Shown here: positions 1-64,000 of the stretch, in pieces | Numbering within the stretch: position 1 is the stretch's first letter | Layout of the letters: every line of letters begins with the position of its first letter | Source of the DNA: Escherichia phage PhaxI | DNA: 64,000 nucleotides | Sequence record: JN673056 | Strand: one strand, 5' to 3' | Program-made: the position numbers and the translations under genes | Notes under the pieces: generated by a model | Seen by the model: the letters and a program-made list of their open reading frames with translations, nothing else | What the model was told of the DNA's origin: nothing | Databases searched by the model: none

Positions 1-2742
1 ATGAAAATGCGCAAGTCCGAGCATTTCGTGCGCTCTTCTTCTACCATCGTCGGACAGACATTCAATGTCAAGATGACGGATAAATTATTTGAAACATTAT
101 TTTCAAGTCTCTACAAATATAAAGAGGCGGCGTCTTTGCGTGAGACGTTGTGTAATGGTATAGACTCACATAATATGCGTGATCGCCAACAACGCTGGAT
201 GCCATCGCATTATGCTCCTCTCACTCCTATGCCTCAACGATACAGCAAACATCTTGCCCCCAAGGGAACTCCTGTTGTTGTACATTTACCGGATGTTATG
301 GAACCCTGGCTGGAAATTAAAGATTATGGGGTTGGTCTTCCATTAGAAATGATCATCGGCGAGCCTATTACAGCGCGTGAAGATGAAGTGCTGGTTGAAG
401 GTAATATCGTCGTGAAGGAAGACGAAATCCCTGATAGCACTGCTGTTATTGGTACACCTGGTTATTATAATGGGGTACTGGTATTCCGCGCTGAGGATGG
501 CGAGATCATTCGTGGACCTGGTTTGTATACAACACTCTTCCATAGTACAAAAGAGGACGACGACGGGCAAATAGGGGCGTTTGGGCTAGGTTCTAAATCC
601 CCATTTGCTGTATCTGATTCATTTACAGTAGAAAGTCGCTATGAAGGGAAACTGTATCGTTTCCTGATGTATCTGAATGCGGACAGAATCCCAACTGTGG
701 ATCTCATTACCAAGGATTTAGATACCCGTGATCCTAAACCGGAGGACACTGATGAGTTCAACGGCCTGACTGTTAAAGTTCCTGTAAAGAATCAGCGGTT
801 CACCGCCTTTGAACAAGAGTTGGTCCGTTTGGGTCGAGTGATGCGACCTTCAATGCGACCGAAGGTTGAAAACGCCAGTTATTCTTTCCGTTGGTCTGAC
901 ATCAACTTCGAAAACCGTGTAGGCAACACATATATCCAACCGAAGTCAGATTCCGACAACATCCACTATGCTGTCATGGGCGGGGTTTCTTACCCGATAG
1001 ATCTCGACCAATTGGACTCTGAAATATGCACCGTGCTGGAAAAATTCCCGAGTTCCTATACCTTCTTCGAACTTGGAGAATTGAATGTTCCTCCATCACG
1101 TGAAGACTTGTCATATGACGAGTTCACCCGTGAAAGCCTGAACCGAGTGTTCAAATATGTGGCTGACAATATTATGCAGGCGAAGATGTATGAACTTCGC
1201 CAGGCCGAATCTATGGGTCCTCTTATGCTTTATATGAAGAAGGCTCAATTGACCGATATGTTCGGTAGCGGTTTCCGTAAATTAGTGGAGCGAGAATTTC
1301 CTGCAGATAACCGTTTCTACAAAGGCACGTTCCGTTATATCGGAGCGCCGGACGTCGTGCGCGATTACTCTTTGGATGCACCTTTCCGGTCTATTGGTAG
1401 TCCTTACGAAATTGAAGTACACGACAACGGTGTAGTACACGACAGCATTTATGTGAACTCTGTCGGAAATTGGTTGAAATCTAAATCAAAAATTGCTGTT
1501 ATTATTGATAACTCGAATCGTGCTCGAAACCTGAAGATACAAACAGCACGCAATAACTTCAATGTCGTTATCGTCGTCAAACCGAATGAAAATTATTTCA
1601 GTAATCGGAATCAGCTGGCGGCACATAAAGAATCATTTACCAACCATGAGGAATTGAAGTCTTATTTTGAATCATGGATCGGTGTACAAGAAACAACGCC
1701 GGACTACCTGGTCTTTGCCGATAAACTGATCGAGGTCTTTGGCGATTTATTCAATCCGGATGAAGTCTATTTCATGCATGAAATGGAATATGTTCGCCCG
1801 ACCGTTGAAAAAGATCCTGGGATGTTTAGTTTCCATTACAATTCATTTAACTTCGACAGCGTTTATGAATTAGATGGAAAAACCGTTTCAGATATTATTG
1901 ATTCGGGCAAAAAGATCGTATATATCGAAGTATCTGGCCGAGAAGGTATCCATAAAATTCATGGTAATACCTTACGACAATCCACGGCTGGACATTTGCG
2001 TGAAGCGATGGAAAGAACGAAGTTCGGCGAGAATGGAAACGAAAACCTGTTTGATTTGCTGGGAGCACATCCAACAATCGTTCTTGCTCGCCGTAAATCA
2101 GTCCCGATGATGAAGAAATTTCCTGAAGTATTCATCCCCATTGACGCAGTGTTTGATATGTTGCTTGAGCATTATAAAGATGAATTTCAGGCGCTTGAAT
2201 CTAAGAAACTCCTGAAACTTCGCAAGGGCATAAACATCATGTCTCATCGCATTGATTATGGTGCCAAGCTGTTGATTGATTCCCATGGAAAAGTTACGGA
2301 TGGCTATGCCCATCATCAACATAGGGCAAAGGCAATCATCGGTTATGCGAAACAACAAATCACTGAAGAAGAATGGAAGATTGTTCGTATGCTGGCCAAA
2401 CGAAACCCGTCTGGATCGGGGTACGGTTATTTCCGCAAGGCTGTTGAGGAATTACATTATCGCATAGAAATGCCTTTCTCAACTACGAGATTTTTCCGCG
2501 CCTGTAACCAGTTAACTCAAGTTGTTGATTTATTGAATGAAAAATTAACTGCTGAAGGATTTGATGAGATAAAGGTCACTAGCACTATATCTCAAAAGCA
2601 AAAGGCCAAAAACCGATACCGAGTTGAATGTCATCGTTTGGTGAAATTCATGATGTCAACATATCAGCCTTCGGCACACAACGCGATTGAAGATGCCACT
2701 AGGTTTGTGAAGGCTATTTCAAAACGTATTCTCGGGGCATAA
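1..2742 (+). CDS. rIIA: rIIA-like protein (GHKL/Bergerat-fold ATPase domain)
   Basis: 913-aa ORF; ATP-binding motifs DYGVGLP and GAFGLGSKSPF as in the N-terminal domain of T4 rIIA; N-terminal segment FNVKMTDKLFETLFSSLYKYK...NGIDSH aligns with the T4 rIIA N-terminus as recalled; directly followed by rIIB. Confidence 0.8.
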   Translation: MKMRKSEHFVRSSSTIVGQTFNVKMTDKLFETLFSSLYKYKEAASLRETLCNGIDSHNMRDRQQRWMPSHYAPLTPMPQRYSKHLAPKGTPVVVHLPDVMEPWLEIKDYGVGLPLEMIIGEPITAREDEVLVEGNIVVKEDEIPDSTAVIGTPGYYNGVLVFRAEDGEIIRGPGLYTTLFHSTKEDDDGQIGAFGLGSKSPFAVSDSFTVESRYEGKLYRFLMYLNADRIPTVDLITKDLDTRDPKPEDTDEFNGLTVKVPVKNQRFTAFEQELVRLGRVMRPSMRPKVENASYSFRWSDINFENRVGNTYIQPKSDSDNIHYAVMGGVSYPIDLDQLDSEICTVLEKFPSSYTFFELGELNVPPSREDLSYDEFTRESLNRVFKYVADNIMQAKMYELRQAESMGPLMLYMKKAQLTDMFGSGFRKLVEREFPADNRFYKGTFRYIGAPDVVRDYSLDAPFRSIGSPYEIEVHDNGVVHDSIYVNSVGNWLKSKSKIAVIIDNSNRARNLKIQTARNNFNVVIVVKPNENYFSNRNQLAAHKESFTNHEELKSYFESWIGVQETTPDYLVFADKLIEVFGDLFNPDEVYFMHEMEYVRPTVEKDPGMFSFHYNSFNFDSVYELDGKTVSDIIDSGKKIVYIEVSGREGIHKIHGNTLRQSTAGHLREAMERTKFGENGNENLFDLLGAHPTIVLARRKSVPMMKKFPEVFIPIDAVFDMLLEHYKDEFQALESKKLLKLRKGINIMSHRIDYGAKLLIDSHGKVTDGYAHHQHRAKAIIGYAKQQITEEEWKIVRMLAKRNPSGSGYGYFRKAVEELHYRIEMPFSTTRFFRACNQLTQVVDLLNEKLTAEGFDEIKVTSTISQKQKAKNRYRVECHRLVKFMMSTYQPSAHNAIEDATRFVKAISKRILGA

Positions 2743-2774
2743 TAGCCCCATTACCCCACAGTGAGAACTACAAG

Positions 2775-4358
2775 ATGAATGCTATAGAAAAACGTATTCT
2801 CAAGCTGTTGAATGAGAACAGAAGTCAAAGTTCAATAGCCAGTGAATTGGGCGTACCGCGCTCAATGATACAACGCGTGTCGGATAAAGAACTGGGAGTG
2901 GATCCAGCTTCGATTAAGTCTCTGACCACTGAACAGATTCAAGAAATACAAACCAAGAGCAGCAAAGGTGAAAGCAATTCTTCTCTGGCATCAGTTTATG
3001 GCGTCAGTGCCAAAACAATTGCCCGCGCCCTGATGGTTCGTATCATCAAAGAATCTAATAACGTGGTCGTGATTTCGCCAATTAAAGAATTGACTGAAGA
3101 AGGGAAAATCCCCGACACCTATGAAGTTCTGGAAGGTTCGGTGTCTGTCGATTCTGAAGGCGAAGAATGGTATGTTGGCCGTTTCCTGGAAAACCAAACA
3201 GTGTTTATCTGTATGCGTTACGATAGCTCTGCTGCTATTCAGGCCAAACTTTTCAGAAGCGAAGAACTGAAACCGTTAGAAACTCGGTCAAGCCGCTTCA
3301 ATGAAGAAAATATTTCGCCGTTAGCAGAACTGGCGACAGCACTGGTTGATGGCGTTACCAAAGTCAATGACGGCGTGGTAATCAGTGTACAACATGACGG
3401 CGAAACATACCCGATGCGCGGTTCCCTTGATGCCCGTCGGCGCGTGGGTTACTTTGATGTAATTTTAGGCCGTACACTTCGTCTGGCATTGTCATCCGTA
3501 TTATTCGTGGTCAAGACTGTTGCAGTTGTTGGAGAAACAGGCGACAAGCAAACTCAGAATTCATTTAATGAAAAAGATCTGTCTGTGTTCCTGAACGAAC
3601 ACCAGATCATGATTTTGCCGGAAAGTATCGTGATCGTGGTTGATGGTAAACCGGAAACGATCACAACGAGCCACCAGGCGTATGACCGTATTGTTGAAGC
3701 GATTAAAAATCGTGACGTCAAAACAGCGTACACTCTGATGAAACCGCGTGAAGCCATCAAACAATTCACCACAGGCATGGTTGACCTTTCAGACAATCGT
3801 GTTCGCTGGGGTGGCTATGATATCACCGGAACTTCCGTTGCCAAACGCATTTTGGCTTTGGCATTAAAAGGCGATTATCCGAACTTGGAACGCTTGGGTC
3901 GTTTCCTGGACAAAATGTTCCAAAACCCGAGCGCCGCGCTGGTTCAGTCCGGTCGAATCTATGAATTCATGGCATATTCGGATATCGAAATTCATGAAGA
4001 CGGTGATATCATCCTGTATAAATCCGTTCGCGGTAACTACATGGACAAGCGCACAGGAAAAGTTAGTAATGCTCCTGGCACCATTGTTCGAATGGCTCGC
4101 TCATTTGTGAACGATAACAACAAAGATCTGTGCTCCTATGGTCTTCACGTTTGTTCTCTGGCTTATCTGAAACAATGTTTTGGTAGCCTAGGACAACGCG
4201 TTGTCCGTTGCAAACTGAACCCGAAAGATATCGTGTCTATCACTGATGATTATGGCTCCAGTAAAATCCGCTGCTGTGAATATCTGGTATTAGACGATTA
4301 CACCACGGAATACAACCGCCAACATAAATCCATTGATGTTGAAGGTCTATACAAGTAA
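2775..4358 (+). CDS. rIIB: rIIB-like protein
   Basis: 527-aa ORF; N-terminal HTH-like repeats (SIASELGVPRSMIQRV, SLASVYGVSAKTIARAL); C-terminal CSYGLHVCS...RVVRCKLNPKDIVSI...KIRCCEYLV matches the conserved rIIB C-terminus as recalled; immediately downstream of rIIA. Confidence 0.8.
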   Translation: MNAIEKRILKLLNENRSQSSIASELGVPRSMIQRVSDKELGVDPASIKSLTTEQIQEIQTKSSKGESNSSLASVYGVSAKTIARALMVRIIKESNNVVVISPIKELTEEGKIPDTYEVLEGSVSVDSEGEEWYVGRFLENQTVFICMRYDSSAAIQAKLFRSEELKPLETRSSRFNEENISPLAELATALVDGVTKVNDGVVISVQHDGETYPMRGSLDARRRVGYFDVILGRTLRLALSSVLFVVKTVAVVGETGDKQTQNSFNEKDLSVFLNEHQIMILPESIVIVVDGKPETITTSHQAYDRIVEAIKNRDVKTAYTLMKPREAIKQFTTGMVDLSDNRVRWGGYDITGTSVAKRILALALKGDYPNLERLGRFLDKMFQNPSAALVQSGRIYEFMAYSDIEIHEDGDIILYKSVRGNYMDKRTGKVSNAPGTIVRMARSFVNDNNKDLCSYGLHVCSLAYLKQCFGSLGQRVVRCKLNPKDIVSITDDYGSSKIRCCEYLVLDDYTTEYNRQHKSIDVEGLYK

Positions 4359-4377
4359 CCGCGAACTGACATAAAAG

Positions 4378-4403
4378 AGGGGGCTTCGGCCTCCTTTTCT
4401 TTG
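4378..4403 (+). terminator. Rho-independent terminator (UUCG tetraloop hairpin plus U-tract)
   Basis: GAGGGGGC-TTCG-GCCTCCTT followed by TTTTCTTT, just after the rIIB stop. Confidence 0.6.
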
Positions 4404-4411
4404 AGGTCGAT

Positions 4412-4711
4412 ATGGAAACCAGAGATGTTTACTTCGTGTATGAGCAACAGGCATTTGGATCACTGCGCCGAAAAACAAAGTTCCTTGTTGATTCATTCCA
4501 ATTTGATGGAGAACTCAAGGAATACTCGTTCAGGAATTTTCCTCCGAGAGAAGTCATAGGCGACCAGTTCGTGAAATTATTTTGTCGTTGTGGCGGCTGT
4601 GACTTTAACGACGACGGATATTCCATGCATGTTTATTGCTGCAATTGTTGTGGTAAATATATTACAGTCTATAGGAGAACTGATCATGGCGAAGACACAA
4701 AAGAAAATTGA
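4412..4711 (+). CDS. hypothetical Cys-rich small protein
   Basis: 99-aa ORF with CRCGGCDF...CCNCCGK cysteine clusters; starts 9 nt after the terminator. Confidence 0.45.
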   Translation: METRDVYFVYEQQAFGSLRRKTKFLVDSFQFDGELKEYSFRNFPPREVIGDQFVKLFCRCGGCDFNDDGYSMHVYCCNCCGKYITVYRRTDHGEDTKEN

Positions 4712-5099
4712 AAACACCCAAACCATCCAAGAAATCACTGCACAGGAAGAAAATAAACTTCCCAGTTATCTGCAACGCGTGGTGGATAACGTGCCTCAGG
4801 GCGGCGACGGCGGTATTGTCTACGCTGGTGACTACGGTTGGGTGTGTGAATATAAAGACGGCTCTAAGGAGCTTCTAGAGGAACTCACCGGACTTGCCGG
4901 AACTTTGCGCCGTTATGGGTTAGATAAATTCGGTAAGCCGATGAAACCAGGTACTGTGGTATCAACCGATATTACAGTTGAAGTTCTTCTTTTGCTCGAT
5001 ATCAATGATCTTAAAACACTTGCGGAACCCCTGGGTATCGACGCGACTGACCGTAATGAAATAATCTCGCAATTGGCTGAAAAACTGCAGATTAAATAA
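4686..5099 (+). CDS. hypothetical protein
   Basis: ORF 4590..5099 trimmed to ATG at 4686 (MAKTQKK...) preceded by AGGAG; first part of the track ORF overlaps the previous gene. Confidence 0.45.
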   Translation: MAKTQKKIENTQTIQEITAQEENKLPSYLQRVVDNVPQGGDGGIVYAGDYGWVCEYKDGSKELLEELTGLAGTLRRYGLDKFGKPMKPGTVVSTDITVEVLLLLDINDLKTLAEPLGIDATDRNEIISQLAEKLQIK

Positions 5100-5131
5100 T
5101 CCCAGTGTATAACTGCTGATTATAATTCAAT

Positions 5132-5524
5132 ATGGCTATCGTTGACGAAAGCAATTTGATGGAGTACGCTCTAAGACATTATATCACCCCTGGTGTCTCA
5201 AGAGATGATTTGATGGTAGACATTCAGCGAATTTCGCTAATTAATCAATCATTGAAAAGATTTGTGCCAGGGAAAAGTCCTCGAGTACTTATCAATCAAT
5301 TGATTATTCTTTTCAATACCTTTGAAACCGAAGCCGTGTGCCGAATGTTGGTGTTGAAAACGGATAAGAACCAACATCCTCGTCTTAAAGCAGCGCTGTT
5401 GACGTTAGGAGTTTGGCGAGATGATTTATGTTCCGGTTCATACGAACCAGATAATGAGCTGATGATGGCTCTGAACAACGATTTGGATGAGTGGAGGAAA
5501 CCATGCCAACAATCACAGTATTAG
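5132..5524 (+). CDS. hypothetical protein
   Basis: 130-aa ORF in the early plus-strand array. Confidence 0.45.
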   Translation: MAIVDESNLMEYALRHYITPGVSRDDLMVDIQRISLINQSLKRFVPGKSPRVLINQLIILFNTFETEAVCRMLVLKTDKNQHPRLKAALLTLGVWRDDLCSGSYEPDNELMMALNNDLDEWRKPCQQSQY

Positions 5525-6312
5525 TCGCACCGGAAGTTGTCCGCAACAAACCCGAAACCGAACGCAATCATGTCGTGACGGGTGTTGCAAAGGGTTGGCA
5601 AAAGACCAGCCTCAACCAAGATCCTGATGAGATCCTGACCGAATGTAAAGGTCTTGACGCTCTGCTCACCAAGAGCAATTTACAAGCGGACGGTGTCACC
5701 AAAGTGGATCCCACCAAGCCTATCGGCTTTCAAGTATCTTATGAAATCCACGATCCGAATGCTATTTTAACCACCGGACTTGTGATTACTCCAGCTACAG
5801 CCAGCGGAGAGATCGGACAATTTGTTGAATTGCTAGCGACGGTATCCCCTGCCAATGCCACATATCAAGGCGTTAATTGGTATTCTGGTGATATTACGAA
5901 AGCTGTACATGTCGGTGGTGGTAAATTCAAATTGCTGGCTTCAGGAACTGTAACGGTTTATGGTGTCACGGTTGAAGGGAATCACACAGATTCTACGGTT
6001 ATTACAGTTGCAGGCGCTCTATCGCTGTCGACTGATTTACCTGCCACCAAAGACGTGACTTCTGGACAAGACGGAACCTTTAGTGTTGTTGCTGCGGGCG
6101 GTACAACTCCATACACTTATGTGTGGCATTTCTCTGATACTCCTGGGGGTGCGGGGTCAGTTATCGATGCTGGCACTAATGCCACCGCCGCCACTGCTAA
6201 CCTGGTTATCACAGCAGTTGAAGCCGCAAATGAAGGCGAATATTGGTGTGTTGTTTCTGATGCAGATGGCCATTCTGTCACGTCTACTCGTTGTGAAATG
6301 GCTGTGGTGTAA
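5503..6312 (+). CDS. Ig-like domain protein (BIG2-like plus I-set-like domains)
   Basis: ATG at 5503 preceded by GGAGGAAA; segments ATYQGVNWYSGD...VTVYGVTVEGNHTDSTVITV and TPYTYVWHF...NEGEYWCVVSDADGHSVTS resemble bacterial Ig-like/I-set folds (Hoc-like). Confidence 0.5.
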   Translation: MPTITVLVAPEVVRNKPETERNHVVTGVAKGWQKTSLNQDPDEILTECKGLDALLTKSNLQADGVTKVDPTKPIGFQVSYEIHDPNAILTTGLVITPATASGEIGQFVELLATVSPANATYQGVNWYSGDITKAVHVGGGKFKLLASGTVTVYGVTVEGNHTDSTVITVAGALSLSTDLPATKDVTSGQDGTFSVVAAGGTTPYTYVWHFSDTPGGAGSVIDAGTNATAATANLVITAVEAANEGEYWCVVSDADGHSVTSTRCEMAVV

Positions 6313-6315
6313 TTT

Positions 6316-6537
6316 ATGAAGAGCTTCCAGGATTTCCTTGAAGACTCTTCTGCTCCGGCAACCACGACCGCCGATGTGGGGAAACCCGAAGGCGGTATGG
6401 TTAAGGAGCCTGTCAAAAAACCAAAAGATCTTGAAGAAGAGTCTGATTTTAAAAAGATCTTTGGCAGCATTTTCAAAGATTTGGATTTATCCAAGGCGCG
6501 AAAATGGAATTTCAGGACAGGCCAATACGACGATTAA
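6316..6537 (+). CDS. hypothetical acidic/basic small protein
   Basis: 73-aa ORF immediately followed by a strong terminator. Confidence 0.45.
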   Translation: MKSFQDFLEDSSAPATTTADVGKPEGGMVKEPVKKPKDLEEESDFKKIFGSIFKDLDLSKARKWNFRTGQYDD

Positions 6538-6560
6538 AGAGGCTTCGGCCTCTTTTTCAT
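6537..6560 (+). terminator. Rho-independent terminator (UUCG tetraloop)
   Basis: AGAGGC-TTCG-GCCTCT followed by TTTTTCATTT; a TATAAT hexamer lies about 17 nt downstream (possible promoter). Confidence 0.7.
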
Positions 6561-6624
6561 TTCCAGCATTGGGTGTATAATGGACCCGTTCCCCATGAGC
6601 GGAACCTAACTGAGGATATACCAA

Positions 6625-7134
6625 ATGCAATCTATGATCAAACGTAAAATAGAAATCTCCATGAATGCCCATGTCGATATGATCCAGCAGCTTGTGGCAG
6701 ATGCGTATGAGATACAAAAGGAACGTCAAATTAGGGGAGTGATAGACCCTATTTGCTCCGGCAACATGCTCTACTACAGAATGCTCCGCCAGACCGGACA
6801 TACAGCCGCTCTGAAGAAACTACTTTCTAAAAAGTTTCAGGTCGAAAACGACGCATATGTGTTTGGCGTCTTCCATACTTCTCGTGAACGTGATGCATTC
6901 TTCTATCCTTCCCGCAACCCTCAGACGGGCGAAGAATTACTTATCCCTGATGTCGACAAGAAAGAGAGCACGACGACAATCACCCATTTCATGGGGACCA
7001 GGATCGATAAGGCTAACATAATCGTGTTCTCTGACACTCTACATGATGTAAAACGTTTAGCCGCTGCCCGTGAAATGTTGCAGGATGCTCGGACCAGTCT
7101 CACAAATTTGACTTTAGTAGTGTTTCTGGGCTAG
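6625..7134 (+). CDS. hypothetical protein
   Basis: 169-aa ORF; start preceded by GAGGATATACCAAATG; small hairpin GTTCC...GGAAC just upstream of the RBS. Confidence 0.5.
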   Translation: MQSMIKRKIEISMNAHVDMIQQLVADAYEIQKERQIRGVIDPICSGNMLYYRMLRQTGHTAALKKLLSKKFQVENDAYVFGVFHTSRERDAFFYPSRNPQTGEELLIPDVDKKESTTTITHFMGTRIDKANIIVFSDTLHDVKRLAAAREMLQDARTSLTNLTLVVFLG

Positions 7135-7143
7135 ATATCTGTG

Positions 7144-7164
7144 TGGGGAGAGAACTCCCCATTT
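7144..7164 (+). terminator. terminator-like hairpin
   Basis: TGGGGAG-AGAA-CTCCCCA followed by TTTGAATC (weak U-tract). Confidence 0.35.
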
Positions 7165-7180
7165 GAATCGGAGGTGATTT

Positions 7181-7372
7181 ATGCTACGTTGCAAAAGAGG
7201 TTCCAACTCCTTTAAGTTAGGCATGCTGACTGGAGTAACGTTCATGATTGCTTTAGACAGCCTTGTGGGACTGCTTTCCCTTCCTGATTTTAGGATGGAA
7301 CGATTCATATTGTTAGTTCTATTTGGCGGCGTCTCTATTATCTGTACCCTGAAAGCATATAAAAAGATTTGA
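7181..7372 (+). CDS. small hydrophobic (membrane) protein
   Basis: 63-aa ORF with two hydrophobic stretches; RBS GGAGGTGA 5 nt upstream of ATG. Confidence 0.5.
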   Translation: MLRCKRGSNSFKLGMLTGVTFMIALDSLVGLLSLPDFRMERFILLVLFGGVSIICTLKAYKKI

Positions 7373-7412
7373 CCTGATTACACACAGCAATTTTGATTTG
7401 AGACCCTATATC

Positions 7413-7898
7413 ATGCTCCCATTACTCAATGTTCCAAAAGAACGTATGACGCCGGATAGTGAAGGCAAGACACATTACAACATATACAGTCGAAGCCGCA
7501 CCGAACTAGGCAGATTCCTTTCCCATTTTGCATACCATCCCATGGATACTGTTGATGGTAATTTCAACTCAATAGAAAGCTACTGGTATTGGCTAAAATA
7601 TCGCCACGACGACTTGCGTAGTCTTTATGGGAACGACGCCAAGCAATTTGGACAAACCCTGGCCAAGTCACGCATCGTTGTATTGTCCCCTGATGATCCC
7701 AAATTTAAACGAGACATTATCGCAGCAACGAGTCAAAAATTGCTGACAATGCCATCCAAGTTGAGATTCCAATTGGCCCATAGCCGTCTCCCCCTGATTC
7801 ACGCTTATGAACATCAGGGGAAATACAGTTTTCAAAACTCTATGGATTTTATCATACAGCATATTAACCGCTTCCGTCTAGAAGGATATTTGAAATGA
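7413..7898 (+). CDS. NADAR (YbiA/DUF1768)-like protein
   Basis: Segment HYNIYSRSRTELGRFLSHFAYHP...DGNFNSIESYWYWLKY matches the N-terminal signature of YbiA/NADAR proteins (FYS...G.FSNF..P...DG...SEHYFQA.K); the C-terminal NADAR motif was not recognised; the track ORF uses a TTG at 7398, first ATG is 7413. Confidence 0.4.
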   Translation: MLPLLNVPKERMTPDSEGKTHYNIYSRSRTELGRFLSHFAYHPMDTVDGNFNSIESYWYWLKYRHDDLRSLYGNDAKQFGQTLAKSRIVVLSPDDPKFKRDIIAATSQKLLTMPSKLRFQLAHSRLPLIHAYEHQGKYSFQNSMDFIIQHINRFRLEGYLK

Positions 7899-8473
7899 AT
7901 TTTCTAAAAACTATCTTCAACACATCATATGAACTCAGCCAGCGCGATCCTAATCGTTCTCCTGTGTTTGTATATTGCAAACTCGTGGAAGAGTCTTGTG
8001 AACTATCAGATGTGCTTTATGGAATCGCTGCATCCGAACCCCTGAACGGTGAAGTGGCGGACGTTATCATCTCGGCTCTGGATCTATTATATGTTGTGGA
8101 TTATCAACAAGTTCAACAACATGGGTCTATGACCAAAGAAGAAATCTTTGACTCCATGTTGTTTGCTTTGGCTACAGCCAATCACACAACTGATCTCAGC
8201 CAACATACGTTGGAGGATTATTGGTTCTGCAGTGGTGTTGAAACTATAGACAAATATCTTGCGATGGTTAATCATTACAAAGGCCGCATCACTCGTTTAC
8301 TGAACCAACCTCAACGTTCAGAAGATAATATGGTGGACCTGGTTTCAAATCTGATACGCAATACTGCCAAATTGGCGTGTGGATATAATCAAAACCATAT
8401 CAACACGATCGTTAAAGTGGAACATGCCATAGAACACAAAGTGGAAAAATGGCGCACTAAATTTGGTCTATAA
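7895..8473 (+). CDS. MazG-like all-alpha NTP pyrophosphohydrolase
   Basis: Motifs LVEESCELSDVL and EVADVIISALDLLYVV resemble the EExxE and E..D helices of MazG/dimeric dUTPase-type NTP-PPases. Confidence 0.4.
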   Translation: MNFLKTIFNTSYELSQRDPNRSPVFVYCKLVEESCELSDVLYGIAASEPLNGEVADVIISALDLLYVVDYQQVQQHGSMTKEEIFDSMLFALATANHTTDLSQHTLEDYWFCSGVETIDKYLAMVNHYKGRITRLLNQPQRSEDNMVDLVSNLIRNTAKLACGYNQNHINTIVKVEHAIEHKVEKWRTKFGL

Positions 8474-8522
8474 GCCAACCCCATACATAATCTTGTGTGT
8501 TTACCATTGACGGGATAGGCCG

Positions 8523-10436
8523 ATGTCCAACAAAATTGATATTGAACGCAAATACAAAAAGCTCACTCACATAGAGCATATCCTACTTCGCCCAGAGCGT
8601 CATCTGGGCAGTATTCGTTCGTCTGTGGGGACGGTGTGGGTGTATGACCCAACCAAAGACAAAGTCATCTTCCGTGACAACTTTGAGTACTCCCCTGCGC
8701 TGATCAAACAGTTTGATGAAATCATCACCAACTGTGTTGACCACAGCAAGACCTCTGAGGGTAAAGGCTTGACGGAAATCACCGTCACGGTCTCCCCTAT
8801 GAACGGTCAAATCATCGTTTCTGACAACGGGGGTATCCCTGTGGTCAAGCATGGCGTCACCAATGAGTGGCTCCCTGAGATGTTGTTTGGCTCGCTCTAT
8901 GCGGGCAGCAACTTCAACGATGAGGACGAGGAGTACAACAACCAGAAGTCCGGCGGCCAGAACGGTGAAGGGGCTTCGCTCGTCAACGTGTTCTCAAAGT
9001 GGTTCCGCGTTGCTACCAGTGACGGCAAGAAGTCTTATACTCAGCTGTTTGAAGACAACATGAGCAAGAAGTCCAATCCGGTCATCGGCAATACACCGAA
9101 AGAGTTCGGCACCACTATTGCCTGGATCCCTGATTATGCGCGCCTGGGTGTTAAGGGGCTTGACCAGAACAACCTGCTCATGATTTACCGTCGTGCATTC
9201 GAAGTGGCGGCATGCAACCCGCGCCTGAAGGTTGTTCTCAACGGCAAGCAAATCCGCATTGATCGATTTGGTCATTTCGTTGATTACTTCTACGCTGGCT
9301 CGGCTGTTGATGAAACGGATGATTGGTCTGTTGCTATCACTCCCTCATCTGGTGCGTTCATGCATGCATCATACGTGAACTCAATCGCCACGCACATCGG
9401 TGGACCTCACGTTGATTATGTTGCTGACCAGATCGTGGCGGCGATACGCCCTCAGCTGGTTAAGAAGTTCAAGACCGAACTGAAGCCAGCGATGATCAAG
9501 AACCACATGTCATTGTTCATCGCCGCCGACATCAACAACCCTCGCTTTGACAGCCAGACCAAGGAGCGCATGACGACTCCTGTGAGCCAGTTTGGTACGT
9601 CCTACAAGCCCAGCGATAAACTGATTCGCAAGGCGCTTGAGTTCGTGACAGCAGGGCTGAGTAAAGAACTGGCTTCATTACGCAATGAACAAGAAAATGC
9701 CGAATTTGAAAAGGCGAAGAAGGATATCAGCAAACGGGATTATCGTGAGATTGAGAAGTATTATCCGGCGACCGCCAGAGGCGACCGCAGTGGGTGTTCG
9801 CTGCTACTGACAGAAGGTGATAGCGCATCCAACCCTATCCTGAACGCTCGTGATACCAAGAAAATTGGTTTGTTCCCGCTTCGTGGTAAGTTCATCAACT
9901 GCTTGAACGCCCCGCGCTCAAAAGTGATGGCGAACGAAGAATTCAAGAATTTATGCACCATTCACGGCGGTGCTGTGCCAGGCCAGCCGCTTGATATCAG
10001 TCGCTATCCACAGACCGTCGTGGCAACAGACGCGGATGACGACGGCATTCATATCCGTGGGTTGTTAATAACTCTGTATTGTACGTTCTGGCCTGAATAC
10101 GTTCGTCAGGGTAGGCTGAAGCTCCTTCGTACTCCATACATGCGCGTGTGGTGTGGTAATATAATGCACGAATTCATGAACAATGCCGAATATGAGGAGT
10201 TCCTGAAGACACCTGACGCCAAGAAGATCACGAAGAAGAAATATCTGAAAGGTCTTGGCGGTAACAGCACTGAAGACTTCAAGCGTATTCTAAACAACCT
10301 GGATGCGTATACTACGACGGTCACGCTGGACGATGGATACAAGCAGTCACTGAAGAATGGTTTCGGTGATGAGGCTGCTGATTACCGCAAAACCTGGTTT
10401 AGCGATGTTTGCCTATTTGAAACCGAGGATGAATAA
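8523..10436 (+). CDS. 39: DNA topoisomerase II large subunit (gp39 fused with gp60; GyrB-like ATPase plus Toprim)
   Basis: 637-aa ORF; GHKL ATPase region (ITNCVDHS, GASLVNVFS) and Toprim motif LLTEGDSASNPILNARD; length matches unsplit gp39+gp60 of non-T4 relatives. Confidence 0.85.
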   Translation: MSNKIDIERKYKKLTHIEHILLRPERHLGSIRSSVGTVWVYDPTKDKVIFRDNFEYSPALIKQFDEIITNCVDHSKTSEGKGLTEITVTVSPMNGQIIVSDNGGIPVVKHGVTNEWLPEMLFGSLYAGSNFNDEDEEYNNQKSGGQNGEGASLVNVFSKWFRVATSDGKKSYTQLFEDNMSKKSNPVIGNTPKEFGTTIAWIPDYARLGVKGLDQNNLLMIYRRAFEVAACNPRLKVVLNGKQIRIDRFGHFVDYFYAGSAVDETDDWSVAITPSSGAFMHASYVNSIATHIGGPHVDYVADQIVAAIRPQLVKKFKTELKPAMIKNHMSLFIAADINNPRFDSQTKERMTTPVSQFGTSYKPSDKLIRKALEFVTAGLSKELASLRNEQENAEFEKAKKDISKRDYREIEKYYPATARGDRSGCSLLLTEGDSASNPILNARDTKKIGLFPLRGKFINCLNAPRSKVMANEEFKNLCTIHGGAVPGQPLDISRYPQTVVATDADDDGIHIRGLLITLYCTFWPEYVRQGRLKLLRTPYMRVWCGNIMHEFMNNAEYEEFLKTPDAKKITKKKYLKGLGGNSTEDFKRILNNLDAYTTTVTLDDGYKQSLKNGFGDEAADYRKTWFSDVCLFETEDE

Positions 10437-10437
10437 G

Positions 10438-11769
10438 ATGGTTGCTAAAAGTATTACCGTAACAGAATTTATCAACGGGGATCATAAAGAGTTTTCCGTG
10501 GTTAACAGCATCCGTCAAATCCCTCAGCTGATTGACAGCCTGAAGCCAAGCCAGCGCAAGATACTCTTTGCTGCTCTTGAATACAACAAGGAGGAGATTG
10601 TTGACCGCCTTGGCATGTTCGCCGCCGCTCGCACGAATTACAAATCCGGTGGTGAGAACATGAGCGGTACGATCGTGAACATGGCTCAGGGGTTCCCAGG
10701 TACGAATAACATCCCATACTTTGACCGCGACGGACAGTTTGGTTCAATCATGGGGCGCGAAGCGCCTTCCGCTCGTTATATTTCAGTGGCGGTGTCTGAA
10801 GTTATCCGTAAAATCTTCCGAAAGGAGGACGATGGGATATTGGAATACAATTATCTTGGGGAAGAGAAACTGGAGCCGAAATTCTTTTTACCCATCCTGC
10901 CCATGTTTCTCGTGAATGGTATAAATGGTATCGGCTCGGGTTATGCCACCGACCCCCCGTGTCACTGCGTTAAGTCCGTGCTCAGTGCCCTGAGAGCACT
11001 TCTCCGGGGAAAAGACCCGAAGGACTTAAAACCGTACTGGAATGGTTTCAAAGGAGAGACAGGCTATACTGAGGAAGGAAGAGCATACTGTCGTGGTTTG
11101 TTCCCCCGCGTTAATGCAACCACTTTGAACATCACCGAGGTTCCTATTGGTTGGTTCTCTAAAACCTATGAGACCAAAGTGCTGTTGCCCCTGTACAAGG
11201 CGGGAGTCCTCACTGAGTACGCCAACGATACGACCGAAGATGGTTGGGATATCACTGTTGTATTCAAGCGGGGTGAATTGTCTAAGTTGAATGACGAACA
11301 GGTTGAACAGATGTTCCGTCTCTACTCAGCTAATAAGCCCGTGTGGACAGCTTGGGATGAAGATGGTGTTATTCACCGTTATGATGGTTGGAAAGACATG
11401 TTGCTTCCATTTTTCAACTATCGCCTGAGTCGCTATGAAGATAGACGTCAGTATCTTATCAAGGAATTGACCGACAAAATACACCGTTTGAACAATCGTG
11501 CCATATTCATTGGGTGGGCTGTCATTACAGATATGCGCCGGAGCCTCACGGAACTGAAAGCGTTATTCCAGACAGACTATCCTGATTTTGATGGCGATCT
11601 CGATGATTTATTCAAGATGTCTTTATCATCAATTACACTAGATGCCCGTGAACGTTTGTTGAACCAGATAAAGAATTTAGAAGTTCAACGAGAAGAATTA
11701 AATAATAAGCAAGACATCGATCTTTATACTGAAGATTTAGATGATCTTGAAAAGGCATTGGGCCTATAA
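10438..11769 (+). CDS. 52: DNA topoisomerase II medium subunit (GyrA/ParC-like)
   Basis: ATG at 10438, 1 nt after the gp39 stop; N-terminus IDSLKPSQRKILFAA typical of the type II topoisomerase A subunit; about 443 aa like T4 gp52. Confidence 0.8.
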   Translation: MVAKSITVTEFINGDHKEFSVVNSIRQIPQLIDSLKPSQRKILFAALEYNKEEIVDRLGMFAAARTNYKSGGENMSGTIVNMAQGFPGTNNIPYFDRDGQFGSIMGREAPSARYISVAVSEVIRKIFRKEDDGILEYNYLGEEKLEPKFFLPILPMFLVNGINGIGSGYATDPPCHCVKSVLSALRALLRGKDPKDLKPYWNGFKGETGYTEEGRAYCRGLFPRVNATTLNITEVPIGWFSKTYETKVLLPLYKAGVLTEYANDTTEDGWDITVVFKRGELSKLNDEQVEQMFRLYSANKPVWTAWDEDGVIHRYDGWKDMLLPFFNYRLSRYEDRRQYLIKELTDKIHRLNNRAIFIGWAVITDMRRSLTELKALFQTDYPDFDGDLDDLFKMSLSSITLDARERLLNQIKNLEVQREELNNKQDIDLYTEDLDDLEKALGL

Positions 11770-11812
11770 ATCTGGAGGGTGAAATTCCCTCCAAACAAGC
11801 GAGGGGTTCACC

Positions 11813-12091
11813 ATGTTTGTATATTTCCGCAGTCTCTCATTGCTGACTTTCTTCTATTGGTTGTTCGATATCTTATGCCCTCGTTTTATTAAAGAGGAAG
11901 TTGCTTTCGTCAACCATGAAGGCCAACAAGATTTATGGATACCTCTTTGCGCTCTTTCTGATGTAACCGAATGGGATGAAGTGGGTATGGTTGGCACCAT
12001 GCGTTCATTTAATTTGTTTGGATTTGCATTATTCCCTAAGTTAATTGGAGAATTACGCCCATACAATCCTGATGAAGAAGTGGAGGCGTGA
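11813..12091 (+). CDS. hypothetical protein
   Basis: 92-aa ORF; preceded by hairpin GGAGGG...CCCTCC at about 11774-11792. Confidence 0.4.
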   Translation: MFVYFRSLSLLTFFYWLFDILCPRFIKEEVAFVNHEGQQDLWIPLCALSDVTEWDEVGMVGTMRSFNLFGFALFPKLIGELRPYNPDEEVEA

Positions 12092-12092
12092 T

Positions 12093-12398
12093 ATGTCAAA
12101 ATTATTGACTCCAAAATTATTATCAATGGGTGGTTCCATATATTTTCATTGTCCTGGATGTAATATGCTTCATCCTTATCGCATTTCAGGGCAAATGCCT
12201 GGCCCAATATGGCAATGGAATCACGATCTCGAATCACCGACTTTCACTCCTAGTCTGTTGGTGAATCATTCTCATCCGGCGAGTCGTTGTCATTTGTTCT
12301 TGACTGATGGTAAATTACAATTCCTTGGTGACTGTTTCCACGAATTAAAGAATCAAACGGTGGAGATGGTTGATATCCCCGAACTGAAATATGGATAG
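12093..12398 (+). CDS. hypothetical zinc-ribbon protein
   Basis: ATG at 12093 after GGAGGCGTGAT; CPGC...H and C.H cysteine/histidine clusters. Confidence 0.45.
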   Translation: MSKLLTPKLLSMGGSIYFHCPGCNMLHPYRISGQMPGPIWQWNHDLESPTFTPSLLVNHSHPASRCHLFLTDGKLQFLGDCFHELKNQTVEMVDIPELKYG

Positions 12399-12406
12399 AT
12401 TAGATT

Positions 12407-12820
12407 ATGAAATTACTTGGATATTTTCGTTCTTTACCTACTGGATCTCCTAATGGGTGTCAGTTATATTCTGAGGTGAAAGGGGACGTGGACGACACTC
12501 ACATCGCCTTGTATACTCGTGATATACCTGACCCAACCAAGTTTGATCGGCGTGTTGTGGCTGCTGCCAACAAATATGGTGATGTGATCGTTGTAAGCGC
12601 TCGACATCACGACAAATTGATGAACACGCAACTCAAACGATTGAAGGAAGCAGGTATTATCGAAACCACCCACACTCGTGAACAAGGGTTTATTGATAAC
12701 TATGGGCAATGGATGTCCCGTGAAGAGGCCGCTGTGGTCGCTCGTGAAGCCGGACAAACTAATCAGGTCCGTTTGAAGAACACTCCTTTCAAAGAACTCT
12801 TTTCCGAAGACCTCTATTGA
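12407..12820 (+). CDS. hypothetical protein
   Basis: 137-aa ORF; followed by a hairpin GGCGG-TATAATTG-CCGCC. Confidence 0.45.
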   Translation: MKLLGYFRSLPTGSPNGCQLYSEVKGDVDDTHIALYTRDIPDPTKFDRRVVAAANKYGDVIVVSARHHDKLMNTQLKRLKEAGIIETTHTREQGFIDNYGQWMSREEAAVVAREAGQTNQVRLKNTPFKELFSEDLY

Positions 12821-12869
12821 ATAAATTGGCGGTATAATTGCCGCCTAACCCCATAATGAGACAAATAAC

Positions 12870-13094
12870 ATGGCAAATGAAATTGGTGATATTGCCCAGT
12901 TCCGTGCTATTTCACGCCGCCTGAAATCGTATGGACTTGTCATCGAAGAAATAGATGAAGATGTTCAGGGTGTATTGGAAGGGATGTTTGGGAGTACCGT
13001 TGGAACGGAATTATTTGAACTTTTAAAGATGGCAGCTGATAACCAATTCGTTGAATATATTTCTGAACACGCTATTGATGGTCTGAATAAATGA
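12870..13094 (+). CDS. hypothetical protein
   Basis: 74-aa ORF. Confidence 0.4.
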   Translation: MANEIGDIAQFRAISRRLKSYGLVIEEIDEDVQGVLEGMFGSTVGTELFELLKMAADNQFVEYISEHAIDGLNK

Positions 13095-13327
13095 ACGAGT
13101 TATATGAATTTGAACGCGTGTATGAGTCCGCTTCAGTTTCAGGATACATGAAACGATTATATCAAGAAATCTGTGTTCGTTTGATAATGCGAGGAATATC
13201 TGTCAATTGTGTTATGGCACAGACAGACAGTTTTATTATGACACTCACTGACCATCGCCAGAATATGTGTATCATCCAGGTTAGCTGTGTCAACAACGAA
13301 ATTATACAATGGAGACGTTACGCATGA
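13091..13327 (+). CDS. hypothetical protein
   Basis: 78-aa ORF; ATGA start/stop overlaps with neighbours. Confidence 0.4.
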   Translation: MNELYEFERVYESASVSGYMKRLYQEICVRLIMRGISVNCVMAQTDSFIMTLTDHRQNMCIIQVSCVNNEIIQWRRYA

Positions 13328-13929
13328 CCACATATGTTATCACAAACGGCGATTTACTGAAAGCCGCTACGAGTTTTAATCTCATCAATGCTTTCGCTCA
13401 TGGCGCAGATTGTTGGTCTGTGATGGGCGCAGGTATCGCCAACCATGTTCGATTAGATTTCCCAGAAATTTACCGAGCCGACCAATTAGATGAACGTGGT
13501 CCGGAACAACGTTTGGGGAACATGTCCTATGCGTTTGATCATGACACTGGTGTCTGGGGATTCAATTTGTATACTCAGTTCTACCCTGGTCCTAACGCAC
13601 GCATGCCTTCCATTATCAGTTCAGTTCAGATTATGTTTGAACAAGTTCACGATATCATTGAGGCAAAAACTGACGAAACAGTCTATGTTGGTTTACCCGC
13701 CATCGGCTGTGGCATCGGTGGATTAAAACTGTTTCACGTGGTGAGTCAGATTAATAAAATCGCGGAGACTATCTTCGAAGATTCCAGGCGTCGTGTCGTA
13801 CCCGTCTTTTATATCCGACAGGGTGACGGGTTTGAACAAGATTTACAAGAACTTTCCCAGATGGTGGACTACGGAATCTCTGTCGTAGCTAGTGAAGAAG
13901 ATATCATCGAAGAGGAAGGTATTGGATGA
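13324..13929 (+). CDS. Macro domain protein (TARG1/OARD1-like ADP-ribose hydrolase fold)
   Basis: Start ATG at 13324 overlapping the upstream stop (ATGA); motif HGADCWSVMGAGIANHV...FP resembles the TARG1/DarG-type macrodomain signature (C..MGAGIA); second glycine-rich motif LPAIGCGIGGL. Confidence 0.55.
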   Translation: MTTYVITNGDLLKAATSFNLINAFAHGADCWSVMGAGIANHVRLDFPEIYRADQLDERGPEQRLGNMSYAFDHDTGVWGFNLYTQFYPGPNARMPSIISSVQIMFEQVHDIIEAKTDETVYVGLPAIGCGIGGLKLFHVVSQINKIAETIFEDSRRRVVPVFYIRQGDGFEQDLQELSQMVDYGISVVASEEDIIEEEGIG

Positions 13930-14270
13930 AGCGTGAAATAACAGAAGAGATGCTCGCCAAAGCCGTTCTTCATCCCAAGGTGCGTTTTGCATTTATCCCT
14001 ACACGTTTACACGATGGAAATTGGGTATGGCTGGAGCATTATGTTCGCGCTCCTATCGGCCTATATGCCCAACTCCGTTATGGCGGCGAAGTCGAGTTGA
14101 AACAATATCGCGTCGGCGGGGGATTAGGCGGGTTGGATGACGGGGAATATTTCCCACATCGAAATTTCGCCATGAACGATAATTCATATTTCAAAGTCGA
14201 GTATGCCGCCGCTTGTGGGACATATCCTTTGAAACTTCTTTTAGAGAAAGCAGGGGAAACTGATGTATAA
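13926..14270 (+). CDS. hypothetical protein
   Basis: 114-aa ORF, overlaps the upstream stop by 4 nt. Confidence 0.4.
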   Translation: MKREITEEMLAKAVLHPKVRFAFIPTRLHDGNWVWLEHYVRAPIGLYAQLRYGGEVELKQYRVGGGLGGLDDGEYFPHRNFAMNDNSYFKVEYAAACGTYPLKLLLEKAGETDV

Positions 14271-14898
14271 ATCTAATTTCTTGGCCGTCGCTGATAGCGA
14301 AACTCTCGGTCGTTGGGATGATGCTGTCATGTTGTCTTGGGCACAGACTATCGCCGACCTGACCAAGCGTTATACTCTTCAGCAGCTTGTTGTAGAGCGC
14401 ACGACATTTATCAAACTGAATGTCAAAGAACAGATTGAACTTGGCCGTGTGAAAGACCAGGGCACTGTGGAATGGTGGCTGGGTACAGGTAAACGCAACC
14501 CGTGCGACGCCGCCCGAGCTATCAGTCTATATCCGACCGACAAGGATATTTCTATTTTCAAATTGGCCGATGAAATTCGCAAGGGATGCCATCGCCTTGG
14601 GATCGACCCGCGATCGGTTGACTGGTGTGATAGGAATCTGTTTGACCTACGCAAGGCTCAGCACATCATTGAGGTGACGTGTAAGCAAGATTCCAACGAA
14701 CCTTGGGTCTATCACCACACATTTGACATCGTAAGCTGGCTGAAGGGTATTGGGCAGCAGGATCGATATGCTGGTATCAAGGCGTGGGAACTGGAAGGTA
14801 TGATCTATCATGACCCTCGTTATGATGCGGCGCTTGACTGGCTACGCATTCAGAAAACCATGGAAGACCTGATGGGGGCTGAAAGGTGGAAAGGATGA
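14263..14898 (+). CDS. DEDDh-type 3'-5' exonuclease (DexA-like)
   Basis: Exo I-like FLAVADSETLG and Exo III-like YHDPRYDAALD motifs. Confidence 0.45.
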   Translation: MYKSNFLAVADSETLGRWDDAVMLSWAQTIADLTKRYTLQQLVVERTTFIKLNVKEQIELGRVKDQGTVEWWLGTGKRNPCDAARAISLYPTDKDISIFKLADEIRKGCHRLGIDPRSVDWCDRNLFDLRKAQHIIEVTCKQDSNEPWVYHHTFDIVSWLKGIGQQDRYAGIKAWELEGMIYHDPRYDAALDWLRIQKTMEDLMGAERWKG

Positions 14899-14974
14899 AT
14901 CTTTCCTTGTTTCATGGTTGTTTACAATCATAGTTTTCTTCATAGTCTGTGTTCAATATTTTGGAGGTTCTTAA

Positions 14975-15265
14975 ATGTTCTTTCAAATTGTCGGGGTGAT
15001 CACGACCATTGTTTTTGTTGCCATAACGCTTTGGATATTGTATTCTTCATTTATCCATCCGATTTTCAGGGCTCTCAGTATTACACGTTGGCTCACAGCG
15101 TGTTCTTTGAAATCCGGAAGCGAATGTCCTTCTTTATCGTCCAAATGGAAATTCTTCAAATGGGCGTATGAAGTCGGAGGAGTCCGAACAACCAGATATT
15201 CGAATAATGTAGGGGAATGGTTTAGCATCGGCAATTGGCGTTTGTACGAATCTGAAGACAAATAA
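14975..15265 (+). CDS. hypothetical membrane protein
   Basis: 96-aa ORF with N-terminal transmembrane helix (IVGVITTIVFVAITLWILY); followed by a terminator. Confidence 0.4.
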   Translation: MFFQIVGVITTIVFVAITLWILYSSFIHPIFRALSITRWLTACSLKSGSECPSLSSKWKFFKWAYEVGGVRTTRYSNNVGEWFSIGNWRLYESEDK

Positions 15266-15290
15266 GCCCCGAAAGGGGCTTTTCTATTTG
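15265..15290 (+). terminator. Rho-independent terminator (GAAA tetraloop)
   Basis: AGCCCC-GAAA-GGGGCT followed by TTTTCTATTT; TATAAT 12 nt further downstream. Confidence 0.65.
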
Positions 15291-15337
15291 TATAATGTAT
15301 TATCATTGTACCATCATATCTTTATGGCGCACAACAA

Positions 15338-15634
15338 ATGAAAGAGCAAGAAATTATCCAGCATTGTATTCGCTTAGGAACATTAAAACCTCTCTATCAG
15401 GCTTTGCGTTTCAATGCCATTAAATTCAAACCTTTACCAAGAACTATTGCAACGTTCTTTGCCATGCGTTCTGTTGGAAAAACGATTTTCTTTGAGCATG
15501 ACATTTATTTTTATACAAAGATTAATGGCGAAGATTTAGATAAAATGATTTTCGTGAACGACGATAAAAATATGAAGATAAAAGTGGAAAACGAATTGCG
15601 CAGGATAAATGATTCTTTAAGAGGAATATTTTAA
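15338..15634 (+). CDS. hypothetical protein
   Basis: 98-aa ORF. Confidence 0.4.
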   Translation: MKEQEIIQHCIRLGTLKPLYQALRFNAIKFKPLPRTIATFFAMRSVGKTIFFEHDIYFYTKINGEDLDKMIFVNDDKNMKIKVENELRRINDSLRGIF

Positions 15635-16296
15635 TGGAAATTGTTGTCTCAATATCTGATTGTGATTTTGTATACCGTGTTCTTCAAGGGGATGCTCCAT
15701 TGCCGGAGAATAATCAAGAAGTGACGTTGTTCTGGTCTGGTGGGGTGGATAGCACATACATGTTGATTTGGTTGTTATCGAAAGGATATTCAGTTCATAC
15801 TGTGTATTGCCACCTCGAAAATAATAAATTTAAATCTAAACGCGAAAATTGGGCGAGGAATAAAATACACAACTGGATTAATAAAAATGCCCCACTTCTC
15901 ATGTATCGTTGGACACATCATCAAGAACCTATCAGTAGCATCAACGTCCCGAACGGTGGTTTTCGCGCTTGTTTAGCACAAGCCCCGATATGGTTATTAA
16001 ACACGCAATTTAAAGGCAGTGGCTTGCCTTCCACGTATATCTTGGCATATGTTAACGGCGATGACGCAATACACTGGATACCCGCCTTTAATAAAGTTAT
16101 TGAAGGATACAACATGATGACCAGAGACGGGGAAAGATCTATTGAAATTTTATATCCATTGATTAGTCTCAAGAAATCTTGGTTCTATCATCACATGTCC
16201 CCAATACATGACTTAATGACATGGTGTGAATTGCCAATTTTGAAAAAGAATTGTGATTGTCCTGCGTGTGTTCGACATCGCCATGAGTTATCATAG
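15634..16296 (+). CDS. PP-loop ATPase, QueC-like (7-cyano-7-deazaguanine synthase family)
   Basis: PP-loop SGGVDS in LFWSGGVDSTYML; C-terminal cysteine cluster TWCE...NCDCPACVRH resembling the QueC zinc site; about 220 aa like QueC. Confidence 0.5.
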   Translation: MEIVVSISDCDFVYRVLQGDAPLPENNQEVTLFWSGGVDSTYMLIWLLSKGYSVHTVYCHLENNKFKSKRENWARNKIHNWINKNAPLLMYRWTHHQEPISSINVPNGGFRACLAQAPIWLLNTQFKGSGLPSTYILAYVNGDDAIHWIPAFNKVIEGYNMMTRDGERSIEILYPLISLKKSWFYHHMSPIHDLMTWCELPILKKNCDCPACVRHRHELS

Positions 16297-16298
16297 AG

Positions 16299-16640
16299 AT
16301 GAAACGTTCAGTTGTTGTAAATGACATCACGAGATTGATAAATCTTATCAAAGACGTCTTCCCACAACAGGTGGATGTTGAGTATGTTGGGAAGAACGGA
16401 AAGTGCTATCAGGTTGCTCTGGTTCTGAAGCATGTGTATCCTCAAGCAGAGATCCATTACAGTCAGATCGAAGGTCATGTATACACTCTGATTGATGGGA
16501 ATTATTATGACATCGAAGGCATTCACTTCAGTGTTCCTCCCGATACGTGCTTATTGGAACATAATAGAGGTCACAAACCGCATCGCTGGCATAAAGGGTT
16601 TGTGAACGTACCGATTTTAGAATGGCTGAGGAAACCATAA
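16299..16640 (+). CDS. hypothetical protein
   Basis: 113-aa ORF; stop overlaps the next start (TAATG). Confidence 0.4.
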
Positions 16641-17200
16641 TGGCGGGAATTGTAAAGCACCTTGGTGACACTCATCTTGGGCATAAGAAGGTCTTTAAAC
16701 CGCGTGGATTTGATACACAGGAAGCCCATGACGCTGCGGTCATTGACAGTATCTTTCAGGGGTTGAAGTCTCGGGACGTTCTTGAACTGGCTGGTGATAT
16801 ATGCTTCATCGGGGCTGAAGGGTTCATTCGCCTGATGCGGGAGGGTGCCAAGCGAAACATTGATGAGTTTAAGCGACGCCCCGTCCCCGATGACTGGCGT
16901 CCGAACTTTATCATCAGGGTGGCACAGGGCAACCACGATAGCTTTAAGATGCTGTTGTCTTTGTATATGGACGGCTGGATTAGCTCCTTCGGCGCTATGT
17001 ACGAACGTGACACGCCTGTTGGCCGTGTGTTGACAACACATGTTCCTTATCAATTAGACCGTTGGGCGTATAATATCCATGGTCATCTTCACGAAAATAT
17101 TCGCGAAGAGCGCGAATACCTGAACTGCAGTTGGGAACAATTCAAGCGTCCTGTAACCCTGGCTGAGTTGTTATACACAAATTTAGGAATTGTGCTATGA
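16640..17200 (+). CDS. calcineurin-like metallophosphoesterase
   Basis: Metallophosphatase motifs [22 protein letters not shown] and IHGHLHE in the canonical order. Confidence 0.65.
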
Positions 17201-17529
17201 AAATATTCTTTCCTGGTCAGAAAGTACCCGAAGAAATACAAAAGGTCGAGTTATTTGGTTATAAAAGCGGTGATCCGTTCCTGCGATTTTCTTCACCATG
17301 TATCGTGAAGCGCAATCATGAAGGGCATTATGTGCGCCCAATCATCCTCATGGGTTCTGTCATGACGCTGAGAGCTAAAACGGATTCGGTTGTTATTACT
17401 GGAAGTCCCAACATACCCAATGGAAAGACTACGCTAAATTGCAAGCCCATCCTGTCGTCTTGGGTGTTAATTGTATTTCTGTCTATAATCTTGTTTTATC
17501 GTTACCTTACTGACTTGGGGATCTTATGA
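17197..17529 (+). CDS. hypothetical protein with C-terminal TM helix
   Basis: 110-aa ORF; ATGA overlap with upstream gene. Confidence 0.4.
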
Positions 17530-17876
17530 AAAAGCCACGCATCACAGGACATCAACTCTGCGTCCTTTTAGGAATGTTGAATTTTGAAAAAGGTGAAGCC
17601 AGACGCCTTTGTCATTGGTATTTCAATCCCAAATCTTGGACGAACGATAAAGGGAAAACGGTTTGGACTTTTCATGCGCCACCGATATCTGGCGGGTTTC
17701 GTTCTGTAAAGGGTGATCCATGGGATACGCGTTCAGGTCAATCCTTGTTGTCTAAAGGTCTGATAGAACCTGCGTTTACAATGGTTCATGACAACTCTGA
17801 AGAGTATAAGCATTGGCCGAAGTCTGAAGTAACATTCTATAGGCTTACAGACCTCGGTAAAGCATGTACTGAATAA
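17526..17876 (+). CDS. hypothetical protein
   Basis: 116-aa ORF. Confidence 0.4.
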   Translation: MKKPRITGHQLCVLLGMLNFEKGEARRLCHWYFNPKSWTNDKGKTVWTFHAPPISGGFRSVKGDPWDTRSGQSLLSKGLIEPAFTMVHDNSEEYKHWPKSEVTFYRLTDLGKACTE

Positions 17877-17897
17877 TATTTTAGGTTATTGAAGAAA

Positions 17898-17925
17898 GGG
17901 GAAGGTATACTTCCCCTTAATTTAT
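17898..17925 (+). terminator. terminator-like hairpin
   Basis: GGGGAAG-GTATA-CTTCCCC followed by TTAATTTATT. Confidence 0.5.
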
Positions 17926-17939
17926 TGGGAGAGACAAAC

Positions 17940-18281
17940 ATGATTTCATTAAAAGAAATGTACGAACGCCTCGAAGAACTGAAATCTAAAGAACGTCTGT
18001 ATTCAGAAGAGAATGCAGAAATGTCAGATCTTATCGAAAAAATTGCGTTGCGTGAAAAGTATCTTCAACGTTATATCAATCAATCACCTCACATTGTTGA
18101 ACGTGTGAACGTTGAACTGGAAAAACTGTCCCCAATCACGTATGACAAATTGGGTATGGATAAAGTCCACACGGCTATCTCTGGTGTTGTGAACTCTATG
18201 TTGGCGTTGGGACAAGTATTTGGTCGCCAGGACCATGATGATCTTATTTTCTACATTGAGAAAAATGTGGTGGTCAAATGA
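17940..18281 (+). CDS. hypothetical protein
   Basis: Track ORF begins at TTG inside the terminator; first ATG 17940 (MISLKEMY...) preceded by GGGAGAGAC. Confidence 0.4.
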   Translation: MISLKEMYERLEELKSKERLYSEENAEMSDLIEKIALREKYLQRYINQSPHIVERVNVELEKLSPITYDKLGMDKVHTAISGVVNSMLALGQVFGRQDHDDLIFYIEKNVVVK

Positions 18282-18685
18282 AACGTTATCGCCTGAAGTT
18301 TGAGTTAACTCGAAGGGAAGACAACGAACTCATATATGGGGAAATTTTCATATATGATCCTTATGATACGGAATACACTGAATGGCTGAAGATAATATTG
18401 GCTGGTGAAGTCGATAAAGTATACCGTGCCATTGAAAAGGACGCCAAAGGGGTATTAAGTTTTGGTCATCTTCGAGTAGCGGCCATGATTGGTTCAGCTT
18501 TAGAAATAGTGTCTGAAGCGATAGCCATAGATCTACCAGGGGAACATATCTTCATCCGTGAATCTAAAGTTGATATGGCAACGAATTATGTGATGAAATT
18601 GACCTTGACAGAAAATATGGAAAATAACAAACCAAGTATTTTCCGCCGTTTCATGAACAAATTAAAGGGTGTTAAAAATGATTAA
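18278..18685 (+). CDS. hypothetical protein
   Basis: 135-aa ORF. Confidence 0.4.
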   Translation: MKRYRLKFELTRREDNELIYGEIFIYDPYDTEYTEWLKIILAGEVDKVYRAIEKDAKGVLSFGHLRVAAMIGSALEIVSEAIAIDLPGEHIFIRESKVDMATNYVMKLTLTENMENNKPSIFRRFMNKLKGVKND

Positions 18686-19196
18686 ACCACGAATGATGTT
18701 CGCCCATATGCGATCAGCTGCAGCATATGGTGTAACCAGTTATGCTCGGCGTCTGCAAGTCGGTTGTGTTATCGTAAACCCTGAAACTGATCAGCCTGTG
18801 GCTATCGGATGGAACGGAACGCCTCCTGGCATGCCGAATGTTTGTGAGATGGAACAACACGGGCAAATTGTTACAAACCCGTGTGTCATTCATGCGGAGG
18901 AAAATGCTCTAATGCGTATCCCCGAAAATGCAGATGATTTCACAGGGTTGGTTATGTTTGTGACACATAGCCCATGCCCTGATTGCACTCAGAAGATCAT
19001 CGACAATGGCAAGATCGATAAAGTATATTATCAAGAGCCATATCGTATCATGGATGGAATCAAAAGATTGATGAACTCCGGAATTGAAGTTTACCGGATG
19101 GTGGGCGATATGGCAATCCTTAAACACGTTTTCGACGATCAAGGCGAAGTCGGATACGAACAAATCTTATCCAACCCAGACAAAGTAAGGAATTAA
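18678..19196 (+). CDS. cd: dCMP deaminase
   Basis: Zinc-binding deaminase motifs HAEENAL and SPCPDC; ATG 18678 preceded by AAAGGGTG. Confidence 0.75.
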   Translation: MIKPRMMFAHMRSAAAYGVTSYARRLQVGCVIVNPETDQPVAIGWNGTPPGMPNVCEMEQHGQIVTNPCVIHAEENALMRIPENADDFTGLVMFVTHSPCPDCTQKIIDNGKIDKVYYQEPYRIMDGIKRLMNSGIEVYRMVGDMAILKHVFDDQGEVGYEQILSNPDKVRN

Positions 19197-19197
19197 A

Positions 19198-19605
19198 ATG
19201 CGTTATGTAGACCGCATGCTCGGCGAAAATGAACATGTCATCGCTTTCACCCGCCCGACTTGGTGGAGCGGTTTTTGGATTTATGTTCTGGTTATTTTAA
19301 CGATTATCCCAACATTTGGATTCAGTTTGTTATTTCTGATACCAACAATTTTAAATGTATTGACAACTGAATTCGCAGTCACCAACAAGCGTGTTATTGT
19401 CAAACGAGGATTTATTCGTCGTGATGCTGATGAACTCCGTCTTGGTAAAGTAGAAACCATTAAGGTGGACCAGTCTATTACAGGCCGTATCCTGAAGTTT
19501 TCGACCATCAGTGTTATTGGTACGGGCGGTACTCGCCTGTTGGCTACAGGTTGTGCTAAAGGGAACGAATTCCGTCAAAAAATTTATGATCATCTGGGTG
19601 ACTAA
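19198..19605 (+). CDS. membrane protein with bacterial PH-like domain
   Basis: Two N-terminal TM helices followed by a soluble domain resembling YdbS/YdbT-type bPH_2 proteins. Confidence 0.4.
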   Translation: MRYVDRMLGENEHVIAFTRPTWWSGFWIYVLVILTIIPTFGFSLLFLIPTILNVLTTEFAVTNKRVIVKRGFIRRDADELRLGKVETIKVDQSITGRILKFSTISVIGTGGTRLLATGCAKGNEFRQKIYDHLGD

Positions 19606-19824
19606 ATGATTACTGCAGGATACACCGTCGATTTGTATTGTGAGTGTGTTGAATGCAAATCTTGTAATTGGGCTTGGGAAGAACATCACCCCAGATGTGG
19701 GATGAAGTCTTATGCTGGTGAATCTTGGGGAGACTGTGCTAGACAAGCCCGTGCTGATGGGTGGATGATATGCAGGGACAAACAAACTTGCTTTGCCCCT
19801 GGACATCCAAGGAAATCAGGGTAA
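19606..19824 (+). CDS. hypothetical Cys-rich protein
   Basis: 72-aa ORF with CECVECKSC...C...C..C pattern. Confidence 0.4.
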   Translation: MITAGYTVDLYCECVECKSCNWAWEEHHPRCGMKSYAGESWGDCARQARADGWMICRDKQTCFAPGHPRKSG

Positions 19825-20436
19825 TAACAAACCATCATCTTCCGATTGCGTTGGTTGTTTATTAGCAGTTTCCTTCTTCATTTGCTCTTTCAACGCATTA
19901 ATCCTTTGAGCGCGGCGTCGATCTTCCATTTCGACTTCGCGCTTTTTCTTAGAACGAAGAGCAAATTGTTTTTTAACTTCTGGGTCTTCACCTGGCACCA
20001 AATGTTCTTCTGTCCAGATAATGAATTTCCAACCTACCTTTGCGCAATGTTCTTTAGTTGCTGTCCACTTTGCCTGATTTACCAACCAAGTGCGCATTGA
20101 ATTATTGAATGTTGATTCTTTCATCGTTTTAGTTTTTCGAGGTTCTTTAATCTGGTCTTTGGGTTTTATTTCAATAAGAGTAATTTGTAATTCATCAGAA
20201 TCCTGCCGACGAGTCCAAACCTTCAAATCCATGAAATAACGATGGGCGCGGCCATCAACCGGAGATATGTAAGGGATTACAGTTTCTTCTGAAGACCAAT
20301 AGACGATAGCAGGATTCATATCACAAAATTTAAAGGCGACAAGTTCTAGCGAAGAACGAAATACTATTTTGTTCACGTCGCCTTTATATTTCTTGGGATT
20401 TACGGGAACATACTTCCCCTGCAAATACATAGCCAT
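19816..20436 (-). CDS. head completion / DNA end protector protein (gp4/gp2 family)
   Basis: Segment YWSSEETVIPYISPVDGRAHRYFMDL resembles the conserved core of T4 gp4/gp2 as recalled; divergently oriented from the baseplate genes as in T4. Confidence 0.45.
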   Translation of the reverse strand: MAMYLQGKYVPVNPKKYKGDVNKIVFRSSLELVAFKFCDMNPAIVYWSSEETVIPYISPVDGRAHRYFMDLKVWTRRQDSDELQITLIEIKPKDQIKEPRKTKTMKESTFNNSMRTWLVNQAKWTATKEHCAKVGWKFIIWTEEHLVPGEDPEVKKQFALRSKKKREVEMEDRRRAQRINALKEQMKKETANKQPTQSEDDGLLLP

Positions 20437-20444
20437 ATTCTAGT

Positions 20445-20452
20445 CCTAAATA
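20445..20452 (+). promoter_or_regulatory. possible late promoter variant (CCTAAATA)
   Basis: TAAATA core about 35 nt upstream of the ATG at 20490. Confidence 0.3.
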
Positions 20453-20489
20453 GTGTCATCACTCTATTCTAATTAAAGGGCTTCAGACC

Positions 20490-21458
20490 ATGGCGAATTT
20501 CAAGTCGACCATCGATAAGATCAAAGTTCTGAACACAAAAGGCTTGGCCAAGTCTCAGAAGCAATTGGTCTATCCATTAGACATAACAGGGGGTAAAACC
20601 CTCGGTCATTATGTTCTATTCAACATCAACCGAATATCTGGTTCTTCATATGGGGACACCACAACCCAAACCGTCGAAAATCCGATACAAAATCCATTGG
20701 GTAAGACTCCTGTGGTTTATGGTTCTAAATCGGGGTCTATTAGCAAATATGCTTGGGCGCGTCATGTCCGCTCTAACGAGTCAATTGTGTTGTGTATGCC
20801 CGAATCCATTACAACCAACTATGGCGTTGGTTGGAACGGCTCCGAGTTGGGATTAGCAGGTATGGGTGCCCAATTCTTATCACGCGCCGCCCAAGATATG
20901 AGTCAATTCAAACTTGGGGATGCCTTGAATGTTGGAAAAGAAATGGGGAGAATTGCGGCAACAAAGGCCATTCAATCTGCTTCGGAAGCAATTCCTTTTC
21001 TGCCGACAATTAATGCTCATGATACATTAGAATTGTTTACAGGTACAATGACCAACCCGTATGTGGAGATGATTTTCCAAGGGGTGCGCAACCGAGAAAT
21101 CCCGTTCACATTCAAATTCACTCCAAGATCGCAAAAAGAGGCGAAAATGGTGCGGGAGATTATCCGTTTATTCAAGATGCACATGTATCCAGAATACAAA
21201 TACAACAAGAATTCCAGCGCATTCTATCTTCATCCATCCACGTTTGATATCACGTTCATGGTCCAGGGAGAACGCAACAAATGGTTGCATCGGATATCGA
21301 CTTGCGTCCTATCAAATATGTTTGTCAACGAGACGCCTGACTCTTCATATGCCGTACACAAAGATGACAGTATCGTGTCGACACAAATCGACATGACGTT
21401 TATAGAACTAGAACCGTTGCACAAAGGCCGCTTTGATACCGAAGGCGACAGCTTCTAA
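20490..21458 (+). CDS. baseplate/tail-tube junction protein (gp48/gp54 family)
   Basis: 322-aa ORF; segment FTFKFTPRSQKEAKMVREIIRLFK resembles the conserved motif recalled for T4 gp48/gp54; located beside gp53. Confidence 0.4.
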   Translation: MANFKSTIDKIKVLNTKGLAKSQKQLVYPLDITGGKTLGHYVLFNINRISGSSYGDTTTQTVENPIQNPLGKTPVVYGSKSGSISKYAWARHVRSNESIVLCMPESITTNYGVGWNGSELGLAGMGAQFLSRAAQDMSQFKLGDALNVGKEMGRIAATKAIQSASEAIPFLPTINAHDTLELFTGTMTNPYVEMIFQGVRNREIPFTFKFTPRSQKEAKMVREIIRLFKMHMYPEYKYNKNSSAFYLHPSTFDITFMVQGERNKWLHRISTCVLSNMFVNETPDSSYAVHKDDSIVSTQIDMTFIELEPLHKGRFDTEGDSF

Positions 21459-21471
21459 GGAGAAAGATGCC

Positions 21472-22029
21472 ATGAAATATTTTGAGAAATTTCCACTCGT
21501 GTGGCATCAATTAATTGGTGTCAAAGAGGATGACCAAGTCCTGTTGCAGAACTTAACACGACGGGTTATGGTTGTTAAGAAAATTAGGGACATAGAAGGG
21601 CTTCTCCTGCCGTATACTGTTTTCGATGGGGAAACCCCAAGGTCTTTTGCCGAACGCGTCTACGGTTCCTTCGAGCTGTTTTGGATCCCATGTCTTATCA
21701 ATGGTATCATGGACATCACAGAGGACTGGCCAAAACCAGAGCGCCGTATCATTGAAGAACTGACGGCTCGATACGGCCTTGACGGAATGTGGGATGTGAA
21801 ATACTACGTTGACGAATTCGGTCATGAAACAGATCCTAGAGCAATACGTTTAGCATATGGCCTTGGTTCTATGGATGATTCCACGATTATCGCCAACTAT
21901 GGCCTGACAGGTATTACATATCATGATGATGCTATAAACAAAAACGAAGCCAAACGGAATATTCAGGTTCTAGACCCAGATTATGTTTCTTCCTTTGTTA
22001 ATCAGCTAGAACAGGAGCTGACCAAATGA
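21472..22029 (+). CDS. 53: baseplate wedge protein (gp53-like)
   Basis: ATG 21472 after TAAGGAGAAAG; segment TPRSFAERVYGSFELFWIPCLINGI resembles the LysM-like region of T4 gp53. Confidence 0.5.
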   Translation: MKYFEKFPLVWHQLIGVKEDDQVLLQNLTRRVMVVKKIRDIEGLLLPYTVFDGETPRSFAERVYGSFELFWIPCLINGIMDITEDWPKPERRIIEELTARYGLDGMWDVKYYVDEFGHETDPRAIRLAYGLGSMDDSTIIANYGLTGITYHDDAINKNEAKRNIQVLDPDYVSSFVNQLEQELTK

Positions 22030-23414
22030 TCGAAAATAAAGAATCCCAGGACGGAATTTTAACTCCGTCCACAACATTTGATTTGAAATATATGGCGATA
22101 TTACCGCACACGCCTGAAGGCGGTACTCCCAAGCCTTATGACCTTTCATCGTTGTTTCAAGAATTCAACGTATATCAGGATCTTGGTCTGGAAGGGAATG
22201 CATCACCGTCGTTGACAGCTAATATTCTGATCAAAGAAGGCTGGGATATATTGGATACAATGCCAATCCTCGGAGGTGAGGAAGTAGTGGTATCGTTCAA
22301 ATCACCTGCGGCTTCCGACTACACTACGCTTTCATTGCGAGTCAGTCGGGTGGGGAGAGTTGCTGACGAATCGAACTCTTCTTCGAAAAAGGCATTCTGG
22401 TTGCACTTGGTGACAACAGACGCGTATCGAGATAGCATGTTGCGTAAATCTGTTGGATTAAGCGGTTCTTATTCTGAGATGGCAGCTAAAATCTTTGAGC
22501 AACTGAATTCACGCACCAAATTTGAAGACATAGATCCTTCATATGGGATACAAGAAAGGTTCGCTACCCCTCTTTGGCCTGTACTCCGCTCCATAGATTA
22601 TATGGCCAGCCGTGCATATGACGAATTATTCATGCCATTCGTTTTCTATGAAGACTTTACGGGTTATCACTTCAAAAGCATGACGACGTTGTTCAACCAG
22701 GGCAACCAGTCTATGACTGCTGAAGAGAAGCAAGAGGCTTCTATTGAAAAGAAATTCTTCCGAGACCCTCAAGACGCGCCGTTGATGCAGGATAACAATT
22801 TCAACTCAGAACGTTTCATGCGGACTATAATCAAGGCTGAAAAGAAACTGGCGCGTGATCAGTACATGGCGAATTATCGGGATATCTTGGCAGTGAACGA
22901 GCGCGTGTATGACTTTAGTACAAAATCCACGACAGCGACCCAACGCATTTATTCAGAATGGTTTGACAGCACTGCTCACCTTGATCCGTTCCCTTTGTTC
23001 TCGGATCAATTTGATCGTGAAAATGTTCGTTATATCGAGGCACAACCAGATGGAGCTGAACAAATAGATTATGCTCGCCGCGTAATAGAATTCAGTCTAG
23101 CATCTACGGTTATGCGTTTGCTCGTGGTCGGCGATAACCGCCTGAACGTTGGTCAGGTTTATTATATTGAAGATTTGTCGAACCGCCCGAAATCTAATGA
23201 AAACATTGCCGAGTTAAGTAAGTTATCAACAGGCCATTATATCGTCACAAAGATACGCCACAAGATTTCACGCCTGACAAATGATTATCAATGCGTCGCT
23301 GAGATTGCCAAAGATAGTATGATCCAGAAGGTCTTACCGCCTCAGACTGGTCAAACTGTGGCTTCTACACCAACTCCGACGCCAATAGAGAAAGGACAAG
23401 CCCAGAAGGTCTGA
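22026..23414 (+). CDS. putative baseplate hub / structural protein
   Basis: 462-aa ORF inside the morphogenesis operon between gp53 and the tape-measure-like gene; no motif recognised. Confidence 0.3.
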   Translation: MIENKESQDGILTPSTTFDLKYMAILPHTPEGGTPKPYDLSSLFQEFNVYQDLGLEGNASPSLTANILIKEGWDILDTMPILGGEEVVVSFKSPAASDYTTLSLRVSRVGRVADESNSSSKKAFWLHLVTTDAYRDSMLRKSVGLSGSYSEMAAKIFEQLNSRTKFEDIDPSYGIQERFATPLWPVLRSIDYMASRAYDELFMPFVFYEDFTGYHFKSMTTLFNQGNQSMTAEEKQEASIEKKFFRDPQDAPLMQDNNFNSERFMRTIIKAEKKLARDQYMANYRDILAVNERVYDFSTKSTTATQRIYSEWFDSTAHLDPFPLFSDQFDRENVRYIEAQPDGAEQIDYARRVIEFSLASTVMRLLVVGDNRLNVGQVYYIEDLSNRPKSNENIAELSKLSTGHYIVTKIRHKISRLTNDYQCVAEIAKDSMIQKVLPPQTGQTVASTPTPTPIEKGQAQKV

Positions 23415-23424
23415 GAGGTGACAA

Positions 23425-23470
23425 ATGGCAGATAACAATCAACCGACATGGCAGATAACAATCAACCGAC
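23425..23470. repeat. perfect 23-bp tandem duplication (2 copies) containing the start codon of the downstream gene
   Basis: ATGGCAGATAACAATCAACCGAC occurs twice back to back; the first copy carries the RBS (GAGAGGTGA) but is out of frame (23 nt shift). Confidence 0.9.
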
Positions 23471-25388
23471 ACCAGGGCAGCAAGACATCGTCAAGGTTTT
23501 GGATAAAATCAAAAAAGAAATGATGGAGCGCAAGCAATTGCGCGCCCAATCCGAGACGAATAAACAGCTCGCAGATGTCAACAAACAACTGCAATCTCTG
23601 AAGACACGCCAGGCGTCTAATCAGGAGCAGAAAGTCCCGCCAATTAAATTCCCATCGGTGAATGATATTGTTGGTGGGTTTGTCCGCGTCAGTCCTATTT
23701 TCACAAGGGATTACAGCACTTGGATGAAAGACACCGTCAGTCTTTCCAAGGACGGAAATGAAGAACTGATGCGAATCGCAACCAAAATAGAAAAATTTGG
23801 CGAAGCGGCGAATGGTCCGGTTGACGACATGTCAGTTGAATATCTTGACATGATATCAGATCAATTGGGCGCGGCCAACGAAGATAGTCTTGAACGCCTT
23901 GATGGATTAAAGGATAAGCTGGCGTTGGTCGGAGGGGAGATCGTAAACCTGACTGACATAATGCTTCAAACGCATAAGGACACGCTGGATTTCAATAAAG
24001 ATGCCAGTAACGAAACTGTTACCCGCCTCGACAGCATTGATGACAAATTGGGATACATGAACGAAGATCTTAATGATACTCTGACACGTATCTATGAAAG
24101 TGATCAAAAATATAGAGAAGAAGAGAAATTCCGTCGTGGCGAAGAAGGTAAGGAAAACAAGAACAACCCAGAGGCTGGTTCTATCCCTCCGTCTGAGCCT
24201 AAACAAGATGGTCAATCTTCTGGGTTAGGCGCGGCGCTGGGGGCACTCCTTGGACTGGGTGCGTTAAAACTCCTGATGTCCCCATTAAAACTTGTTGGTG
24301 GCTTCATTAAATTATTCATGGGGTTTGGTGCTGGGATCGGCGGGTTACTTGCGCCTCTGAAAGCAGCAACCAAGATGCTTCGAGTTGGACCTCTGGCGTT
24401 AATAACATCTGTATTTGAATTCGGTAAAGGTTTCTTTAATGCTAAAGAAATCCTTGGTAAAGCGCAAGTATCGATCGTTGATCGGGTTCAGGCAGGGATA
24501 ACAGAGCTGGTCGGTAGTTTCGGGGATCTCGCTGATTGGGTTGCTGAAATATTCGGATGGAACAATGCTGGGTTTGGAAAGGCGTTCCGTGAACAAGTGC
24601 TGAAAATGACCGAAGCGCCCGTGCGTTGGTTGAACTCGATTGTTGATTGGGTCACCAACGATTTGTTTGCGGGTATCGGGAAGAGTACATCACTGACCGA
24701 AATCCCTGGTAAACTTGCAGACAACTTACAAGGCCAATTGATAAAATTGGTTGATTGGGTAACGGGCGGGATATCGGGATTGATTGATGATGGCATGGCG
24801 GCTGCAAATAAAGTCGTTGAAGATATGAAGAAAGGATTTGCGGAAAACGTGAAGAAACCATTCTTTAATATGTTGAATGCCATAACCAATGCCATGTTTG
24901 ATATCGTGGATAAATTCGTGAGTATCATACCTGATGCTCTGGGTGGTGAAGCAGCCAGGAACAAAATGGCGGAAGCAAGACAGTCTATGCTAATCAGCCA
25001 AGACGATAAGGCTCCTGAGAATGCGTCTACGCCGCCAAGCAGCCAATCACCAGCACAACCCAATGCCAATATCAGCACGTTAACTCCAATGCCTTCTGGG
25101 GTGTCCTCAGACGCTGTCAACGTTACGGATAGAACTTCACAATTGAAAGACGCATACGCAGGGATTGGGGGAGGTACTCTGGGCGGGGCTTATCCGGTTC
25201 AAGGAAGAGCAGCCAATAACATCGAAGAAGTTAAATCCGCCTATGCTAACCCGCCAGCCAGTGTTGTGGTTCCAGTACAACAAAATGTGGACAACTCGAA
25301 GAAAGTCAGTACGACGAACAACTTCAATAGTTCACAGTTGGAGCCGTCCAACCGTACTGATACAGGGCGCATTCTCTGGGATTGGTAA
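23448..25388 (+). CDS. tail tape-measure-like protein (gp29-like)
   Basis: 646 aa; N-terminal coiled coil, glycine-rich hydrophobic segment (GLGAALGALLGLGALKLL...GFGAGIGGLLAPL) and internal repeats (LADWVAEIFG, IVDWVTNDLFAG, LVDWVTGGISG). Confidence 0.45.
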   Translation: MADNNQPTPGQQDIVKVLDKIKKEMMERKQLRAQSETNKQLADVNKQLQSLKTRQASNQEQKVPPIKFPSVNDIVGGFVRVSPIFTRDYSTWMKDTVSLSKDGNEELMRIATKIEKFGEAANGPVDDMSVEYLDMISDQLGAANEDSLERLDGLKDKLALVGGEIVNLTDIMLQTHKDTLDFNKDASNETVTRLDSIDDKLGYMNEDLNDTLTRIYESDQKYREEEKFRRGEEGKENKNNPEAGSIPPSEPKQDGQSSGLGAALGALLGLGALKLLMSPLKLVGGFIKLFMGFGAGIGGLLAPLKAATKMLRVGPLALITSVFEFGKGFFNAKEILGKAQVSIVDRVQAGITELVGSFGDLADWVAEIFGWNNAGFGKAFREQVLKMTEAPVRWLNSIVDWVTNDLFAGIGKSTSLTEIPGKLADNLQGQLIKLVDWVTGGISGLIDDGMAAANKVVEDMKKGFAENVKKPFFNMLNAITNAMFDIVDKFVSIIPDALGGEAARNKMAEARQSMLISQDDKAPENASTPPSSQSPAQPNANISTLTPMPSGVSSDAVNVTDRTSQLKDAYAGIGGGTLGGAYPVQGRAANNIEEVKSAYANPPASVVVPVQQNVDNSKKVSTTNNFNSSQLEPSNRTDTGRILWDW

Positions 25389-26051
25389 TCAAATTCCGTG
25401 GGCAAGGATTAGCTCACGGAGTTTTCCTTTTGTGTATTCTGTGTTTTCATCAGGAACAACTGAATTGGTTTTCTTTAATAAAAAGGACTCAGAGTTCCAA
25501 TAGATGTCATCCTTGAGTATTGTATCATATAAATGGATGAACCCCACTACTTTATTCAATCCAACTAGAAACCAAATTGGATAGCGTTTAACAATAATAT
25601 CTGTCAGTAAAGGTGGATGCCCATTACCATTTCCTTTGATATATTGGATAAAATTCACGCCTCTTTCTTTTATCTCAGGGATCATATATCTCTCAAAATG
25701 TTCAAGAAAATTATATGAGAAGTTGTCATACAGGCGGCGATATTCATTATAATTTTCTTGAGCCTGACGGGTGAGTAATGTTGTCACCCATGTTTTTGGT
25801 GATTTAACAAAGTTGGCGATGATATAATTTTCCACCACTTCACCCTGGGAAGATTCAAACCGACGAGCAAGTTTGGCAAATTGTTTGGCCACACCCTGTT
25901 TAGAATAGAACGTTTCAAACTTGTAATTGTTCATCGGCCCATACAGGCCATAATCAAAATCTTTGGTGGTGAAATGCAACTTGATCGCCATATATATGCA
26001 ATAAACGTTAAATGCACGTTCGTATTGCATTTTCTCCCACTCAGTTATCAT
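25389..26051 (-). CDS. 59: helicase loader (gp59-like)
   Basis: 220 aa; pattern Y.IY.AIK.H...D...Y and spacing resemble T4 gp59 (217 aa) as recalled. Confidence 0.45.
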   Translation of the reverse strand: MITEWEKMQYERAFNVYCIYMAIKLHFTTKDFDYGLYGPMNNYKFETFYSKQGVAKQFAKLARRFESSQGEVVENYIIANFVKSPKTWVTTLLTRQAQENYNEYRRLYDNFSYNFLEHFERYMIPEIKERGVNFIQYIKGNGNGHPPLLTDIIVKRYPIWFLVGLNKVVGFIHLYDTILKDDIYWNSESFLLKKTNSVVPDENTEYTKGKLRELILAHGI

Positions 26052-26192
26052 GGCGTTTCTCCCTGCTTTTCTGTTTCTGTAATCTGCTGCGTTCAGAACA
26101 GAACTGATTGAACTCCGTCACCAAGCCTTTCTCCTTTATAAAGAGAATGGCGTTTCGAAGCAATTCCAATCTTGGCATATGACGGCGGATTT

Positions 26193-26456
26193 TTACCAAC
26201 CACGTGATCTCTCCTCTGTGCGAACGAAACGTTGAAACTCTTCTGTCTTCCCTTGTCGGTGAATAAAAACCAACGCCAGAATAAAACGCCGAAAAGATTT
26301 TGGGATAAGACGATAACCGTTTGTCCAATTATAGACAACGTCAGAACAATTCATCATCTTCATCATCTGTAATTCAGAAACTCCCAATTCCCTCATAATG
26401 TTTATGAGATTAAGAGAATCATTGTCTTTCCTTGGTTTCTTATCAATAAGTTTCAT
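26193..26456 (-). CDS. HTH DNA-binding protein
   Basis: 87 aa; LINIMRELGVSELQMMKMMN helix-turn-helix-like segment. Confidence 0.4.
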   Translation of the reverse strand: MKLIDKKPRKDNDSLNLINIMRELGVSELQMMKMMNCSDVVYNWTNGYRLIPKSFRRFILALVFIHRQGKTEEFQRFVRTEERSRGW

Positions 26457-26533
26457 AATAACACCTGGTAATGATTTCTTGGAATTATACTGCTACTGTC
26501 TTTATTGAATGGGGTTCCGAAGAACCCCGATTT

Positions 26534-27961
26534 TCATGCCGCTTCCAACAACACCAAAATATTTTCGATATATGCTTTCTGGATAGCATAGACTTCAGCC
26601 AGTGTATTAGCGACTTTCTTGTCTGTGCGTACTTCAACGAGACGTGGAAGGAATAGAGACTTCATGGCGTCATCGGTTTTATCCTGTACGCCATTAGAGA
26701 GCACGGCGGCAATCTTACCAATGAAGTCCTCTTGGTTTTCCCACATTCGTAGTCTCAACTCATCTGAGATCCCCGATACGCCAACAACTAAGAGGCTATC
26801 AGAGGTCTTGCAGAGGAGAGATCCAAATGTCTTGGCGTGCTTCCCTTTCTTATCGGCCTCGTTGAAGCCAACGATTTCAAGGTCACATTCTACTTCCATT
26901 TTTAGCTTTAACCCTTCAGATGATGTTCCATCTTCCCAAGGCATATCTGCGGCCTTACAAATCGTGCCTTCTTCCCGACGAGCCAAAGCGTCTTTGAAGT
27001 GTTCGACAGCTTCTTCAAATGAATGAACAACACGGGTTTCTTGAACCTGAACCAGTCCGTCATCCCCTTCGAACAACTGTTGTATAATATCAAAACGGCG
27101 CTCATATGGGGTGTCCACACGCTGAGCATTGAACCAATTATCATACGGCACAACGTCCCATACCCGATAGATCACCTTGTAACGATCTTCCAGGGGTTCA
27201 CCCGTTTGGATAACACTGTTGAGCTTACCATTGCCGATAGCCCGAGGCAACACTGTATTCGTTTTCAGATCAATGACGAGCAGTTCACCATGGAAGACGC
27301 TTTCACCAATCCCCGCATCGTAGATCAGGTCTTTGAAAACCAATGATAGGTTATCAACGGAACCACCCGCAATAAGAGAACCGGAACGAGAACGAATCTC
27401 TGGGTCTCTTCCATAACGACAGATGATGTTGGCAAACATGCCATCTGACTTCAGCTGGCTGAAGACGCCGCGCTTGAAGTCCATCTTCTTCAGCAAGTCA
27501 ATCGTCATGTTATCATAACGGTGATATGGAAGGATATTAATCAGACGCCCTGTACCACCTGCTGCGTTGAATGCTGCGTTTATACCTTTCTCGGCAATTC
27601 CCGCTTTGATGTCTCTGTCGAGTATAATTTGTATCAGGGTATGGTAATCCGGATGGATGTTGGTCGCGGCCTTCGCAAGTTCTTGATCTGCCTTCATCCC
27701 ACCGATCTTGCGTTCGGCCATCATATCAAGAACGTCATAAACCTGATCCCAGCTACCGACAACGCCGCGCGAGAGCATGCGAGGGAATGCGTTTAGATTG
27801 AATTGAGTGCGGTAATAAGAACGCATCGGATCGTAGACGTATTGAAGGAAATCAACCAATTCTGGGTTGTTTCTGAACGCCTCGGTCAGCACAGCTTTCT
27901 TGGCGTTGGTGCCTTTGGTATCGCGAAGATTTTGAATTATTTCTAAAAGAGGAAGCATCAT
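26534..27961 (-). CDS. 30: ATP-dependent DNA ligase
   Basis: 475 aa; adenylation motif I KSDG (QLKSDGMF), motif IV-like EGTICK, motif V-like LLCK; size like T4 gp30. Confidence 0.75.
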   Translation of the reverse strand: MMLPLLEIIQNLRDTKGTNAKKAVLTEAFRNNPELVDFLQYVYDPMRSYYRTQFNLNAFPRMLSRGVVGSWDQVYDVLDMMAERKIGGMKADQELAKAATNIHPDYHTLIQIILDRDIKAGIAEKGINAAFNAAGGTGRLINILPYHRYDNMTIDLLKKMDFKRGVFSQLKSDGMFANIICRYGRDPEIRSRSGSLIAGGSVDNLSLVFKDLIYDAGIGESVFHGELLVIDLKTNTVLPRAIGNGKLNSVIQTGEPLEDRYKVIYRVWDVVPYDNWFNAQRVDTPYERRFDIIQQLFEGDDGLVQVQETRVVHSFEEAVEHFKDALARREEGTICKAADMPWEDGTSSEGLKLKMEVECDLEIVGFNEADKKGKHAKTFGSLLCKTSDSLLVVGVSGISDELRLRMWENQEDFIGKIAAVLSNGVQDKTDDAMKSLFLPRLVEVRTDKKVANTLAEVYAIQKAYIENILVLLEAA

Positions 27962-28014
27962 GTGTCTCCAGGGTTATTCGTCATGCTATTATAACCCTAG
28001 AGACTTCAATAGAT

Positions 28015-28401
28015 TTATTTGCTGCGTCTTTTTCTGTTGTTCGGTGGTGTGGCAGAGGTGAAAGATTCCTTCCAACTCTTGAATTTTTCAATCAGGGATT
28101 CTTTCCCCATCTCACCGTTGGAAACATCATGGATATAAGCAAATGCGTCATACCCATATCCTGGTAAAGCAGAACAGATTCGAAGGCGAACCAAAGATTC
28201 TCCCACAGAAACCAAATAATGATCGCGACGATCATTCAGAGCATAATGATTGTCATGGAATTTGTCGATAACAACACAGTTCTGGGGTTCGGCGTCAATT
28301 GCCAGCCCGTTGGCTTCGCTACCGCCGCGCCCAAGGGTGCATCCTGGGAATAATGTTTCTACAAGTGTGGTCATAGTCTGATCCTTCTGTAAAGTTCCCA
28401 T
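28015..28401 (-). CDS. hypothetical protein
   Basis: 128-aa ORF; GRGGSEANGLAID glycine-rich segment. Confidence 0.4.
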   Translation of the reverse strand: MGTLQKDQTMTTLVETLFPGCTLGRGGSEANGLAIDAEPQNCVVIDKFHDNHYALNDRRDHYLVSVGESLVRLRICSALPGYGYDAFAYIHDVSNGEMGKESLIEKFKSWKESFTSATPPNNRKRRSK

Positions 28402-28421
28402 GCATTATATGGGTAAATCGT

Positions 28422-28841
28422 TTATTGAAAATCGTGATGGCCGTATGCGCCCTCTTCGGCTTCATCGCGTTCAGCTTCTCTTATCTCAGCCTTTGAAGCC
28501 CCAAGGACTCTGAGCTGGCGAGAACTGAACAGAGGATAGTCCATTCCGTCGAATCGGATATAACCACAACCCGCCTTATTGAGTTTGTCCATCTGCTCTT
28601 CAGTGAGGCCAGCAGAAAGGCGGACAGACTCTTTCCGCAAATCAGAAAGGATTGCCTGCGCCGATTTAGGTCGCTTGCCATTCAGGGACCGGTCTGTTGG
28701 GGTATCTTTACGACACCCAAAGGTCTTCCAGTAGGCGGCGCAAGACTTAGAACAGAACAACCCCCAGCCACGGTCAATGTCGGCCTGGCGAACCATCTTC
28801 TTGTTCGGACAGCATTTGCATTGGATTTCAACTTTTGACAT
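28422..28841 (-). CDS. hypothetical Cys-rich zinc-ribbon protein
   Basis: Start trimmed to ATG at 28841 (MSKVEIQCKCCPNKK...) with GGGGTG upstream; CKCC...C..C clusters. Confidence 0.4.
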   Translation of the reverse strand: MSKVEIQCKCCPNKKMVRQADIDRGWGLFCSKSCAAYWKTFGCRKDTPTDRSLNGKRPKSAQAILSDLRKESVRLSAGLTEEQMDKLNKAGCGYIRFDGMDYPLFSSRQLRVLGASKAEIREAERDEAEEGAYGHHDFQ

Positions 28842-29181
28842 TGTGACACCCCAGAGCTTTGCGGACTTTTTCACGGTCATATGTATCGACCTGAATTGCT
28901 TCACGATTAATCCGACGCCTGTGATGTCGGGTGAGCGCTTTATACACGGCCTTGGCCTCATGGTATGGCAGACAATCGAAACAAAAACCGATATCGACTC
29001 TATACCCTGCGCTGCTATTGACTGTATATGCACATACCCTTACGCCGTTATAGATGACAGCATCGATACCGACAAAGCGTTCACCATTCCATTCAACGTC
29101 ATCAGCGTCGATGGCATCAATAAGACAACGGATTTCGACGCTTAGGGGTTTCCCCAACAACCAGTTAAAATATTTGCGCAT
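28828..29181 (-). CDS. hypothetical protein
   Basis: 117-aa ORF. Confidence 0.4.
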   Translation of the reverse strand: MRKYFNWLLGKPLSVEIRCLIDAIDADDVEWNGERFVGIDAVIYNGVRVCAYTVNSSAGYRVDIGFCFDCLPYHEAKAVYKALTRHHRRRINREAIQVDTYDREKVRKALGCHNVKS

Positions 29182-29182
29182 G

Positions 29183-29395
29183 TCATTTACTCATCAGTGA
29201 AAGAAGATTGACTTTATCTGAACGTGCGTTTGGTGAGTAATGCACGTCCTGAGAGTGCCTCTTACAGCACGGACAATCCTTGGTGGCAATTACACAGGGA
29301 GCCTTATCCACGGCATATCCGGCTTCTTCGGCTTCCTTCACGGTGTTAAATGGCAAGTATGCACTTGTGCCTTGCCCTCCGCATGAACATTCCAT
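29183..29395 (-). CDS. hypothetical Cys-rich protein
   Basis: 70-aa ORF with CSCGG...C...CPCC. Confidence 0.35.
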   Translation of the reverse strand: MECSCGGQGTSAYLPFNTVKEAEEAGYAVDKAPCVIATKDCPCCKRHSQDVHYSPNARSDKVNLLSLMSK

Positions 29396-29595
29396 TAGAA
29401 ATCCTCCTTGGTAATGAAGAGCAAATCAGATTTCAGATTTTGGCGCTTGACACGGCGGACATGTCGATGCTCCTTTTTAATACCGTCTGAACGTTTTGAT
29501 TTAGAGCGGCGATTTTTGTATGTGTCCGCTGGGTACTTGTCATGGCCTGGACAACAAGATCCAGGGTAGTAAACATCCAAGATTTCCCGTTTCAT
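29395..29595 (-). CDS. hypothetical basic protein
   Basis: 66-aa ORF with GSCCPGH and a lysine/arginine-rich tail. Confidence 0.35.
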   Translation of the reverse strand: MKREILDVYYPGSCCPGHDKYPADTYKNRRSKSKRSDGIKKEHRHVRRVKRQNLKSDLLFITKEDF

Positions 29596-29711
29596 TAACG
29601 TTTCCTCTTAAATGGGATGATCAGGGCTATGATTAACAGCATAGCTGTGATCACTCCGCATGCGATAAGACCGAATGCAAATGCTTTCAAAACAAATTGT
29701 AAAAGAATCAT
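29595..29711 (-). CDS. small hydrophobic peptide (about 38 aa, not in ORF track)
   Basis: Hand-translated MILLQFVLKAFAFGLIACGVITAMLLIIALIIPFKRKR; start overlaps the upstream stop (ATGA) and its stop overlaps the next start (TAATG). Confidence 0.3.
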   Translation of the reverse strand: MILLQFVLKAFAFGLIACGVITAMLLIIALIIPFKRKR

Positions 29712-30901
29712 AATTTCCTCAGTTTTGCCCTTGTAATCTGAGTTTGTTTAATACCTTTGAATTCGGTCAATTCTTTGACACGACCTCGAATGATCATATC
29801 GCCTTCTAAAAACTCGGTTTCCATATAGGAAGTCTTCCATGTAATGGTATTGCCTTCCTTGGTTTTGAAAGTATACAGATACGTGTCACCATAATCAGAT
29901 GAATACAGGAAAATCCTTGCTTCAAATTTGACCTGTGCTTCTAACATTTCACCAACTTCACCAACCCAATTTGATACAGTGCGCGTTTGGCGGGGGGTGT
30001 GGATATAATCATAATACTTTGCTGCTCCCCAACGAACTGTTGTTGAGTCTTTAACAAGGTGATAACCAGGTTCGCACATACGTTTCAGCCGGACGTTGAA
30101 ATCGTTATTTTCAGACAACGATGCGATGAAAAGCATCATATGATACATCTCTGATTGAGCATCTTCACGGGCTTTAACAGCCTTGTTATAGAATATATCA
30201 ATGTCAGAACCTTTCTCCGGACGAGTCCCGCTAGAGATATGACCAAGAACTCGACCAAAATCATCACTTTTAATGCTCATTCCCGACAGCAAAACCTGAA
30301 AGCATTTACACAAATATCCTTCTGTGTCAACATAATCTGGTTCATTAACCCGATAAATCCCTTCTGGGTCATCTTCATCGGGGGTAAACATTTCGTGAAT
30401 AGACATGTAATAAGACATAACCGCATCAAGGGATTTCTGATGCGGGACATAATGATGCATACAGCTGCTACCCACGAGCATCTGTGCGCCAGATTGTTCG
30501 TTACGAACGACATATGTGTTATGACGACGCACAGATTTGTTGCAATGCTCGCACCAAGATACGTTTTCAGCTTCAAATCTTTGAATGAAATTTGGGTGGA
30601 TGTCATCTGACAGTTTATTCAGAATGACTTTTGGATACTGGTGGTTGAATTGTCCAATGATACTCCACCCACCATAAGAAACGGGGCGGTCGATGCCTTC
30701 ACCAGTTAGAGTACAATCTTGCCACCAACGATAAAATTTTTCGCCAGTGATAGAATCGCGGTGTTGTGTTTTGTATGGTTCACTGAACTCAACAAGAGGA
30801 AACTCGAGATTCAGGCGGTTTGCCGTTCTTTCAAGTTTGGCAAGACGTTCCTTGACACGACCAATATTATCAATTGGGATGCTGAAGGTCTTGGCTTTCA
30901 T
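29708..30901 (-). CDS. hypothetical protein
   Basis: 397-aa ORF, first gene of a tightly packed minus-strand operon; no motif recognised. Confidence 0.5.
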   Translation of the reverse strand: MKAKTFSIPIDNIGRVKERLAKLERTANRLNLEFPLVEFSEPYKTQHRDSITGEKFYRWWQDCTLTGEGIDRPVSYGGWSIIGQFNHQYPKVILNKLSDDIHPNFIQRFEAENVSWCEHCNKSVRRHNTYVVRNEQSGAQMLVGSSCMHHYVPHQKSLDAVMSYYMSIHEMFTPDEDDPEGIYRVNEPDYVDTEGYLCKCFQVLLSGMSIKSDDFGRVLGHISSGTRPEKGSDIDIFYNKAVKAREDAQSEMYHMMLFIASLSENNDFNVRLKRMCEPGYHLVKDSTTVRWGAAKYYDYIHTPRQTRTVSNWVGEVGEMLEAQVKFEARIFLYSSDYGDTYLYTFKTKEGNTITWKTSYMETEFLEGDMIIRGRVKELTEFKGIKQTQITRAKLRKL

Positions 30902-31018
30902 TTTTGCCTCTCATGATGTAGTGAAACTTTTCAATGTAGGTTAAATGATAGCCGCAAGTTTTATTGAAGTAAAGTTTTATTGAAGTAAAGCCCAACAAAT
31001 GTTGGGCTTTAACCGATA

Positions 31019-31321
31019 TTATTCATCCGTGCGATCAGGCGCGGCGTTAGGATACAGCGACTCATAAAGATCCTGGTATTTGGCGCTGGTCTCGATGGTC
31101 TTGGTATAAGTTCCACCAGCGCGATCGGTAACGACTTTGCGCAGATCAACGGCTTTGATGCCTGTTTCTTTTGCCAATTCAGCCAGGGCTTCGGTAACAA
31201 AGGTCTGTTCAGACTTGATACGGATCTGGGCGGCGCGACAATTTTCTAAAGTCTGCATCATCTTTTGACGCAGTTTTGGATCAGAAGGGAGTTGATAAAA
31301 ACCAATTTGTTCAACTGACAT
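31019..31321 (-). CDS. hypothetical protein
   Basis: 100-aa ORF. Confidence 0.4.
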   Translation of the reverse strand: MSVEQIGFYQLPSDPKLRQKMMQTLENCRAAQIRIKSEQTFVTEALAELAKETGIKAVDLRKVVTDRAGGTYTKTIETSAKYQDLYESLYPNAAPDRTDE

Positions 31322-31333
31322 AATATATCCTCA

Positions 31334-31666
31334 TTAATGACGAGAACCGAGTGGACCGATACTGGTTCCCAAACGGCGCAGGAAGAAATAAACGATACTG
31401 TGAAAACCAAACTTAGGAATAATATCAACGCCTTCAACATTGTAATATTCCTGAGTGTTGGTCTGTACTGGCAACGGAAAAGACGGAAGATCAAGCTGAA
31501 CCAATTCACCTGGTTCGCAATGTATCTTGACATTCTTACCCCAATACCGACGATTCTTATAAAATTCTAGAGTCTGCTCTGTAGTGAGTTTGAGACTGGT
31601 TTCTCCAGACTGGCACACCTGTTGTGCCGCCCGAATCAGGTCAGCTATAAATGCAACATCCGACAT
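31334..31666 (-). CDS. hypothetical protein
   Basis: 110-aa ORF. Confidence 0.4.
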   Translation of the reverse strand: MSDVAFIADLIRAAQQVCQSGETSLKLTTEQTLEFYKNRRYWGKNVKIHCEPGELVQLDLPSFPLPVQTNTQEYYNVEGVDIIPKFGFHSIVYFFLRRLGTSIGPLGSRH

Positions 31667-31729
31667 GATGTGCTCCTGGGTTAATATTCAGATCATAGAG
31701 ATTATACCCTATGATCACCATTATTGAAG

Positions 31730-33160
31730 TTAACCGAAATTCCAATTATTCACGGTCTCGGCTTTCTTGACATCATTTGCGTCGCCTGTTTTGTTTAAGT
31801 CATGTTTGATATGAACATTCTCAACATAACGGGCTTCCTCTTCTGTCAGGTCTCGCTTGACTTCATTCCAATCCAAGTCAAACAATATCTGTTTATCTTG
31901 ATCCATACCGAACAAGAACGATTTGAGTTTCTGTTTATTGGCATAACGGTTTTTCAAGATAGACGCTCGGGCTTTCTTAACAGCCGCCAGTTCATCAGGG
32001 GCATAGAACGCCATGATGAAGTCTGCAACCTTCGGAATACCGATAGCATCTGCCAGGTCGCTAATATCACCATCAGTCGCCGATTGTTTTTCACGGTTAA
32101 ATTGCATACCTGTCCATACAGGGCAATCAAATTCAAATCCAAGCGCACGGAATTCACGCGCCACCGACGTATAATACACGTTGGTGTTCTGCATTAAATG
32201 GGCAGGAAGGCGAGAAGACGCTGATTCACCCAAGTAGTCTATAATAATGACGTCCGGCGTAATTCCCGTGGATGTCGCATAATCAAGGATATCGCGGCGA
32301 TATAGTCCTGTATGCCCAGCGCCTGAAGGATATTCCTTGATAACAATATCACCCTTCATGGAACCGTCTTGACGAGTTCGCAACTTTTGTATCGTGGCGA
32401 CATATTCATGTCGTGAGAGCTTCTCTAAGGACTCGAAGTCCCTGCGCATCATACGGGCATCAAGGCGGTGACGCCAGACGTTCTCAGCCACTTCTAGGGT
32501 GAATACGAATACGTTCAACCCTTGCTCGGAGTAACCAGCAGCCAAATCAATCAGAGTTGTTGTCTTACCCGCATTAATTGCACCCGTCACGATGTTCAGC
32601 GTTTTCTTACCAACACCACCACGAGTCGCTTTGTTGAATATCTCTACAGCGAAAGGAATCTTCGCTTCATTAGAGTTCATGTGGTCGTATTGTTGTTCAG
32701 CCATTTCCCAATAGATATGGCCAAGATAAGAATCAAAACTTATCGCCAACGCCTCTTGTAGGAGAGTTGGAATCGTGTTCATCTCATCTTTACGTTTCTC
32801 ATCACCATAGATGTTGACGGCGTGTTTGATCGCATTATGAACAGCTTTCTGCCGCGCCCAACTTTCTGTTTCTTTTACAAGCCATTCCTGATGGAATGTG
32901 TTGTCATTGATATTCTCAAGAGCAGAAATAGCTTGTTCAAATACGTGTTCGTTGAGCGAAGTCTTTTCCAGCATAATAGACAACGCTTCAACCGAAGGAC
33001 GAGCATTATATTCGCAAGTGTAATGGTCAATGAGACCGAATATAATTTTCTCGCCTTCGTTATCGAAATAATCGGCTTTCAAATACGGCTGGATCTTTCT
33101 TTGATATTCTTCGTTATAGATTAATTGGGAAAGCACGACAGATTCGAGTAACATTGGCAA
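31730..33160 (-). CDS. 41: replicative DNA helicase (DnaB-like, gp41)
   Basis: 476 aa; Walker A GAINAGKTTTL; size and domain order like T4 gp41. Confidence 0.85.
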   Translation of the reverse strand: MPMLLESVVLSQLIYNEEYQRKIQPYLKADYFDNEGEKIIFGLIDHYTCEYNARPSVEALSIMLEKTSLNEHVFEQAISALENINDNTFHQEWLVKETESWARQKAVHNAIKHAVNIYGDEKRKDEMNTIPTLLQEALAISFDSYLGHIYWEMAEQQYDHMNSNEAKIPFAVEIFNKATRGGVGKKTLNIVTGAINAGKTTTLIDLAAGYSEQGLNVFVFTLEVAENVWRHRLDARMMRRDFESLEKLSRHEYVATIQKLRTRQDGSMKGDIVIKEYPSGAGHTGLYRRDILDYATSTGITPDVIIIDYLGESASSRLPAHLMQNTNVYYTSVAREFRALGFEFDCPVWTGMQFNREKQSATDGDISDLADAIGIPKVADFIMAFYAPDELAAVKKARASILKNRYANKQKLKSFLFGMDQDKQILFDLDWNEVKRDLTEEEARYVENVHIKHDLNKTGDANDVKKAETVNNWNFG

Positions 33161-33490
33161 CTACCCCACCAAAATTTTGTTGTAATCCTGAGCATTTTGC
33201 TGTATCAGATCAACTAAGATATCCCCAGACACCACAGTGAACAAGTCATTTTCTTTCAAATTAACAAATAACAAACGCCATGGTTTCTTCAATATATCTG
33301 TTGTAAAGGATAACCGAGGCTCTCCATTGTCTAAATGGACACCCACTTTCCCTATACGAAATTGAACGCCGCGGAATTTGCCTTCCGTTATTTCGATTAT
33401 TGCTAACTGATCAGAACCAGGGTCGATGATTTTGTAATTAACGGGGGAGTCTCCTCCCCCTGCAATATTACTCGGTTGTTTTGATGACAT
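33161..33490 (-). CDS. hypothetical protein
   Basis: 109-aa ORF between uvsX and gene 41. Confidence 0.4.
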   Translation of the reverse strand: MSSKQPSNIAGGGDSPVNYKIIDPGSDQLAIIEITEGKFRGVQFRIGKVGVHLDNGEPRLSFTTDILKKPWRLLFVNLKENDLFTVVSGDILVDLIQQNAQDYNKILVG

Positions 33491-34553
33491 TATCGAGGCG
33501 CTCCAGCATATCTGCAGGCATAACCGAACTCTGAGAGATACCGAACATGTTGTTCACATCGTCAACAAAGTCTGGGTTTTCCAGCAGCGGATACCAGAAG
33601 TCATCCCCCAGCTCTGCCTTACGATATTTCTTTTCTTTTTCTGGATCAAACCCGCCTTTGGCAGTGCGTTGATACCAAGAACCACTCACCAAATCCACAT
33701 ACCCCAGCATGCGCGCAATTTCTAACATACCGGACCAACGGTCAATACCGCCTTCATACAACACAGTGACAGGGAACTTGGCTTTTTCACGGACAAAGCG
33801 GCCTTTCATAATGTTGACTGTAAACTGCCATCCCAAAAGGTCTTTGTCTTCTTTAACTTGAGAACGCGTGATGAACCACAATTGGTTAGAAGACAGGAAC
33901 CCCTGTTTACCGCCTTTGATGTTCGGCTCGGCGTATTGGTTCCCGATTTCATCATAGTACGAGTTGATCCATACCAAAACGAATTTCTTTTCAGTGACCA
34001 ACGGGGTGATAACACGCCAAAAACTATTGAGAGCGCGAGCGCGGGTCATATCTTGCGTGTCTTTGCCCGCGATGGCATCATCAACTTCTTTGGTAGACGG
34101 CAACTGGCTGATTGAGTCAATGAATACGATGATCTTGTCACCTTTCTGTGCATCGTTCAGAAGCTGTGTCAGCTTGATCTTCGTCTTTTCAACGTTTTCA
34201 ATCGGCAGATACAAGACACGGTCCATGTCAATACCCATAGATGTCCAGTAGTTTTCATTCGCACCGCCTTCTGAATCCGCGAAGATACAAATTGCATCAG
34301 GAAACTTATCCATGTAAGCCTTAACATCCACCAGCCCAAACATGGTTTTGAATGTACGAGAATCCCCCACCAACTGTTTGATGCCTGATATCAGACCACC
34401 ATCAATACGACCGGACCAGGCCAAATTCAGAATAGGAATACCCGTACTGCAAATAATGTCAGGCTTCAGCGCATCGGTCTTTGACAGCACTTCGGCATTC
34501 GGGTCCAGTTTCTTTGCTGTCTTGAGCATGCGAGCCATCAATGAATCGGCCAT
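33468..34553 (-). CDS. uvsX: RecA-like recombinase UvsX
   Basis: 361 aa; Walker A-like GDSRTFKT; segments FIDSISQLPSTKE and KFPVTVLYEGGIDRWSGMLEIA resemble T4 UvsX as recalled. Confidence 0.8.
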   Translation of the reverse strand: MADSLMARMLKTAKKLDPNAEVLSKTDALKPDIICSTGIPILNLAWSGRIDGGLISGIKQLVGDSRTFKTMFGLVDVKAYMDKFPDAICIFADSEGGANENYWTSMGIDMDRVLYLPIENVEKTKIKLTQLLNDAQKGDKIIVFIDSISQLPSTKEVDDAIAGKDTQDMTRARALNSFWRVITPLVTEKKFVLVWINSYYDEIGNQYAEPNIKGGKQGFLSSNQLWFITRSQVKEDKDLLGWQFTVNIMKGRFVREKAKFPVTVLYEGGIDRWSGMLEIARMLGYVDLVSGSWYQRTAKGGFDPEKEKKYRKAELGDDFWYPLLENPDFVDDVNNMFGISQSSVMPADMLERLDNVIKTTE

Positions 34554-35068
34554 TTCGTTTCCTCTTGCTTGTTGATCGTAATTAATAAATCGGTGCCCAA
34601 GACTTTCTTGGACAATATATTGATTGCTTCATGAATCGCCATTATTGACGGGAGTTTTTCATCGTTAATTTCGGAACCCCCGCGTTCTGTTAAATACATA
34701 TTACGCAGACGATTGTGCTGTGCCCTGTTGACACAAGAAACATTCAATGCGATATTCAGGATATACATCATTTGTTCAGTTGTAACATCCTTTGGAATAG
34801 CATGAACATAATATATCGCATCTTCAAAATAGATATGCTGTAATGACTCTGGAATTTCTTCCCCGCCAAAAGCAAAATCTTCAATGCGTTTAAAAAGTGT
34901 TTCCGGCTCTGGTGTTGTAATATGTTGCGTTACAGTAGCCGCACCATCTGGTTCTTTGTTGAATTTGGTCGCGATAACGACATGTCTGCCAGGTTTAATA
35001 AACTCAGCAAAGTTCTGTGCCATTTGCGGGGCGTGTTCCGCGTAATATGATACGACGACTGTAAACAT
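34538..35068 (-). CDS. hypothetical protein
   Basis: 176-aa ORF. Confidence 0.4.
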   Translation of the reverse strand: MFTVVVSYYAEHAPQMAQNFAEFIKPGRHVVIATKFNKEPDGAATVTQHITTPEPETLFKRIEDFAFGGEEIPESLQHIYFEDAIYYVHAIPKDVTTEQMMYILNIALNVSCVNRAQHNRLRNMYLTERGGSEINDEKLPSIMAIHEAINILSKKVLGTDLLITINKQEETKWPIH

Positions 35069-35613
35069 TAGAACTCCAGAGTCAAAGGGGTTTCCGCGGA
35101 CTTATCATAGTTCGCACCGCCAGCAGCACGTAGACGATTGCGATCGTTCTTGCGCTTGTGGGCCAGCATGTAGGTCTCAGCATCCAGCCCCAAATATCCG
35201 CAAGCCGCTGCCAAGAAGGTAGCCAAAACATTCCGAAGAGGGTGTGACATGAAATACGTGAACAGTTCAGTCACTTTCCTGAGGTCGTGAGGGGTTTGAA
35301 TTGGCTGCGCCTGAACGAATCTCACCATTTCGGGAATATCGTGTGGTTTGTCTTCCTCCTGCAGGACAGCACAGAGCATGAAGTGAACAACGTCCACCAA
35401 CTCGTATATGGCATCCACTTGTCGCCAATGCTTACCACCCCCATAGATCTTCCAGTCTATGGTTGTTTCGTCTAGAAACTCTGCCCACTCACGATAGATG
35501 GAGTTTGCTATCGCCACTTCGGTCCAGCGCTTCTTCCACTCTTCCCCAAAATAGGCCACGTTGGTGGCCTTTTGAAGTTCGAGCAGACTTTTAATATGCT
35601 CTGCTGTGATCAT
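35068..35613 (-). CDS. all-alpha NTP pyrophosphatase (gp56 dCTPase/dUTPase-like)
   Basis: Segment YELVDVVHFMLCAV resembles the ELVD..HF helix recalled for T4 gp56 / MazG-like NTPases. Confidence 0.45.
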   Translation of the reverse strand: MITAEHIKSLLELQKATNVAYFGEEWKKRWTEVAIANSIYREWAEFLDETTIDWKIYGGGKHWRQVDAIYELVDVVHFMLCAVLQEEDKPHDIPEMVRFVQAQPIQTPHDLRKVTELFTYFMSHPLRNVLATFLAAACGYLGLDAETYMLAHKRKNDRNRLRAAGGANYDKSAETPLTLEF

Positions 35614-36194
35614 TTCCGATCCCTATAAAATTTGACGAACGGTTGCCAACCTTCAAACGGATTGACAAATTCATAATCAACTTCCATCTTATCAATGAAA
35701 GCCTCAATGTCATCCTCTATGATACCACCGCGATCCGCCTTTGAAATGCGGGTGATGGGACATTTAGTGCTCAGCGCCCATTCATATTCCTGAGGGGTGC
35801 GCAAATCACTCACGATATAATGAACGTGTGGGTTCTGTTCCACCAAAGGAAGTTGATATCGTTTAAAGAATGACAGAAACAGGTCTGGTTGTACGTAACG
35901 CAAGCCCGTATCGCTGCCGAGATGAAGCCAGATCTGCCTTGGGGTTAATCCCTTGGGGTTATCTGGGTGAACATATGGCAAGTCCTTGATGTCGTCCTCC
36001 ACCTCCGCTGGTAGCCATGGGTAGATGAAATTGGCGACACGTCGCAGTTCATCTGAGAAAGACAGACGACGAATATCCTTATCACCCTGAATATGATGAA
36101 ACCTGATCAGGGACTCCAAACAGAAGTCCTTGCCGGAGCGCTTGCGCCCCGTGAAGAATTCAAGGTTCTGGTACATCATTCGCCATACCCCCAC
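35610..36194 (-). CDS. 1: deoxynucleoside monophosphate kinase (gp1-like)
   Basis: P-loop FFTGRKRSGKD resembles T4 gp1 LSGVKRSGKD. Confidence 0.65.
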   Translation of the reverse strand: MGVWRMMYQNLEFFTGRKRSGKDFCLESLIRFHHIQGDKDIRRLSFSDELRRVANFIYPWLPAEVEDDIKDLPYVHPDNPKGLTPRQIWLHLGSDTGLRYVQPDLFLSFFKRYQLPLVEQNPHVHYIVSDLRTPQEYEWALSTKCPITRISKADRGGIIEDDIEAFIDKMEVDYEFVNPFEGWQPFVKFYRDRK

Positions 36195-37219
36195 ATAAAT
36201 TTCTGATCAACAGGGGAATGTAGTAATGCAGTACGAAGACCGTCATCAGCGATACGGCGTTTGTCAATTTTGGTATCATTGAGTCGACACCACAGGCAAT
36301 ATGACATATCCATCATCAATCCCGTGTCTGCTTGATATCCTTTCAGATGTTCTCTGATTTTACCAAAATCACTGCCGATGTCACAGTGATGTAACACGCC
36401 GAGGAATAGATTACAAATATCTTTTTGGGACTTCACTTTTTCTGAAGAGAATTCCAGCAAAGAATTATACATCCCAGAAGAAGTTTTGGTCTTCTTAGTG
36501 ATACCCCCGAGTTGTTTCCGACTAACTTCATTGTTGTAATAATGAAGATTGTTAGAAAACAGTTTGTAATACCCAACTTCGACATTCAGCACTTTCGCCA
36601 GAACTTCTTGCAGGATAGAGAATTCAATGAAATTGATTGAACTCATGCCCCACAAGACATCTTGGCTGCGGTTAATGACAGTGATATTCAATCGCCCTTC
36701 TGTTATACTGAACAATAGAGCAAGATTACAGATCATGTCCTTGGTCTTGGCTTCTCCAGTTTCACTATGGGTGGCCAAACCTTCATCTGAGTCCAGCGCC
36801 GGATCATAGATGGTGAGATACGCCTGACGGGTGTTGGGATTATTACGCAGACGGCTGATGACACTATCCAACTGGCCATTATTGTACAGACGTGGGCCAT
36901 ACGCGCCTCGCCAGGTTACACCGTCATCAGAGAAGTTGGCGGCGCGGGGTAAGACTTTCGAAAGGAAACGGATATCATTACGTCCGGACAACACCCAGAA
37001 TGTCTCACCGATGGCAGCAATTGCCGACGAGTTGCGGCCTTCAACGGAAAGCCAACGGTCACGTGGATCTGATACTGTAATTGTTACACCATCAATGAAA
37101 CGAGTGCCGTCAGTGTTAATCTCTGCGTTGCCAGGATCTGACTCAATGCCGTGTTCACGGATGGCCAACACAGCCTTCTTCAGCATATCATTATTGTTTA
37201 AAGCAAAAATTTCCATCAA
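36176..37219 (-). CDS. thymidylate synthase-superfamily pyrimidine hydroxymethylase (gp42-like), with C-terminal extension
   Basis: RQAYLTIYDP (like gp42 RRGIMIYTRP), catalytic-Cys motif DMICN (like gp42 DFMCTN, unlike TS PPCH) and NRSQDVLWG (like gp42 MRSNDVVFG); 347 aa versus 246 aa for T4 gp42. Confidence 0.6.
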   Translation of the reverse strand: MMEIFALNNNDMLKKAVLAIREHGIESDPGNAEINTDGTRFIDGVTITVSDPRDRWLSVEGRNSSAIAAIGETFWVLSGRNDIRFLSKVLPRAANFSDDGVTWRGAYGPRLYNNGQLDSVISRLRNNPNTRQAYLTIYDPALDSDEGLATHSETGEAKTKDMICNLALLFSITEGRLNITVINRSQDVLWGMSSINFIEFSILQEVLAKVLNVEVGYYKLFSNNLHYYNNEVSRKQLGGITKKTKTSSGMYNSLLEFSSEKVKSQKDICNLFLGVLHHCDIGSDFGKIREHLKGYQADTGLMMDMSYCLWCRLNDTKIDKRRIADDGLRTALLHSPVDQKFMWGYGE

Positions 37220-37890
37220 TCAATACTCCCAAAATCACGATTGAGAAACGCAAAAACAGCCTGCTCTATAGTCAGGCCATTGGACTTCATCATACCTGCG
37301 GGAACGGTAGGGAACAAGCCTTTATGCCGTTGGCGGTGGTCATGAACTCTCTCCCACTTCTCGACCACCAGGCTTTCATTGAAGTCTGCGCCGCCGTTGC
37401 GTGATTTCACACGGGAAACACAGGTTTCAAGCGGGGTGTCCATGAAGAGCACGACTAATTCGCGCGGTGGGCGCGTCAGGCGGGGAATCCATGAGCTGAG
37501 CAAAGTTGAAGGGATGATTCCTTCAAACAACACGTCATATTTCAGATATTCCGGCTGATCAGCAATGGACAAGGCGAACAACATCTGCTCGGTATCTTTC
37601 AGGGAATCAACACCTTTAGACTTAGACTTGTCATATTTACCAATACAGATAATGTTATAGGAAGGGCAAACTGTGAGCATGATCTTGCCATTGTAGGTCA
37701 CGACATACGCCTGAGGATCATTCTCCGCCAGATAGGAAGGGACAGTGGACTTGCCGCTACCGTTGGAGCCTTTAACGTAATACAACTCTCCTCGTGCCGG
37801 ATATTCCCCTTCGACAGCAGGTGGTTTTACAAACAGATGTACGGGGCGCTTCAACAACCCTTTGAGCGAATACGACATGGTGTGCTCCAA
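37216..37890 (-). CDS. P-loop kinase (polynucleotide-kinase-like Walker A)
   Basis: Walker A VKGSNGSGKSTV resembles the T4 Pnk kinase domain (GCPGSGKST); no phosphatase domain. Confidence 0.5.
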   Translation of the reverse strand: MEHTMSYSLKGLLKRPVHLFVKPPAVEGEYPARGELYYVKGSNGSGKSTVPSYLAENDPQAYVVTYNGKIMLTVCPSYNIICIGKYDKSKSKGVDSLKDTEQMLFALSIADQPEYLKYDVLFEGIIPSTLLSSWIPRLTRPPRELVVLFMDTPLETCVSRVKSRNGGADFNESLVVEKWERVHDHRQRHKGLFPTVPAGMMKSNGLTIEQAVFAFLNRDFGSID

Positions 37891-37950
37891 TAAACAAAAG
37901 GAGCTGCTATTATAGCAGCCCCTTCATCTATTGAATGCTTCTGAGTTAAA

Positions 37951-38910
37951 TTACGCAGCAGCTTTCGCTTCGGCCAACGCCTGAGGTAGCCATTCGTTGA
38001 TAGCCTTTACCAGAGATTCAGCGTCAGTTTCTTTGATTTTCTGACGCTTGGTGAATGACTTACCATTCACATACAGACTGAAACCCCAGCCGCCGGAAAC
38101 GATAGGCGCCAGATCAACATAGGTGTTAGTGCGGGCATGCGGATTGGCTTCGTCTGCCAATTCAGTGACAGGGAACTGGAACCAGCGCATATCAGGGTTC
38201 ACATAACTCAAATATACTTCAGGAGTAACCCCTGCTTCAACCGCCGCCAGGATTGGACCATAGTTAGAAGCACGAGCCGCTTCAACCATTTCTTCACGCT
38301 TGTTATGACGACGCTTGCGTTCTTCGGTAGAAGATGCAGGGCGCATTTCAGAAGATTTCTTGGCCAGAACCGCCTTCGCGTTCGCTAAAGCCTGATCATC
38401 CTTCGGATTTTCAACGTCGGCGATTGCTTCAGCAACGGTTGTGCCCAGCATGCGACGGCGAACTTCTTCAGCACGGGCTTGCGCTTCTTCGTCAAGAACT
38501 TCTTCGCCTTCAACTACCAGGGAAATGGAACCGTCTTTGTTGACTTCAAGAGAACCGTCTTCGACGGTCTGGGAATTTTGATCACCGACAGGTTGCCCAA
38601 CCGTTTCTTCGGCGTCAATCACCGGATTTGATTCACCGTCGCCCTGTTTAACCCCCGCATCTTCGGTCGGTTTAACTTTTTCGGCTTCAGCGCGGTCAAG
38701 AGCTTCGAGAGTTTCTTCTTTCTCTTCCTGGCTCAGACCTTCAATGAGTTCAAAGCCGTTGGCTGACTGGAGGACGCCTTCCATCATACGGCGTAATGTT
38801 ACATTGCCAATGATAAGGTCTGCACCTTTGATTTCTGCTTGAAGATCAGCAGCGGTTTTACCATCAATTTCAAATTTCAGGCCGGACTCGATATGAAGAA
38901 TATAGGACAT
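37951..38910 (-). CDS. hypothetical acidic protein
   Basis: 319-aa ORF with long Glu/Asp-rich linkers. Confidence 0.45.
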   Translation of the reverse strand: MSYILHIESGLKFEIDGKTAADLQAEIKGADLIIGNVTLRRMMEGVLQSANGFELIEGLSQEEKEETLEALDRAEAEKVKPTEDAGVKQGDGESNPVIDAEETVGQPVGDQNSQTVEDGSLEVNKDGSISLVVEGEEVLDEEAQARAEEVRRRMLGTTVAEAIADVENPKDDQALANAKAVLAKKSSEMRPASSTEERKRRHNKREEMVEAARASNYGPILAAVEAGVTPEVYLSYVNPDMRWFQFPVTELADEANPHARTNTYVDLAPIVSGGWGFSLYVNGKSFTKRQKIKETDAESLVKAINEWLPQALAEAKAAA

Positions 38911-39083
38911 AATAAAAACCCTTTTGTGTAGTAACCTTCTTTGGCAGTCTAATGTTCAACTGTGCGTCTGGAACATTAATATACTGCCTTTTTAGAAGAT
39001 GTAAACCACTTTTTATTGAAAAGTTGGTTAACACTTCTGTGTTAGACAACGGAACGCTGTATCAGCGCGGACTGGCGTGAATA

Positions 39084-39371
39084 TTAACTTTGTATATCAA
39101 TATTGAAAACTGTTTCAGGTGGCCACATGGCAGACAACTCGATCTGTGTGAACTTTGGTTGAACATACTGATCTAACACTTCATCCCAGAGAGCATGTTC
39201 TATGTTAGCAATCAACAATTCGTCGTCCACTATTTCGACGGAATGAACCACTATCCGGTGGTCATAAGTCAAAGCATCGCTCACATGATCATTTTCTGCT
39301 CTCAGGTGCTGCATTATGAAATATTCGATTACAGATTCCAGTACCGTGTTCAGGCGAACATATTTCTTCAT
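39084..39371 (-). CDS. hypothetical protein
   Basis: 95-aa ORF. Confidence 0.4.
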   Translation of the reverse strand: MKKYVRLNTVLESVIEYFIMQHLRAENDHVSDALTYDHRIVVHSVEIVDDELLIANIEHALWDEVLDQYVQPKFTQIELSAMWPPETVFNIDIQS

Positions 39372-39388
39372 ACAGCCCCCTGCTTGTG

Positions 39389-40135
39389 CTACAGATAGAA
39401 ATTAGGAATTTCGCCGGATTCACAACCAAACCCGTTAAAATTCTGCTCAACATGTAAGCGAATTTTGTTCACCACTACCTGACGATGCTCTTCTTCCATA
39501 CAACGTTCAATCAAAGAATACGCTGTATATGACAGACTGTTGAACAATCTGGAAATAACAAGGCAATTCTCTTCATTGTAAACGACTTCAGTATGGATTG
39601 CGAAAGCGTGGTCTTCGTCGGTAAGAATTTTACAGCCTTTGACCACAAATGGTTTTTCAAAGAAATCACGAGCTGAATCAGTGCCAGATTCTGGCATTAA
39701 ACGGAAATCGCCTTCTTCGCCGAAAACCGCTTTCAGATTTTCTTTACTGAATTCCGCTTCCATCTGTATACGTTTGTCGGCAAGATATTTCGCCGCAAAG
39801 TAGAATTTACCCACTGCATCATTAGCAGCGCGGCGGTTCGTAGCGGCCTGGGTATAACCAGAAACGAAGTCTTCAATGAATTCCAATGCTTCTGGTTTGC
39901 CAAAACGAATTTCGTCGCCCAGATCCAAGCTGGCTTCGGAATCAAGTTCAATACCCATAACCTTAAGAAGATCCGTTTCATTCAGCCTGTGCTGATTAAA
40001 CAATTGTTCCTTGGAATATCCCAACTGGCTACCGAGTTCATATCCGGTTTTACCACCCGAATCTTTATGGGTGCGATCATAGCGAACGCAATTAGAACTG
40101 AATTCAATACCAAAAATACGATGTAGCTGTGACAT
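39389..40135 (-). CDS. hypothetical protein
   Basis: 248-aa ORF; no motif recognised. Confidence 0.45.
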   Translation of the reverse strand: MSQLHRIFGIEFSSNCVRYDRTHKDSGGKTGYELGSQLGYSKEQLFNQHRLNETDLLKVMGIELDSEASLDLGDEIRFGKPEALEFIEDFVSGYTQAATNRRAANDAVGKFYFAAKYLADKRIQMEAEFSKENLKAVFGEEGDFRLMPESGTDSARDFFEKPFVVKGCKILTDEDHAFAIHTEVVYNEENCLVISRLFNSLSYTAYSLIERCMEEEHRQVVVNKIRLHVEQNFNGFGCESGEIPNFYL

Positions 40136-40196
40136 ATCATAACCTCATGTTTATAGAAAGCCGTTCGCGAATTATCACGTAGAACGGCTTTTAGAA

Positions 40197-40901
40197 CTAA
40201 CCATTTTTGTGTTTACGACGTGCGTCCTTCCAAACAGACATCTGACTCTGTTTCTGGAATCGAGCAGTACGCATAAACAAAACGACCTCCCAATATTGCG
40301 GTTCAATTTCATAAAGTTGTGAACGAAATTGATCTGCGCGGTATAATTTGACACAATGATTGTACAAAGGGTGATTCGCAAACCGCTTTAGCGCATCCCA
40401 GGTAAGTCTCAAACGTGTTTTAGAACGATACGCCCGTTCATTTCTCAATTTAATGAGATCTTCAAATACCAACAATCTGAGTTTAGGCGGTAAATAATGG
40501 AGGTTTAGGCCATAAAGATAGGTTACACCACGTTCACCGAATTTCACCCCATCCCCCTTCACAAAATTGAAGAAGAACACCAGAGGATACATATCCCAAT
40601 ACGGGAGTTCATCTTTAGTCAGCGCATCATATTTGAAATAATACATGCGACCAACAATATAACGCACACCCTGAACAGGACGTTTATTTTCAGCGAATGC
40701 TTTCATCATGTGATTCGGAGATAAGTTAGCATCTTTCGACACGCGCTCCATAAACCACACATGAGAACGACGGATATTACGCTTCGCTTCCGGCCCAAAA
40801 TGTTGACGATATTTGCGGATGTAACGCTTGACCAGTTCTGGGGCGTCCATCTCGGCGGGAAGCAACAACGGGTCTTCTTCACCCATAGCGTTCTTAGCCA
40901 T
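40197..40901 (-). CDS. hypothetical basic protein
   Basis: 234-aa ORF; RBS AAGGAG upstream of ATG. Confidence 0.45.
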   Translation of the reverse strand: MAKNAMGEEDPLLLPAEMDAPELVKRYIRKYRQHFGPEAKRNIRRSHVWFMERVSKDANLSPNHMMKAFAENKRPVQGVRYIVGRMYYFKYDALTKDELPYWDMYPLVFFFNFVKGDGVKFGERGVTYLYGLNLHYLPPKLRLLVFEDLIKLRNERAYRSKTRLRLTWDALKRFANHPLYNHCVKLYRADQFRSQLYEIEPQYWEVVLFMRTARFQKQSQMSVWKDARRKHKNG

Positions 40902-40913
40902 TTGTCAACTCCT

Positions 40914-40921
40914 TATAAATA
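40914..40921 (+). promoter_or_regulatory. T4-type late promoter (TATAAATA)
   Basis: Exact TATAAATA in the 54-bp divergent intergenic region, about 35 nt upstream of the GTG start at 40956. Confidence 0.55.
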
Positions 40922-40955
40922 TCAACAGATATATTATTTAAATGGAGTCCTCATC

Positions 40956-41900
40956 GTGGAAGACTATCGCAATTTTCTAACGCAACTGCTTCAACGGGGT
41001 ATTTCCCGCAAGAACAGATTTCGTGTTACAATTCCGTTGCCGCCTGGGATATTTGATTCCAATGCAACACTAGCAAATGATGGGAACGCGTATCCTTCAT
41101 CTTCATCATTTGGGGATCTGTTCAAACAAAGCGCCCGTATTGTAAACGCATTCTTTGGAGGGACAAACCAAACATCTCGTTCCCTGCAAATGATGTGTAT
41201 GGTCGCATCTTTACCTGGTACAGGGATTGACACTACTCCCATGACCAACAACGGCAACCACATTAAAATGCCGAACAACAAGACGAACATTGATCTGGAG
41301 TTGTCGTTCCTCCTCGCCAACGATTATTATGAAAAGTCGGTCATGGACAAATGGAAGAATCTGATATTCGACCCATACACAACCAAGATGGGTTATTATG
41401 AAGATTTCGTGACCGATATTTGTATAGAACAAATGGATACAGAAGATCAGGTTGTTCATCGCGTTTATGTGACTGAGGCTCACCCCATCAACTTCAGTTC
41501 TATAGACCTGGATAAAAGCGCCGCCGATCAATTTAATCAGTACAACATTTCCTTTTCTTATAACAAAGTATTATCGGAGACTGAATATGAAACGCGCAGC
41601 CTCGCCAGCGATTTTCTTCCTTTGGGTATTACTGATGCTCTTGCTTCCGGAGACTGGGAAACCGCTGCGTCAAAAGCCGGACAGCTGTATAAAAAGATCA
41701 AAGAAGGAAACTTCACAGGTGAAGCCCTGCTGGCTTATAAGCAACTCGATCAGCTTGTAAACAATCTGGCTGGTATCAGCTTGGCTGATTTCGAAAGGAT
41801 CTCTATCGGCATCCAGAGGGATATATTAGGCAATGATAACCTGACGGCGTCTGAGAAGAGTAGTCTGTTGGGATTGTTACAGGATGTTGTCAAAAACTAA
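40956..41900 (+). CDS. late-expressed protein, probably structural
   Basis: Track ORF 40761..41900 overlaps the divergent gene; in-frame GTG at 40956 preceded by GGAG (9-nt spacing) and a TATAAATA late promoter. Confidence 0.45.
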   Translation: MEDYRNFLTQLLQRGISRKNRFRVTIPLPPGIFDSNATLANDGNAYPSSSSFGDLFKQSARIVNAFFGGTNQTSRSLQMMCMVASLPGTGIDTTPMTNNGNHIKMPNNKTNIDLELSFLLANDYYEKSVMDKWKNLIFDPYTTKMGYYEDFVTDICIEQMDTEDQVVHRVYVTEAHPINFSSIDLDKSAADQFNQYNISFSYNKVLSETEYETRSLASDFLPLGITDALASGDWETAASKAGQLYKKIKEGNFTGEALLAYKQLDQLVNNLAGISLADFERISIGIQRDILGNDNLTASEKSSLLGLLQDVVKN

Positions 41901-41902
41901 AA

Positions 41903-41920
41903 AGCCCCCGAAGGGGCTTT
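41903..41920. terminator. bidirectional terminator hairpin between convergent genes
   Basis: AGCCCC-CGAA-GGGGCT flanked by A/T runs, between the 41900 stop (+) and the gp32 stop (-). Confidence 0.55.
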
Positions 41921-41927
41921 AGTGAAA

Positions 41928-42959
41928 TTAGTCTTGCTTCAGGAACTGCTCGAACTCATCAATGGAAGCCGTCTGTTTCGCATCGGCACCACCATTATTG
42001 GCTGGAACAGATTGCTGTGCATTAGAAGGCTGAGATTGTTGTTGGTTCAGACTTTCCTGCGCTGTTGGGCGCTGGGGTTCCTGAGACTGGGTAGGCGCAT
42101 GTGCCATAGTAGAAGCACCACCTTCAACCAGAGGCTGATTATCAGGGATGGCCAGAACTTTGCGCAAACGTTTTTCCAGATCTTCATACGATTTGAAGTT
42201 GGCCGGATTAAAGAACTCAAACAAGCTGTGCTCTTTTTCCCAGATCTCTTCAATGTATTCGTCGGTTCCCAGCGGTGCTGGATTATCCCACTTCACGTTG
42301 GTGAAGTTGGCAACCAGGCCTTTCCAGTTTCCGAACTCTTTCTCTTCGCCGTACAGATTCAGAATCAGATTCGCGCCTTCCCACATATCGAACGGGTCGA
42401 ATTTCGGGTCGGTTGAGAACTTAGGATTCTGAGCCGAATCCAGGATTTTCTTGACGGCATTACCGAACTCAAGCAAGAAGACCTTGCCGTTGTTTTCCGG
42501 ATTGTTGCCATCTTTGATCACCAGGATGTTGGCGTAGTATTTGGTGTCCGGCAGACGTTTTTTGAGAACTGTTTTCAGCTTTTCATCATTCGTTTCTTTC
42601 TGTTGTGCCCACAGAGGACGGTCATGGTCACGAACAGGATCATCGTTACCGAAAGTCTGCGGAGAGTTTTCGATATACCAACCACCAGCGCCCTGGAATG
42701 CGTGTTTCATGATCATGGCACACGGAGTTAACACAGCATCTTCAGGGATGGTGCCTTCTTCTTTAGCCTTCATGTCCACCAAAGGGATCGACAGGAAACG
42801 AATGATGTTTTCAGAAGTACCCTTGTCATTCCAGGTCCACTTCCAGATGCGTGGGTCACGACCGCCACCAACACGCTGGCCTTGCTGAGCGAGTCGCTGT
42901 TGCATAGCTTCGGCTTGTTGGCCACGAGATTGTTTAAGACGATCAAATAAATTACCCAT
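41928..42959 (-). CDS. 32: single-stranded DNA-binding protein gp32
   Basis: Segment YANILVIKDGNNPENNGKVFLLEFG closely resembles T4 gp32 (ANILVVKDPAAPENEGKVF); acidic C-terminal tail; about 343 aa. Confidence 0.85.
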   Translation of the reverse strand: MGNLFDRLKQSRGQQAEAMQQRLAQQGQRVGGGRDPRIWKWTWNDKGTSENIIRFLSIPLVDMKAKEEGTIPEDAVLTPCAMIMKHAFQGAGGWYIENSPQTFGNDDPVRDHDRPLWAQQKETNDEKLKTVLKKRLPDTKYYANILVIKDGNNPENNGKVFLLEFGNAVKKILDSAQNPKFSTDPKFDPFDMWEGANLILNLYGEEKEFGNWKGLVANFTNVKWDNPAPLGTDEYIEEIWEKEHSLFEFFNPANFKSYEDLEKRLRKVLAIPDNQPLVEGGASTMAHAPTQSQEPQRPTAQESLNQQQSQPSNAQQSVPANNGGADAKQTASIDEFEQFLKQD

Positions 42960-43055
42960 TTTAATATTCCTCTATAATCCGCCCCTTCGGGCTATTCTGT
43001 AAATGTATTTGTCAATTATTCCGACGGTGTAATTATACTGCGTTTTGCTATTGAG

Positions 43056-43295
43056 TTAACCCGCAATCATTTGTTTTGCTGGGTCTATTTCAATAATGTC
43101 GTACACATCCGAGAAGGTTTTGTGTCCTTCCAAGAATGTATGGTATTCGATGACATAGGATTTACCTTCCGGCGTCGTGTAACGTACACGATCCATATCA
43201 TCAGCATGTTCATTGAGGCTACCGTGACGCCAGCGGATAGAACCTGGCAGATACTCTTGCGCCTTCAACATTTTATAGATTTGCTCTTTGCTCAT
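43056..43295 (-). CDS. hypothetical protein
   Basis: 79-aa ORF upstream of gene 32. Confidence 0.4.
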   Translation of the reverse strand: MSKEQIYKMLKAQEYLPGSIRWRHGSLNEHADDMDRVRYTTPEGKSYVIEYHTFLEGHKTFSDVYDIIEIDPAKQMIAG

Positions 43296-43304
43296 GTTAC
43301 AACC

Positions 43305-43547
43305 TTAAATGAGTTTTTTAGATTTCAATTCACCCTTCAACAACCGAGCATCAGAACATTCAGCTGTTAGCCTTGACAGAAGAGGAGGCGTGATCAATTT
43401 TTTGACCTTTGCTTCTTCGATGTCATACTCTTCACAAACACTGGCCATCGTTTCAAGGATTGATTCCTTGCGTTGGCTTGCTCTCATCAACACCAATTCG
43501 GAAAAAGAATCTGGTGTGAGCACTTGTGCTATTTGTTGATCAGACAT
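43305..43547 (-). CDS. hypothetical protein
   Basis: Start trimmed to ATG 43547 (MSDQQIAQ...), 8-nt overlap with upstream stop. Confidence 0.4.
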   Translation of the reverse strand: MSDQQIAQVLTPDSFSELVLMRASQRKESILETMASVCEEYDIEEAKVKKLITPPLLSRLTAECSDARLLKGELKSKKLI

Positions 43548-43785
43548 CGATTGTATTCCCCTTCCCTGATTGCTTCTTAATATGACGCAAAACGTCTTTG
43601 AAGCCATCAGGCGCGGACTGAGGACCACGAACACCAGATACGATCTTTGGTGCTCCGATAATCATTTTTATTTCGCCGCCACATTCAGAACATGGCTCTA
43701 ATTCAGGCGTGTGACGTTCAGCACAAGATTTTCGAGCACTAAACGAATTTCCACAACCTGTACAGGCATAATCATAAAACGGCAT
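43540..43785 (-). CDS. FmdB-family zinc-ribbon protein
   Basis: Start ATG 43785 after GGAGG; MPFYDYACTGCGNSF...CSECGG matches the FmdB pattern (Y.Y.C..CG..F...C..CG). Confidence 0.5.
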   Translation of the reverse strand: MPFYDYACTGCGNSFSARKSCAERHTPELEPCSECGGEIKMIIGAPKIVSGVRGPQSAPDGFKDVLRHIKKQSGKGNTIDV

Positions 43786-44068
43786 GAATCGCCTCCAATA
43801 CGTGTCGTAGAAATATAATAACTGCTCCCACCAGCGTAGAAAACAGGACAATCCTGCTTGCTTTATCACGCAGCAAAACATATTCGGCCAACATATCAGA
43901 TTGATTTGCAGCTCTTACATTGACGTCACTATGTGGTGAAACCGCATAGAAAGATACCATGGCACTTAATGAATGAAGGAATGTCAAGAATCCCTTAATC
44001 CAAACAAACGCCGTCATCAACAGCAAGGCGAAAAGCAGTATATCTGCCAGCAGCCAGTAGTTAATCAT
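43772..44068 (-). CDS. hypothetical membrane protein
   Basis: 98-aa ORF with two hydrophobic helices. Confidence 0.35.
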   Translation of the reverse strand: MINYWLLADILLFALLLMTAFVWIKGFLTFLHSLSAMVSFYAVSPHSDVNVRAANQSDMLAEYVLLRDKASRIVLFSTLVGAVIIFLRHVLEAIHAVL

Positions 44069-44672
44069 TTCTTACACCTCTATTGAAATCAGGATAATTT
44101 TCTATGAAGTAAGGACCAGAAACCATATTTGCAAACGAATCCACGAGGTCATCGATTGGCTTTGGATCCTTCACATCCAACATGTCCATTATACCGCGCA
44201 TCTTAACGTTGAACAGCTTCTCAAAGTGATCTATCATGACCAATTTGTCGGCATTTCCTTTACCACAAAAATGTTTCTTAACAAAAGACGGGGTAACAAT
44301 CTGAAATTCCATATTGTTACGGCGCATCGCTTGTTTCAATAGAGATGTGTTCTCGGCGGTTTGGCATATGTTGTTGGAGTTTTTTGAATTCCCCATAGCA
44401 TAGCCTTCTAGGGTGATGAAATCCGGCTTCTCTGTAAGAAGTACGGCTTCAGCCCATTTGGAAATGTTATAAAACCGTTCTTCGGGGGATTCATATTTGG
44501 GTTGACGTAAAATAAGAATATTGTGTCGCACTTGACGACAGTGCTTCTCAACGGTATGATGTGCATAGAAATGAAGATGATCAAAATCCAGAGGATCTTT
44601 GTCGTCCCAGAAGCACATGGCTGGACAGCCGTAAGAATAGTCGATTCCGCAAAATTTCATAAAAATACCCAT
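44061..44672 (-). CDS. hypothetical protein, possible RuvC/RNase H-fold nuclease
   Basis: N-terminal FCGIDYSYG resembles the first catalytic Asp strand of RuvC-like resolvases; weak. Confidence 0.3.
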   Translation of the reverse strand: MGIFMKFCGIDYSYGCPAMCFWDDKDPLDFDHLHFYAHHTVEKHCRQVRHNILILRQPKYESPEERFYNISKWAEAVLLTEKPDFITLEGYAMGNSKNSNNICQTAENTSLLKQAMRRNNMEFQIVTPSFVKKHFCGKGNADKLVMIDHFEKLFNVKMRGIMDMLDVKDPKPIDDLVDSFANMVSGPYFIENYPDFNRGVRND

Positions 44673-44709
44673 AACGAAGTTTCATTGTGTTATGGGTATT
44701 TAGACCGGA

Positions 44710-45195
44710 TTATCTGGTGACGATTTTGCTTTCCGGTAAAATCAGGCGAGGTTTGGAGTCCATTTCTTCTTGCATCTGACGTATCTGTTGCAGTAATGCA
44801 GAAGTGTCCACATGACGTTTGATCCCCCGCGCTTCATCACCATATGACACATGGCCGTTGGCGTCCACATAATGCGCGGTGCAAACCATCAAAACATAAC
44901 CCAACTCACCAACGGCAACCGTTAAATCAACCACTTCGGAAGCCAAAGATTCTCCGTCAACACTGAGATTGGGCGAATAATGGATTTTACCATCAGCCAT
45001 AAATTCGCTATTCAGCATAATCATGCCAGCGATCGTTTGTACAACGGGGTTCCCCTGATCATCAGCAACGAAACCGTCGAATGCGCCTTCAAACCCTGGC
45101 GCAATTTCTCCCTTTTCATTTGTGATCACAGCGCGAAGGCGTTGAAGGATGACGTCTTGTACCTGCTGAATATCAGCGCGTTCTACGTTTGGCAT
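44710..45195 (-). CDS. hypothetical protein
   Basis: Start trimmed to ATG 45195 (MPNVERADIQ...) with GGAGAA upstream. Confidence 0.4.
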   Translation of the reverse strand: MPNVERADIQQVQDVILQRLRAVITNEKGEIAPGFEGAFDGFVADDQGNPVVQTIAGMIMLNSEFMADGKIHYSPNLSVDGESLASEVVDLTVAVGELGYVLMVCTAHYVDANGHVSYGDEARGIKRHVDTSALLQQIRQMQEEMDSKPRLILPESKIVTR

Positions 45196-45697
45196 TATTG
45201 TTCTCCAGTTCATAATCCCGTTCTTTAACATATTCATAAAGACGAGAAGTAATTCGGTCGGCATTGCCTGTGGTATTCTTCACAACCCAACCGCTCGTAA
45301 GGACATCCATTTTATATCCACAATCATTATCTTGAAAATAACTTTTAATTGTTTCAAGGCGACGACGTTTATGAAAATACGGTATTAATTCGCCAATGAT
45401 GACACAATCGGGATAATGCTTATCCAGAGTGTTTATGTCTCGTTGAACCCAAACTGGAATAACATCTTCCTCGTCAATTGGGCTGTACGTTGGATCAACG
45501 ATAATCACATTGAATCCATAATTCAATAAATCTTTAACTCCCAGCCACCCGAATTTCATATCGGACACGGTCATGGCGACATTCTTTATCCCCAATTTAT
45601 TTGCAAAATCTGTGAGTAATACAAAAAAGTCCGTGTTTGCATCCGGATAATTAATTGCGAGTTGCTCCCCCACTTTACTGAAACAGAACGCGTGCAT
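45173..45697 (-). CDS. hypothetical protein
   Basis: 174-aa ORF; contains IIVDPTYSP (DPPY-like) but no recognisable SAM-binding motif. Confidence 0.4.
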   Translation of the reverse strand: MHAFCFSKVGEQLAINYPDANTDFFVLLTDFANKLGIKNVAMTVSDMKFGWLGVKDLLNYGFNVIIVDPTYSPIDEEDVIPVWVQRDINTLDKHYPDCVIIGELIPYFHKRRRLETIKSYFQDNDCGYKMDVLTSGWVVKNTTGNADRITSRLYEYVKERDYELENNNAKRRTR

Positions 45698-45710
45698 TTT
45701 CAGTCCTCGT

Positions 45711-45718
45711 TATAAATA
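45711..45718 (+). promoter_or_regulatory. T4-type late promoter (TATAAATA)
   Basis: Exact TATAAATA 29 nt upstream of the ATG at 45747. Confidence 0.55.
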
Positions 45719-45746
45719 CAATTACAATATACCGTGGAGATACATT

Positions 45747-46553
45747 ATGAATTTACCATCATTGCCCAAAACTGAGAGAACACATAAAAGTGATTTCTGG
45801 CCGACTGTGATCAAATACCGCGCCTTTACAGCAGGGCAACAGACCATGTTACTTCAGGTTGCTGATCCGAACACTCCTATGAGTGAGCGCGTGGCAACAT
45901 TGGAGCAACTATTTGACAGTTGTGTTGATGCTGGCGTTCCCTTTAGTAAACTGCCAATCGGTGTTACTGAAGAAGTATTTTTAAAGATGCGCTGTATATC
46001 TATCGGCGAGGTCATGAAGATACGTTACAAATGTAATAACAAAGTTCAAGCCGAAACCAATGAAGGTGGTGAAGAACCAGTTTCTGGCCTTAAAGATTGT
46101 GGTCAAGAGCTTGTGTTACCGATCCCGCTCAATCAAGTAAAATGCGTGTCCCCAGAAGGCTTCAGGGAGACGTTTGATCTACCAGGTGGTTATCATATAA
46201 AGATGCGCCAGCCGTCCTTCTCGGATGCCTCAGTGCTTAATGAAGCATCCTCTGTTGAACAAATGATTGCCACCTTTATCGATTGTCTGTATGACGACGA
46301 TGGTCAGGTTTGGAAGGTGGAAAATCCGGCTGAACCTGGTATCGATCCAGAAGTTGCTAAAGAACGCCAACGCATTAAGGATGAATTTGTCAAATGGGTC
46401 GGGGACAATATTGAATCTGAGATTGTTCAGGACATTTCGAATGATTTCTTTAAAAAGATTCCGCGTATTCGTTACGCGACAAAAATTAAATGCCCTTCGT
46501 GTGGGAAAGAACACGAAGTCAAATTTAACAGTGTCACCGAGATTTTCATTTAA
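45747..46553 (+). CDS. late-expressed protein with C-terminal zinc ribbon, probably structural
   Basis: 268-aa ORF behind a late promoter; CPSCGKEHEV C-terminal motif. Confidence 0.5.
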   Translation: MNLPSLPKTERTHKSDFWPTVIKYRAFTAGQQTMLLQVADPNTPMSERVATLEQLFDSCVDAGVPFSKLPIGVTEEVFLKMRCISIGEVMKIRYKCNNKVQAETNEGGEEPVSGLKDCGQELVLPIPLNQVKCVSPEGFRETFDLPGGYHIKMRQPSFSDASVLNEASSVEQMIATFIDCLYDDDGQVWKVENPAEPGIDPEVAKERQRIKDEFVKWVGDNIESEIVQDISNDFFKKIPRIRYATKIKCPSCGKEHEVKFNSVTEIFI

Positions 46554-46704
46554 TTTTTGAAATTGATTTACTCTCCTATTTTGTGATGTGTGACGAATTA
46601 AAGGCACACGGCTATAGCATATTTGAAATCAGTGAATCGATGCCGTGGCATCTTGATTTGCTTACCGAGACACTGAAAATTAGATTGTCTAAGAAATCTT
46701 CCAA

Positions 46705-46729
46705 CCCCACGTAATGTGGGGTTTTCTTT
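46705..46729 (+). terminator. Rho-independent terminator
   Basis: CCCCAC-GTAAT-GTGGGG followed by TTTTCTTT, about 150 nt after the stop at 46553. Confidence 0.6.
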
Positions 46730-47030
46730 GCTTACATGTTTTATAGGTTAAGACAGGAACGTTTAACCTTAAATTGCTATAACACCGTTGTTGCTGAAGT
46801 AAGTGTTGTGTAATTGGGGTTTGAATTTGTTTTGAAGCAAAAATAATCCTTTTCTACGCATGTTCTGAGGTGTACAGTATTTTCCTCGCCTTTATGCCTC
46901 CATGGCATTGGAATGGGACTGCCTGTCAAGGCGGTGTTACGAGCTTCAGCGAGTAGGAACGAAAAGAATAAAGGTTGAACGGAAGCAGAGCTTCCTATAA
47001 TATATTATTCGACAGATTTCAAATCCCCGC

Positions 47031-47038
47031 CATAAATA
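47031..47038 (+). promoter_or_regulatory. late promoter-like element (CATAAATA)
   Basis: ATAAATA core 22-35 nt upstream of the two candidate gp5 ATGs. Confidence 0.35.
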
Positions 47039-47059
47039 TCACATGATTCTAATTGACTA

Positions 47060-48685
47060 ATGGGTTTCAATATGTTAGACAACTTGCGTTGGTTTTACGG
47101 GCGCGTTGAAGACGTGAATGATCCCGATCAAAACGGGCGCGTCGCAGTACGCATCTATGGGGTACAACACGAGGATACCACTCTCCTGCCTACAGAATTA
47201 TTGCCTTGGGGTAAAATGCTTATGCCAGCATCTAACGCCTCCTCGGCAGGTTTAGGCTGGTCTCCGACGGGTATCACTGTCGGCTCTGACGTCATGGGGT
47301 TTGCTTTGGATGAAGCATATCAGAACATCCGTATTGCATGGGTATGGCCAGCAGCAACACCAACAGATGGGTCAGATACAAACCCATTGGCGCTGGGTCA
47401 GGTCGTTCAATCTATAGAAAGGCAGAAGTATAATGCCGTCGAGAATGTTCCTGTTAAGATTGAGGATGAACCGCAACCGGATCCACAACCACCAGTAGAC
47501 GGATATGATCCTGAGAAGTGGATGACCGTGGCTCGTGGGGAATTGGGTGTCAAAGAATATTCTGGTAAGTTCAATAACAACCCAAGGATATTGGAATATC
47601 ATAAGACAACTTCCCTGGGGGCTTCAGAAGATGAAGTTAGTTGGTGTGCGTCGTTTGTTGGATGGGTTCTGATACAGGCCGGATATACATCAACACGTTC
47701 TGCTTTGGCTCGTTCATATTTACAATGGGGGTCTCCTCTGTCAGAACCACGTTACGGCGCTGTTGTAGTGTTCCGGCGCGGGAACAACCCGACATTCGGT
47801 CACGTTGCATTCGTTCAGAAATTTGACGCCAACTACGTTTGGTGTATCGGGGGAAACCAATCCGATTCTGTGAAGGTGAGCCGTTTTAGCCGCTCATCCG
47901 TGTTGGGTTATCGTTGGCCAGGTCCAGCAACTACAGCTTCAGCAGCTCCGGCACAACAAAACGGTAAATGGTCTGAACCTATTCCAGATCGTACCCCGAA
48001 AGTCCAAGAAACACCGCCTCCTTCTGGTCGTGTTCAGGATATTGACAATACAGGAGAGGTATCGGTTCCTTCGGCTGGGGGGTCTCGTTATCCATACAAC
48101 AATGTTATGGCTTCTCGCGCTGGGCATATTATGGAGGTCGATGACACTCCAGGCGGGGAACGTTTGCATTGGATGCACTCTTCTGGGTCTTACAAGCAAA
48201 TGCTTCCTGACGGTGATGTTGTTAATAAATCAGTCAAAGATCATTATGACCTGACGATGTTCGACAAACGTTATTATGTGGGGGGTGATCATAACCTGAC
48301 AATTGGTGGGACTGAAGTACAGCGTAAGAAAGGAGAAGTTTACCACTTACACTCTTCTAACTATTCCAATGTGGTCGCTGGAACAGCGTTGATGAAATTT
48401 TCCCAATTGGCTGAGATACAGGCACAGAACGTGTTGCGTCTCATCTGTGAAATGTTTGAAGTGTCTAACACTTTGAAGGTTCCTAAGATACTGGCAACTG
48501 AAATAATTTGTGATAAATTATCGGTCGCACAGACTATTGAAGGCAACATCAAATATGCTGAAGGCGCTGGTCGCGCCGCCTCACGTGCGGGGGCAACTCC
48601 TGTAACAACTACAGGCCCAGGTCCAATTGATATAAAACCGGAGTTAGAGGATAACGGTGGCAATTTTGGTGGTAAAGGCGCATGA
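47060..48685 (+). CDS. 5: baseplate central spike / hub protein gp5-like with CHAP peptidase domain
   Basis: N-terminal OB-fold signature NLRWFYGRVEDVNDPDQNGRVAVRIYG like T4 gp5; central Cys/His domain (SWCASFVGW ... TFGHVAFV) typical of CHAP/NlpC-P60 hydrolases; Gly-rich C-terminus. Confidence 0.7.
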   Translation: MGFNMLDNLRWFYGRVEDVNDPDQNGRVAVRIYGVQHEDTTLLPTELLPWGKMLMPASNASSAGLGWSPTGITVGSDVMGFALDEAYQNIRIAWVWPAATPTDGSDTNPLALGQVVQSIERQKYNAVENVPVKIEDEPQPDPQPPVDGYDPEKWMTVARGELGVKEYSGKFNNNPRILEYHKTTSLGASEDEVSWCASFVGWVLIQAGYTSTRSALARSYLQWGSPLSEPRYGAVVVFRRGNNPTFGHVAFVQKFDANYVWCIGGNQSDSVKVSRFSRSSVLGYRWPGPATTASAAPAQQNGKWSEPIPDRTPKVQETPPPSGRVQDIDNTGEVSVPSAGGSRYPYNNVMASRAGHIMEVDDTPGGERLHWMHSSGSYKQMLPDGDVVNKSVKDHYDLTMFDKRYYVGGDHNLTIGGTEVQRKKGEVYHLHSSNYSNVVAGTALMKFSQLAEIQAQNVLRLICEMFEVSNTLKVPKILATEIICDKLSVAQTIEGNIKYAEGAGRAASRAGATPVTTTGPGPIDIKPELEDNGGNFGGKGA

Positions 48686-48749
48686 TTACACTGGTGAGGG
48701 CAGATAATGCCCTCTCGTGCTGGAGAGGCAATATCCAAAGGGGTTTAAC

Positions 48750-49124
48750 ATGAAAGAGTACAAAGACATTGACCTGAAGTTTGGCATGCATCCGGTCACC
48801 AAAGATGTCACTAAGAAAACAGGCATTTATGCTGTACTACAATCTGTGCGAAATATCGTGATGTCTACAGTAGTGATTGGGCCGACGTATCCGAGTATTG
48901 GGGCGGGGTTGTATACCATGCTGGGAGAAAATACAAATCCCACGATTACAGTCGACGTGAGACAAAGTGAAGATGCCATGCTCTTTGAGCCAAGAGCTGA
49001 ATTGCAATCTGTTGATGTATCATTGTCTGACGATTATCATTCTCTGGGCGTAACCATCACGTTCTATGTGGTCAACAACCCAGAGCCGATAACAGACACC
49101 ATATGGTTAAAACGCACAAACTGA
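48750..49124 (+). CDS. 25: baseplate wedge protein (gp25/GPW/TssE family)
   Basis: Start ATG 48750 after AAAGGGG; pattern VLQSVRNIVMST..G...P..G......EN......V...........EPRAELQSVDV matches gp25/TssE. Confidence 0.55.
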   Translation: MKEYKDIDLKFGMHPVTKDVTKKTGIYAVLQSVRNIVMSTVVIGPTYPSIGAGLYTMLGENTNPTITVDVRQSEDAMLFEPRAELQSVDVSLSDDYHSLGVTITFYVVNNPEPITDTIWLKRTN

Positions 49125-49463
49125 TTAAGGTGCGTTGGTATTGGAGCGGTTGGTAATTATTTCAAAATGCGTCAGTAAACGGTACAGTAATTTCCCACCT
49201 ATTCTATGGACTATGGTGGTTGGCTTTAGGTTAACCACCACCCCATCTAGTCTCCCCGTCAACACAAATGTTAAACGAATGCGAAGGATATCACTGCCTT
49301 CAGAACGCATTATTTGACAGTCATGGCTGTACCCTATTTCTTTCCCTTTGAGGACAAGAGGAACATGTGCGCTTTCCTTTAACAGGGTATCTAAATTTTC
49401 AAATAAAGGTTCTTCTTTGTTATTGACGGAATACACCGTCTCTAATATCGGGAATTTATACAT
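49125..49463 (-). CDS. hypothetical protein
   Basis: 112-aa ORF. Confidence 0.4.
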   Translation of the reverse strand: MYKFPILETVYSVNNKEEPLFENLDTLLKESAHVPLVLKGKEIGYSHDCQIMRSEGSDILRIRLTFVLTGRLDGVVVNLKPTTIVHRIGGKLLYRLLTHFEIITNRSNTNAP

Positions 49464-49464
49464 A

Positions 49465-49926
49465 TCATGGCACCAACGTAATCACAATCATGTTGAGTAC
49501 CGTATCAACCGCGACACCAGAATCCTCTTCATGTATGGTTGAGGCGCGCAAGTGGATATCTGAAATATAATTGTCTATATGCATCGACGTCAAATAAGGA
49601 CGGTGTTGATACACAGGACGGTTGACCTGAACATATTCACGCAGAATGCTGAATGAAAAGTCTTCACATTGAGTGGTGTCAATGCGCAAAAATCTTTGAG
49701 CATGGCAGGTCTTTAACTCGGTCACTTTCCCCAAATAATGGAGGTCTCCGGATGAACCGATACGGAACATTACGTCTACTTCAGATTTGAAAATTTCGCG
49801 TTCAATAAGGGTCGCTGGTGCCCAACAAACTTCTTCCTTGTCTTCAGCAAACAACGTATCGATCACTTCTGGTAATTGGATATAACCAAAGTTGTGGCGG
49901 GGGTTGGTGAGTAATTTGTTGGACAT
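49465..49926 (-). CDS. hypothetical protein
   Basis: 153-aa ORF. Confidence 0.4.
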   Translation of the reverse strand: MSNKLLTNPRHNFGYIQLPEVIDTLFAEDKEEVCWAPATLIEREIFKSEVDVMFRIGSSGDLHYLGKVTELKTCHAQRFLRIDTTQCEDFSFSILREYVQVNRPVYQHRPYLTSMHIDNYISDIHLRASTIHEEDSGVAVDTVLNMIVITLVP

Positions 49927-49927
49927 G

Positions 49928-50161
49928 TTATGCTCCTATTACGTGCTGTTTGGCTTGTTCATAGGCTGTGCGGAGTTCAAGATAAGAATCTGCCAACAAC
50001 GGTGATTTGTCGTTTTTCCGATTCATGATTATTTGGTGGTTAACGACAGCACGGCGTAATCTGAGTTCTGCCACCCAGAATGCTTTTTGTTTTGCGTGTC
50101 CTGGACGGGCGCGTAGGTCGTGATAATGCATAGAAGCATGATATATTTCAGAGTTGGTCAT
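49928..50161 (-). CDS. hypothetical protein
   Basis: Start trimmed to the ATG inside the conserved AGGAACTATATCATG context (MTNSEIYH...). Confidence 0.4.
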   Translation of the reverse strand: MTNSEIYHASMHYHDLRARPGHAKQKAFWVAELRLRRAVVNHQIIMNRKNDKSPLLADSYLELRTAYEQAKQHVIGA

Positions 50162-50202
50162 GATATAGTTCCTGCTATTCAATTTGTGGCGTTGGCCAAT
50201 GA

Positions 50203-50231
50203 ATTACTGGGAAGTATAGGTGGGAAGGTTT
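50203..50231 (-). promoter_or_regulatory. sigma70-type (T4 early-like) promoter
   Basis: Minus strand TTTACT - 17 nt - TATACT, directly after the upstream terminator. Confidence 0.45.
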
Positions 50232-50248
50232 CAAAAGTAAAGCCCCTC
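50226..50248 (-). terminator. Rho-independent terminator
   Basis: GCCCCTC-AAT-GAGGGGC hairpin followed on the minus strand by UUUACUUUU, after the glutaredoxin gene stop. Confidence 0.55.
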
Positions 50249-50267
50249 ATTGAGGGGCTTTGAAAGA

Positions 50268-50492
50268 TCAGCGTTTCAAACTTGCGGCGAGTCCAGTAAC
50301 GTCGGTCACGGTTTGGTCAGCCAGAACAATCACGGGCATAGACATGCGTTGCTTACCAGTGATTTTCTGTAATTCTTCCAGCTTGTAGTCTTTGTCTAGC
50401 TTCAGAATTTGGTGTTCAATACCGCGAATGCGACAGATGTTTTCAGCTTGTAAACATTGCGCACAACCTTGTTTGGAATAAATCGTAATCAT
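50268..50492 (-). CDS. glutaredoxin/thioredoxin-like protein (NrdC/NrdH-like)
   Basis: 74 aa; redox motif YSKQGCAQC; last gene of the nrdA-nrdB operon. Confidence 0.65.
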   Translation of the reverse strand: MITIYSKQGCAQCLQAENICRIRGIEHQILKLDKDYKLEELQKITGKQRMSMPVIVLADQTVTDVTGLAASLKR

Positions 50493-50501
50493 TTCTCACC
50501 T

Positions 50502-51605
50502 TTAGGCAAATTTCAGACCGTCGGAGACTGATCCAGTAAGGACACCAGTCAGATAATCAGGGGCTTCCGCTTCCTGTAATGCATATTGCATTGTTTTATT
50601 ATCTAGCCACTCATTTATCCATGGCACTGGATTGTCTTTACGGGCTTGTCCTGGATATGGGTGGCCAATAGCTCCCATACGGTGTGTTGCCAACCAGTCC
50701 ACCATTTGATGAAGGATATTGGCATTCAGTCCCAGCATTGAGCCGTCTTTGAACAGATAATTTGCCCATTCTTTTTCTTGGTTGACAACGTCGACATACA
50801 CCTGGGTCATTTCGCCGCGCAGTTCTTCTCTAATAATGGCAAAATCAGGGTCCATTAGTGGCAGACGGTTCAGGAAAGTCTGGGTCAGGATGAGGTGATC
50901 TTGCTCATCACAAGCAATCTGGCGGATGATTTTAGCGTTCCCTTCCATTTTGTTAAGGAATTGCATGAATGCCCAAGAACACGCAAATGAAACATAGAAA
51001 CGGACGCCTTCGAGGGAGTTAGCAGCAAATAGAGCACGCCAGAATGCACGCTTGGCGTTCATGATGTCTTCACGGGTGAACGCGCGTCCAGCCATACGCA
51101 TCCCGCTGTAACGCACCATGTCGTCGTAGTATACACTGATCTGTCCGGCGCAATCGACGATCTCCTGAACGTCCAGAACATGGTCAAAAACGATACCAGG
51201 ATCATTCACTGTGTTACGAAGGATATGCGTATAAGATAGTGAGTGGATGGCTTCTTGGCGCGTCCACTCCAGAATAGCAAATTGCGCTTCTGGTGTTGAT
51301 GCCCATGGGCCAAACGCTTCGAACGGAGCAGCGCCCTGAATAGAATCCAGCATGGTCTGTCGTTTCAAATTGCTGAAGTAAATGTGTTGTTCTGCTGCGG
51401 AGAGCGTGGCGAAGTCGGCTTTGTCTTTGGTCACGTCTACTTCTTCCGGACGCCAGAATTGACTAAGACCTTTTTCATACCATTTCTGTACAAAAGGCCA
51501 TGCGACTTTGTCATAGCGTTGAATGCTCACAGGGTCGCCAAAGAACGGCAAACCTGTATTATCTGAAGATGGGTCAAATACTGAAAATTGCTTTTGTTCG
51601 TTCAT
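50502..51605 (-). CDS. nrdB: ribonucleotide reductase small subunit (class Ia beta)
   Basis: 367 aa; di-iron ferritin-like core (EAIHSLSYTHI, E..H ligands); directly downstream of nrdA. Confidence 0.85.
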   Translation of the reverse strand: MNEQKQFSVFDPSSDNTGLPFFGDPVSIQRYDKVAWPFVQKWYEKGLSQFWRPEEVDVTKDKADFATLSAAEQHIYFSNLKRQTMLDSIQGAAPFEAFGPWASTPEAQFAILEWTRQEAIHSLSYTHILRNTVNDPGIVFDHVLDVQEIVDCAGQISVYYDDMVRYSGMRMAGRAFTREDIMNAKRAFWRALFAANSLEGVRFYVSFACSWAFMQFLNKMEGNAKIIRQIACDEQDHLILTQTFLNRLPLMDPDFAIIREELRGEMTQVYVDVVNQEKEWANYLFKDGSMLGLNANILHQMVDWLATHRMGAIGHPYPGQARKDNPVPWINEWLDNKTMQYALQEAEAPDYLTGVLTGSVSDGLKFA

Positions 51606-51675
51606 GTTTCTTTCCTGATGAATAAGGGGTGACGAATCACCCCTGATATTAAACGTTTGTGTTGTATAGACCTAA

Positions 51676-53952
51676 TCAAACAACACAGGTGTCACAAATT
51701 TCTTCAACTTGTTTCAGCTCCTCGTCTTCCTTGGAGTCTTTGTTGGTGTTGTAATACAGAGTTTTACCACCCCACATGTAGAAAGACAGAATATCCTGCA
51801 TCATAAGAGAGCGCGGGATCTTGCCTTCTGGATATTTCTCTGGGTCATACCATGTGTTGGTGCTGATGGATTGATCTACCCAACGTTGTATGACCGCCGC
51901 CGTCTTCAGGTATTCAATACAATCCAGATTCCATTTCAGGTCATATAGAGGACCAAGGGTTTCTACATCCGGAACGATCTGTTTATAGACGCCGTCCTTG
52001 CTGCCTTTGATGCTGATGAGACCTTTTGGTGGCTCTATACCGTTCGTTGCGTTCAGCACCTGAGAGGAGCTTTCAGTTGGTGCTACGGCTAACAACGTGG
52101 CGTTACGGATCCCATACTCGGATAGGTTCTGCTTCAGACCTTCCCAGTCAAGACCATAGGCTTGCCCAACAGGCTTTTTGCCATTGGGTAGGATGTCCAG
52201 CGGGAGAGGCTGAAGGTCGGCTGTCACAAATCCAGAATCATGGATAGTTGACTTCTTACAAGATCCGAAACGCATGGCCAGACGGTTGGACGCTTTGACC
52301 AAGTAGAAATGAAGATGCGCCATCCACTTGTCTAGAAGTTCTAATCCGATAGGCGATCCATAACCCGTGAAATTCTTGGCCAGGAAATGTGCGACGTTGA
52401 CGATACCGATACCCAGAGGACGATATTCTTCTACGGCCAAACGGGCTTGGCGAGCTGGGTAGTCCTGATATTCCAACAACATATCCAAAGCTGAAACCAG
52501 AACGAAAGCAACATCTTCCATTTCTGTTGGATCTTCAAACGCCGTCAGGTTAAATGATGCGAGTGTACATAGGGCAATGCGACCATCTTCATCATCATAC
52601 TGTTGGAACTCACGAGTCGGAAGCGCGATTTCTAAACACAGATTAGAGCTATAAATCGTGTCCAAATTGAACGGACTATACTCGTTCATGTGATCAACGA
52701 ATGCGATGTAGATCCGTCCAGTGTCAGAACGCTGGTCTAGTAGCATTTGGAACACTTCTTCAGCTTGCAGCTTTTTGGAACGACATAACCCGGCGTCGGC
52801 AGCCTTGATCATATTGTCGTACATTTCGCGGAATTTATTGACGTCTGCGAAAAATGCTTCATACATTTCGCGGTTGTCTTTTGGATCAAACAGGTATAGA
52901 GGCTGTTTGTTCACCAGGCGCTCGAACATGACGCGGTTAATCTGAATCCCATAGTCGATACGGCGTTCACGGTTCTCTTCCAATCCACGGTTGTTTTTGA
53001 GAACAACGACATCATCAAATTGATAATGCCAGATGGGAACATAGCATGTTGCCGATCCACCACGGATACCGCCTTGAGAGCAAGACTTCAGGGCACCAGT
53101 CAAATACTTGATGAATGGAACCAGACCTGTATGGACCATTTCCCCTTTACGGATAGGGCTACCGATGCCACGAATTGCCCCAACATCGAATCCAATGCCA
53201 GCACGTTTGGAAACATAATCCACGATGCTTTTCGCAGTGGCATTAATTGAGTCCAATGTATCACCAGTTTTGATCAATACACAAGAGCTGAACTGTCGGG
53301 TCGGGGTGCGGACGCCGGACATAATAGGTGTTGGAAGACTGAATTTGCCTGTACTGGCGTATTCATAGAACTTCTTCACCATTGTCAGTCTGCTTTCTTT
53401 ATCCCACGCTGAGAATAATGCCATAGCGATTGCCATGTACATGACTTGAGGGGTTTCATAATACACTTTGCTGTCAGAAGAACGATCACGCAAAAGATAT
53501 TTTTGAGTCAGCTGGCCCATTGCTGCCCAAGTGAAATTCTTGTCGCGTTTGTGGTTGATGACTGTGTTAAGTTCTTCGAATTCTTCTTTAGAGTAAAGTT
53601 CGAGGAATTCACGATCATAAACGCCCTGCTTGATGTTTTTAGCGAAGATATCAAGCAAATGAGGTGGTTTGTACCGCCCATAGACGACTTTGCGCAGGTC
53701 ATACGATTTCAGGCGGGCAGCAACATATTGGTAGTTGGGTTTTTCTACGGAAATCAATGTAGCCGCCGCTTGGATGATAATATCCTGAATGCGTTCGGTT
53801 TTCATATTGTCTGTGAACTGAATCTTCGATGCTGCTTCTACCTCAGACACTGAAACTCCTTCTAAACCTTCACATGCACGTTCAAGAACAGTGTGGAGTT
53901 TTTCAATGTCAAAGGGGACAGAAGATCCGTCCCGCTTTATGATGTTAATCAT
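51676..53952 (-). CDS. nrdA: ribonucleotide reductase large subunit (class Ia alpha)
   Basis: 758 aa; N-terminal ATP-cone, active-site motif NLCLEIALP, C-terminal CDTC redox pair. Confidence 0.9.
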   Translation of the reverse strand: MINIIKRDGSSVPFDIEKLHTVLERACEGLEGVSVSEVEAASKIQFTDNMKTERIQDIIIQAAATLISVEKPNYQYVAARLKSYDLRKVVYGRYKPPHLLDIFAKNIKQGVYDREFLELYSKEEFEELNTVINHKRDKNFTWAAMGQLTQKYLLRDRSSDSKVYYETPQVMYMAIAMALFSAWDKESRLTMVKKFYEYASTGKFSLPTPIMSGVRTPTRQFSSCVLIKTGDTLDSINATAKSIVDYVSKRAGIGFDVGAIRGIGSPIRKGEMVHTGLVPFIKYLTGALKSCSQGGIRGGSATCYVPIWHYQFDDVVVLKNNRGLEENRERRIDYGIQINRVMFERLVNKQPLYLFDPKDNREMYEAFFADVNKFREMYDNMIKAADAGLCRSKKLQAEEVFQMLLDQRSDTGRIYIAFVDHMNEYSPFNLDTIYSSNLCLEIALPTREFQQYDDEDGRIALCTLASFNLTAFEDPTEMEDVAFVLVSALDMLLEYQDYPARQARLAVEEYRPLGIGIVNVAHFLAKNFTGYGSPIGLELLDKWMAHLHFYLVKASNRLAMRFGSCKKSTIHDSGFVTADLQPLPLDILPNGKKPVGQAYGLDWEGLKQNLSEYGIRNATLLAVAPTESSSQVLNATNGIEPPKGLISIKGSKDGVYKQIVPDVETLGPLYDLKWNLDCIEYLKTAAVIQRWVDQSISTNTWYDPEKYPEGKIPRSLMMQDILSFYMWGGKTLYYNTNKDSKEDEELKQVEEICDTCVV

Positions 53953-54036
53953 AGCGATCCTCGGTTTGTGTTAATGCAGGCTGTTATTATACGTCGCCTC
54001 CATGGATTGAAGGCGACGGGGAAGTTCGTGTGGTAT

Positions 54037-54912
54037 TTAAATGTTGTACAGGTCGTTAATTTCTAACATCAGGCGGGTGAAGTTGCCGCGACCATTACGA
54101 TCAGACTTATCGAATTCGATGATGCTGAATGGTTGAACCCACTCTGGATATTCATCTCCGATTTCTACACCGTCAATTTGCAAGGAACCTGTTTCCAGCT
54201 TGTTGTTGAAGTCTTTAAAGGAATCCACATACGTCTGTAACGCACTATCACGCAGTCGCTTGTTGGACTGTTTGATATCTCCATTCACGAAGATGTACGA
54301 AGAATCTGAAGCGCGAGTCAACAAGTTTTTCAGCTGCTCCATATCGCATTCCTGCGCTTCTTCGATAATCAGGAAACACTCATCGAAAGTCATCCCCTTT
54401 ACAGTTTCAAGGTCTTGAATTTCTATGATGCGTTTCTCCCACAGATAGTTGAAGAAACCGTCGGAACCCGTATCTGTTTTGAGAACCTTTTTGAATGTCT
54501 GTATGAGCGGCATCAAATAAGGCATCAGCTTTTCATATGTGTCACCAGGCCGGAACCCTGCTGTGGTGCCAGTTGGAAGGGGAGAACGCGTGATGATAAT
54601 CTTGTTGATGGTTTTGTCAATCAGATGTTTTGCTGCAGCAGATGCACCACAATAGGATTTGCCTGTACCTGCCGGACCGATAGCGATAGTGAGATGTTCA
54701 TTGAGTGCGGATTGATATGCGAGGTTCTGATTTTCTGAGAGGCCATTGAACGGAGCAATTTTGAAATCGCCTTTGGAAAACTTCATCCAGTCTTCTTCCT
54801 TCTGGATGGTGTCTTTCTTACGAGCAGATTTTGTCTTCGCTGGCTTCATGGATACAACTTTAGACGCAGATTGCATGTTGAACCTTCCTATATCTACAGG
54901 GGTTGTCGACAC
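54037..54912 (-). CDS. phoH: PhoH-family ATPase
   Basis: 291 aa; Walker A GPAGTGKSY and overall PhoH-like layout. Confidence 0.8.
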   Translation of the reverse strand: MSTTPVDIGRFNMQSASKVVSMKPAKTKSARKKDTIQKEEDWMKFSKGDFKIAPFNGLSENQNLAYQSALNEHLTIAIGPAGTGKSYCGASAAAKHLIDKTINKIIITRSPLPTGTTAGFRPGDTYEKLMPYLMPLIQTFKKVLKTDTGSDGFFNYLWEKRIIEIQDLETVKGMTFDECFLIIEEAQECDMEQLKNLLTRASDSSYIFVNGDIKQSNKRLRDSALQTYVDSFKDFNNKLETGSLQIDGVEIGDEYPEWVQPFSIIEFDKSDRNGRGNFTRLMLEINDLYNI

Positions 54913-54950
54913 CTTTAATTAAGCGACACGCCCAGCATACCTGTATATCA

Positions 54951-54978
54951 GATAAAGAAAAAGGCCGTTTCCGGCCTT
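54951..54978 (-). terminator. Rho-independent terminator
   Basis: AAGGCCG-TTTC-CGGCCTT hairpin followed on the minus strand by UUUCUUUAUC, after the endolysin stop. Confidence 0.6.
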
Positions 54979-54983
54979 GAGAA

Positions 54984-55796
54984 TTAGCAGAAACTCTTGT
55001 ATGCTGCCGCCAGTTTAGTATCATACTGGTTTTTCGCATATGCCGGACCATTGTACCGACGAGCAAACTCGGCCCAATTCTTATTCTTCAGGGCTTTCCA
55101 CATATTGGCGTCAGCTTTGATGAATTTCACAAATGCCAGAAGATGAGCGCGTTCACCAGTCAGGAAATCAGTGAACATCTCTTTGGCATTTGAATAGCCA
55201 CAGATTTGGCAGTTGAACCCCATGATCTGGAATAGGCCGTAGGAAGCACTCTCGTAAGCGCAGTCCTCGTCAAGGGCGATTGCACCCTGAAGGCGTTCCA
55301 ACTCCGCGTCTCCGCCGATATACCCGCCAGAATTGGGGTTAACCAATGTTGGGTAGAGTTGGTACAGAGCATTGGCTCTTGCTTGCCCGAATTTGGCCGT
55401 CACCTTTTTGTACATGATGTGGCGCTCAAACAGAGTTTTGATCTTGCCAGTTTTGGTAAAACCCGTGCCACGGGATTCTACCTGATTCACAGCTTTCATA
55501 CTGGCCAGTTCAACACCAAGTTCACGTGCTGCGTCAACCAAGTCCGCTTCGGTCAGATGTTCCTGATGAGCGTCTCCAGCGTTGCGGATAGCATAGAAGG
55601 TCTTTGGCCCAGCAATACCATCAATAACCAATCCAGCACCTGCCTGAACGGATTTGACAGCATTCTCTGTTGCCTTACCAAATATGCCATCGGCTGTAAG
55701 GGAGAAACCGATTTTGTTGAGGCTTTGTTGAAGCGCTTTGACTTCAGAACCTCGGTTTCCAAGTTTTAGAATGGCCATAAGAAAATACCTCCGCAA
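54984..55796 (-). CDS. endolysin (peptidoglycan-binding domain plus N-acetylmuramidase-like domain)
   Basis: N-terminal PG_binding_1-like repeat (GSEVKALQQSLNKIGF...DGIFGKATENAV); C-terminal GLFQIMGFN motif typical of phage muramidase domains. Confidence 0.7.
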   Translation of the reverse strand: MRRYFLMAILKLGNRGSEVKALQQSLNKIGFSLTADGIFGKATENAVKSVQAGAGLVIDGIAGPKTFYAIRNAGDAHQEHLTEADLVDAARELGVELASMKAVNQVESRGTGFTKTGKIKTLFERHIMYKKVTAKFGQARANALYQLYPTLVNPNSGGYIGGDAELERLQGAIALDEDCAYESASYGLFQIMGFNCQICGYSNAKEMFTDFLTGERAHLLAFVKFIKADANMWKALKNKNWAEFARRYNGPAYAKNQYDTKLAAAYKSFC

Positions 55797-55847
55797 TGTA
55801 TGCGAAGGTATTTAAAGTGAAAGTCGAACTTGAGGATTTAGTGTCGA

Positions 55848-56036
55848 TTATCTGACTACGACGACAGGCATGATTTCTTTGAAGGAAGTCCTAACTTCGG
55901 AATCATACCCATATTTTTCAAATATTTTCAACATCGCTTGTTCCAGTTCCTCTTGGAACTGAGGAAAGTGCGCGTTGGGAATTCGGTCGGCAACCCATAG
56001 AGCGCCAGGAGAGGCTTGGATAATTGCTCTACTCAT
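55848..56036 (-). CDS. hypothetical protein
   Basis: 62-aa ORF. Confidence 0.35.
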   Translation of the reverse strand: MSRAIIQASPGALWVADRIPNAHFPQFQEELEQAMLKIFEKYGYDSEVRTSFKEIMPVVVVR

Positions 56037-56060
56037 GTCTCATTCTCCTACCAAAACTTT

Positions 56061-56083
56061 GAAAGGGGGAGGTTTCCCCCTTG
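56061..56083 (-). terminator. Rho-independent terminator
   Basis: GGGGGA-AACC-UCCCCC followed by UUUC on the minus strand, after the 56087 stop. Confidence 0.55.
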
Positions 56084-56086
56084 CGG

Positions 56087-56572
56087 TTAAGCCAATTTGT
56101 TCACCAGAGTTTCTACTGCCTCGGCGCTCAGTTTACCCATTTTGACATACTGGGATTTCGCTTCACCGCCAGCGGCTTTCACGATATCGCTGTTGTCATA
56201 ACCCTTTTTCGGGAATACCATCACGGAGAAGGTTCCGTTGTTCAGCGGGTTCAGCTGAATGCGACCTTTACCGACTACGATGGTGCCGTAAGTTTCGGTG
56301 TTCGCTTCGACAACGTGGATGTCATGGCCCAGGTCTTTCAGCATGCCAACCTTGTCAGCAGTCTTGGCAACCACGGCTTTGTCTACGACAACCTGCTCTA
56401 CCAGGGTGAAGCCGTTGGTCGCTTTCACTTTGCCGTTCAGCAGATTCATGAAGGAAGTTTTGCCACCAGTGAAGCCAGCTGCCTGAGCGATGCGGAACAT
56501 TTCAACTTTTGCAACTTCGGTGTTCAGTTCAAAAGAGATGGTGCCGTTGGTGATCAGAGTTTTGGTAGTAGC
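56087..56572 (-). CDS. hypothetical protein (candidate abundant protein)
   Basis: Start trimmed to ATG in AGGAATTACATCATG context (MATTKTLITNG...); own promoter-like element upstream and terminator downstream; beta-rich Gly/Val/Thr composition. Confidence 0.45.
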   Translation of the reverse strand, partial: ATTKTLITNGTISFELNTEVAKVEMFRIAQAAGFTGGKTSFMNLLNGKVKATNGFTLVEQVVVDKAVVAKTADKVGMLKDLGHDIHVVEANTETYGTIVVGKGRIQLNPLNNGTFSVMVFPKKGYDNSDIVKAAGGEAKSQYVKMGKLSAEAVETLVNKLA

Positions 56573-56652
56573 CATGATGTAATTCCTCATAATGTAGTTG
56601 GGTCGTTTCACTTTTCATTCGGCGGGGTGTTGTGTACCGCCCTATGTGAACT

Positions 56653-56681
56653 ATAATAGTGCATGATTATTGAAGAGTAAA
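56653..56681 (-). promoter_or_regulatory. sigma70-type (T4 early-like) promoter
   Basis: Minus strand TTTACT - 17 nt - TATTAT, directly after a terminator hairpin. Confidence 0.45.
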
Positions 56682-56718
56682 GTCTTTTTCAATAAATTTT
56701 TAAATTATTTTTGAAGTA

Positions 56719-56746
56719 TTTTAAAAGGCCTCGTAGAATGAGGCCT
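56719..56746 (-). terminator. Rho-independent terminator
   Basis: AGGCCUC-AUUCUAC-GAGGCCU followed by UUUUAAAA on the minus strand. Confidence 0.55.
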
Positions 56747-56774
56747 AGAGAGAAGGTTTTTGAGTTAAAAAGTT

Positions 56775-56984
56775 TTAGGTCGGCTTCTTTTTCAAATACT
56801 GGCGAGCCAAATCCATTTGTTCTTCAGTGATAGGACAACCGCCGAAGTCCACCATTCCATTCCTCCAACCATGGATGAAACTCTTAGATTCTAAGCCAGA
56901 TAGGACATATCCTTCACGGGCTTGCATATACCCGCGAAGAATCTCTTCATCGTCCATACTATTCAGTTCTTTCAAATCCATCAT
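56775..56984 (-). CDS. hypothetical protein
   Basis: 69-aa ORF overlapping the primase stop (ATGA). Confidence 0.4.
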   Translation of the reverse strand: MMDLKELNSMDDEEILRGYMQAREGYVLSGLESKSFIHGWRNGMVDFGGCPITEEQMDLARQYLKKKPT

Positions 56985-58045
56985 ATCTTCCTCAAGTCAG
57001 AAAATCGTAAGGACGCCGACAGTCCCTGATATACGTTCTTGGCTATGATCTGAAGCAGATCACGTATCGGGATATTTCCCTTATCGGGGTGAACCATATC
57101 ATTGATATCCTTCCACGGTATTTCCGGTGGAAACAGAACGACTTTGACTCCGCTGTCTATCATCTTCTGTATACCGTCACAAACTTGTTTGTTCCTGTAT
57201 TGGTAATCGGGGATATAGATGTCTCCCTTAGCACTTAATAAGTCGGCATCGGCAGTCGCAAGACAATTGGGTAGAAACAAGCTATCAATTGGACCTTCTA
57301 CTACCAACTTTGTTTTGTTCCAAATGATGCGCTCTTCCCCGTAGATCTTAGTATCTTCGTTCTTAGGCTTGACAGTGGCATACCGTAATACCCCATCAGG
57401 AAGGTTATCGCCGAATGCGCGCCCCTGAACTATCTTCATGCGCCCGTCTTGGGTCCAGAATGGGATTACCAGCCGCTCATCTTCGGGTATCTTCTTCTGC
57501 TTCTCAACATCCGTTTCGAAACTCAGAAGATCTTGACGAAAATTCCTGCTGTAATACAACAAAGATAACGTGCTCTCCGGCATACCCCTGCCTTCAACAT
57601 AACGACGGGCGATATGATCACGGTCAAGAAGATCAAGGCGTATCATATTCCCAAGGTGCTCTTCATCCCGTTTGGCGACCTGAGAACCGATACGTGCTGT
57701 CTGGGTCAGGCGCTGTAGTGGTTTGAGTTTTTGTAACGGGCGGGAACTGGTATCCCCCATGATCCTGAATTTTTCAAGGTTGTATTCATTATACAGACGC
57801 TCGTCAAACTTCTTCAACCAGAATTCAAACGCCCAACCGCTCATTTCATTACAGTTGTGGCACTTGAAACGAAACACATCGTCATCACGATCATAAAAGA
57901 AGTGACCACGACGCTTGTTGGCACTCTTCTTAGAATCCCCACATAATGGGCAACGAAATTTGGCGACAGCGCCAACACGTTCCCAACTGAATTTATCAAG
58001 TCGGGGGGCGAGAAAATTGATGTATTGTTCGTCCAAGAATTTCAT
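56981..58045 (-). CDS. 61: DNA primase (gp61-like; zinc ribbon plus Toprim)
   Basis: 354 aa; zinc ribbon CPLCGDSKK...CHNC; Toprim motif LVVEGPIDSLFL; size like T4 gp61. Confidence 0.8.
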   Translation of the reverse strand: MKFLDEQYINFLAPRLDKFSWERVGAVAKFRCPLCGDSKKSANKRRGHFFYDRDDDVFRFKCHNCNEMSGWAFEFWLKKFDERLYNEYNLEKFRIMGDTSSRPLQKLKPLQRLTQTARIGSQVAKRDEEHLGNMIRLDLLDRDHIARRYVEGRGMPESTLSLLYYSRNFRQDLLSFETDVEKQKKIPEDERLVIPFWTQDGRMKIVQGRAFGDNLPDGVLRYATVKPKNEDTKIYGEERIIWNKTKLVVEGPIDSLFLPNCLATADADLLSAKGDIYIPDYQYRNKQVCDGIQKMIDSGVKVVLFPPEIPWKDINDMVHPDKGNIPIRDLLQIIAKNVYQGLSASLRFSDLRKI

Positions 58046-58662
58046 TAGATATTTGGCCTCTGGAACACTTCTGTCACATTATAATCCACCCCGCGACTTT
58101 GAGCTATGCAAAGCTGTCGCCAAGCCCCATACAGAATATTTTGTTCCGCAACCTGATTGCGTTCAAAGTTGGCAAATTCTTCCAGCATCTGTTTGTACCC
58201 TAATAGATAAGGAGGGATATCTGTAGGACTCTTGCCAAAGATGGCCAAAGACAAATATGATGCATAATGTTCCGGTGAAGACAAAGAGGAAATATGCATA
58301 TTCGGAACGTGAACGGGCTTCAAAGATTTTCTAGGGGTGAAGTACAACAAACCCCCATTTGGAGGGAGGTCTTCAATTTTAATAACATCTGCTGGGCAAA
58401 CATAGAAACGATATGCTCCCATGCCTATGGAAGGATTCATGCGATGAGGTTTCTTTTTGTCTGTCAGGAAGTCGGCGCGGGAGACTTTAACTTCCATTAA
58501 TATAGAACAACCCCCAGGTCTGAACCCGATGGCGTCAGGGGATTCACGATTATCGAATGAATTTGGTTCTACGAACACAGCACCACAATTCATTTGTTTG
58601 TGTAGAAATTTTGCAGCGATTTGACAACCTTCTGAGTGAGAAGGTATAAAGATTTTGCCCAT
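58045..58662 (-). CDS. hypothetical protein, possible PD-(D/E)XK nuclease fold
   Basis: Segment DAIGFRPGGCSILMEVKVSRADF has D...E.K spacing reminiscent of PD-(D/E)XK nucleases; weak. Confidence 0.3.
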   Translation of the reverse strand: MGKIFIPSHSEGCQIAAKFLHKQMNCGAVFVEPNSFDNRESPDAIGFRPGGCSILMEVKVSRADFLTDKKKPHRMNPSIGMGAYRFYVCPADVIKIEDLPPNGGLLYFTPRKSLKPVHVPNMHISSLSSPEHYASYLSLAIFGKSPTDIPPYLLGYKQMLEEFANFERNQVAEQNILYGAWRQLCIAQSRGVDYNVTEVFQRPNI

Positions 58663-58725
58663 TGTTATCTGTATCCTATTGATGACGAATGGGCAAAATT
58701 ATAACCTGACGATGATCCTATTGAG

Positions 58726-59079
58726 TTAGGACAATTGCTTCAGTTTGTAAATCGTTTGATAGCACAAAGTTTTGATTTCATCAAGCGTATTTTGAAGATG
58801 GCTGTCGCATTGACCATAAATTCCGTTTACGTCGATAACAACACTGTTGACATACGATATAGGATCTGGGTTGTACAGTTTAATATTCTCAAACCCTGGG
58901 ACATATACACCACCCGCGCCGATATATGCCTCTGTGAAGGTATCCAGCAAGTCCTCCAGTTCCCCGTAGAACTCCCCGAGTGCCTTGTGCTTGGCATAGG
59001 ACGTTGTAACGAAGTGGAGGGCATGGGAGTGGGCTATAGCAAGCAGTCCACGGTTGATGAATATACTCGCATTGACCAT
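58726..59079 (-). CDS. hypothetical protein
   Basis: Start trimmed to ATG 59079 (MVNASIFINRG...) after AGGGG; track ORF start overlaps the upstream terminator. Confidence 0.4.
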   Translation of the reverse strand: MVNASIFINRGLLAIAHSHALHFVTTSYAKHKALGEFYGELEDLLDTFTEAYIGAGGVYVPGFENIKLYNPDPISYVNSVVIDVNGIYGQCDSHLQNTLDEIKTLCYQTIYKLKQLS

Positions 59080-59100
59080 GATATTTACCCCTAAAAAGAA

Positions 59101-59125
59101 AATCCCCCTGTATTTAGGGGGATTG
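59101..59125 (-). terminator. Rho-independent terminator
   Basis: AAUCCCCCU-AAAUACA-GGGGGAUU followed by UUCUUUUU on the minus strand. Confidence 0.5.
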
Positions 59126-59135
59126 TATTTTATAA

Positions 59136-59681
59136 TCACTTTTTACCAAAAAACGATTTTAATAAATTATCAGGAATTTTTGGAAGACCTAATTTTGCCG
59201 CCAGTTCTTCTGGGGAATTACCCAAAATTTTTCTACCGTTGATGAGACCACCAACAAATTTGGTTCGATCTGTTGGACTGCGAAGGATAGTGGAGGCACC
59301 GCCAACTTTTGCGTCATACATCAGAATATGAGCGCCACGGTCACCGACGAAACGCCAGCCTTCCGCTTCAGTAACCTGACCTTTGTCAGCTGACTTGCCG
59401 AAGAAAAATTCAAAACCATCATGGACGGCAACAACTTCTTGGCCTTGGGTAATGCCGTGGGTCTGGTCTGGAGTTAGCTTCACTTTGATGGTGTTGCCAT
59501 TAGTCAATTCCAGATTATAGATGTCGGCCTGATTATCTGGAGTGATCTGGGTCACGGTGGCACCAGTACACCATTGGGTTCCGTCGGCCTGTTTGGTGAT
59601 GGTTACACTTTTGCCTTGTATGCCGCCATGAGTTTGCGGTTGTTGAGCTTGTTCTTTAAAATATTCGATAAACGGTTTCAT
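59136..59681 (-). CDS. hypothetical protein, candidate capsid-packaged (internal) protein; paralog of a segment of the 795-aa neighbour
   Basis: N-terminus MKPFIEYFKEQ resembles T4 capsid-targeting sequences (MKTYQEFIAEA); C-terminal 120 aa align with residues about 170-300 of ORF 59733..62120 (shared ...SP...LGLP(K/Q)IP.N.L..F). Confidence 0.4.
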   Translation of the reverse strand: MKPFIEYFKEQAQQPQTHGGIQGKSVTITKQADGTQWCTGATVTQITPDNQADIYNLELTNGNTIKVKLTPDQTHGITQGQEVVAVHDGFEFFFGKSADKGQVTEAEGWRFVGDRGAHILMYDAKVGGASTILRSPTDRTKFVGGLINGRKILGNSPEELAAKLGLPKIPDNLLKSFFGKK

Positions 59682-59732
59682 CGTGGATCTCCTAAGGATT
59701 TTGATGTATTTAGCCCCCGAAGGGGCTATGAC

Positions 59733-62120
59733 TTATTTCAGACTAATCTGAAGATTACCACCCAGCGATTGTTCATATTCACTGTATGCACTATCACCAT
59801 TACTCATAGCCCATTCGTCGGATTGGCGAGCGCGTTCAAGAGTCATGAGATTTGGCTCGGTAGGATTATAGCCTTTAGATTTCGCGTCGTTGTATACCGT
59901 TTGCAGGTATTGGTTGGCACGGTTGATCTGATCCTTGAATTCACGATATGCTCCTTCGGTCGTATTGCGACGGAAAGTGATATCCCAGGCAACATTCAGA
60001 ACTGTACCATTACTGGCTGTGTATACCTGCCAATCCAGATCTCGTCCATTAGGAGCGCTATCACGAATGGATCCGGCATAGGTGGCCAGATCGCCTGCAT
60101 TCTTACCACCAGCGACCTGATCTTTCGCCCGAGCCAAAGCATCAATGACTGCCGTGCGGTTTTTGGACTGTGCCAGATCTTTGTCTTGGAACATAATTGC
60201 ACCAAACTTACTGACGGTGATATCATTCAGGAACAGCTTGTTCGGGTTATAGTTTGATGAACCAAGATGGCTCAATTGAGCCGCAGCGTCTTTCAGGCGT
60301 TGTGAAGTCTCATTCAATGCATCTTGCACAGACTTGACAGATAACTGAATGTCATATCCGCTGCTATTGACTACATTTCGGCCATTTTCTGTCAGCATGG
60401 TCGTGATGTTGGCCTTATTACGATCGAAGTCGTAAGTCACGTTCGTAACGAACCGTGCGGCTTGCAGCTGGCTACCCGCAGGGAACTGGAAGTCCCAAGC
60501 CACAGAGAACCCATGAACGGTTTCACCAAATATCTTCGCATTGCTTGGGGCTTTCAGGTTCGCAGTGATGACAGCGTTATCACTGGAATTTGTGTTGATT
60601 TCGCCGAAGATAGTCTTCCCATCAGAAGACTGGACCATCAGAGTATCTTTGCTGCGCCAGTCATAACGAACAATAAACGTCGTTCGAGGGAACTCTTTTA
60701 TCAGATCGAGTTTGACTGCCTTACCCAGAGTAAATCGATTTAACAATGCATCGGCGATCTTCAAAGTAAACGAAATACAATCGACATAAGAATAACCCTG
60801 AGAACGGGAAACCTTTTGAATCGGGTATGGGGCACCGTTGATCGGAACAACACGACATTCCACTTCACCGTTGAACTGAGAATCAGCAGCACGGGATATC
60901 GCACTGACGATTTCAAAAGCAGCGTTTTTCACGTCGCCTTCCAGCATCAGCTGTTCATTGCCAGATAAATCAGAAACCACTTCTACAGAAAGTTTTCCGT
61001 TGACAATTCCCCAGAAATAAACCTGAATGTCCAGACCACCCGAAGTACGATATTTGCCCGCGCCGATTCGTGTTAGTTTCTCACCTGCATACATACCGAC
61101 CTGTTGTGGAGCATATGTGTCTACAATCCCCAGAAGGCGAGCAATATAACCCTGATTTCGTAAGTCATCCACAGATCCTGTTTTTGGCAAAGTCTGCATG
61201 TCTATTTTTCCAGAATCCCCCGTCATCTCTTTCCAGAAGATGGACGACTGCTTGGTGAAATCATTCAGAATATTCACAGGGATCTGCGGTAATCCCAGTT
61301 GGCGTACAATAGCGTCTGGGGATTGAGCGCGGATCCGTTTCTCGTTCATGATACTACCAGCATACACACCAGGTTCATTCGCGTGAGGTGCGATATTGGC
61401 GGTAATAGTCCGCCCACGTTCTTTACCAGACCAGACCAGCATAGGCTGAGTATGATCAGCTTTGGTCAGAATCCAGCGAGAATCGGCATTTATGGATTGG
61501 CTCAAATCATCCATGTCACCTTGTAGTGCGGCGTCACGAGCAGCCTGGTCAGGAACGTCACCGACTTTGTCTGGGTCGTCCCAAGTCACGCCTTTCATTT
61601 TCGGACCATCGAATACCTGAGCAGGATCCTTACCTTTACGCACAACCCATACGAATGCACGATCAGGGATAGGGGTATACGTCAGGTCCATGACATTGAG
61701 CTTCTGCTTCAGGCCGGACTGACGGATGATCTTCGGCAGGAGGGTAACACCACGTTCCAATGCTTTCTTGGAGAAGTTAATTGCAAAGCCGTCAATGGTT
61801 TTCCCCAAAGGCGTCGCCATGAATTGCTTTGTTGCTTCGATCATGGATGCGATGACACGCATTGGGTTTTTGAAACGACCGATTGCGTCTGGATAGGTCG
61901 AACCACGTTTCTGGCCTATGAAGACCTGACGAACGTTCTTGCCCAGCCCCTGCGGGGTATAAAATTGGATGCGGAATTCTTTTTCGTCTTCATCAACAAA
62001 TGTGAAGAAAATGTCACCAGCGTTCTTCTTACCGAATGTCAATTCATACGGGGATGAGTTAAACGCTTCGTCTAATTGTTTAGACTCTTCAAGAAAGTTC
62101 AAGAAAGATGGGATGGCCAT
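59733..62120 (-). CDS. large hypothetical protein, candidate capsid-packaged/injected protein
   Basis: 795 aa; N-terminus MAIPSFLNFLEESKQLDEA contains L-x-E motifs typical of prohead-protease-cleaved targeting peptides; internal domain paralogous to ORF 59136..59681. Confidence 0.45.
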   Translation of the reverse strand: MAIPSFLNFLEESKQLDEAFNSSPYELTFGKKNAGDIFFTFVDEDEKEFRIQFYTPQGLGKNVRQVFIGQKRGSTYPDAIGRFKNPMRVIASMIEATKQFMATPLGKTIDGFAINFSKKALERGVTLLPKIIRQSGLKQKLNVMDLTYTPIPDRAFVWVVRKGKDPAQVFDGPKMKGVTWDDPDKVGDVPDQAARDAALQGDMDDLSQSINADSRWILTKADHTQPMLVWSGKERGRTITANIAPHANEPGVYAGSIMNEKRIRAQSPDAIVRQLGLPQIPVNILNDFTKQSSIFWKEMTGDSGKIDMQTLPKTGSVDDLRNQGYIARLLGIVDTYAPQQVGMYAGEKLTRIGAGKYRTSGGLDIQVYFWGIVNGKLSVEVVSDLSGNEQLMLEGDVKNAAFEIVSAISRAADSQFNGEVECRVVPINGAPYPIQKVSRSQGYSYVDCISFTLKIADALLNRFTLGKAVKLDLIKEFPRTTFIVRYDWRSKDTLMVQSSDGKTIFGEINTNSSDNAVITANLKAPSNAKIFGETVHGFSVAWDFQFPAGSQLQAARFVTNVTYDFDRNKANITTMLTENGRNVVNSSGYDIQLSVKSVQDALNETSQRLKDAAAQLSHLGSSNYNPNKLFLNDITVSKFGAIMFQDKDLAQSKNRTAVIDALARAKDQVAGGKNAGDLATYAGSIRDSAPNGRDLDWQVYTASNGTVLNVAWDITFRRNTTEGAYREFKDQINRANQYLQTVYNDAKSKGYNPTEPNLMTLERARQSDEWAMSNGDSAYSEYEQSLGGNLQISLK

Positions 62121-62198
62121 TGTAATTCTCCTGATTATAAAATCGGTGCGGTTTCCCTTAATTAGCGAAAAGAAAGGGATGCTAACACCCCTTTATTC

Positions 62199-62474
62199 TT
62201 AACGACGGAACGGGCGAGACGCGTTTTGGCGATTGTTGTAATTCTTATCAAATTGTGCCAACGCCGCCGGACTCCATTCGCGTTCCCATTCTTTGTCAAC
62301 TTCGGTTTGGTTGGCAGGTTCAATCATTTCAGCAGTAGGAAAATCGCGTTTCATAATTTCACGCAATTGTTCAGAAGGGGCGGTTTGGGCGTGGACTAAT
62401 TCTTCACCGTCGTAAACTTTGGCCATCAACCATTTGCTGCCGTAACGGATATATGCGTCGAGGATGATTTTCAT
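62199..62474 (-). CDS. hypothetical protein
   Basis: Start trimmed to ATG inside the conserved AGGAACTACATTATG context (MKIILDAYIRY...). Confidence 0.4.
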   Translation of the reverse strand: MKIILDAYIRYGSKWLMAKVYDGEELVHAQTAPSEQLREIMKRDFPTAEMIEPANQTEVDKEWEREWSPAALAQFDKNYNNRQNASRPFRR

Positions 62475-62522
62475 AATGTAGTTCCTGCTTTTCAAGTTGG
62501 TGTCGTACTGCTTATGTTTAGA

Positions 62523-62550
62523 ATTATACGTGGGTTATTGAAGAAGTAAA
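62523..62550 (-). promoter_or_regulatory. sigma70-type (T4 early-like) promoter
   Basis: Minus strand TTTACT - 16 nt - TATAAT, directly after a terminator hairpin. Confidence 0.45.
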
Positions 62551-62568
62551 GGGGCTTTTGCCCCTTTT
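62545..62568 (-). terminator. Rho-independent terminator
   Basis: GGGGC-AAAA-GCCCC followed by UUUACUUCUUC on the minus strand. Confidence 0.55.
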
Positions 62569-62578
62569 ATTGAATATT

Positions 62579-63217
62579 TTAAGGTGTTGGATTGACAACG
62601 GGAATATGGAACCTGATTCCAGAGACAATGTCCTTCAGCTGAGGCTTCCAGCCGTCCACCAGGCGGGACAACGCGTTAGAACCAGGATAGACAATAATGA
62701 TGTCGCTTCCGGTTACATTATGTTGAGGGAATTGTGACATGTATTGCTCCATCGTCACCCCTGGGTCTATCAACACAGGACCGACATCCGAAGATGCATA
62801 TGTTGCCCCCAAACCGTCGACGCCCCATGCTAGTATTCCATAATCAGGAATATTGGCTTCAGAAGTTATGGTGAATCCGAAGATACGATTCAGCGCAGAA
62901 AAATCATACACGCCGTGAGCACTGTCATATGTCAGATAACCCTTTGACAGCATATCAGCGAATATCGCGTCTGTGTCACCAGTTGCCGGAGTCGGTATGG
63001 TAAACAATAACTCACCAGCAGGAGGGGATGGATACGTGCCGAGCGCATAAAGGCACCAAGCGTCAATGCATTTCTTGATGAATGCTTCAGGCGCGACATA
63101 ATCCGCAAGGCGCATTGTACCGGAATATTCTGAAGTAATGATCCCTTCCTTCGCGCCCTGAATGGCCAGAAATACCATTATGTGTTCATATCCGGTCTGA
63201 GATGGAGTGATATTCAT
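62579..63217 (-). CDS. hypothetical protein
   Basis: 212-aa ORF; overlaps upstream stop by 1 nt. Confidence 0.45.
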   Translation of the reverse strand: MNITPSQTGYEHIMVFLAIQGAKEGIITSEYSGTMRLADYVAPEAFIKKCIDAWCLYALGTYPSPPAGELLFTIPTPATGDTDAIFADMLSKGYLTYDSAHGVYDFSALNRIFGFTITSEANIPDYGILAWGVDGLGATYASSDVGPVLIDPGVTMEQYMSQFPQHNVTGSDIIIVYPGSNALSRLVDGWKPQLKDIVSGIRFHIPVVNPTP

Positions 63218-63834
63218 TATCTGGTCCTCTTGAGTTTCTCAATCGTGCGCTTATTCATGGCGATCACTCCTGGGTCGACCTTTGGGTTTATTGCCATGCC
63301 TTTGAAAGACACACATCGTTGAAGATATTTAGCCTTCTTCACGACGTCGGCTGCATAAGAATTGGATTTCTGGTTACGATTGAACCCAGCATTGTAAGAG
63401 GAAAGGGATTTGCGGATGTTTTGGTTGTGATATTCTAGCCAGAAATTCATTTCATCAAGGGCAGCATTGGCAGCATATTCTTGATTGACCAGTAATTTGA
63501 TCGCGACATTGGCGTAACACTTCTGTGTTTTGCATCCCTCCCGTTTCCCGACGGTTTGGACGCGATTTTGAAATGCCCCCATATTAGCCGATTTGAGGTT
63601 ATTCCGCATGGATACAACATCTTCTCCGGCGCGGCTTTCCCTCCATGATATTGCGGCGAGGGTGAAACCAAGGTCTTGTTGTTTTCCCACGTGATAGGCT
63701 GTGGCCATGGTTGAAAGTTGTTGATCAGAAAACCCATAATCACATTGGGTGGTACTTTGGGAAGCGTGCACACTCCCGCTGGCAATGGTAAAGGTCACGG
63801 ACAAGGCCATGGCCTTCAACGTTGTCATCGTCAT
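63217..63834 (-). CDS. secreted lytic-transglycosylase-like protein (SLT domain) with signal peptide
   Basis: N-terminal signal peptide MTMTTLKAMALSVTFTIASGSVHA (AxA site); SLT-like catalytic region ISWRESRAGEDVVSMRNNLKSANMGAFQ (E-S ... GA.G..Q). Confidence 0.45.
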   Translation of the reverse strand: MTMTTLKAMALSVTFTIASGSVHASQSTTQCDYGFSDQQLSTMATAYHVGKQQDLGFTLAAISWRESRAGEDVVSMRNNLKSANMGAFQNRVQTVGKREGCKTQKCYANVAIKLLVNQEYAANAALDEMNFWLEYHNQNIRKSLSSYNAGFNRNQKSNSYAADVVKKAKYLQRCVSFKGMAINPKVDPGVIAMNKRTIEKLKRTR

Positions 63835-64000
63835 GATGGCGTTCCTTATGTGTTTGTCGACTTGCAGCTCGCTGGAGCCTCCTGACAGGGTTAAAAGATA
63901 AAGGGCACGTGATATTTAGTGCCCTTCACCTTATTCGTAGATCAGATGGTATGATTCCTCGATGCATTCCAACCAACCGTAGACAAATTCCATAGGATCA

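Follow-up and report, generated by a model that had tools for sequence, protein, structure and literature searches.

A divergent NADAR-fold protein of Ackermannviridae phages is a predicted relative of the T4 anti-DarT factor AdfN

An open reading frame (ORF) in a 64,000-nucleotide stretch of DNA from Escherichia phage PhaxI (JN673056; the whole stretch is referred to here as the window, and the product of this ORF as the window protein) very probably encodes a NADAR-fold enzyme that acts on an ADP-ribosyl linkage. The window protein would be a free-standing, highly divergent phage-type NADAR ADP-ribosyl N-glycohydrolase, distantly related to T4 gp30.3/AdfN (anti-DarT factor NADAR; PF08010 Phage_30_3), which belongs to the family that Schuller et al. 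(2023) termed 'phage NADAR'. With modest confidence, we favour the full proposal based on this homology, in which the substrate would be DNA carrying guanine-linked ADP-ribose (guanine-ADPr) and the protein would counter DarTG1 as AdfN does. Coordinates are listed in Table 1.

The ORF begins with an ATG at 7413 and ends with a TGA at 7896-7898. Use of an in-frame TTG (7398) as the start would lengthen the product by 5 aa; homologues, though, begin at the ATG. The window is a Kuttervirus (Ackermannviridae) segment that shows 99% identity with the Salmonella phages SPTD1 and PhiSH19, and coordinates counted from rIIA match. Full-length homologues were found in 527 phage records, with identities from 99% down to about 30%; these are mostly Ackermannviridae of Salmonella, Escherichia, Klebsiella, Dickeya, Erwinia, Serratia and Vibrio, and jumbo phages and Pseudomonas phages of about 95 kb also encode a homologue (27-40% identity). 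The family is also present in 221 IMG/VR loci and amounts to 1599 representatives of 50%-identity clusters (E ≤ 1e-3). This full-length conservation across phage records, IMG/VR loci and cluster representatives indicates that the ORF is a real gene. Since a member was found in just 18 of the 185,579 species representatives of cellular genomes, the family is essentially a phage gene family.

The cellular copies include those on two Pseudomonas megaplasmids of about 1 Mb (P. serbica and P. fluorescens) and one on the P. nitroreducens chromosome, and several of the 18 loci classed as genomic resemble phage or prophage DNA. Families encoded next to these 18 copies are, among others, TerD, NYN, Macro, DUF488-N3a and, once, a 5-hmdU DNA kinase (HMUD2). 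The gene is annotated as hypothetical in every Kuttervirus record inspected. The homologue of Klebsiella phage FKP10 (PP974338.1, 129984-130466; 94% identical) carries the label 'virion structural protein'; according to Iyer et al., NADAR proteins are frequently packaged into the virions of myoviruses. A second NADAR was looked for in the 64-kb window and none was found.

The original prediction had described a YbiA/NADAR-like ORF on the strength of two motifs, and these, FLSHFAYHP (residues 35-43) and DGNFNSIESYWYWLKY (residues 48-63), are present at the sites that it quoted. Simpler methods did not recover the relationship. A Pfam scan of the window protein gave no match to PF08719 (NADAR) even at E ≤ 10 and none to PF08010 (gp30.3), Pfam annotation was absent from all 28 close database relatives, and pairwise BLAST of the window protein against T4 AdfN or E. 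coli YbiA was not significant. Searches of the PDB with phmmer, and with a profile built from 12 sequences, returned chance matches only (endolysin, IgA protease, thioredoxin). The Pfam and NCBIfam scans of the window protein yielded only a sub-threshold match to MrpR_N_CB, which was likewise taken as chance.

The relationship was recovered when families were compared. We aligned 175 domain sequences, with the window protein as the first, and used hhalign to compare this alignment with those of two accepted NADAR families, T4 gp30.3/AdfN and YbiA. Over residues 19-159, the match to the AdfN family had a probability of 97.9% (E 3.3e-13) and that to the YbiA family one of 96.8% (E 2.3e-10), which bears out the initial assignment of the ORF. 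As a control, the AdfN and YbiA families were compared with each other (97.5%, E 6.9e-12), and the scores of the window family are on par with this value. When a 75-sequence family profile was used in an hmmsearch against 177,635 PDB sequences, only two matches were obtained at E ≤ 10, both to NADARs: PnNADAR (8bau, 5.3e-4) and YbiA (2b3w, 1.5e-3). T4 AdfN/gp30.3 (9e-51) and the window protein (5e-55) fall in the same PHROG family, phrog_652; a local AdfN HMM gave the window protein 13.8 bits only.

Some relatives link the family to NADAR models. P0028, the most distant first-round relative (41% identical), matches Pfam NADAR at 6e-4 and TIGR02464 at 1.7e-5 and was named 'YbiA (DUF1768 family)' by JGI; its Pfam NADAR score is 20.5 bits, against a cut-off of 35.1, and it alone among the 12 aligned relatives scores that high. 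The homologous domain of P0102 matches the Pfam gp30.3 model PF08010 at 4e-6, which is below the cut-off. In BFVD, the best matches are uncharacterised members of the window protein's own family, and beyond it the matches at E ≤ 1e-3 that carry a name are to phage and giant-virus proteins labelled 'NADAR domain-containing', with the sole exception of one DUF7831 protein from an uncultured phage.

The predicted structure agrees with these matches. An AlphaFold2 model built from the 75-sequence alignment (pLDDT 96.7, pTM 0.90), which replaced an earlier model from 12 sequences (pLDDT 76.5), shows five core helices and two beta-hairpins, the NADAR fold as published; a Foldseek search of the PDB with the 12-sequence model returned YbiA alone (E 0.011). 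By profile-profile and fold comparison, the resemblance to NADARs far exceeds chance.

Table 1. Coordinates of the features discussed in the text (positions of the window)
Feature	Position	Strand	Remarks
63-aa ORF with two hydrophobic stretches	7181-7372	+	lies in the 278-bp gap that precedes the NADAR gene
NADAR-like ORF	7413..7898	+	161 aa + stop; = PhiSH19 gp008 and SPTD1 ORF246, both labelled 'hypothetical protein'
FLSHF motif, residues 35-39	7515..7529	+	counterpart of NADAR [F/L]SNF
Glu55 codon GAA	7575..7577	+	175/175; aligns with AdfN E36, PnNADAR E43, E. coli C7 NADAR E88
Ser56 codon AGC	7578..7580	+	window-specific; in the family G 158, A 16, S 1 of 175
Lys62 codon (Glu+7)	7596..7598	+	aligns with AdfN K43, PnNADAR K50, E. 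coli C7 NADAR K95
K77-Q-F-G80, part of the A-K-x-x-G-[R/K/Q] motif	7641..7652	+	from the alignment with PnNADAR; PMC11543638
His130 codon CAC	7800..7802	+	172/175; aligns with AdfN H123 (108/108), PnNADAR E125, C7 D171
MazG-like pyrophosphatase ORF	7895..8473	+	phrog_1247; no Pfam match; ATG overlaps the NADAR stop (ATGA)
DUF6527 ORF	12045-12398	+	Pfam E 2e-13; hypothetical in PhiSH19
DarG-like macrodomain ORF	13309..13929	+	T4 Tk.4 (AdfM) homologue; 5.4 kb downstream of the NADAR ORF, same strand

The residues that matter most for catalysis in characterised NADARs are present. E55 and K62 align without gaps with the NADAR catalytic Glu and Lys, the former corresponding to the catalytic Glu established for AdfN, PnNADAR and E. 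coli C7 NADAR (PMC11543638; PMC11257639). In AdfN, the mutations E36A and K43A abolish counter-defence, and E. coli C7 NADAR requires E88, K95 and D171. The third position is occupied by H130, and a His that replaces the Glu/Asp of other NADARs is a hallmark of phage NADARs (PMC11543638; PMC11825919; PMC12945103). The residues essential in AdfN and DarG1 are present in the window protein as Glu55, Lys62 and His130, plus Lys77. Conserved catalytic residues had been named beforehand as a test of the original prediction, and E55, K62 and H130 match AdfN E36, K43 and H123. K77 corresponds to K75 of PnNADAR and K115 of C7 and is kept in 170 of the 175 family members, and G80, the counterpart of PnNADAR G78, is kept in 171.

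Other positions depart from the characterised enzymes. Q81 stands where PnNADAR has the pyrophosphate-binding R79 (PMC11543638), a position at which most family members have R or K; the counterpart of PnNADAR R93 is F98, and the glycine-motif region containing D130/W133 is replaced. At the Asn of the SNF motif, 143 of the 175 members have N and 32 have H, with His marking the Ackermannviridae clade. The Glu+7 position is K or R in only 38 of the 175, mainly in this same clade, so the family as a whole may bind its substrate in a manner unlike AdfN. At position 56, Gly is found in PhiSH19, in SPTD1 and in each near-identical IMG/VR relative that was checked; Ser56 could reflect variation specific to this strain, an error in sequencing or a change in function. 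Variation is tolerated directly after the Glu, where YbiA has H, PnNADAR has Q and AdfN has G.

The C-terminal part lacks the usual glycine motif, as had been predicted: the alignment confirmed that the 'YWGDGG' motif of YbiA is absent and that HAYEHQGKYS stands in place of EHTENDAYWGDGG. The accompanying suggestion that the protein could be divergent or truncated was upheld in its first half only. The model and the alignments span the entire NADAR domain, which rules out a C-terminal truncation, and the same motif is missing from the experimentally active AdfN; the protein is thus divergent, not truncated.

The comparison with known systems places the window protein closest to AdfN. Both belong to phrog_652, are of the same size and consist of a free-standing core NADAR domain with the Glu, the Lys at Glu+7 and the phage-specific His; both are encoded by large myoviruses with modified DNA that also encode a macrodomain of the Tk.4/AdfM type. 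AdfN shows a preference for T-even DNA. They differ in that neither a pairwise comparison nor PF08010 connects them, that the helix after the Glu reads EGYWYWL in the window protein and EGFLQxLK in AdfN, and that the window protein has an additional conserved N-terminal block, DGxxHINxYSxGxTxLGR. Moreover, most members of the wider clade of the window protein, unlike AdfN, do not have the Lys, and SLOG, Macro or DUF4326 domains are frequent fusion partners in it.

E. coli YbiA (2b3w; PF08719) differs in several respects: the identity is 15%, the YbiA-defining Glu (in VEH) is His in the window protein, and a short beta-hairpin replaces ENDxYWGDGG. YbiA is also chromosomal, in a LexA-controlled operon (PMC11125620), whereas the window gene is phage-borne. 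In contrast to the antitoxins of the DarG1/BC4488 type (G. lovleyi 8bat, E. coli C7), the window ORF has no adjacent DarT1, and its product has His at the site of the catalytic Asp (C7 D171); compared with DarG1, it does not have the N-terminal helix and beta-sheet extension that form an electropositive DNA channel (PMC12945103).

The second enzyme of the proposed pair is encoded by the ORF at 13.3 kb, which had also been predicted to be a macrodomain. A Pfam scan of this ORF gave nothing at E ≤ 0.01, and the Macro model misses it. Its product shows 37% identity to T4 Tk.4 (E 5e-18), both fall in phrog_335, and a sequence search of the PDB matched it to nothing but three macrodomain proteins: the DarG macrodomains of M. 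tuberculosis (5m3i) and T. aquaticus (5m31) (PMC5179494), and 7omu, a 'Macro domain-containing protein'. These matches support the macrodomain assignment. Tk.4 was recently named AdfM, an anti-DarTG2 factor of T4 (bioRxiv 10.1101/2025.11.20.689424). By sequence, this Kuttervirus encodes homologues of both T4 anti-DarT enzymes, AdfN and AdfM. The idea of a two-enzyme anti-ADP-ribosylation toolkit put forward earlier, with an AdfN-type NADAR and an AdfM-type macrodomain, holds by homology, since the 13.3-kb ORF is homologous to Tk.4/AdfM. PHROG and RefSeq label the family of this ORF 'phosphatase', and 2387 phage records contain it.

According to the proposal, the ADP-ribose moiety would be bound in the helical cleft of the window protein, and the N-glycosidic bond between the distal ribose and the guanine N2 would be hydrolysed. 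In this way, ADP-ribose placed on replicating phage DNA by DarT1-type toxins would be removed and a DarTG1-like abortive-infection defence neutralised. The AdfM-like macrodomain would play the same role for the thymidine-linked ADP-ribose produced by DarT2, and the pair would mirror AdfN and AdfM of T4. All the NADAR subfamilies assayed so far hydrolyse guanine-ADPr (PMC11125620; PMC12945103). The isoelectric point of the window protein (9.6, versus 9.0 for AdfN and 9.4 for YbiA) does not discriminate between DNA and a small molecule as the substrate. Among the papers searched, none mentions DarTG together with Ackermannviridae, Kuttervirus, Vi01 or Det7.

In the window, the gene order is a histone-like gene, the NADAR ORF, the MazG-like gene and the topoisomerase II genes, and the surrounding DNA-metabolism genes (rIIA/B, topoisomerase II, dCMP deaminase) are also found in T4. 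The ATGA overlap suggests that the NADAR and MazG-like ORFs are translationally coupled. Pseudomonas phage Amme-3 has a MazG-like gene 1.5 kb from its homologue. The 63-aa ORF upstream, which is annotated in SPTD1 (ORF247) and not in PhiSH19, may encode a small membrane protein.

The main challenge to guanine-ADPr DNA as the substrate comes from the more distant relatives. Multidomain NADAR-SLOG-Macro-DUF4326 proteins are known from jumbo phages and giant viruses (Iyer et al. 2021, 2022), and in the fusions of this kind retrieved here, such as P0030, P0153, P0102 and proteins of two Erwinia phages, RAY and AH06, the NADAR-like domain is of the window protein's sequence family. The partner domains in 56 multidomain relatives are DUF4326 (11), YAcAr SLOG (9), DprA-like SLOG (7), Macro (6), DUF488-N3a (5) and YpsA SLOG (2), in addition to exoribonuclease domains and a metallophosphatase. 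The metagenomic protein P0102 (1415 aa) has a canonical Pfam NADAR domain at residues 10-143, a divergent NADAR-like domain at 548-694 and DUF4326 at 1185-1274, and the presence of both NADAR types in one protein suggests that they are not redundant in specificity. Erwinia phage AH06 encodes a fusion of the domain with a DprA-like one, and the fusion gene lies two genes downstream of one for an 'ADP-ribose binding protein', 13 bp past the intervening gene. A DprA-like protein is encoded within 3 kb of the homologue in Pseudomonas phage Amme-3, and an ADP-ribosylglycohydrolase (ARH) 3 kb from that of Serratia phage BF. The neighbours of family members on viral contigs include DUF4326, Macro, ARH and cREC, although their occurrence is sporadic. 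No ADP-ribosyltransferase (ART) was found near family members among the 25 commonest neighbour families listed for each of two scans, one of the 18 cellular loci and one of about 40 viral loci; this is a weak negative.

Iyer et al. described combinations of NADAR, SLOG, Macro and DUF4326 and made the case that soluble ADPr derivatives are the substrates of most phage NADARs (PMC9503650). The window protein could likewise be a NADAR-fold hydrolase that in the cell acts not on DNA but on some soluble derivative of ADP-ribose, such as a toxic metabolite of ADPr or a TIR- or SLOG-associated immune signal (a cADPR isomer, or ADPr linked to a base or an amino acid), which would be degraded or salvaged in several steps together with Macro, SLOG and rhodanese-phosphatase (DUF4326, DUF488-N3a) modules. 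The fusions to SLOG, Macro, DUF4326 and DUF488-N3a, the similar neighbours in AH06, Amme-3, BF and viral contigs, the loss of the Glu+7 Lys in most of the family and the coexistence of the canonical and divergent domains in P0102 are all consistent with this. We consider such a substrate rather unlikely, but the fusions of the relatives and the absence of the Lys in most of them make it a serious alternative. Against it, the window protein is free-standing and keeps the full AdfN-type set of Glu, Lys and His, and the fusions are confined to distant relatives (30-45% identity), not Ackermannviridae; in Kuttervirus, the protein has a single domain, and the macrodomain and the MazG-like protein, its possible partners, are separate genes. 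In addition, every NADAR assayed acts on guanine-ADPr in nucleic acids, and cleavage of a soluble immune signal is so far not known for any NADAR.

The same observations allow, tentatively, for a separate and mostly phage-borne NADAR clade, characterised by the EGYWYWL motif, an active-site His and the predominant loss of the Lys, whose ADP-ribosyl substrate would be other than DarT1-modified guanine. Such a substrate may be ADPr carried by hypermodified DNA, or else a soluble immune signal or toxin from a defence of the TIR, SLOG or ART type. If this were the case, the clade would represent an uncharacterised enzymatic route that erases ADPr-based immunity, acting in series with Macro, SLOG and rhodanese-phosphatase modules.

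It is distinctly improbable that the protein removes ADP-ribose from another nucleic-acid target, whether guanine-ADPr in RNA, cytidine-ADPr or marks left by toxins other than DarT1, such as pierisin/ScARP-like or YarT-like ARTs. All four described NADAR families clear guanine-ADPr from RNA and DNA and some clear cytidine-ADPr (PMC12945103), NADARs of the YbiA type partner with the non-DarT ART YarT, and the subfamilies differ strongly in their specificity in vivo despite a common activity in vitro (PMC11125620). However, neither the window nor the neighbour families listed offer a contextual link to an ART or an RNA-repair gene, and the cytidine-ADPr activity is tied to the Glu (PMC12945103) that is His in the window protein.

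The protein could instead be an N-glycosidase of the YbiA kind with nucleotide or cofactor intermediates as substrates, either in pool sanitation with the MazG-like protein or in the thymidine hypermodification of the phage. We regard this as highly improbable: the hallmark Glu is His and YWGDGG is absent, the match to the AdfN profile is stronger than that to YbiA, nucleotide-metabolism genes are common beside any early gene of large phages, and outside Ackermannviridae just one phage showed the adjacency to MazG, and that loosely. The unique substitution beside the catalytic Glu, the change of SNF to SHF and the several non-conserved ADPr-contact residues of PnNADAR speak for a NADAR fold that is impaired in catalysis or not an enzyme, either because it serves to bind or sequester a ligand or because G56S has inactivated it in this isolate. 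This is extremely improbable given the natural variation after the Glu and the near-invariance of Glu55 and His130 across 175 diverse sequences, as would be expected if they form an active site.

The AdfN-like reading, in which the window protein would remove ADP-ribose from guanine in phage DNA, extends a known type of phage counter-defence to a new phage family, with an activity that is predicted from sequence. NADAR counter-defence in phages is already established (Nat Commun 2025), and NADAR-SLOG fusions are already known from computational description. The Pfam NADAR model misses this large clade (1599 cluster representatives; 527 records of phages; 221 loci in IMG/VR), and phage NADARs are thus undercounted wherever a survey relied on Pfam or BLAST. 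The loss of an 'essential' Lys in the clade, together with its fusions, makes it a good place to seek new NADAR substrate specificities.

Ackermannviridae phages are widely used in the biocontrol and detection of Salmonella and E. coli. A 2024 review of the family makes no mention of ADP-ribosylation or anti-defence genes. With the present assignment, a core Ackermannviridae gene gains a testable function, and the combination of an AdfN-type NADAR with an AdfM-type macrodomain predicts that these phages would be intrinsically armed against DarTG1 and DarTG2, which bears on the engineering of their host range.

Follow-up and report, generated by a model that had tools for sequence, protein, structure and literature searches.

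The open reading frame at 15634-16296 of the window (the whole 64,000-nucleotide stretch of Escherichia phage PhaxI DNA analysed here) probably encodes a stand-alone, phage-specific PP-loop ATP pyrophosphatase of the QueC/Cap9 clade, a zinc-containing, adenylate-forming ligase or amidotransferase acting on a heterocyclic substrate. Judged by profile and motif comparison, the protein belongs to the QueC superfamily but is not a QueC orthologue. Superfamily membership follows because QueC and Cap9 align with it over their full length, whereas other PP-loop families align with its P-loop only; orthology is denied because its score against the QueC equivalog model TIGR00364 lies far under the cutoff and because the YxQxH motif and the RN pair are absent, as the stacking Tyr appears to be.

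The window, of the ViI-like genus Kuttervirus (Ackermannviridae), shares 98.6% nucleotide identity with phage Marshall. The gene lies on the + strand and specifies a single 220-aa domain, and both its boundaries and its SGGVDS PP-loop are exactly as given in the initial annotation. Across all six reading frames of the 64 kb window, the SGGxDS pattern and the Cys-cluster pattern have one occurrence each. The gene and its conserved elements are arranged as follows.

15619..15625, + strand: Shine-Dalgarno AAGAGGA, 8 nt 5' of the ATG, read from the sequence; the phage Marshall record has an RBS at the same place
15634..16296, + strand: QueC-superfamily PP-loop ATP pyrophosphatase gene, 220 aa, ATG start, PHROG 1550, singleton
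15736..15753, + strand: PP-loop SGGVDS, ATP pyrophosphate-binding, aa 35-40, invariant in family alignments A1 and A2
15805..15846, + strand: Y58-x4-N63-N64-x2-K67-x2-R70-E71 motif; N63, N64 and E71 fully or nearly invariant in A1 and A2
16048..16077, + strand: Y139-V-N-G-D143-D144-A-I-H-W148 motif, putative counterpart of the base-binding motif YPDC of QueC and YxDCxxxF of Cap9; Y139 and D143 invariant in A2
16153..16176, + strand: Y-P175-L-I-S-L-K-K181 motif; P175 and K181 invariant in A2, aligned to QueC and Cap9
16225..16269, + strand: C198-E-x7-C207-x-C209-x2-C212, predicted four-Cys zinc site; four Cys invariant in A1 and A2

The ATG overlaps the TAA stop codon of the upstream frame (TAATG, 15632-15636), and dN/dS values of 0.03-0.17 against orthologues of 54-97% identity indicate purifying selection on the gene. 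The QueC-like length proposed earlier holds, at 220 aa against 219-231 aa for QueC, as does the proposed C-x8-C-x-C-x2-C cluster, in which C198, C207, C209 and C212 align with the QueC zinc motif. Specifically, the zinc-motif region aligns with that of QueC 3bl5 and of Cap9 in the family-profile and hhalign comparisons. The spacing of the Ackermannviridae clade is one residue shorter than the C-x8-C-x2-C-x2-C of canonical QueC; this deletion belongs to that clade, and CxxCxxC is retained in the wider family.

Profile and fold comparisons identify QueC and Cap9, not the tRNA thiolases or NAD synthetase, as the closest families, in agreement with the original description of a QueC-like PP-loop enzyme. 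The ORF matches PHROG 1550 ("QueC-like") over aa 1-219 (E 6.3e-82), well beyond chance expectation. Against PDB sequences, a 44-member family profile aligns full length with B. subtilis QueC, zinc motif included (E 1.3e-11), with a second QueC (E 7e-10) and with Cap9 (E 6.7e-9), and the next PP-loop families follow at E 2e-3 or worse over the P-loop only. By hhalign, the Cap9 alignment spans 161 columns at 98.4% probability (E 4e-15); the hhalign comparison with canonical QueC is weak, its QueC set containing only proteins with 82% identity or more to the query. Pfam QueC is matched by all 44 diverse family members. Run on the single ORF sequence, the Pfam QueC, ThiI and ArgG models match the PP-loop only: PF06508 scores 23.7 against a cutoff of 22 (aa 33-64), and TIGR00364 scores 17.9 bits against an equivalog cutoff of 150.3 (aa 33-58). 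In the HMM search suggested in the initial annotation, the ORF lies just above the Pfam threshold and far below that of the equivalog. A better fit to another PP-loop family, for example tRNA thiolase or NAD synthetase, combined with absence of other que/dpd genes from the genome, had been named as the outcome that would overturn the initial reading; such a better fit is not seen.

These comparisons bear directly on an enzyme of the ThiI/TtuA/MnmA/TilS type, which would activate the carbonyl of a tRNA or DNA base by adenylation, ahead of thiolation or amination, and which is distinctly improbable here. The NCBIfam models of the tRNA thiolases and lysidine synthase (ThiI, TtuA, MnmA, TilS) give 13-16 bits against cutoffs of 94-284, and in the family-profile search of the PDB these enzymes appear at E 0.008 or worse, over the P-loop only. 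The 220-aa protein carries no THUMP or other RNA-binding domain and has no sulfur-carrier or cysteine-desulfurase partner, and its Cys cluster aligns to the QueC zinc site, not to an Fe-S triad. C59, a possible catalytic Cys for such an enzyme, never varies within the Kuttervirus clade, but the wider family does not conserve it, and it was rejected in that role. YcfA of Erwinia amylovora (PDB 9KQ6/9KQ9), like ThiI and TtuA, shows profile similarity to the ORF in the P-loop only; all three lack an alignment to a QueC-type zinc ribbon and have other accessory domains and partners.

The pocket in which QueC and Cap9 hold their base appears remodelled in the phage protein. Mutagenesis has shown that E. 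coli QueC cannot do without Y35, R99, Y131 and Y189 (PMC13329287), and an Asp recognises the base in Cap9 and QueC (PMC13279940). The motif set of Cap9 comprises Y/FxQ(x)5E, RN, H(x)4YxDCxxxF, PF(x)4K and CE(x)6CxxCxxC. In place of QueC YxQxHxxE, the ORF keeps the aromatic residue (Y58) and the Glu (E71) at a different spacing, paired by hhalign with Cap9 F41 and E52, and the Gln and His are replaced by the N63-N64...K67..R70 motif. The VPxRN motif containing R99 is likewise missing: the 44-member alignment has no conserved Arg-Asn and carries a near-invariant Q116 in this segment, for which the Kuttervirus clade reads VPNGGFR111 in an inconsistent alignment register. Further downstream, hhalign pairs D143 with Cap9 D117, D144 with C118 and W148 with F122 and leaves the Cap9 'TPYY' unmatched, a register that differs from the one given for the D143 region by HMMER and MAFFT against QueC alone. 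The Tyr of YPDC, which stacks on the base, and its Asp, which reads the N1/N2 edge of guanine, correspond to QueC Y129/D131 and Cap9 Y115/D117; in the hhalign register the ORF keeps the putative base-reading Asp and the distal aromatic, and the Tyr is unmatched. Y189 of QueC is a Glu in the ORF, and the P175/K181 motif is equivalent to QueC 'PL..K165' and Cap9 'PF(x)4K'.

Set against canonical QueC (TIGR00364; PF06508 cluster 1), the ORF shares the PP-loop, the length and the four-Cys zinc site and keeps the equivalents of E42 and K165, but lacks Q37/H39, R99/N100 and the P-D-C context. Of the Cap9 motif set it appears to have lost the Q, the RN, the His and the stacking Tyr; what appears to be left is the pairing of an aromatic residue with E, together with D-[DC]-x3-aromatic, P[LF]...K and CE...C..C..C. 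Because the pocket is remodelled in this way, the substrate is probably handled otherwise than CDG is by QueC.

The same residues weigh on the reading of the ORF as a working QueC or ADG synthase, which would convert host CDG to preQ0 or ADG to boost tRNA queuosine of host or phage or, through an unrecognised transglycosylase, to feed a DNA modification. This is an unlikely reading, with the missing Gln/His and Arg-Asn, the apparent loss of the stacking Tyr, the Glu at Y189 and the low TIGR00364 score all standing against it, even though full-length homology including the zinc site, a QueC-like length, the alignment of D143 with the base-recognising Asp in the hhalign register and a tRNA-Asn with a Q-type anticodon in Marshall speak in its favour. 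Salmonella and E. coli make CDG themselves, which would make this substrate available from the host. Since the base-reading Asp appears to be retained, the host queuosine pathway may supply CDG to the ORF protein, and the lack of phage que genes is by itself insufficient to rule out deazaguanine chemistry. QatC, another divergent member of the family, fails to complement a queC deletion.

Partner genes and DNA chemistry add to the case against a working QueC. Phage 9g DpdA, FolE, QueD and QueE find no counterpart by tblastn in the window or in Marshall 1-150 kb (best E 0.63; the only lower value, E 0.076, belongs to a Gat-QueC control query), and the RefSeq annotation of Marshall, a complete relative, lists no FolE, QueD, QueE or DpdA/TGT. 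Pfam matches to que/dpd partners are also absent from 1-28.4 kb of the window, in a scan of concatenated ORFs that serves well for strong families and loses weak ones, the QueC and phosphoesterase matches themselves having vanished in it. None of queD, queE, folE or dpdA lies beside 77 viral homologues, whereas canonical QueC is linked to queD, queE and folE, and in phages also to dpdA. The initial annotation had already recognised no partner in the window; its hint of 7-deazaguanine metabolism is not sustained by these results, and its suggestion that the partners lie elsewhere finds no support in the 98.6%-identical complete genome.

The singleton QueC-like situation is already known from the literature (PMC6884629). 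Hutinet et al. 2019 list SFP10, ECML-4, Vi01, CBA120, SP-15 and RSF1 as QueC-only phages and see in the QueC singletons a subgroup of N-type ATP pyrophosphatases that is probably unrelated in function, unconnected to QueC or Gat-QueC in similarity networks even at a low threshold (PMC6884629). The PHROG 1550 singletons of SFP10 (YP_004895194), ECML-4 (YP_009101458) and Vi01 (YP_004327394) are of the same family and in the same singleton state as the window protein, to which those of ECML-4 and Vi01 are ~91% identical. The alternative offered in the initial annotation, that of an orphan PP-loop enzyme serving some other purpose, is thus the one that the present analysis favours, as did that study. 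LC-MS of ViI, CBA120 and CBA6 DNA detected dA, dC, dT, a normal dG and 5-NeOmdU only, as major peaks (PMC5889632), and trace modifications would escape such a measurement. The QueC-like gene does not indicate that DNA is modified with dPreQ0, dADG or dG+.

For the favoured stand-alone ligase or amidotransferase, family membership suggests a two-step reaction. The enzyme would first use ATP to activate a small heterocyclic compound at an acidic or carbonyl group as the adenylate, with release of PPi. Transfer of the activated group to an amine or to ammonia would then free AMP and yield an amide-type product. Such chemistry would be shared with every characterised member of the QueC/Cap9 clade. 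Within the pocket, the guanine-edge Asp of Cap9/QueC, the distal aromatic, the Glu and the Lys would remain to engage the substrate, for which a guanine- or pterin-like acid (host-made CDG included) or a nucleotide are the leading candidates.

Cap9 of type IV CBASS (PDB 9NTO) is a close known system, similar to the ORF over its full length in sequence and fold at an identity of only ~18-25%. Its R86/N87, Q46, stacking Y115 and four-residue 'TPYY' are not conserved in the phage protein, and it is encoded in a bacterial defence island with a CD-NTase (PF18144) and the TGT-like Cap10, whereas the ORF is phage-encoded. Neither CD-NTase nor Cap10 occurs in the window neighbourhood, in the Marshall annotation or among the most frequent Pfam-annotated neighbour clusters of the viral loci. 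QatC of QatABCD is likewise a divergent QueC-family member with a remodelled base-recognition motif (PMC13279940), a trait that the ORF shares; QatC differs in being larger (~400 aa, extended at both termini), in having a motif set of its own and in its position beside qatA, qatB and qatD. With the PADLOC QatC model the window protein gives no hit and one family member gives only E 0.083 over 13 residues, and no Qat neighbours accompany the gene in the Marshall annotation or the viral loci.

These likenesses raise the idea of a Cap9/QatC-like protein ligase that would use host CDG or a related acid to modify the N-terminus of a phage or host protein, or of a counter-defence factor diverting CDG from type IV CBASS or Qat, which we regard as unlikely. 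As a viral counterpart of Cap9, the protein would be a nucleobase-to-amine ligase that attaches host CDG or a related guanine- or pterin-like acid to a protein of phage or host, or consumes it, and so subverts these systems; to this version too we assign a low probability. It draws on the apparently retained equivalent of Cap9 D117, on the top rank of Cap9 among the similarities and on a small Met-Gly/Ala protein whose gene adjoins the QueC-like one in a single lineage. Against a Cap9/QatC-like ligase, the equivalents of R86/N87 and Y115 are lost, genes for CD-NTase, Cap10/TGT or QatA/B/D are missing nearby, and no partner is conserved across lineages; the Kuttervirus upstream protein, which begins MKEQ, is unconserved even within Ackermannviridae. 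Type IV CBASS and Qat are minority systems, yet the gene is family-wide and sits in replication modules. The 120-aa Met-Gly/Ala protein, tried as a universal small substrate, is limited to a single uncultured lineage and was rejected as such.

The QueC-like family comprises 1139 representatives at 50% identity and is apparently confined to phages. A motif-seeded scan of 185,579 species genomes confirmed only ~5 full-length relatives, of which a single one did not come from a MAG contig. The gene is conserved throughout Ackermannviridae, with further occurrences in Bacillus phage SP-15 and in several groups of jumbo phages. In the window it belongs to the + strand unit that follows a terminator-like hairpin, with these surroundings.

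15264..15281, + strand: terminator-like hairpin closing the upstream unit; the Marshall record has a terminator at this position
15338..15634, + strand: upstream co-transcribed 98-aa ORF, PHROG 9302, found in close relatives only; context
16299..16640, + strand: downstream 113-aa ORF, PF24591 'Phage YunG-like' (Pfam E 5e-44); context
16622..17200, + strand: phosphoesterase or metallophosphatase, PHROG 547, annotated 'metallophosphatase' in Marshall; context
18669..19196, + strand: dCMP deaminase, Pfam dCMP_cyt_deam_1; other lineages too have one near their QueC-like gene

Several neighbours were considered as functional partners and set aside. The 98-aa upstream ORF is missing from an Ackermannviridae locus of 55% identity (L012), as is the YunG-like downstream protein, which is not found beside distant homologues either. 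A NadE-like pairing with the 'C-N hydrolase' Marshall_190 (window 12407-12820, 2.8 kb upstream) was rejected, that protein having no Pfam match and an unknown-function PHROG; a macro-domain in the 206-aa ORF at 13309-13929 lacks Pfam support, its only assignment being PHROG 335 'phosphatase'. The C-terminal extensions of longer homologues are of low complexity and contain no recurrent domain. A literature search on family function, jumbo-phage PP-loop proteins and Kuttervirus essentiality screens returned nothing specific.

Across lineages, the gene recurs close to replication and nucleotide genes. The largest clade has SNF2-s120-QC-PolB-NUDIX synteny; in SP-15 the gene lies directly downstream of PolA; and in phage HPP-Temi a helicase, DprA, a dCTP deaminase (2.4 kb away) and a ligase are nearby. 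Homologues of the dCMP deaminase are found near the gene in 3 of 22 lineages, adjoining it in L069 and L046 and lying ~6 kb off in L020. Replication or recombination genes occur within 5 kb in 5 of the 22 lineages, the neighbours in the other 17 not being annotatable; the link to replication modules is clear in one large clade and holds elsewhere in only 4 further lineages. Replication modules are early or middle gene regions in any case. In the lineages where DNA polymerase, helicases, RecA, NUDIX and dCMP/dCTP deaminase genes are its neighbours, they suggest that the protein serves the metabolism of nucleotides or DNA in the infected cell.

This context is also the ground for a nucleotide-pool enzyme, one that would act on free (d)NMPs together with the neighbouring exonuclease, phosphatases and dCMP deaminase through, for example, a GMP-synthase- or YcfA-like adenylation at the carbonyl of a purine or pyrimidine. 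That reading is highly unlikely: the context is weak and in part reflects shared ancestry, GMP synthase and YcfA resemble the ORF by common fold and not by sequence, and a canonical-nucleotide product would be invisible in existing data, leaving the proposal without direct support.

Read as a stand-alone QueC/Cap9-clade enzyme, the protein carries a caution for genome annotation: labels such as 'QueC-like queuosine biosynthesis' in Ackermannviridae genomes are not evidence for 7-deazaguanine DNA. It also represents a large, apparently phage-restricted family that keeps the core for adenylation with ATP and some of the motif by which Cap9 and QueC bind their base, and whose substrate, once solved, could uncover a new type of modification, of a nucleotide, a nucleobase or a protein, that operates in infection. 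Were the protein a viral counterpart of Cap9, protein deazaguanylation would be a two-sided weapon in the conflict between phage and host, and more than 1000 phage protein clusters would receive their first function.

The QueC-like gene occupies 15634-16296 on the + strand, as initially annotated, and encodes 220 aa from an ATG start codon that overlaps the stop codon of an upstream 98-aa ORF (TAATG). Its product carries both motifs ascribed to it, the ATP-binding loop SGGVDS at residues 35-40 and the four-Cys cluster C198, C207, C209 and C212 (C-x8-C-x-C-x2-C), each occurring a single time in the six-frame translation of the window. Flanking hairpins delimit a short + strand operon in the order 98-aa ORF, QueC-like gene, YunG-like ORF, phosphoesterase, DUF7618 and 116-aa ORF.

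15264-15281, terminator-like hairpin upstream of the gene's unit
15619-15625, + strand, ribosome-binding site AAGAGGA, from sequence
17896-17918, next strong terminator-like hairpin

Across 14800-19600, terminator-like hairpins are enriched (11 vs 3.5 +/- 1.8 expected from shuffles) but sigma-70-like promoters are not (12 vs 14.4 expected), which fits many short transcription units with non-host-type promoters.

Judged from single-sequence matches, the protein could be any PP-loop enzyme: its Pfam and NCBIfam matches are confined to the PP-loop, and of the two QueC profiles proposed as a check PF06508 is passed at 23.7 bits (cutoff 22) and TIGR00364 failed at 17.9 (cutoff 150.3), with ThiI at 22.7. 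PHROG 1550, 'QueC-like', is matched at E 6e-82. A profile search from 19 close homologues retrieves 1139 representatives (50%-identity clusters at E <= 1e-3), most of about 200 aa and matched over their full length, and Pfam QueC is matched by 44/44 sampled family members (best E 1e-11). Run against PDB sequences, the 44-member profile aligns over the full length, zinc motif included, with B. subtilis QueC (1.3e-11), Pectobacterium QueC (7e-10) and Cap9, the QueC-family ligase of type IV CBASS (6.7e-9), whereas argininosuccinate synthase, TtuA, LarE, TilS, ThiI and GMP synthase are reached at the P-loop only (E >= 2e-3). Aligned profile to profile, the family and Cap9 match with 98.4% probability (E 4e-15, 161 columns). 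The best profile matches thus lie in no other PP-loop family, and the QueC-like identity survives: fold and homology to QueC and Cap9 are established, and the protein is a genuine member of that clade.

Within the clade, the phage protein is, by its motifs, not a QueC. Canonical QueC has six features, SGGxDS, YxQxHxxE, VPxRN, YPDC, K165 and C(x)8CxxCxxC, with Y35, R99, Y131 and Y189 essential (Libby et al. 2026, PMC13329287). The phage family signature comprises WSGGxDST, Y-x4-NN-x2-K-x2-RE, a near-invariant Q116, Y139-V-x-[NG]-D143-[DC]-A-x-x-[FYW], FP175L-x-K-x2-K181 and WC198E...C-x(1-2)-C-x2-C.

Of the QueC features, the phage family retains the PP-loop, the Glu of YxQxHxxE, the Lys equivalent to K165 and a predicted zinc site. 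It has lost the Gln and His of YxQxH and the Arg-Asn pair of VPxRN, and in place of Y189 it has Glu, as does Cap9 ('CE').

The kept elements would accommodate a true QueC and the lost ones tell against it, making that identity improbable. Cap9 uses Y115 to stack on the deazaguanine and D117 to read the N1/N2 edge of that base, their QueC equivalents being Y129 and D131 (PMC13279940). Alignment by hhalign matches the invariant D143 to Cap9 D117, D144 (replaced by Cys in some members) to C118, and W148 to F122, and leaves Cap9 'TPYY', stacking Tyr included, without a counterpart; two such comparisons, with the wide family and with the Kuttervirus clade, agree on the pairing. Because alignment to QueC sequences alone, by HMMER or by MAFFT, places the YPDC region in another register, the base-reading Asp is graded as likely retained (D143) and the stacking Tyr as likely lost. 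A Cap9-like protein ligase or counter-defence enzyme is likewise improbable.

The initial annotation also read a hint of 7-deazaguanine metabolism, with partners perhaps elsewhere. FolE, QueD, QueE, QueF, DpdA and TGT are absent from the RefSeq annotation of 1-150 kb of Marshall, a complete close-relative Kuttervirus genome, the window covering the remainder; Pfam detects no partner gene in window 1-28.4 kb; and the functional DpdA, FolE, QueD and QueE of phage 9g reach at best E 0.63 by tblastn against window and Marshall. With the same method, 9g Gat-QueC touches the QueC-like ORF at the P-loop only (E 3.1), its best match anywhere (E 0.076, 30 residues) being chance. Both suggestions are thus unsupported, whereas the alternative of an orphan PP-loop enzyme is supported, in keeping with Hutinet et al. 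2019, whose Supplementary Data give a QueC entry only for SFP10, ECML-4, Vi01, CBA120, PhiSH19, SP-15, RSF1/RSL2 and others, singletons without connection to QueC or Gat-QueC in similarity networks and probably a subgroup of N-type ATP pyrophosphatases with an unrelated function (PMC6884629). On this gene content, a preQ0 or archaeosine pathway for DNA modification encoded by the phage itself is excluded. DNA of ViI, CBA120, CBA6 and 1.255.O contains dA, dG, dC, dT and 5-NeOmdU only, and 5-NeOmdU was reconstituted with five other gene products (Lee et al. 2018, PMC5889632); ViI-type DNA therefore has no bulk guanine modification, and thymidine hypermodification is independent of the QueC-like gene. 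A tRNA/DNA base-modifying enzyme has a low probability. ARAGORN finds no tRNA gene in the window; Marshall has four (Ser, Asn, Trp, Met), in the genome part outside it.

Over 14000-18000 the window shares 98.6% identity with Salmonella phage Marshall, Escherichia phage EP75 and numerous further genomes of Kuttervirus (Ackermannviridae, ViI-like). About 190 phage records encode the protein in identical or near-identical form, and almost all of them are Ackermannviridae from Salmonella, Escherichia, Klebsiella, Serratia, Enterobacter and Erwinia hosts. Identity descends to 55% in phages of Klebsiella and Serratia and to 32% in phiMAM1. Purifying selection (dN/dS 0.17, 0.03 and 0.10 against orthologues at 97%, 91% and 54% identity) indicates a functional gene, and its product, gp66, was recovered once in a proteomic study of Sajous1, a Vi01-like phage (PMC10892097). 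The window is mosaic relative to Marshall, at 98-99% over 1-2742 and 10452-18103 and 83-90% over 18684-61202; its left part, QueC-like gene included, is far closer than the remainder, which suggests recombination among Kutterviruses.

Among 185,579 bacterial and archaeal species, one genome each, a motif-seeded scan, which relatives without the exact seed motifs would escape, finds ~5 full-length relatives, all but one on MAG contigs, and eight other matches to the P-loop only; the family therefore looks essentially viral, an apparent restriction. Other isolate-phage carriers are Pawinskivirus (PA5oct-like) jumbo phages, Ralstonia RSF1/RSL2, Burkholderia FLC9, Vibrio phage YC and Bacillus phage SP-15. 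Neighbour genes were grouped at 79 IMG/VR loci, in 77 of which the QueC-like ORF itself fell into a cluster, and gene order is fixed in the largest clade, of 44 loci: c131, c137, SNF2 helicase, 120-aa protein, QueC-like, family-B DNA polymerase, c211, NUDIX (SNF2, polymerase and NUDIX by Pfam). When loci are grouped at 40% identity into 22 lineages, replication or recombination genes (SNF2, PolB, DnaB, RecA) lie within <=5 kb in 5/22 and a dCMP deaminase within <=5 kb in 3/22, the neighbours in 17/22 being without annotation. The gene follows PolA by two small ORFs in SP-15, sits among helicase, DprA, dCTP deaminase and ligase genes in phage HPP-Temi, and in the window lies between DexA exonuclease, two phosphoesterases and dCMP deaminase, with topoisomerase II genes ~4-7 kb upstream. 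This context, much of it from one clade, modestly suggests nucleotide or DNA metabolism; a free-nucleotide enzyme is itself unlikely. Even within Ackermannviridae, the genes that directly flank it in Kuttervirus are not conserved, and the enzyme therefore appears to act without a dedicated partner.

The 120-aa protein, in one uncultured lineage, directly precedes the QueC-like gene, just before a 1220-aa family-B polymerase (loci L025, L026, L035-L038, L041-L044, L049-L052, L054, L056, L060, L067, L070), its ORF stopping at the QueC-like start or adjacent to it (e.g. L035:105-467). It has no Pfam match and begins Met-Gly or Met-Ala in 18/19 copies, followed by x-Y-x-W-x2-NPF-[RQ]-D, a start recalling the N-terminal-Gly substrates of Cap9 and of QatC, the QueC-family member of QatABCD defence.

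Further ORFs in the window are as follows.

12407-12820, + strand, 137-aa ORF, Marshall label 'C-N hydrolase superfamily'; no Pfam match, PHROG without function
13309-13929, + strand, 206-aa ORF, PHROG 335 'phosphatase', E 5e-72; no Pfam family
19816-20436, - strand, 206-aa ORF, TnsA-like endonuclease N-terminal domain (PF08722, E 3e-15)
16299-16640, 17197-17529, 4590-5099, 5132-5524 and 13091-13327, small ORFs in recent Pfam families without known function

The 'phosphatase' and 'C-N hydrolase superfamily' labels look weakly founded. The dCMP deaminase gene is closely followed, on the other strand, by the TnsA-like ORF, and the families of the small ORFs are Phage_YunG-like PF24591, DUF7618, DUF7440, DUF7207 and DUF7234.

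Taken together, the analysis somewhat favours an adenylating, amide-forming enzyme of the QueC/Cap9 clade with a remodelled pocket. By the chemistry that QueC and Cap9 share with the PP-loop superfamily, it would adenylate a substrate oxygen at the expense of ATP, a carboxylate in this clade, and attack by ammonia or an amine would yield an amide-type product, AMP and PPi. The substrate pocket is unlike those of QueC and Cap9 but may keep the Asp that reads a 2-amino-oxo-pyrimidine edge, and a guanine-, deazaguanine- or pterin-like acid, or a guanine nucleotide, would for that reason be the most reasonable substrate class. Enterobacterial hosts make CDG, the QueC substrate, themselves, so CDG could serve despite the absent phage que genes. 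Both the protein and its status as an orphan have been recorded before, in RefSeq and PHROG labels and by Hutinet et al. 2019.

Follow-up and report, generated by a model that had tools for sequence, protein, structure and literature searches.

In the deposited sequence of Escherichia phage PhaxI (JN673056), the gene for the putative tail tape-measure protein opens within a perfect 23-nt tandem duplication that contains its start codon. We estimate at roughly two chances in three that the second copy is a 23-nt overlap which was left unmerged when separately determined pieces of the genome were joined. When joins and template artefacts are taken together, we hold with somewhat greater assurance that the duplication is an artefact. 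What speaks for an artefact is that a single record, early and composite, shows the duplication, that this record also has other indel errors, and that the burst size reported for the phage is very large.

RESULTS

Two start codons behind one ribosome binding site

The stretch analyzed here (the window) comprises the first 64 kb of the PhaxI genome (156,628 bp; Kuttervirus, Ackermannviridae) and begins at the rIIA ATG. An earlier note on this DNA had described a perfect 23-bp tandem at the start of a tape-measure-like gene. Both direct reading of the sequence and Tandem Repeats Finder bear this out: ATGGCAGATAACAATCAACCGAC is present as two perfect tandem copies at 23425-23470 (Table 1), and the match extends by one extra base, an A at 23471. 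The program returned the repeat as 23425-23471, with a period of 23, 2.0 copies, 100% matches and a score of 94, the highest of any tandem repeat in the 64-kb window. Considering that about 64000 x 4^-23, or ~1e-9, perfect tandems of this length are expected by chance per 64 kb, the repeat is not a chance match. On the minus strand, the list of open reading frames holds only chance ORFs of 34-51 aa at this site.

The same note held that the ribosome binding site, given as GAGAGGTGA (23413-23421), serves the first ATG (ATG1), and that the 646-aa frame starts at the second (ATG2) with no such site of its own. We computed anti-Shine-Dalgarno (anti-SD) duplex energies for 85 gene starts in the window, and the values agree with both statements. 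The pairing at ATG1 amounts to -10.1 kcal/mol and outscores 96% of the starts; that at ATG2 (23448) is +0.4 kcal/mol, effectively no pairing, and falls among the weakest 6%, indicating that an SD-less start of this kind is rare in the PhaxI window. The mRNA around both ATGs is predicted to be unstructured (centroid energy 0, z = 0.12). An out-of-frame ORF does start at ATG1, as had been claimed, although it has 32 codons and a stop rather than 33 codons. With one copy deleted, the site takes on exactly the arrangement found in every relative, down to the base, which restores a normal start, as the note had anticipated.

The duplicated unit has the A of the ATG as its first base, and its 23 nt have a GC content of 43% and a nearest-neighbour Tm of ~57°C; a unit of this length and Tm that starts on the ATG resembles a primer or the boundary of a coding sequence. 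It contains no base upstream of the ATG, hence none of the SD. The microhomology at the unit boundary is limited to 1 nt, the A shared by the unit start and the base after the unit, which does not suggest replication slippage, and we rejected a slippage origin on this ground. We also rejected a role of the repeat at the DNA level, for instance as an iteron or a protein-binding sequence, considering that it occurs in one record only and lies inside a coding leader.

Table 1. Features at the start of the tape-measure-like gene in the deposited PhaxI sequence (window coordinates)
Feature	Position	Strand	Description
Upstream gene, 462-aa tail / putative baseplate hub protein	22026..23414	+	phrog_350 'tail protein', E 2e-102
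Shine-Dalgarno core GAGGTGA	23415..23421	+	3 nt 5' of ATG1 (23425)
Copy 1 of the 23-nt unit	23425..23447	+	holds ATG1, the start codon of all relatives
Out-of-frame ORF (uORF) from ATG1	23425..23523	+	32 codons + TGA (23521-23523); peptide MADNNQPTWQITINRHQGSKTSSRFWIKSKKK
Copy 2 of the 23-nt unit	23448..23470	+	holds ATG2, the deposited start of the 646-aa frame
646-aa putative tail tape-measure protein gene	23448..25388	+	first-ATG ORF of its frame
A_AAA_AAG heptamer	23511..23517	+	X_XXY_YYZ phase in the ATG1 frame; (start - ATG1) mod 3 = 2
ATGATG	23520..23525	+	M25 and M26 of the 646-aa ORF; ATGA overlap with the uORF stop TGA
Hairpin GCGCAA-GCAA-UUGCGC	23528..23543	+	6-bp stem, GNRA-type GCAA loop, 10 nt 3' of the heptamer

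The tape-measure-like gene and its upstream neighbour

The 646-aa product is identical to PhaxI accession ADQ55837.1, indicating that the depositors annotated the gene from ATG2. It is 99.8% identical over its full length (646/646 aa) to orf36 of Salmonella phage S117, and we count this otherwise pristine state of the gene in favour of an artefact. The protein matches phrog_3799 (function unknown) over its full length, gives no Pfam match and no PDB sequence match, and carries a long hydrophobic segment rich in Gly, Ala and Leu. For a tail of roughly 100 nm, a tape measure of about this length (646 aa) would be expected. Many depositors of related genomes label the homologues tape measure protein, and the gene sits behind gp48-like, gp53-like and 462-aa tail/hub genes. 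The syntenic counterpart was detected by mass spectrometry in virions of Vi01-like phages (PMC10892097), and in LIMEstone1 the counterpart, ORF27 (71 kDa), was likewise detected in virions and adjoins ORF26, which is labelled T4 gp27-like (PMC3296691). The tape-measure identity put forward in the earlier note therefore derives from synteny, depositor annotation and the virion proteomics of relatives, and we consider 'tape-measure-like' a fair label. The 462-aa protein encoded upstream matches PhaxI ADQ55838.1 exactly, and the TGA stop of its gene (23412-23414) abuts the SD of the 646-aa gene. Translation from the native start would give the N-terminal peptide (M)ADNNQPTPGQQDIVK.

Relatives carry a single copy

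The window region matches 174 Kuttervirus (CBA120/Vi01-like) genomes at 90-98% identity and is co-linear with S117, to which it is 98.7% identical over 35 kb. Comparison with related phage genomes, a check that the earlier note had proposed, gave a single copy throughout. A 1201-nt query around the site aligns to 1178 nt in every relative among the matches listed, and the 96-nt site itself is covered in 73 nt by 30 of the 30 matches listed, of 173 related phage records. All 13 fetched relatives, including four Logan assemblies built from public read sets, are single-copy; 10 of them, aligned over the site, are base-identical to the window across 133 nt except for the 23-nt insertion. We also searched with a junction-centred 40-mer at a word size of 28 nt, a query that can be matched only by a genome bearing the duplication. 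It found no match among 50,697 phage records (PhaxI's own record not included) or among 20,395 E. coli records, and the junction 28-mer is absent from IMG/VR, GTDB (one genome per species) and the JGI metagenomes.

An exact-sequence look-up identified several window proteins found in PhaxI alone (among them AEW24255.1, AEW24249.1, AEW24247.1 and ADQ55832.1). Two Logan contigs that share one PhaxI-specific protein belong to other Kutterviruses, are 95-97% identical and carry a single copy; for a second PhaxI-specific protein, the read-assembly contig index returned no record. The uORF peptide and the protein truncated to M25 are both absent among ~15 billion predicted proteins. With none seen in the 173 related records, the 13 fetched relatives or the five collections searched, the duplication appears to be private to the PhaxI record.

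We then aligned the start site across Kuttervirus, Taipeivirus (Serratia IME250 and Klebsiella Magnus), Limestonevirus (Dickeya RC-2014) and Escherichia phage LHE287. Across the four Ackermannviridae genera compared, there is no variation in the pattern CAGAAGGT.T.A.GAGGTGA, in the 3-nt spacing or in the ATGGC that comes next. In the protein, the same cross-genus set shows M1-A2 and the block V17-L18-D19-K20-I21-K22 to be invariant, as are, after this block, E24, M26 and R28-K29-Q30-L31-R32-A33-Q34, while residues 3-13 vary across genera. Judging from this alignment, the single-copy start architecture (GAGGTGA, 3 nt, ATG) appears to be ancient.

Elsewhere in the window, the spacer between the orf45 and orf46 homologues holds a perfect 16-bp tandem of 2.2 copies (AAGTTTTATTGAAGTA, 30956-30990), which has the same length as in S117. 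It is thus conserved, in contrast to the 23-nt tandem, and is a candidate regulatory element. Two patches diverge from S117. At 35200-36510, protein identity is only 68-93% for dUTPase, dNMP-kinase and thymidylate-synthase; at 59080-61545 the window lacks homologues of orf86 and orf87, and identity is 60% for the large homologue of orf89. Both patches look like ordinary recombinational mosaicism among Kutterviruses.

Record history and other private indels

PhaxI first appeared in GenBank as six fragments, HQ259285-HQ259290 (Anany et al., PMC3121705). The genes in 21472-30901, from the orf45 homologue down to orf34, bear protein IDs of the 2010 series (ADQ55827-ADQ55839), and the flanks of this block carry IDs of the 2011 series (AEW24254/55 to the left). 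Within the block, the ligase has the newer ID AEW24256 and the orf41 entry was revised to ADQ55833.2, showing that the block was edited during assembly of the complete genome. The one locatable ADQ/AEW boundary lies between orf33 and orf34, ~2 kb upstream of the duplication, and we accordingly rejected the idea that the duplication marks the boundary between the 2010 and 2011 series. That a boundary between two of the six fragments fell precisely at the ATG is conjecture.

The window was screened for private indels against four co-linear relatives (S117, CBA120, FEC14 and SFP10). Those found in PhaxI alone are mostly changes in homopolymer length within otherwise near-identical DNA. At 26155-26160, AAAA is reduced to AA, private against 13 relatives; all best matches listed, of 174 phage records, show the 2-nt gap at 26158. 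The loss frameshifts the 54-aa orf38 homologue (minus strand, ~26041-26203) and probably reflects a mistake in the sequencing of PhaxI. Further private changes comprise CC to C at 12384, near the orf14 stop; an additional A at 11782, within an intergenic spacer; GGGG to GGGGG together with two changes of AA to AAA at 14878-14890, which alter the dexA C-terminus; and a compensating indel pair at 47167-47171 in a gp5-like gene. In the gene for a gp25-like baseplate wedge protein (48750-49124, plus strand), a private cluster of compensating 1-2-nt indels (48874-48984) scrambles the protein locally: it reads STVVIGPTYPS where relatives have STVGDWPTYPS and, in a second stretch, TITVDVRQSEDAMLFEPR versus TIQVDVKNKVEDAIALFEPR, and its length is 124 aa versus 126 aa. 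In a conserved structural gene, such a cluster suggests read errors. In the orf84 homologue (minus strand, 58231-58295), TT is shortened to T, TTTT to TT and CCC to CC, and there is an apparent small local duplication (GCCAAAGATGGCCAAAGAC versus GCCCAAAGATTTAGAC in relatives), with a few codons scrambled. Taken together, the private indels have the pattern expected of early-generation sequencing and finishing errors rather than of evolution in conserved structural genes. These indels aside, the window holds intact, full-length counterparts of 88 of the 92 S117 genes.

Possible routes to the tape-measure protein in the deposited sequence

If the deposited sequence were translated as it stands, most ribosomes would load at the SD and ATG1 and translate the 32-codon dead-end ORF; the peptides (M)ADNNQPTWQITINR, TSSR or FWIK would mark translation from ATG1 and the frameshift product. 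Three incidental rescue routes, which the earlier note had missed, could still yield tape-measure protein. SD-independent initiation at ATG2, in an unstructured and A-rich leader, could give the wild-type protein. A -1 frameshift at the in-phase A_AAA_AAG before the uORF stop could lead ribosomes from ATG1 into the 646-aa frame, with a computed product of 654 aa. Termination at the uORF stop and reinitiation at the overlapping ATGA (23520-23523) could give a product computed at 622 aa.

The signals for the latter two routes vary in quality. The heptamer A_AAA_AAG ranks with the most shift-prone motifs in E. coli: it shifts at >0.1% when unstimulated and at tens of percent next to strong stimulators (PMC4066793). 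Runs of A close to a start codon have given 25-60% rescue of mutants with a 1-nt deletion (PMC1851650). In PhaxI, the 25-nt stretch 23524-23548, which contains the 6-bp stem, folds at -12.0 kcal/mol (z = -2.6). The usual spacing between heptamer and structure is 5-9 nt, slightly less than the 10 nt seen in PhaxI, and the hairpin is at best a weak frameshift stimulator; upstream of the heptamer, reading of the sequence revealed no convincing, well-placed SD-like stimulator. The SD-like pairing upstream of ATGATG is also weak (-3.1 kcal/mol). Every single-copy relative has the heptamer in the wrong phase, where it is inert, and outside Kuttervirus it is not conserved, with ATCAAGAAAGAG in its place in the Serratia and Klebsiella relatives. 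We conclude that the heptamer and the ATGA are accidents of a lysine-rich coding sequence, not selected signals.

DISCUSSION

Origin of the second copy

The following events would account for the deposited sequence. Two pieces of the genome, be they early GenBank fragments, contigs or PCR amplicons, would overlap by 23 nt; one would begin at the first base of the tape-measure coding sequence, owing to 'complete cds' trimming or to amplification with a start-codon primer, and the other would extend 23 nt into the gene. Concatenated end to end, with the shared 23 nt never collapsed, they would produce the observed repeat. The predicted ends are thus one at ...CAACCGAC and another beginning ATGGCAGATAAC..., and the real phage would have a single ATG, 3 nt after GAGGTGA, as in every relative. 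We infer this specific join from the privacy of the duplication, the composite and error-prone record, the primer-like unit and the good growth of the phage, each of which is directly documented. Some points count against this explanation. A perfect 23-nt duplication and the homopolymer miscalls elsewhere are different classes of error; the only fragment boundary that can be located is not at the duplication; and the deposited sequence plausibly retains low-level routes to the protein.

In an alternative reading, the duplication is a recent spontaneous mutation which became fixed in the sequenced stock, for example through a plaque-purification bottleneck, and was tolerated. The duplication is unambiguous within the deposited sequence, and a real one could be survivable, since each virion needs only a few copies of the tape measure. 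The lack of structure around the start codons would leave ATG2 accessible, the heptamer has the correct phase in the ATG1 frame for a -1 shift into the 646-aa frame, a modest hairpin follows it at 10 nt, and the uORF stop overlaps an in-frame ATG. Against this stands the cost to the protein: both the frameshift and the reinitiation route destroy the V-L-D-K-I-K block (residues 17-22), invariant in four genera, so that native protein could come only from the inefficient initiation at ATG2. That codon lies 23 nt 3' of a start that is among the strongest in the window, and a 30S subunit placed there would overlap the mRNA bound by the complex at ATG1. A burst of 420 PFU per cell, termed 'very large', is given for PhaxI (PMC4330901, citing Shahrbabak et al. 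2013), which speaks against limiting tail assembly and fits poorly with the loss of the ribosome binding site by an essential tail gene. Neither the related records nor the junction searches provided an independent sequence with the duplication, and the PhaxI record contains many other private, error-like indels.

Selection provides a further argument. In a recombination-proficient, T4-like phage, a perfect 23-nt tandem should revert readily, and revertants would outgrow a handicapped parent; single-copy phages would be expected to take over quickly. Selection should have favoured a duplication that takes in the SD, and the PhaxI unit has none; of the ~21 possible registers that contain the start codon, the one beginning on the ATG would be the least favourable. 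Considering these points, we regard a real, tolerated mutation as unlikely, if well short of negligible. The fuller proposition, that the duplication is genuine and that tape measure is made at a wild-type burst through SD-less initiation and/or an adventitious -1 'saviour' frameshift, we regard as distinctly unlikely. If it were true, an A_AAA_AAG located three codons before the uORF stop would afford a natural case of frameshift rescue of an indel in a structural gene, and expression of the tape measure would tolerate a drop of one or two orders of magnitude without cost. A real duplication would be a modest natural example of an essential, low-copy gene surviving the loss of its ribosome binding site, and would not represent a new kind of system.

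The duplication could also have been present in the DNA molecule that was sequenced and not in the phage population, owing either to a mutation or chimera formed during whole-genome or PCR amplification or to selection during cloning, if the hydrophobic tape-measure protein, expressed from a strong ribosome binding site, were toxic in E. coli. PhaxI DNA is hypermodified and resistant to many restriction enzymes (PMC4330901), which makes an amplification- or clone-based strategy likely for the 2010 fragments; the Gly/Ala/Leu-rich segment and the fact that the duplication specifically separates the ORF from its ribosome binding site would fit selection during cloning. The case is purely circumstantial, however, and such a template artefact explains the exact start of the unit on the ATG no better than chance. 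We consider both variants together improbable.

The earlier note had left the choice between a recent duplication that down-tunes the gene or requires reinitiation, and an artefact. The artefact branch is the one we favour, given the private duplication, the error-prone composite record and the large burst; a down-tuning or reinitiation role finds no support, since the two-ATG arrangement is conserved in no relative. More generally, a programmed device, in which the uORF throttles the tape measure or recoding generates an N-terminal variant, is scarcely credible. The deposited sequence does hold all formal ingredients of a -1 recoding cassette and an ATGA coupling site. Yet the arrangement occurs in none of the 173 related records or fetched assemblies, the copies are identical and thus show no evolutionary age, single-copy relatives have the heptamer in the wrong phase and other genera have not conserved it, and the alternative products would miss the invariant VLDKIK motif. 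With zero conservation among relatives, we rejected a regulatory uORF or programmed frameshift, which is effectively refuted.

If the second copy is indeed an artefact, the value of the finding is curatorial, and the PhaxI reference NC_019452 should have one copy. Further indel errors corrupt the gp25-like wedge subunit, orf84, the dexA C-terminus and orf38 locally in the PhaxI record, and such errors are relevant to comparative genomics that includes PhaxI and to its use as a reference in phage therapy.

Relation to known systems

Frameshifting beside the tape-measure gene is familiar from tailed phages, in which lambda G/GT-type tail assembly chaperone genes carry a conserved -1 frameshift directly upstream of that gene. 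The likeness ends with the location: the gene upstream in PhaxI encodes a 462-aa tail/hub protein, not a chaperone pair, and the putative shift lies inside the tape-measure leader and is not conserved. The PhaxI site is not a member of this class. With ATGA coupling and regulatory uORFs it shares the overlap of the uORF TGA with an in-frame ATG of the main ORF, but the PhaxI restart is internal (M25), its product would be without VLDKIK, and the uORF is owed to the private duplication. In T-even phages, short tandem duplications of the Streisinger type, due to slippage or misalignment, occur in the rII and lysozyme genes, and the PhaxI repeat resembles them in being a short, perfect, frame-shifting tandem in a T4-related phage. 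Slippage duplications are usually flanked by short direct repeats, and the mutants are unstable and normally recovered under selection; the PhaxI unit differs in having only 1 nt of microhomology.

The -1 frameshift of E. coli dnaX shares with PhaxI the identical A_AAA_AAG, in the right phase, and a small 3' hairpin (PMC4066793, PMC4344849), whereas in PhaxI the hairpin is short (6 bp) and 10 nt away, no well-placed SD-like stimulator is seen, and the arrangement is known from a single record. The PhaxI heptamer is closer to an adventitious 'saviour' frameshift (PMC5009743, PMC1851650) than to a programmed one.

The closest parallel may be found among known unmerged-overlap artefacts. The join proposed for PhaxI differs from those cases in that the locatable fragment boundary is ~2 kb off. 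PhaxI shares with them a perfect tandem of primer or k-mer size, undiverged and confined to one record, in a genome that was built from separately deposited pieces and re-opened at rIIA.

Follow-up and report, generated by a model that had tools for sequence, protein, structure and literature searches.

Four consecutive genes in the genome of Escherichia phage PhaxI raise the question of whether they form a DNA modification module at all and, if so, whether cytosine is replaced as in phage T4 or thymidine is altered, before or after its incorporation into DNA. The window analysed here, i.e. the whole stretch of 64,000 nucleotides, comprises the first 64 kb of this Kuttervirus genome (ViI-like, Ackermannviridae) and is collinear with positions 1-65424 of Salmonella phage Vi01 (ViI) from position 1 onwards, with a nucleotide identity of ~89% across the whole window and ~96% across the four-gene region, at least 80% of which is present in 164 phage records. 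A reading made from the letters alone (the sequence-only reading) had described four successive minus-strand genes at 35068-37890 as the core of a pyrimidine hydroxymethylation system, and our analysis confirmed four overlapping and genuine open reading frames in this interval (Table 1). We consider it very probable that the locus encodes the pre-replicative half and the first post-replicative step of a ViI-type thymidine hypermodification pathway, here in a Kuttervirus.

Table 1 Features of the PhaxI locus and associated genes (window coordinates)
Feature	Coordinates	Strand	Remarks
5-HMUDK (kinase for 5-hmdU in DNA), predicted	37216..37878	-	220 aa; gp67 orthologue (Vi01_061c)
dUMP hydroxymethylase, thymidylate-synthase superfamily, predicted	36176..37216	-	346 aa; orthologue Vi01_060c 'thyA' (gp66)
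dNMP kinase, T4 gp1 type, predicted	35610..36179	-	189 aa; orthologue Vi01_059c 'dnk' (gp65)
All-alpha dimeric-dUTPase-family NTP pyrophosphohydrolase, T4 gp56 family, predicted	35068..35613	-	181 aa; orthologue Vi01_058c (gp63)
Phage ACT-like domain protein	34538..35068	-	PF24021 E 2.5e-86; Vi01_057c
Terminator-like hairpin, 13-bp stem then T-run	37897..37925	-	between 319-aa gene and kinase gene
dCMP deaminase	18669..19196	+	PF00383 E 5.4e-17; 94.7% identical to Vi01_030 (gp33)

While the four genes stood as described, their extents had been taken from the longest reading frames, and the likely starts of the kinase, hydroxymethylase and dNMP kinase genes are the ATG codons of the Vi01 annotation; the ATG of the kinase gene is preceded by a GGAG ribosome-binding site. 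Overlaps of 1-4 nt between neighbouring genes suggest that their translation is coupled. The hairpin forms the upstream boundary of the cluster; for phages Maynard, Mooltan and Matapan, the annotation shows a terminator in this place. Beyond the opposite end lies the gene for the ACT-like protein, which is co-oriented with the dUTPase-family gene and overlaps the stop codon of the latter with its own start (junction TAATG). Its product also matches phrog_3839, a PHROG of unknown function, and its position is kept in Mansal, Sa157lw and JA15; judged by this position, it may be a further member of the module. Gene order, orientation and overlaps are those of the ViI gp63-gp67 cluster, the encoded proteins are 89.5-99.7% identical, and the dCMP deaminase, correctly placed at ~18.7 kb by the sequence-only reading, occupies the same upstream position in both genomes. 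PhaxI is nevertheless a separate isolate, in which the dUTPase-family gene has diverged more than its neighbours (89.5% identity of its product to Vi01).

The kinase matches the Pfam profile PF18748 (HMUDK_HMUD1) over its full length (profile positions 1-196/196, E 1.7e-116, 387.1 bits, cut-off 27) and is 99.5% identical over 220/220 aa to gp67 of Vi01 (YP_004327432), which phosphorylates 5-hmdU in DNA in vitro to the 5-phosphomethyl-dU nucleotide and is thus a 5-hmdU DNA kinase (PMC8989533). The PhaxI protein is accordingly annotated here as a putative 5-HMUDK, by orthology to the ViI enzyme for which the activity was demonstrated, and the kinase type proposed from the letters alone proved well founded. 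As the Walker A motif GSNGSGKST (aa 37-45, window 37744-37770) resembles that of polynucleotide-kinase-type enzymes, and a weak AAA_33 match (E 1.1e-3) falls under the gathering score, one might also regard the protein as a kinase for the repair of DNA or RNA ends that lies beside nucleotide-metabolism genes by coincidence. Given the full-length PF18748 match and the activity of the nearly identical gp67 on 5-hmdU DNA, we regard this as exceedingly improbable.

RefSeq and phrog_800 label the same kinase 'terminase small subunit', and RefSeq and PHROG list the adjacent 346-aa protein as an ordinary thymidylate synthase, so that by these database labels no module would exist. The presence of ordinary thymidine is in line with such a reading: in the DNA of ViI, ~60% of T positions hold ordinary thymidine (PMC5889632), and the Vi01 annotation lists no further thyA or thyX, so that some route to T must exist. 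The terminase label is, however, wrong. It is refuted by the published activity of gp67 (PMC8989533); the true small terminase of Vi01 adjoins the large terminase at 111 kb, and PaMx11 gp49, another proven 5-HMUDK, bears the same mistaken label. The label 'thymidylate synthase' is very probably wrong as well. Although the protein matches PF00303 (E 1.3e-14, 54.4 bits, cut-off 24.3), it scores 32-53 bits against the NCBIfam thymidylate synthase equivalogs with cut-offs of 108-405, the best being 52.8 bits against 327 for NF002495, with 33.9 bits against 108.35 for TIGR03284. The PPCH motif is absent from its sequence, with ICN in place of PCH and thymidylate synthase His147 replaced, and a helical region like that of MilA, the CMP 5-hydroxymethylase of Streptomyces rimofaciens, takes the place of the thymidylate synthase C-terminus. 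The absence of any module is hence very unlikely, and in some GenBank records the orthologue is already entered as 'deoxyuridylate hydroxymethyltransferase'.

We next consider the substrate of this enzyme, which is 99.7% identical to Vi01 'thyA' and matches phrog_3676 with E 8.7e-183. All motifs quoted in the sequence-only reading were located: besides the Walker A of the kinase, these are DMICN at aa 160-164 (window 36725-36739), NRSQDV at aa 182-187 and GMSSINF at aa 190-196. The active site comprises the catalytic Cys163 and the phosphate-binding Arg183, Ser184 and Asp186, all invariant in both alignments, one of reference enzymes and one of homologues. The choice between dCMP and dUMP had been left open, with GMSSINF regarded as ambiguous. 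In our alignment, its Asn195 occupies the column of E. coli ThyA Asn177, where PaMx11 and CampHawk also have Asn and T4 gp42 has Asp179, and across 61 homologues the residue shows a conservation of at least 90%; the ambiguity thus resolves in favour of dUMP and against dCMP, and the protein is best described as a predicted dUMP hydroxymethylase. For the same reason, the term 'gp42-like' is accurate only at the superfamily level. That the product would be 5-hmdUMP, formed by hydration with no hydride transfer, is suggested by the 5-hmdU-derived base of ViI and by the lack of another candidate enzyme in Vi01.

Several features would nonetheless fit a T4-type replacement of cytosine, in which a dCMP hydroxymethylase and a dCTPase give rise to hmC DNA that is perhaps glycosylated. 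The enzyme belongs to the superfamily of gp42 (PF00303), which likewise lacks the PCH motif; the NTPase shares its Pfam and PHROG families with T4 gp56, the genomic setting mirrors the T4 neighbourhood 41-uvsX-42, and the top PDB match by sequence is a CMP hydroxymethylase, namely MilA. Against these stand the conserved Asn at the base-specifying site and the degree of relatedness, with an identity of 18% to gp42 versus 28-30% to the homologues in the 5-hmdU phages PaMx11 and CampHawk, and tblastn E-values of 2e-5 for gp42 versus 8e-36 for PaMx11. Moreover, the neighbouring gene encodes a kinase of the gp67 type, an enzyme with specificity for 5-hmdU in DNA (PMC8989533), ViI DNA contains canonical dC and modified T (PMC5889632), and the Vi01 annotation, including the collinear 1-65 kb stretch, holds no glycosyltransferase. 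Taken together, cytosine replacement appears highly improbable. The closest relatives of the hydroxymethylase outside Ackermannviridae are those of 5-hmdU phages (PaMx11, M6-like, SPO1-like), and the enzyme also matches phrog_5131 (E 3.2e-60).

The sequence-only reading had further pointed to an extension of about 100 aa relative to T4 gp42. The enzyme is indeed longer, by a C-terminal helical region of 110 residues (about aa 235-346), but this is a normal trait of the hydroxymethylase clade and of MilA and no peculiarity, as comparable extensions are present in the PaMx11 and SPO1-like enzymes. Along its entire length, a confident AlphaFold2 model (pLDDT 93.9) could be aligned with the solved structure of MilA, which was the top fold match (TMq 0.73 / TMt 0.80), above any thymidylate synthase, as well as the best solved-structure match by sequence (E 1e-17; PDB 5jnh, 5b6d). 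Both proteins share the C-terminal helical region that is absent from thymidylate synthase and T4 gp42. Their identity, however, is only 20%, and CMP is the substrate of MilA, an enzyme of antibiotic biosynthesis, whereas the PhaxI enzyme carries the uracil-type Asn and stands in the setting of phage DNA precursors.

The two remaining proteins had been described as 'gp1-like' and 'gp56-like', and both descriptions hold at the level of PHROG families. The dNMP kinase (97.4% identical to its Vi01 orthologue) matches phrog_139 with E 7.8e-48, to which T4 gp1 is also assigned, and its P-loop GRKRSGKD (aa 11-18) has the GxKRSGKD pattern common to gp1, while neither the Pfam DNMK model PF21448 (at E<=0.01) nor NCBIfam or PDB 1DEK gave a match. 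The dUTPase-family enzyme matches phrog_173 (E 2.4e-42) and PF08761 (dUTPase_2; E 6.4e-9, 36.7 bits, cut-off 22.9, profile positions 2-159/162), and T4 gp56 falls into both families. Its best PDB match is the dimeric dUTPase 1w2y of C. jejuni (E 2e-4), in which E46, E49, E74 and D77 align with E42, E45, E71 and D74 of the PhaxI protein, acidic residues that in dimeric dUTPases we take to be the metal ligands. For both proteins, the roles in the pathway proposed below are those predicted from sequence and structure.

With T4, the cluster shares the logic of depleting a canonical dNTP, hydroxymethylating a dNMP and then phosphorylating the product, along with PHROGs 139 and 173 for the kinase and the NTPase, the latter represented in T4 by the dCTPase/dUTPase gp56. 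The differences lie in the target base (Asp179 of gp42, a dCMP hydroxymethylase 100 aa shorter than the PhaxI enzyme, versus Asn195), in a PhaxI dNMP kinase that falls short of the Pfam DNMK model, and in the post-replicative step, which is glucosylation in T4 and would be base phosphorylation here.

In the proposed pathway, the dCMP deaminase and the dUTPase-family enzyme would supply dUMP, and the latter would also hold dUTP, and possibly dTTP, low. The thymidylate-synthase homologue would transfer the methylene group of methylene-THF to C5 of dUMP via Cys163, with hydration replacing reduction to give 5-hmdUMP, which the gp1-type dNMP kinase may convert to 5-hmdUDP and a host NDP kinase to 5-hmdUTP. 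Once 5-hmdU is built into DNA by the phage polymerase, the putative 5-HMUDK would place one phosphate of ATP on the 5-hydroxymethyl group, giving 5-PmdU. The serine:DNA transferase gp247 and the PLP decarboxylase gp226, both expected to be encoded beyond the window, would then lead to O-SerT and to 5-(2-aminoethoxy)methyl-dU (5-NeOmdU), a base that shields the DNA from restriction. Reconstitution with gp67, gp247 and gp226 yielded O-SerT and then 5-NeOmdU (PMC8989533), and 5-NeOmdU occupies ~40% of T positions in the DNA of ViI, CBA120, CBA6 and 1.255.O (PMC5889632). For PhaxI, base phosphorylation by the kinase and the reactions that follow it are thus assigned by analogy, from experiments of others with 99.5% identical or orthologous proteins. 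The literature examined contained no direct enzymology for the hydroxymethylase, the dNMP kinase or the dUTPase of the ViI type, and their substrates are therefore inferred. The ViI proteins gp160 (aGPT-Pplase1), gp226, gp243 (a second, paralogous kinase) and gp247 gave no tblastn match within the 64-kb window, which is uninformative because the Vi01 copies lie past 64 kb, at 87-152 kb; by synteny with Vi01, the pathway may well be complete in PhaxI.

The preference for post-replicative hypermodification over T4-type glucosylation, raised as a possibility in the sequence-only reading, is borne out by the identity to gp67 and by the 5-NeOmdU in ViI-like virion DNA, and the hydroxymethylation core by the near-identity of its genes to those for 5-hydroxymethyl-dUTP in ViI. 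Since these genes are near-identical to ViI copies whose pathway was published in 2018 (Lee et al., PMC5889632) and 2021 (Lee et al., PMC8989533), the system is already known, and our finding is a re-identification of known pathway genes in another Kuttervirus isolate. It does show that the correct biology was recoverable by reading the sequence alone, it calls on annotators to drop 'thymidylate synthase' and 'terminase small subunit' for these two genes, and it leads to the prediction that 5-NeOmdU is present in PhaxI DNA and that this DNA withstands many type II restriction enzymes.

A comparable arrangement is found in the thymidine hypermodification clusters of PaMx11 and M6, which infect Pseudomonas, where the 5-HMUDK gp49 lies near gp51, a long-form dUMP hydroxymethylase of the thymidylate-synthase family (348 aa) with the specificity Asn that is only 28% identical to the PhaxI enzyme. 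There, however, transferase, FAD lyase and acetyltransferase genes cluster with the kinase, while the downstream genes of ViI-like phages are scattered, and the end products are 5-AcNmdU or 5-NedU as opposed to 5-NeOmdU of the ViI type.

The only feature of the locus that departs from the textbook picture lies in the dUTPase-family gene. Across Ackermannviridae subfamilies, the N-terminal 57 and C-terminal 41 residues of the protein are nearly invariant and, together with the invariant residues 70-80 (including E71 and D74), hold the catalytic motifs, whereas the central ~60 residues (window about 35192-35441) form a hypervariable cassette. This cassette appears to be horizontally exchanged, as its variants do not track the phylogeny of the flanking genes. 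It is conceivable, though rather unlikely, that it tunes the specificity for dUTP, dTTP and dCTP and thereby the fraction of T that is replaced. Another reading of low probability is that the cassette presents a surface under diversifying selection, either as the target of a host defence or inhibitor or in a second, signalling role like that of the variable segments found in the Duts of staphylococcal phages.

The minus strand of PhaxI carries, between 35068 and 37890, a run of four consecutive ORFs encoding a P-loop kinase, a thymidylate-synthase homologue, a dNMP kinase and an NTP pyrophosphohydrolase of the dimeric-dUTPase family, with stop and next start codons overlapping by 1–4 nt each along the cluster (TGATG, ATGA, ATGA, TAATG). 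ORF starts were taken as the ATG codons agreeing with the annotation of Salmonella phage ViI (Vi01, NC_015296), and a GGAG ribosome-binding site backs one of them. The entire window is collinear with Vi01 from position 1 (rIIA) to ~65.4 kb at 80–90% identity, while the cluster region shows 95–98% nucleotide identity to many Kuttervirus (ViI-like, Ackermannviridae) phages, with at least 80% of it present in 164 phage records. As the cluster represents the ViI gene set in a different isolate, it is already known.

Features of the modification cluster and related genes in the window, with their ViI counterparts
Feature	Position	Strand	Length	ViI counterpart (protein identity)	Family match
P-loop kinase	37216-37878	-	220 aa	gp67, Vi01_061c (99.5%)	PF18748, E 1.7e-116
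Thymidylate-synthase homologue	36176-37216	-	346 aa	gp66, Vi01_060c 'thyA' (99.7%)	
dNMP kinase	35610-36179	-	189 aa	gp65 'dnk' (97.4%)	phrog_139, E 7.8e-48
NTP pyrophosphohydrolase (dimeric-dUTPase family)	35068-35613	-	181 aa	gp63 (89.5%)	dUTPase_2, phrog_173
ACT-like protein	34538-35068	-	176 aa	Vi01 counterpart (92.6%)	PF24021, E 2.5e-86; phrog_3839
Terminator-like hairpin, immediately upstream of kinase gene	37925-37897		13-bp stem		
Acidic protein	37951-38910	-	319 aa	Vi01_062c (100% over 310 aa)	phrog_3905
dCMP deaminase	18669-19196			Vi01 counterpart (94.7%)	PF00383, E 5.4e-17
QueC/ThiI-like protein	15634-16296	+	220 aa	Vi01_023	PP-loop ATPase, weak
Vi01_011 orthologue	7895-8473	+		Vi01_011 (73%)	

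The kinase matched the 5-HMUDK family (5-hmdU DNA kinase) across the whole model, and its counterpart Vi01_061c is YP_004327432, i.e. ViI gp67, which was shown with purified protein to turn 5-hmdU residues of DNA into 5-phosphomethyl-dU, with ATP as the donor of the one phosphate (Lee et al. 2021, PMC8989533). Together with the near-identity to this characterised enzyme, the family match bears out the 5-hmdU DNA kinase proposed in the sequence-only reading. In RefSeq and PHROG (phrog_800) the protein is labelled 'terminase small subunit', experimentally validated members included; the validated 5-HMUDK gp49 of Pseudomonas phage PaMx11 (2522-3091 of the PaMx11 stretch L007) carries the same label. 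The true small terminase of Vi01 is Vi01_162c, adjoining the large terminase at 111 kb, and the label on 5-HMUDK is a propagated error. The label 'thymidylate synthase' is likewise widespread on the neighbouring 346-aa enzyme; its orthologue is already named 'deoxyuridylate hydroxymethyltransferase' in some GenBank records. This enzyme is not a thymidylate synthase, since it scored 32–53 bits against the NCBIfam thymidylate synthase equivalog models, far below their cut-offs of 108–405.

All motifs quoted in the sequence-only reading were found where it had placed them, and PPCH is indeed absent. Alignment of the hydroxymethylase with E. coli ThyA, T4 gp42, PaMx11 gp51 and the SPO1-like CampHawk_138 placed Cys163 at the position of the catalytic nucleophile (Ec C146, T4 C148) and Arg183, Ser184 and Asp186 in the conserved RSxD. 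In this family, uracil versus cytosine specificity is set by Asn versus Asp at the position equivalent to Asn195. Asn195, the Asn of GMSSINF, shares its column with Ec Asn177 and the Asn of PaMx11 gp51 and CampHawk_138, and is conserved in at least 90% of 61 homologues, whereas T4 gp42 has Asp179 there. Between the two substrates that had been left open, the column points to dUMP, and dCMP specificity was rejected on this basis. The relationships of the enzyme agree with a dUMP-type enzyme: its closest relatives outside Ackermannviridae are found in Vibrio and Maribacter phages, PaMx11/M6-like phages and SPO1-like Bacillus phages, T4-type gp42 and td being much weaker matches, and the PHROGs ranked 3676 > 5131 (PaMx11 type) > 160 (the family of T4 gp42). 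A literature search for a dUMP hydroxymethylase structure returned only dinoflagellate papers.

The C-terminal extension pointed out in the sequence-only reading proved to be ordinary. A novel domain in the C-terminal 110 aa is refuted by equally long homologues (PaMx11 gp51, 348 aa; CampHawk_138, 383 aa) and by a full-length alignment with MilA, the Streptomyces rimofaciens CMP 5-hydroxymethylase. An AlphaFold2 model built with the 61 homologues as input (pLDDT 93.9, pTM 0.93) was confident also for the helical residues 264-338, and Foldseek against the PDB ranked MilA first (5jnh/5b6d; TMq 0.73 / TMt 0.80, ~350 columns), while thymidylate synthases reached only about TMq 0.5 over 236–270 columns. 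MilA was also the top sequence match (E 1e-17). The homologue lengths and the fold match therefore make the extension part of a 'long-form' pyrimidine hydroxymethylase architecture that has already been solved. The original inference from raw sequence was essentially correct, refined here with respect to dUMP specificity and the extension.

For the accessory enzymes, the family link to T4 gp1 and gp56 depends on common PHROG and Pfam models, with direct BLASTP against both yielding motif-level matches only. The dNMP kinase shares its PHROG and a GxKRSGKD P-loop with T4 gp1; searches of Pfam DNMK, NCBIfam and PDB sequences gave nothing significant (best PDB E 0.12). The 181-aa protein scored 36.7 bits against dUTPase_2 (cut-off 22.9), and T4 gp56 belongs to both of its families. 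Its sole match among PDB sequences was the Campylobacter jejuni dimeric dUTPase (E 2e-4), with E42, E45, E71 and D74 aligned to E46, E49, E74 and D77, which we take to be the metal ligands of that enzyme. By analogy with SPO1-type phages (PMC8989533), these enzymes would serve 5-hmdUMP phosphorylation, dUMP production and removal of dUTP (perhaps also dTTP).

A pathway to 5-(2-aminoethoxy)methyl-dU (5-NeOmdU), which replaces ~40% of T in ViI, CBA120, CBA6 and 1.255.O (PMC5889632; PMC8989533), can be proposed. The dCMP deaminase, recovered at the 18.7 kb given in the sequence-only reading, and the dUTPase would supply dUMP, which the hydroxymethylase would convert to 5-hmdUMP and the dNMP kinase with host NDP kinase to 5-hmdUTP. 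Following incorporation by the polymerase, 5-hmdU would be converted within DNA to 5-PmdU by 5-HMUDK, to O-SerT by gp247 (serine:DNA transferase) and to 5-NeOmdU by gp226 (PLP decarboxylase). Tblastn of the 64-kb window with ViI gp160, gp226, gp243 and gp247 gave no match, because the window ends at 64 kb; in Vi01 their genes lie outside this range, at 87, 140, 149 and 151 kb.

The dUTPase differs strikingly in its conservation along its length. Residues 1-57 and 141-181 are near-invariant across Ackermannviridae, even in Dickeya phage JA15, whereas residues ~80-140 form a hypervariable central cassette that is completely different between close relatives. S115 and Sa157lw share 65% identity with the window in the dUTPase versus 99.4–99.7% in the hydroxymethylase, carry a cassette like that of the distant JA15, and S115 gave no nucleotide alignment over window 35192-35441. 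Among the phages of the collection, identity is mostly 60–80% for the dUTPase and often >90% for the hydroxymethylase. Cassette variants out of step with the flanking genes suggest that the centre may be subject to cassette exchange or diversifying selection.

Beyond the dUTPase gene, the run continues into the ACT-like gene ('phage ACT-like domain', PHROG of unknown function), which is translationally coupled to it, and then into uvsX. This position is kept in Kuttervirus and Limestonevirus; ACT domains usually bind small ligands. At the other end, a strong terminator-like hairpin separates the kinase gene from that of the 319-aa acidic protein directly upstream, which falls in a PHROG of unknown function and had no Pfam match. 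A promoter scan near the cluster start found sites no more numerous than shuffled sequences would suggest. The order gp41 helicase, small ORF, uvsX, ..., hydroxymethylase (31730-37878) mirrors 41-40-uvsX-(segA, b-gt)-42 of T4 (T4 20612-26219; stretch L006), placing the hydroxymethylase in the ancestral gene-42 slot. The DNA-base kinase is upstream of the hydroxymethylase, on the side opposite to that of b-gt in T4.

Just upstream of the dCMP deaminase, 18100-18681 spans ~580 nt compared with ~160 nt in Vi01; the extra ORFs 17889-18281 and 18278-18685 had no Pfam match, and Vi01 16394-16841 (Vi01_025) has no counterpart in the window. The protein at 15634-16296 matched QueC/ThiI PP-loop ATPases weakly (E 4e-5 and 8e-5) and is equivalent to the 'QueC-like queuosine biosynthesis' protein of Vi01, although the known modification of the phage is on thymidine. 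The product of 7895-8473 had no Pfam match at E<=0.001; its Vi01 orthologue is labelled 'MazG-like pyrophosphatase' in RefSeq, and it is a candidate second nucleotide pyrophosphatase that could bear on editing of the dNTP pool.
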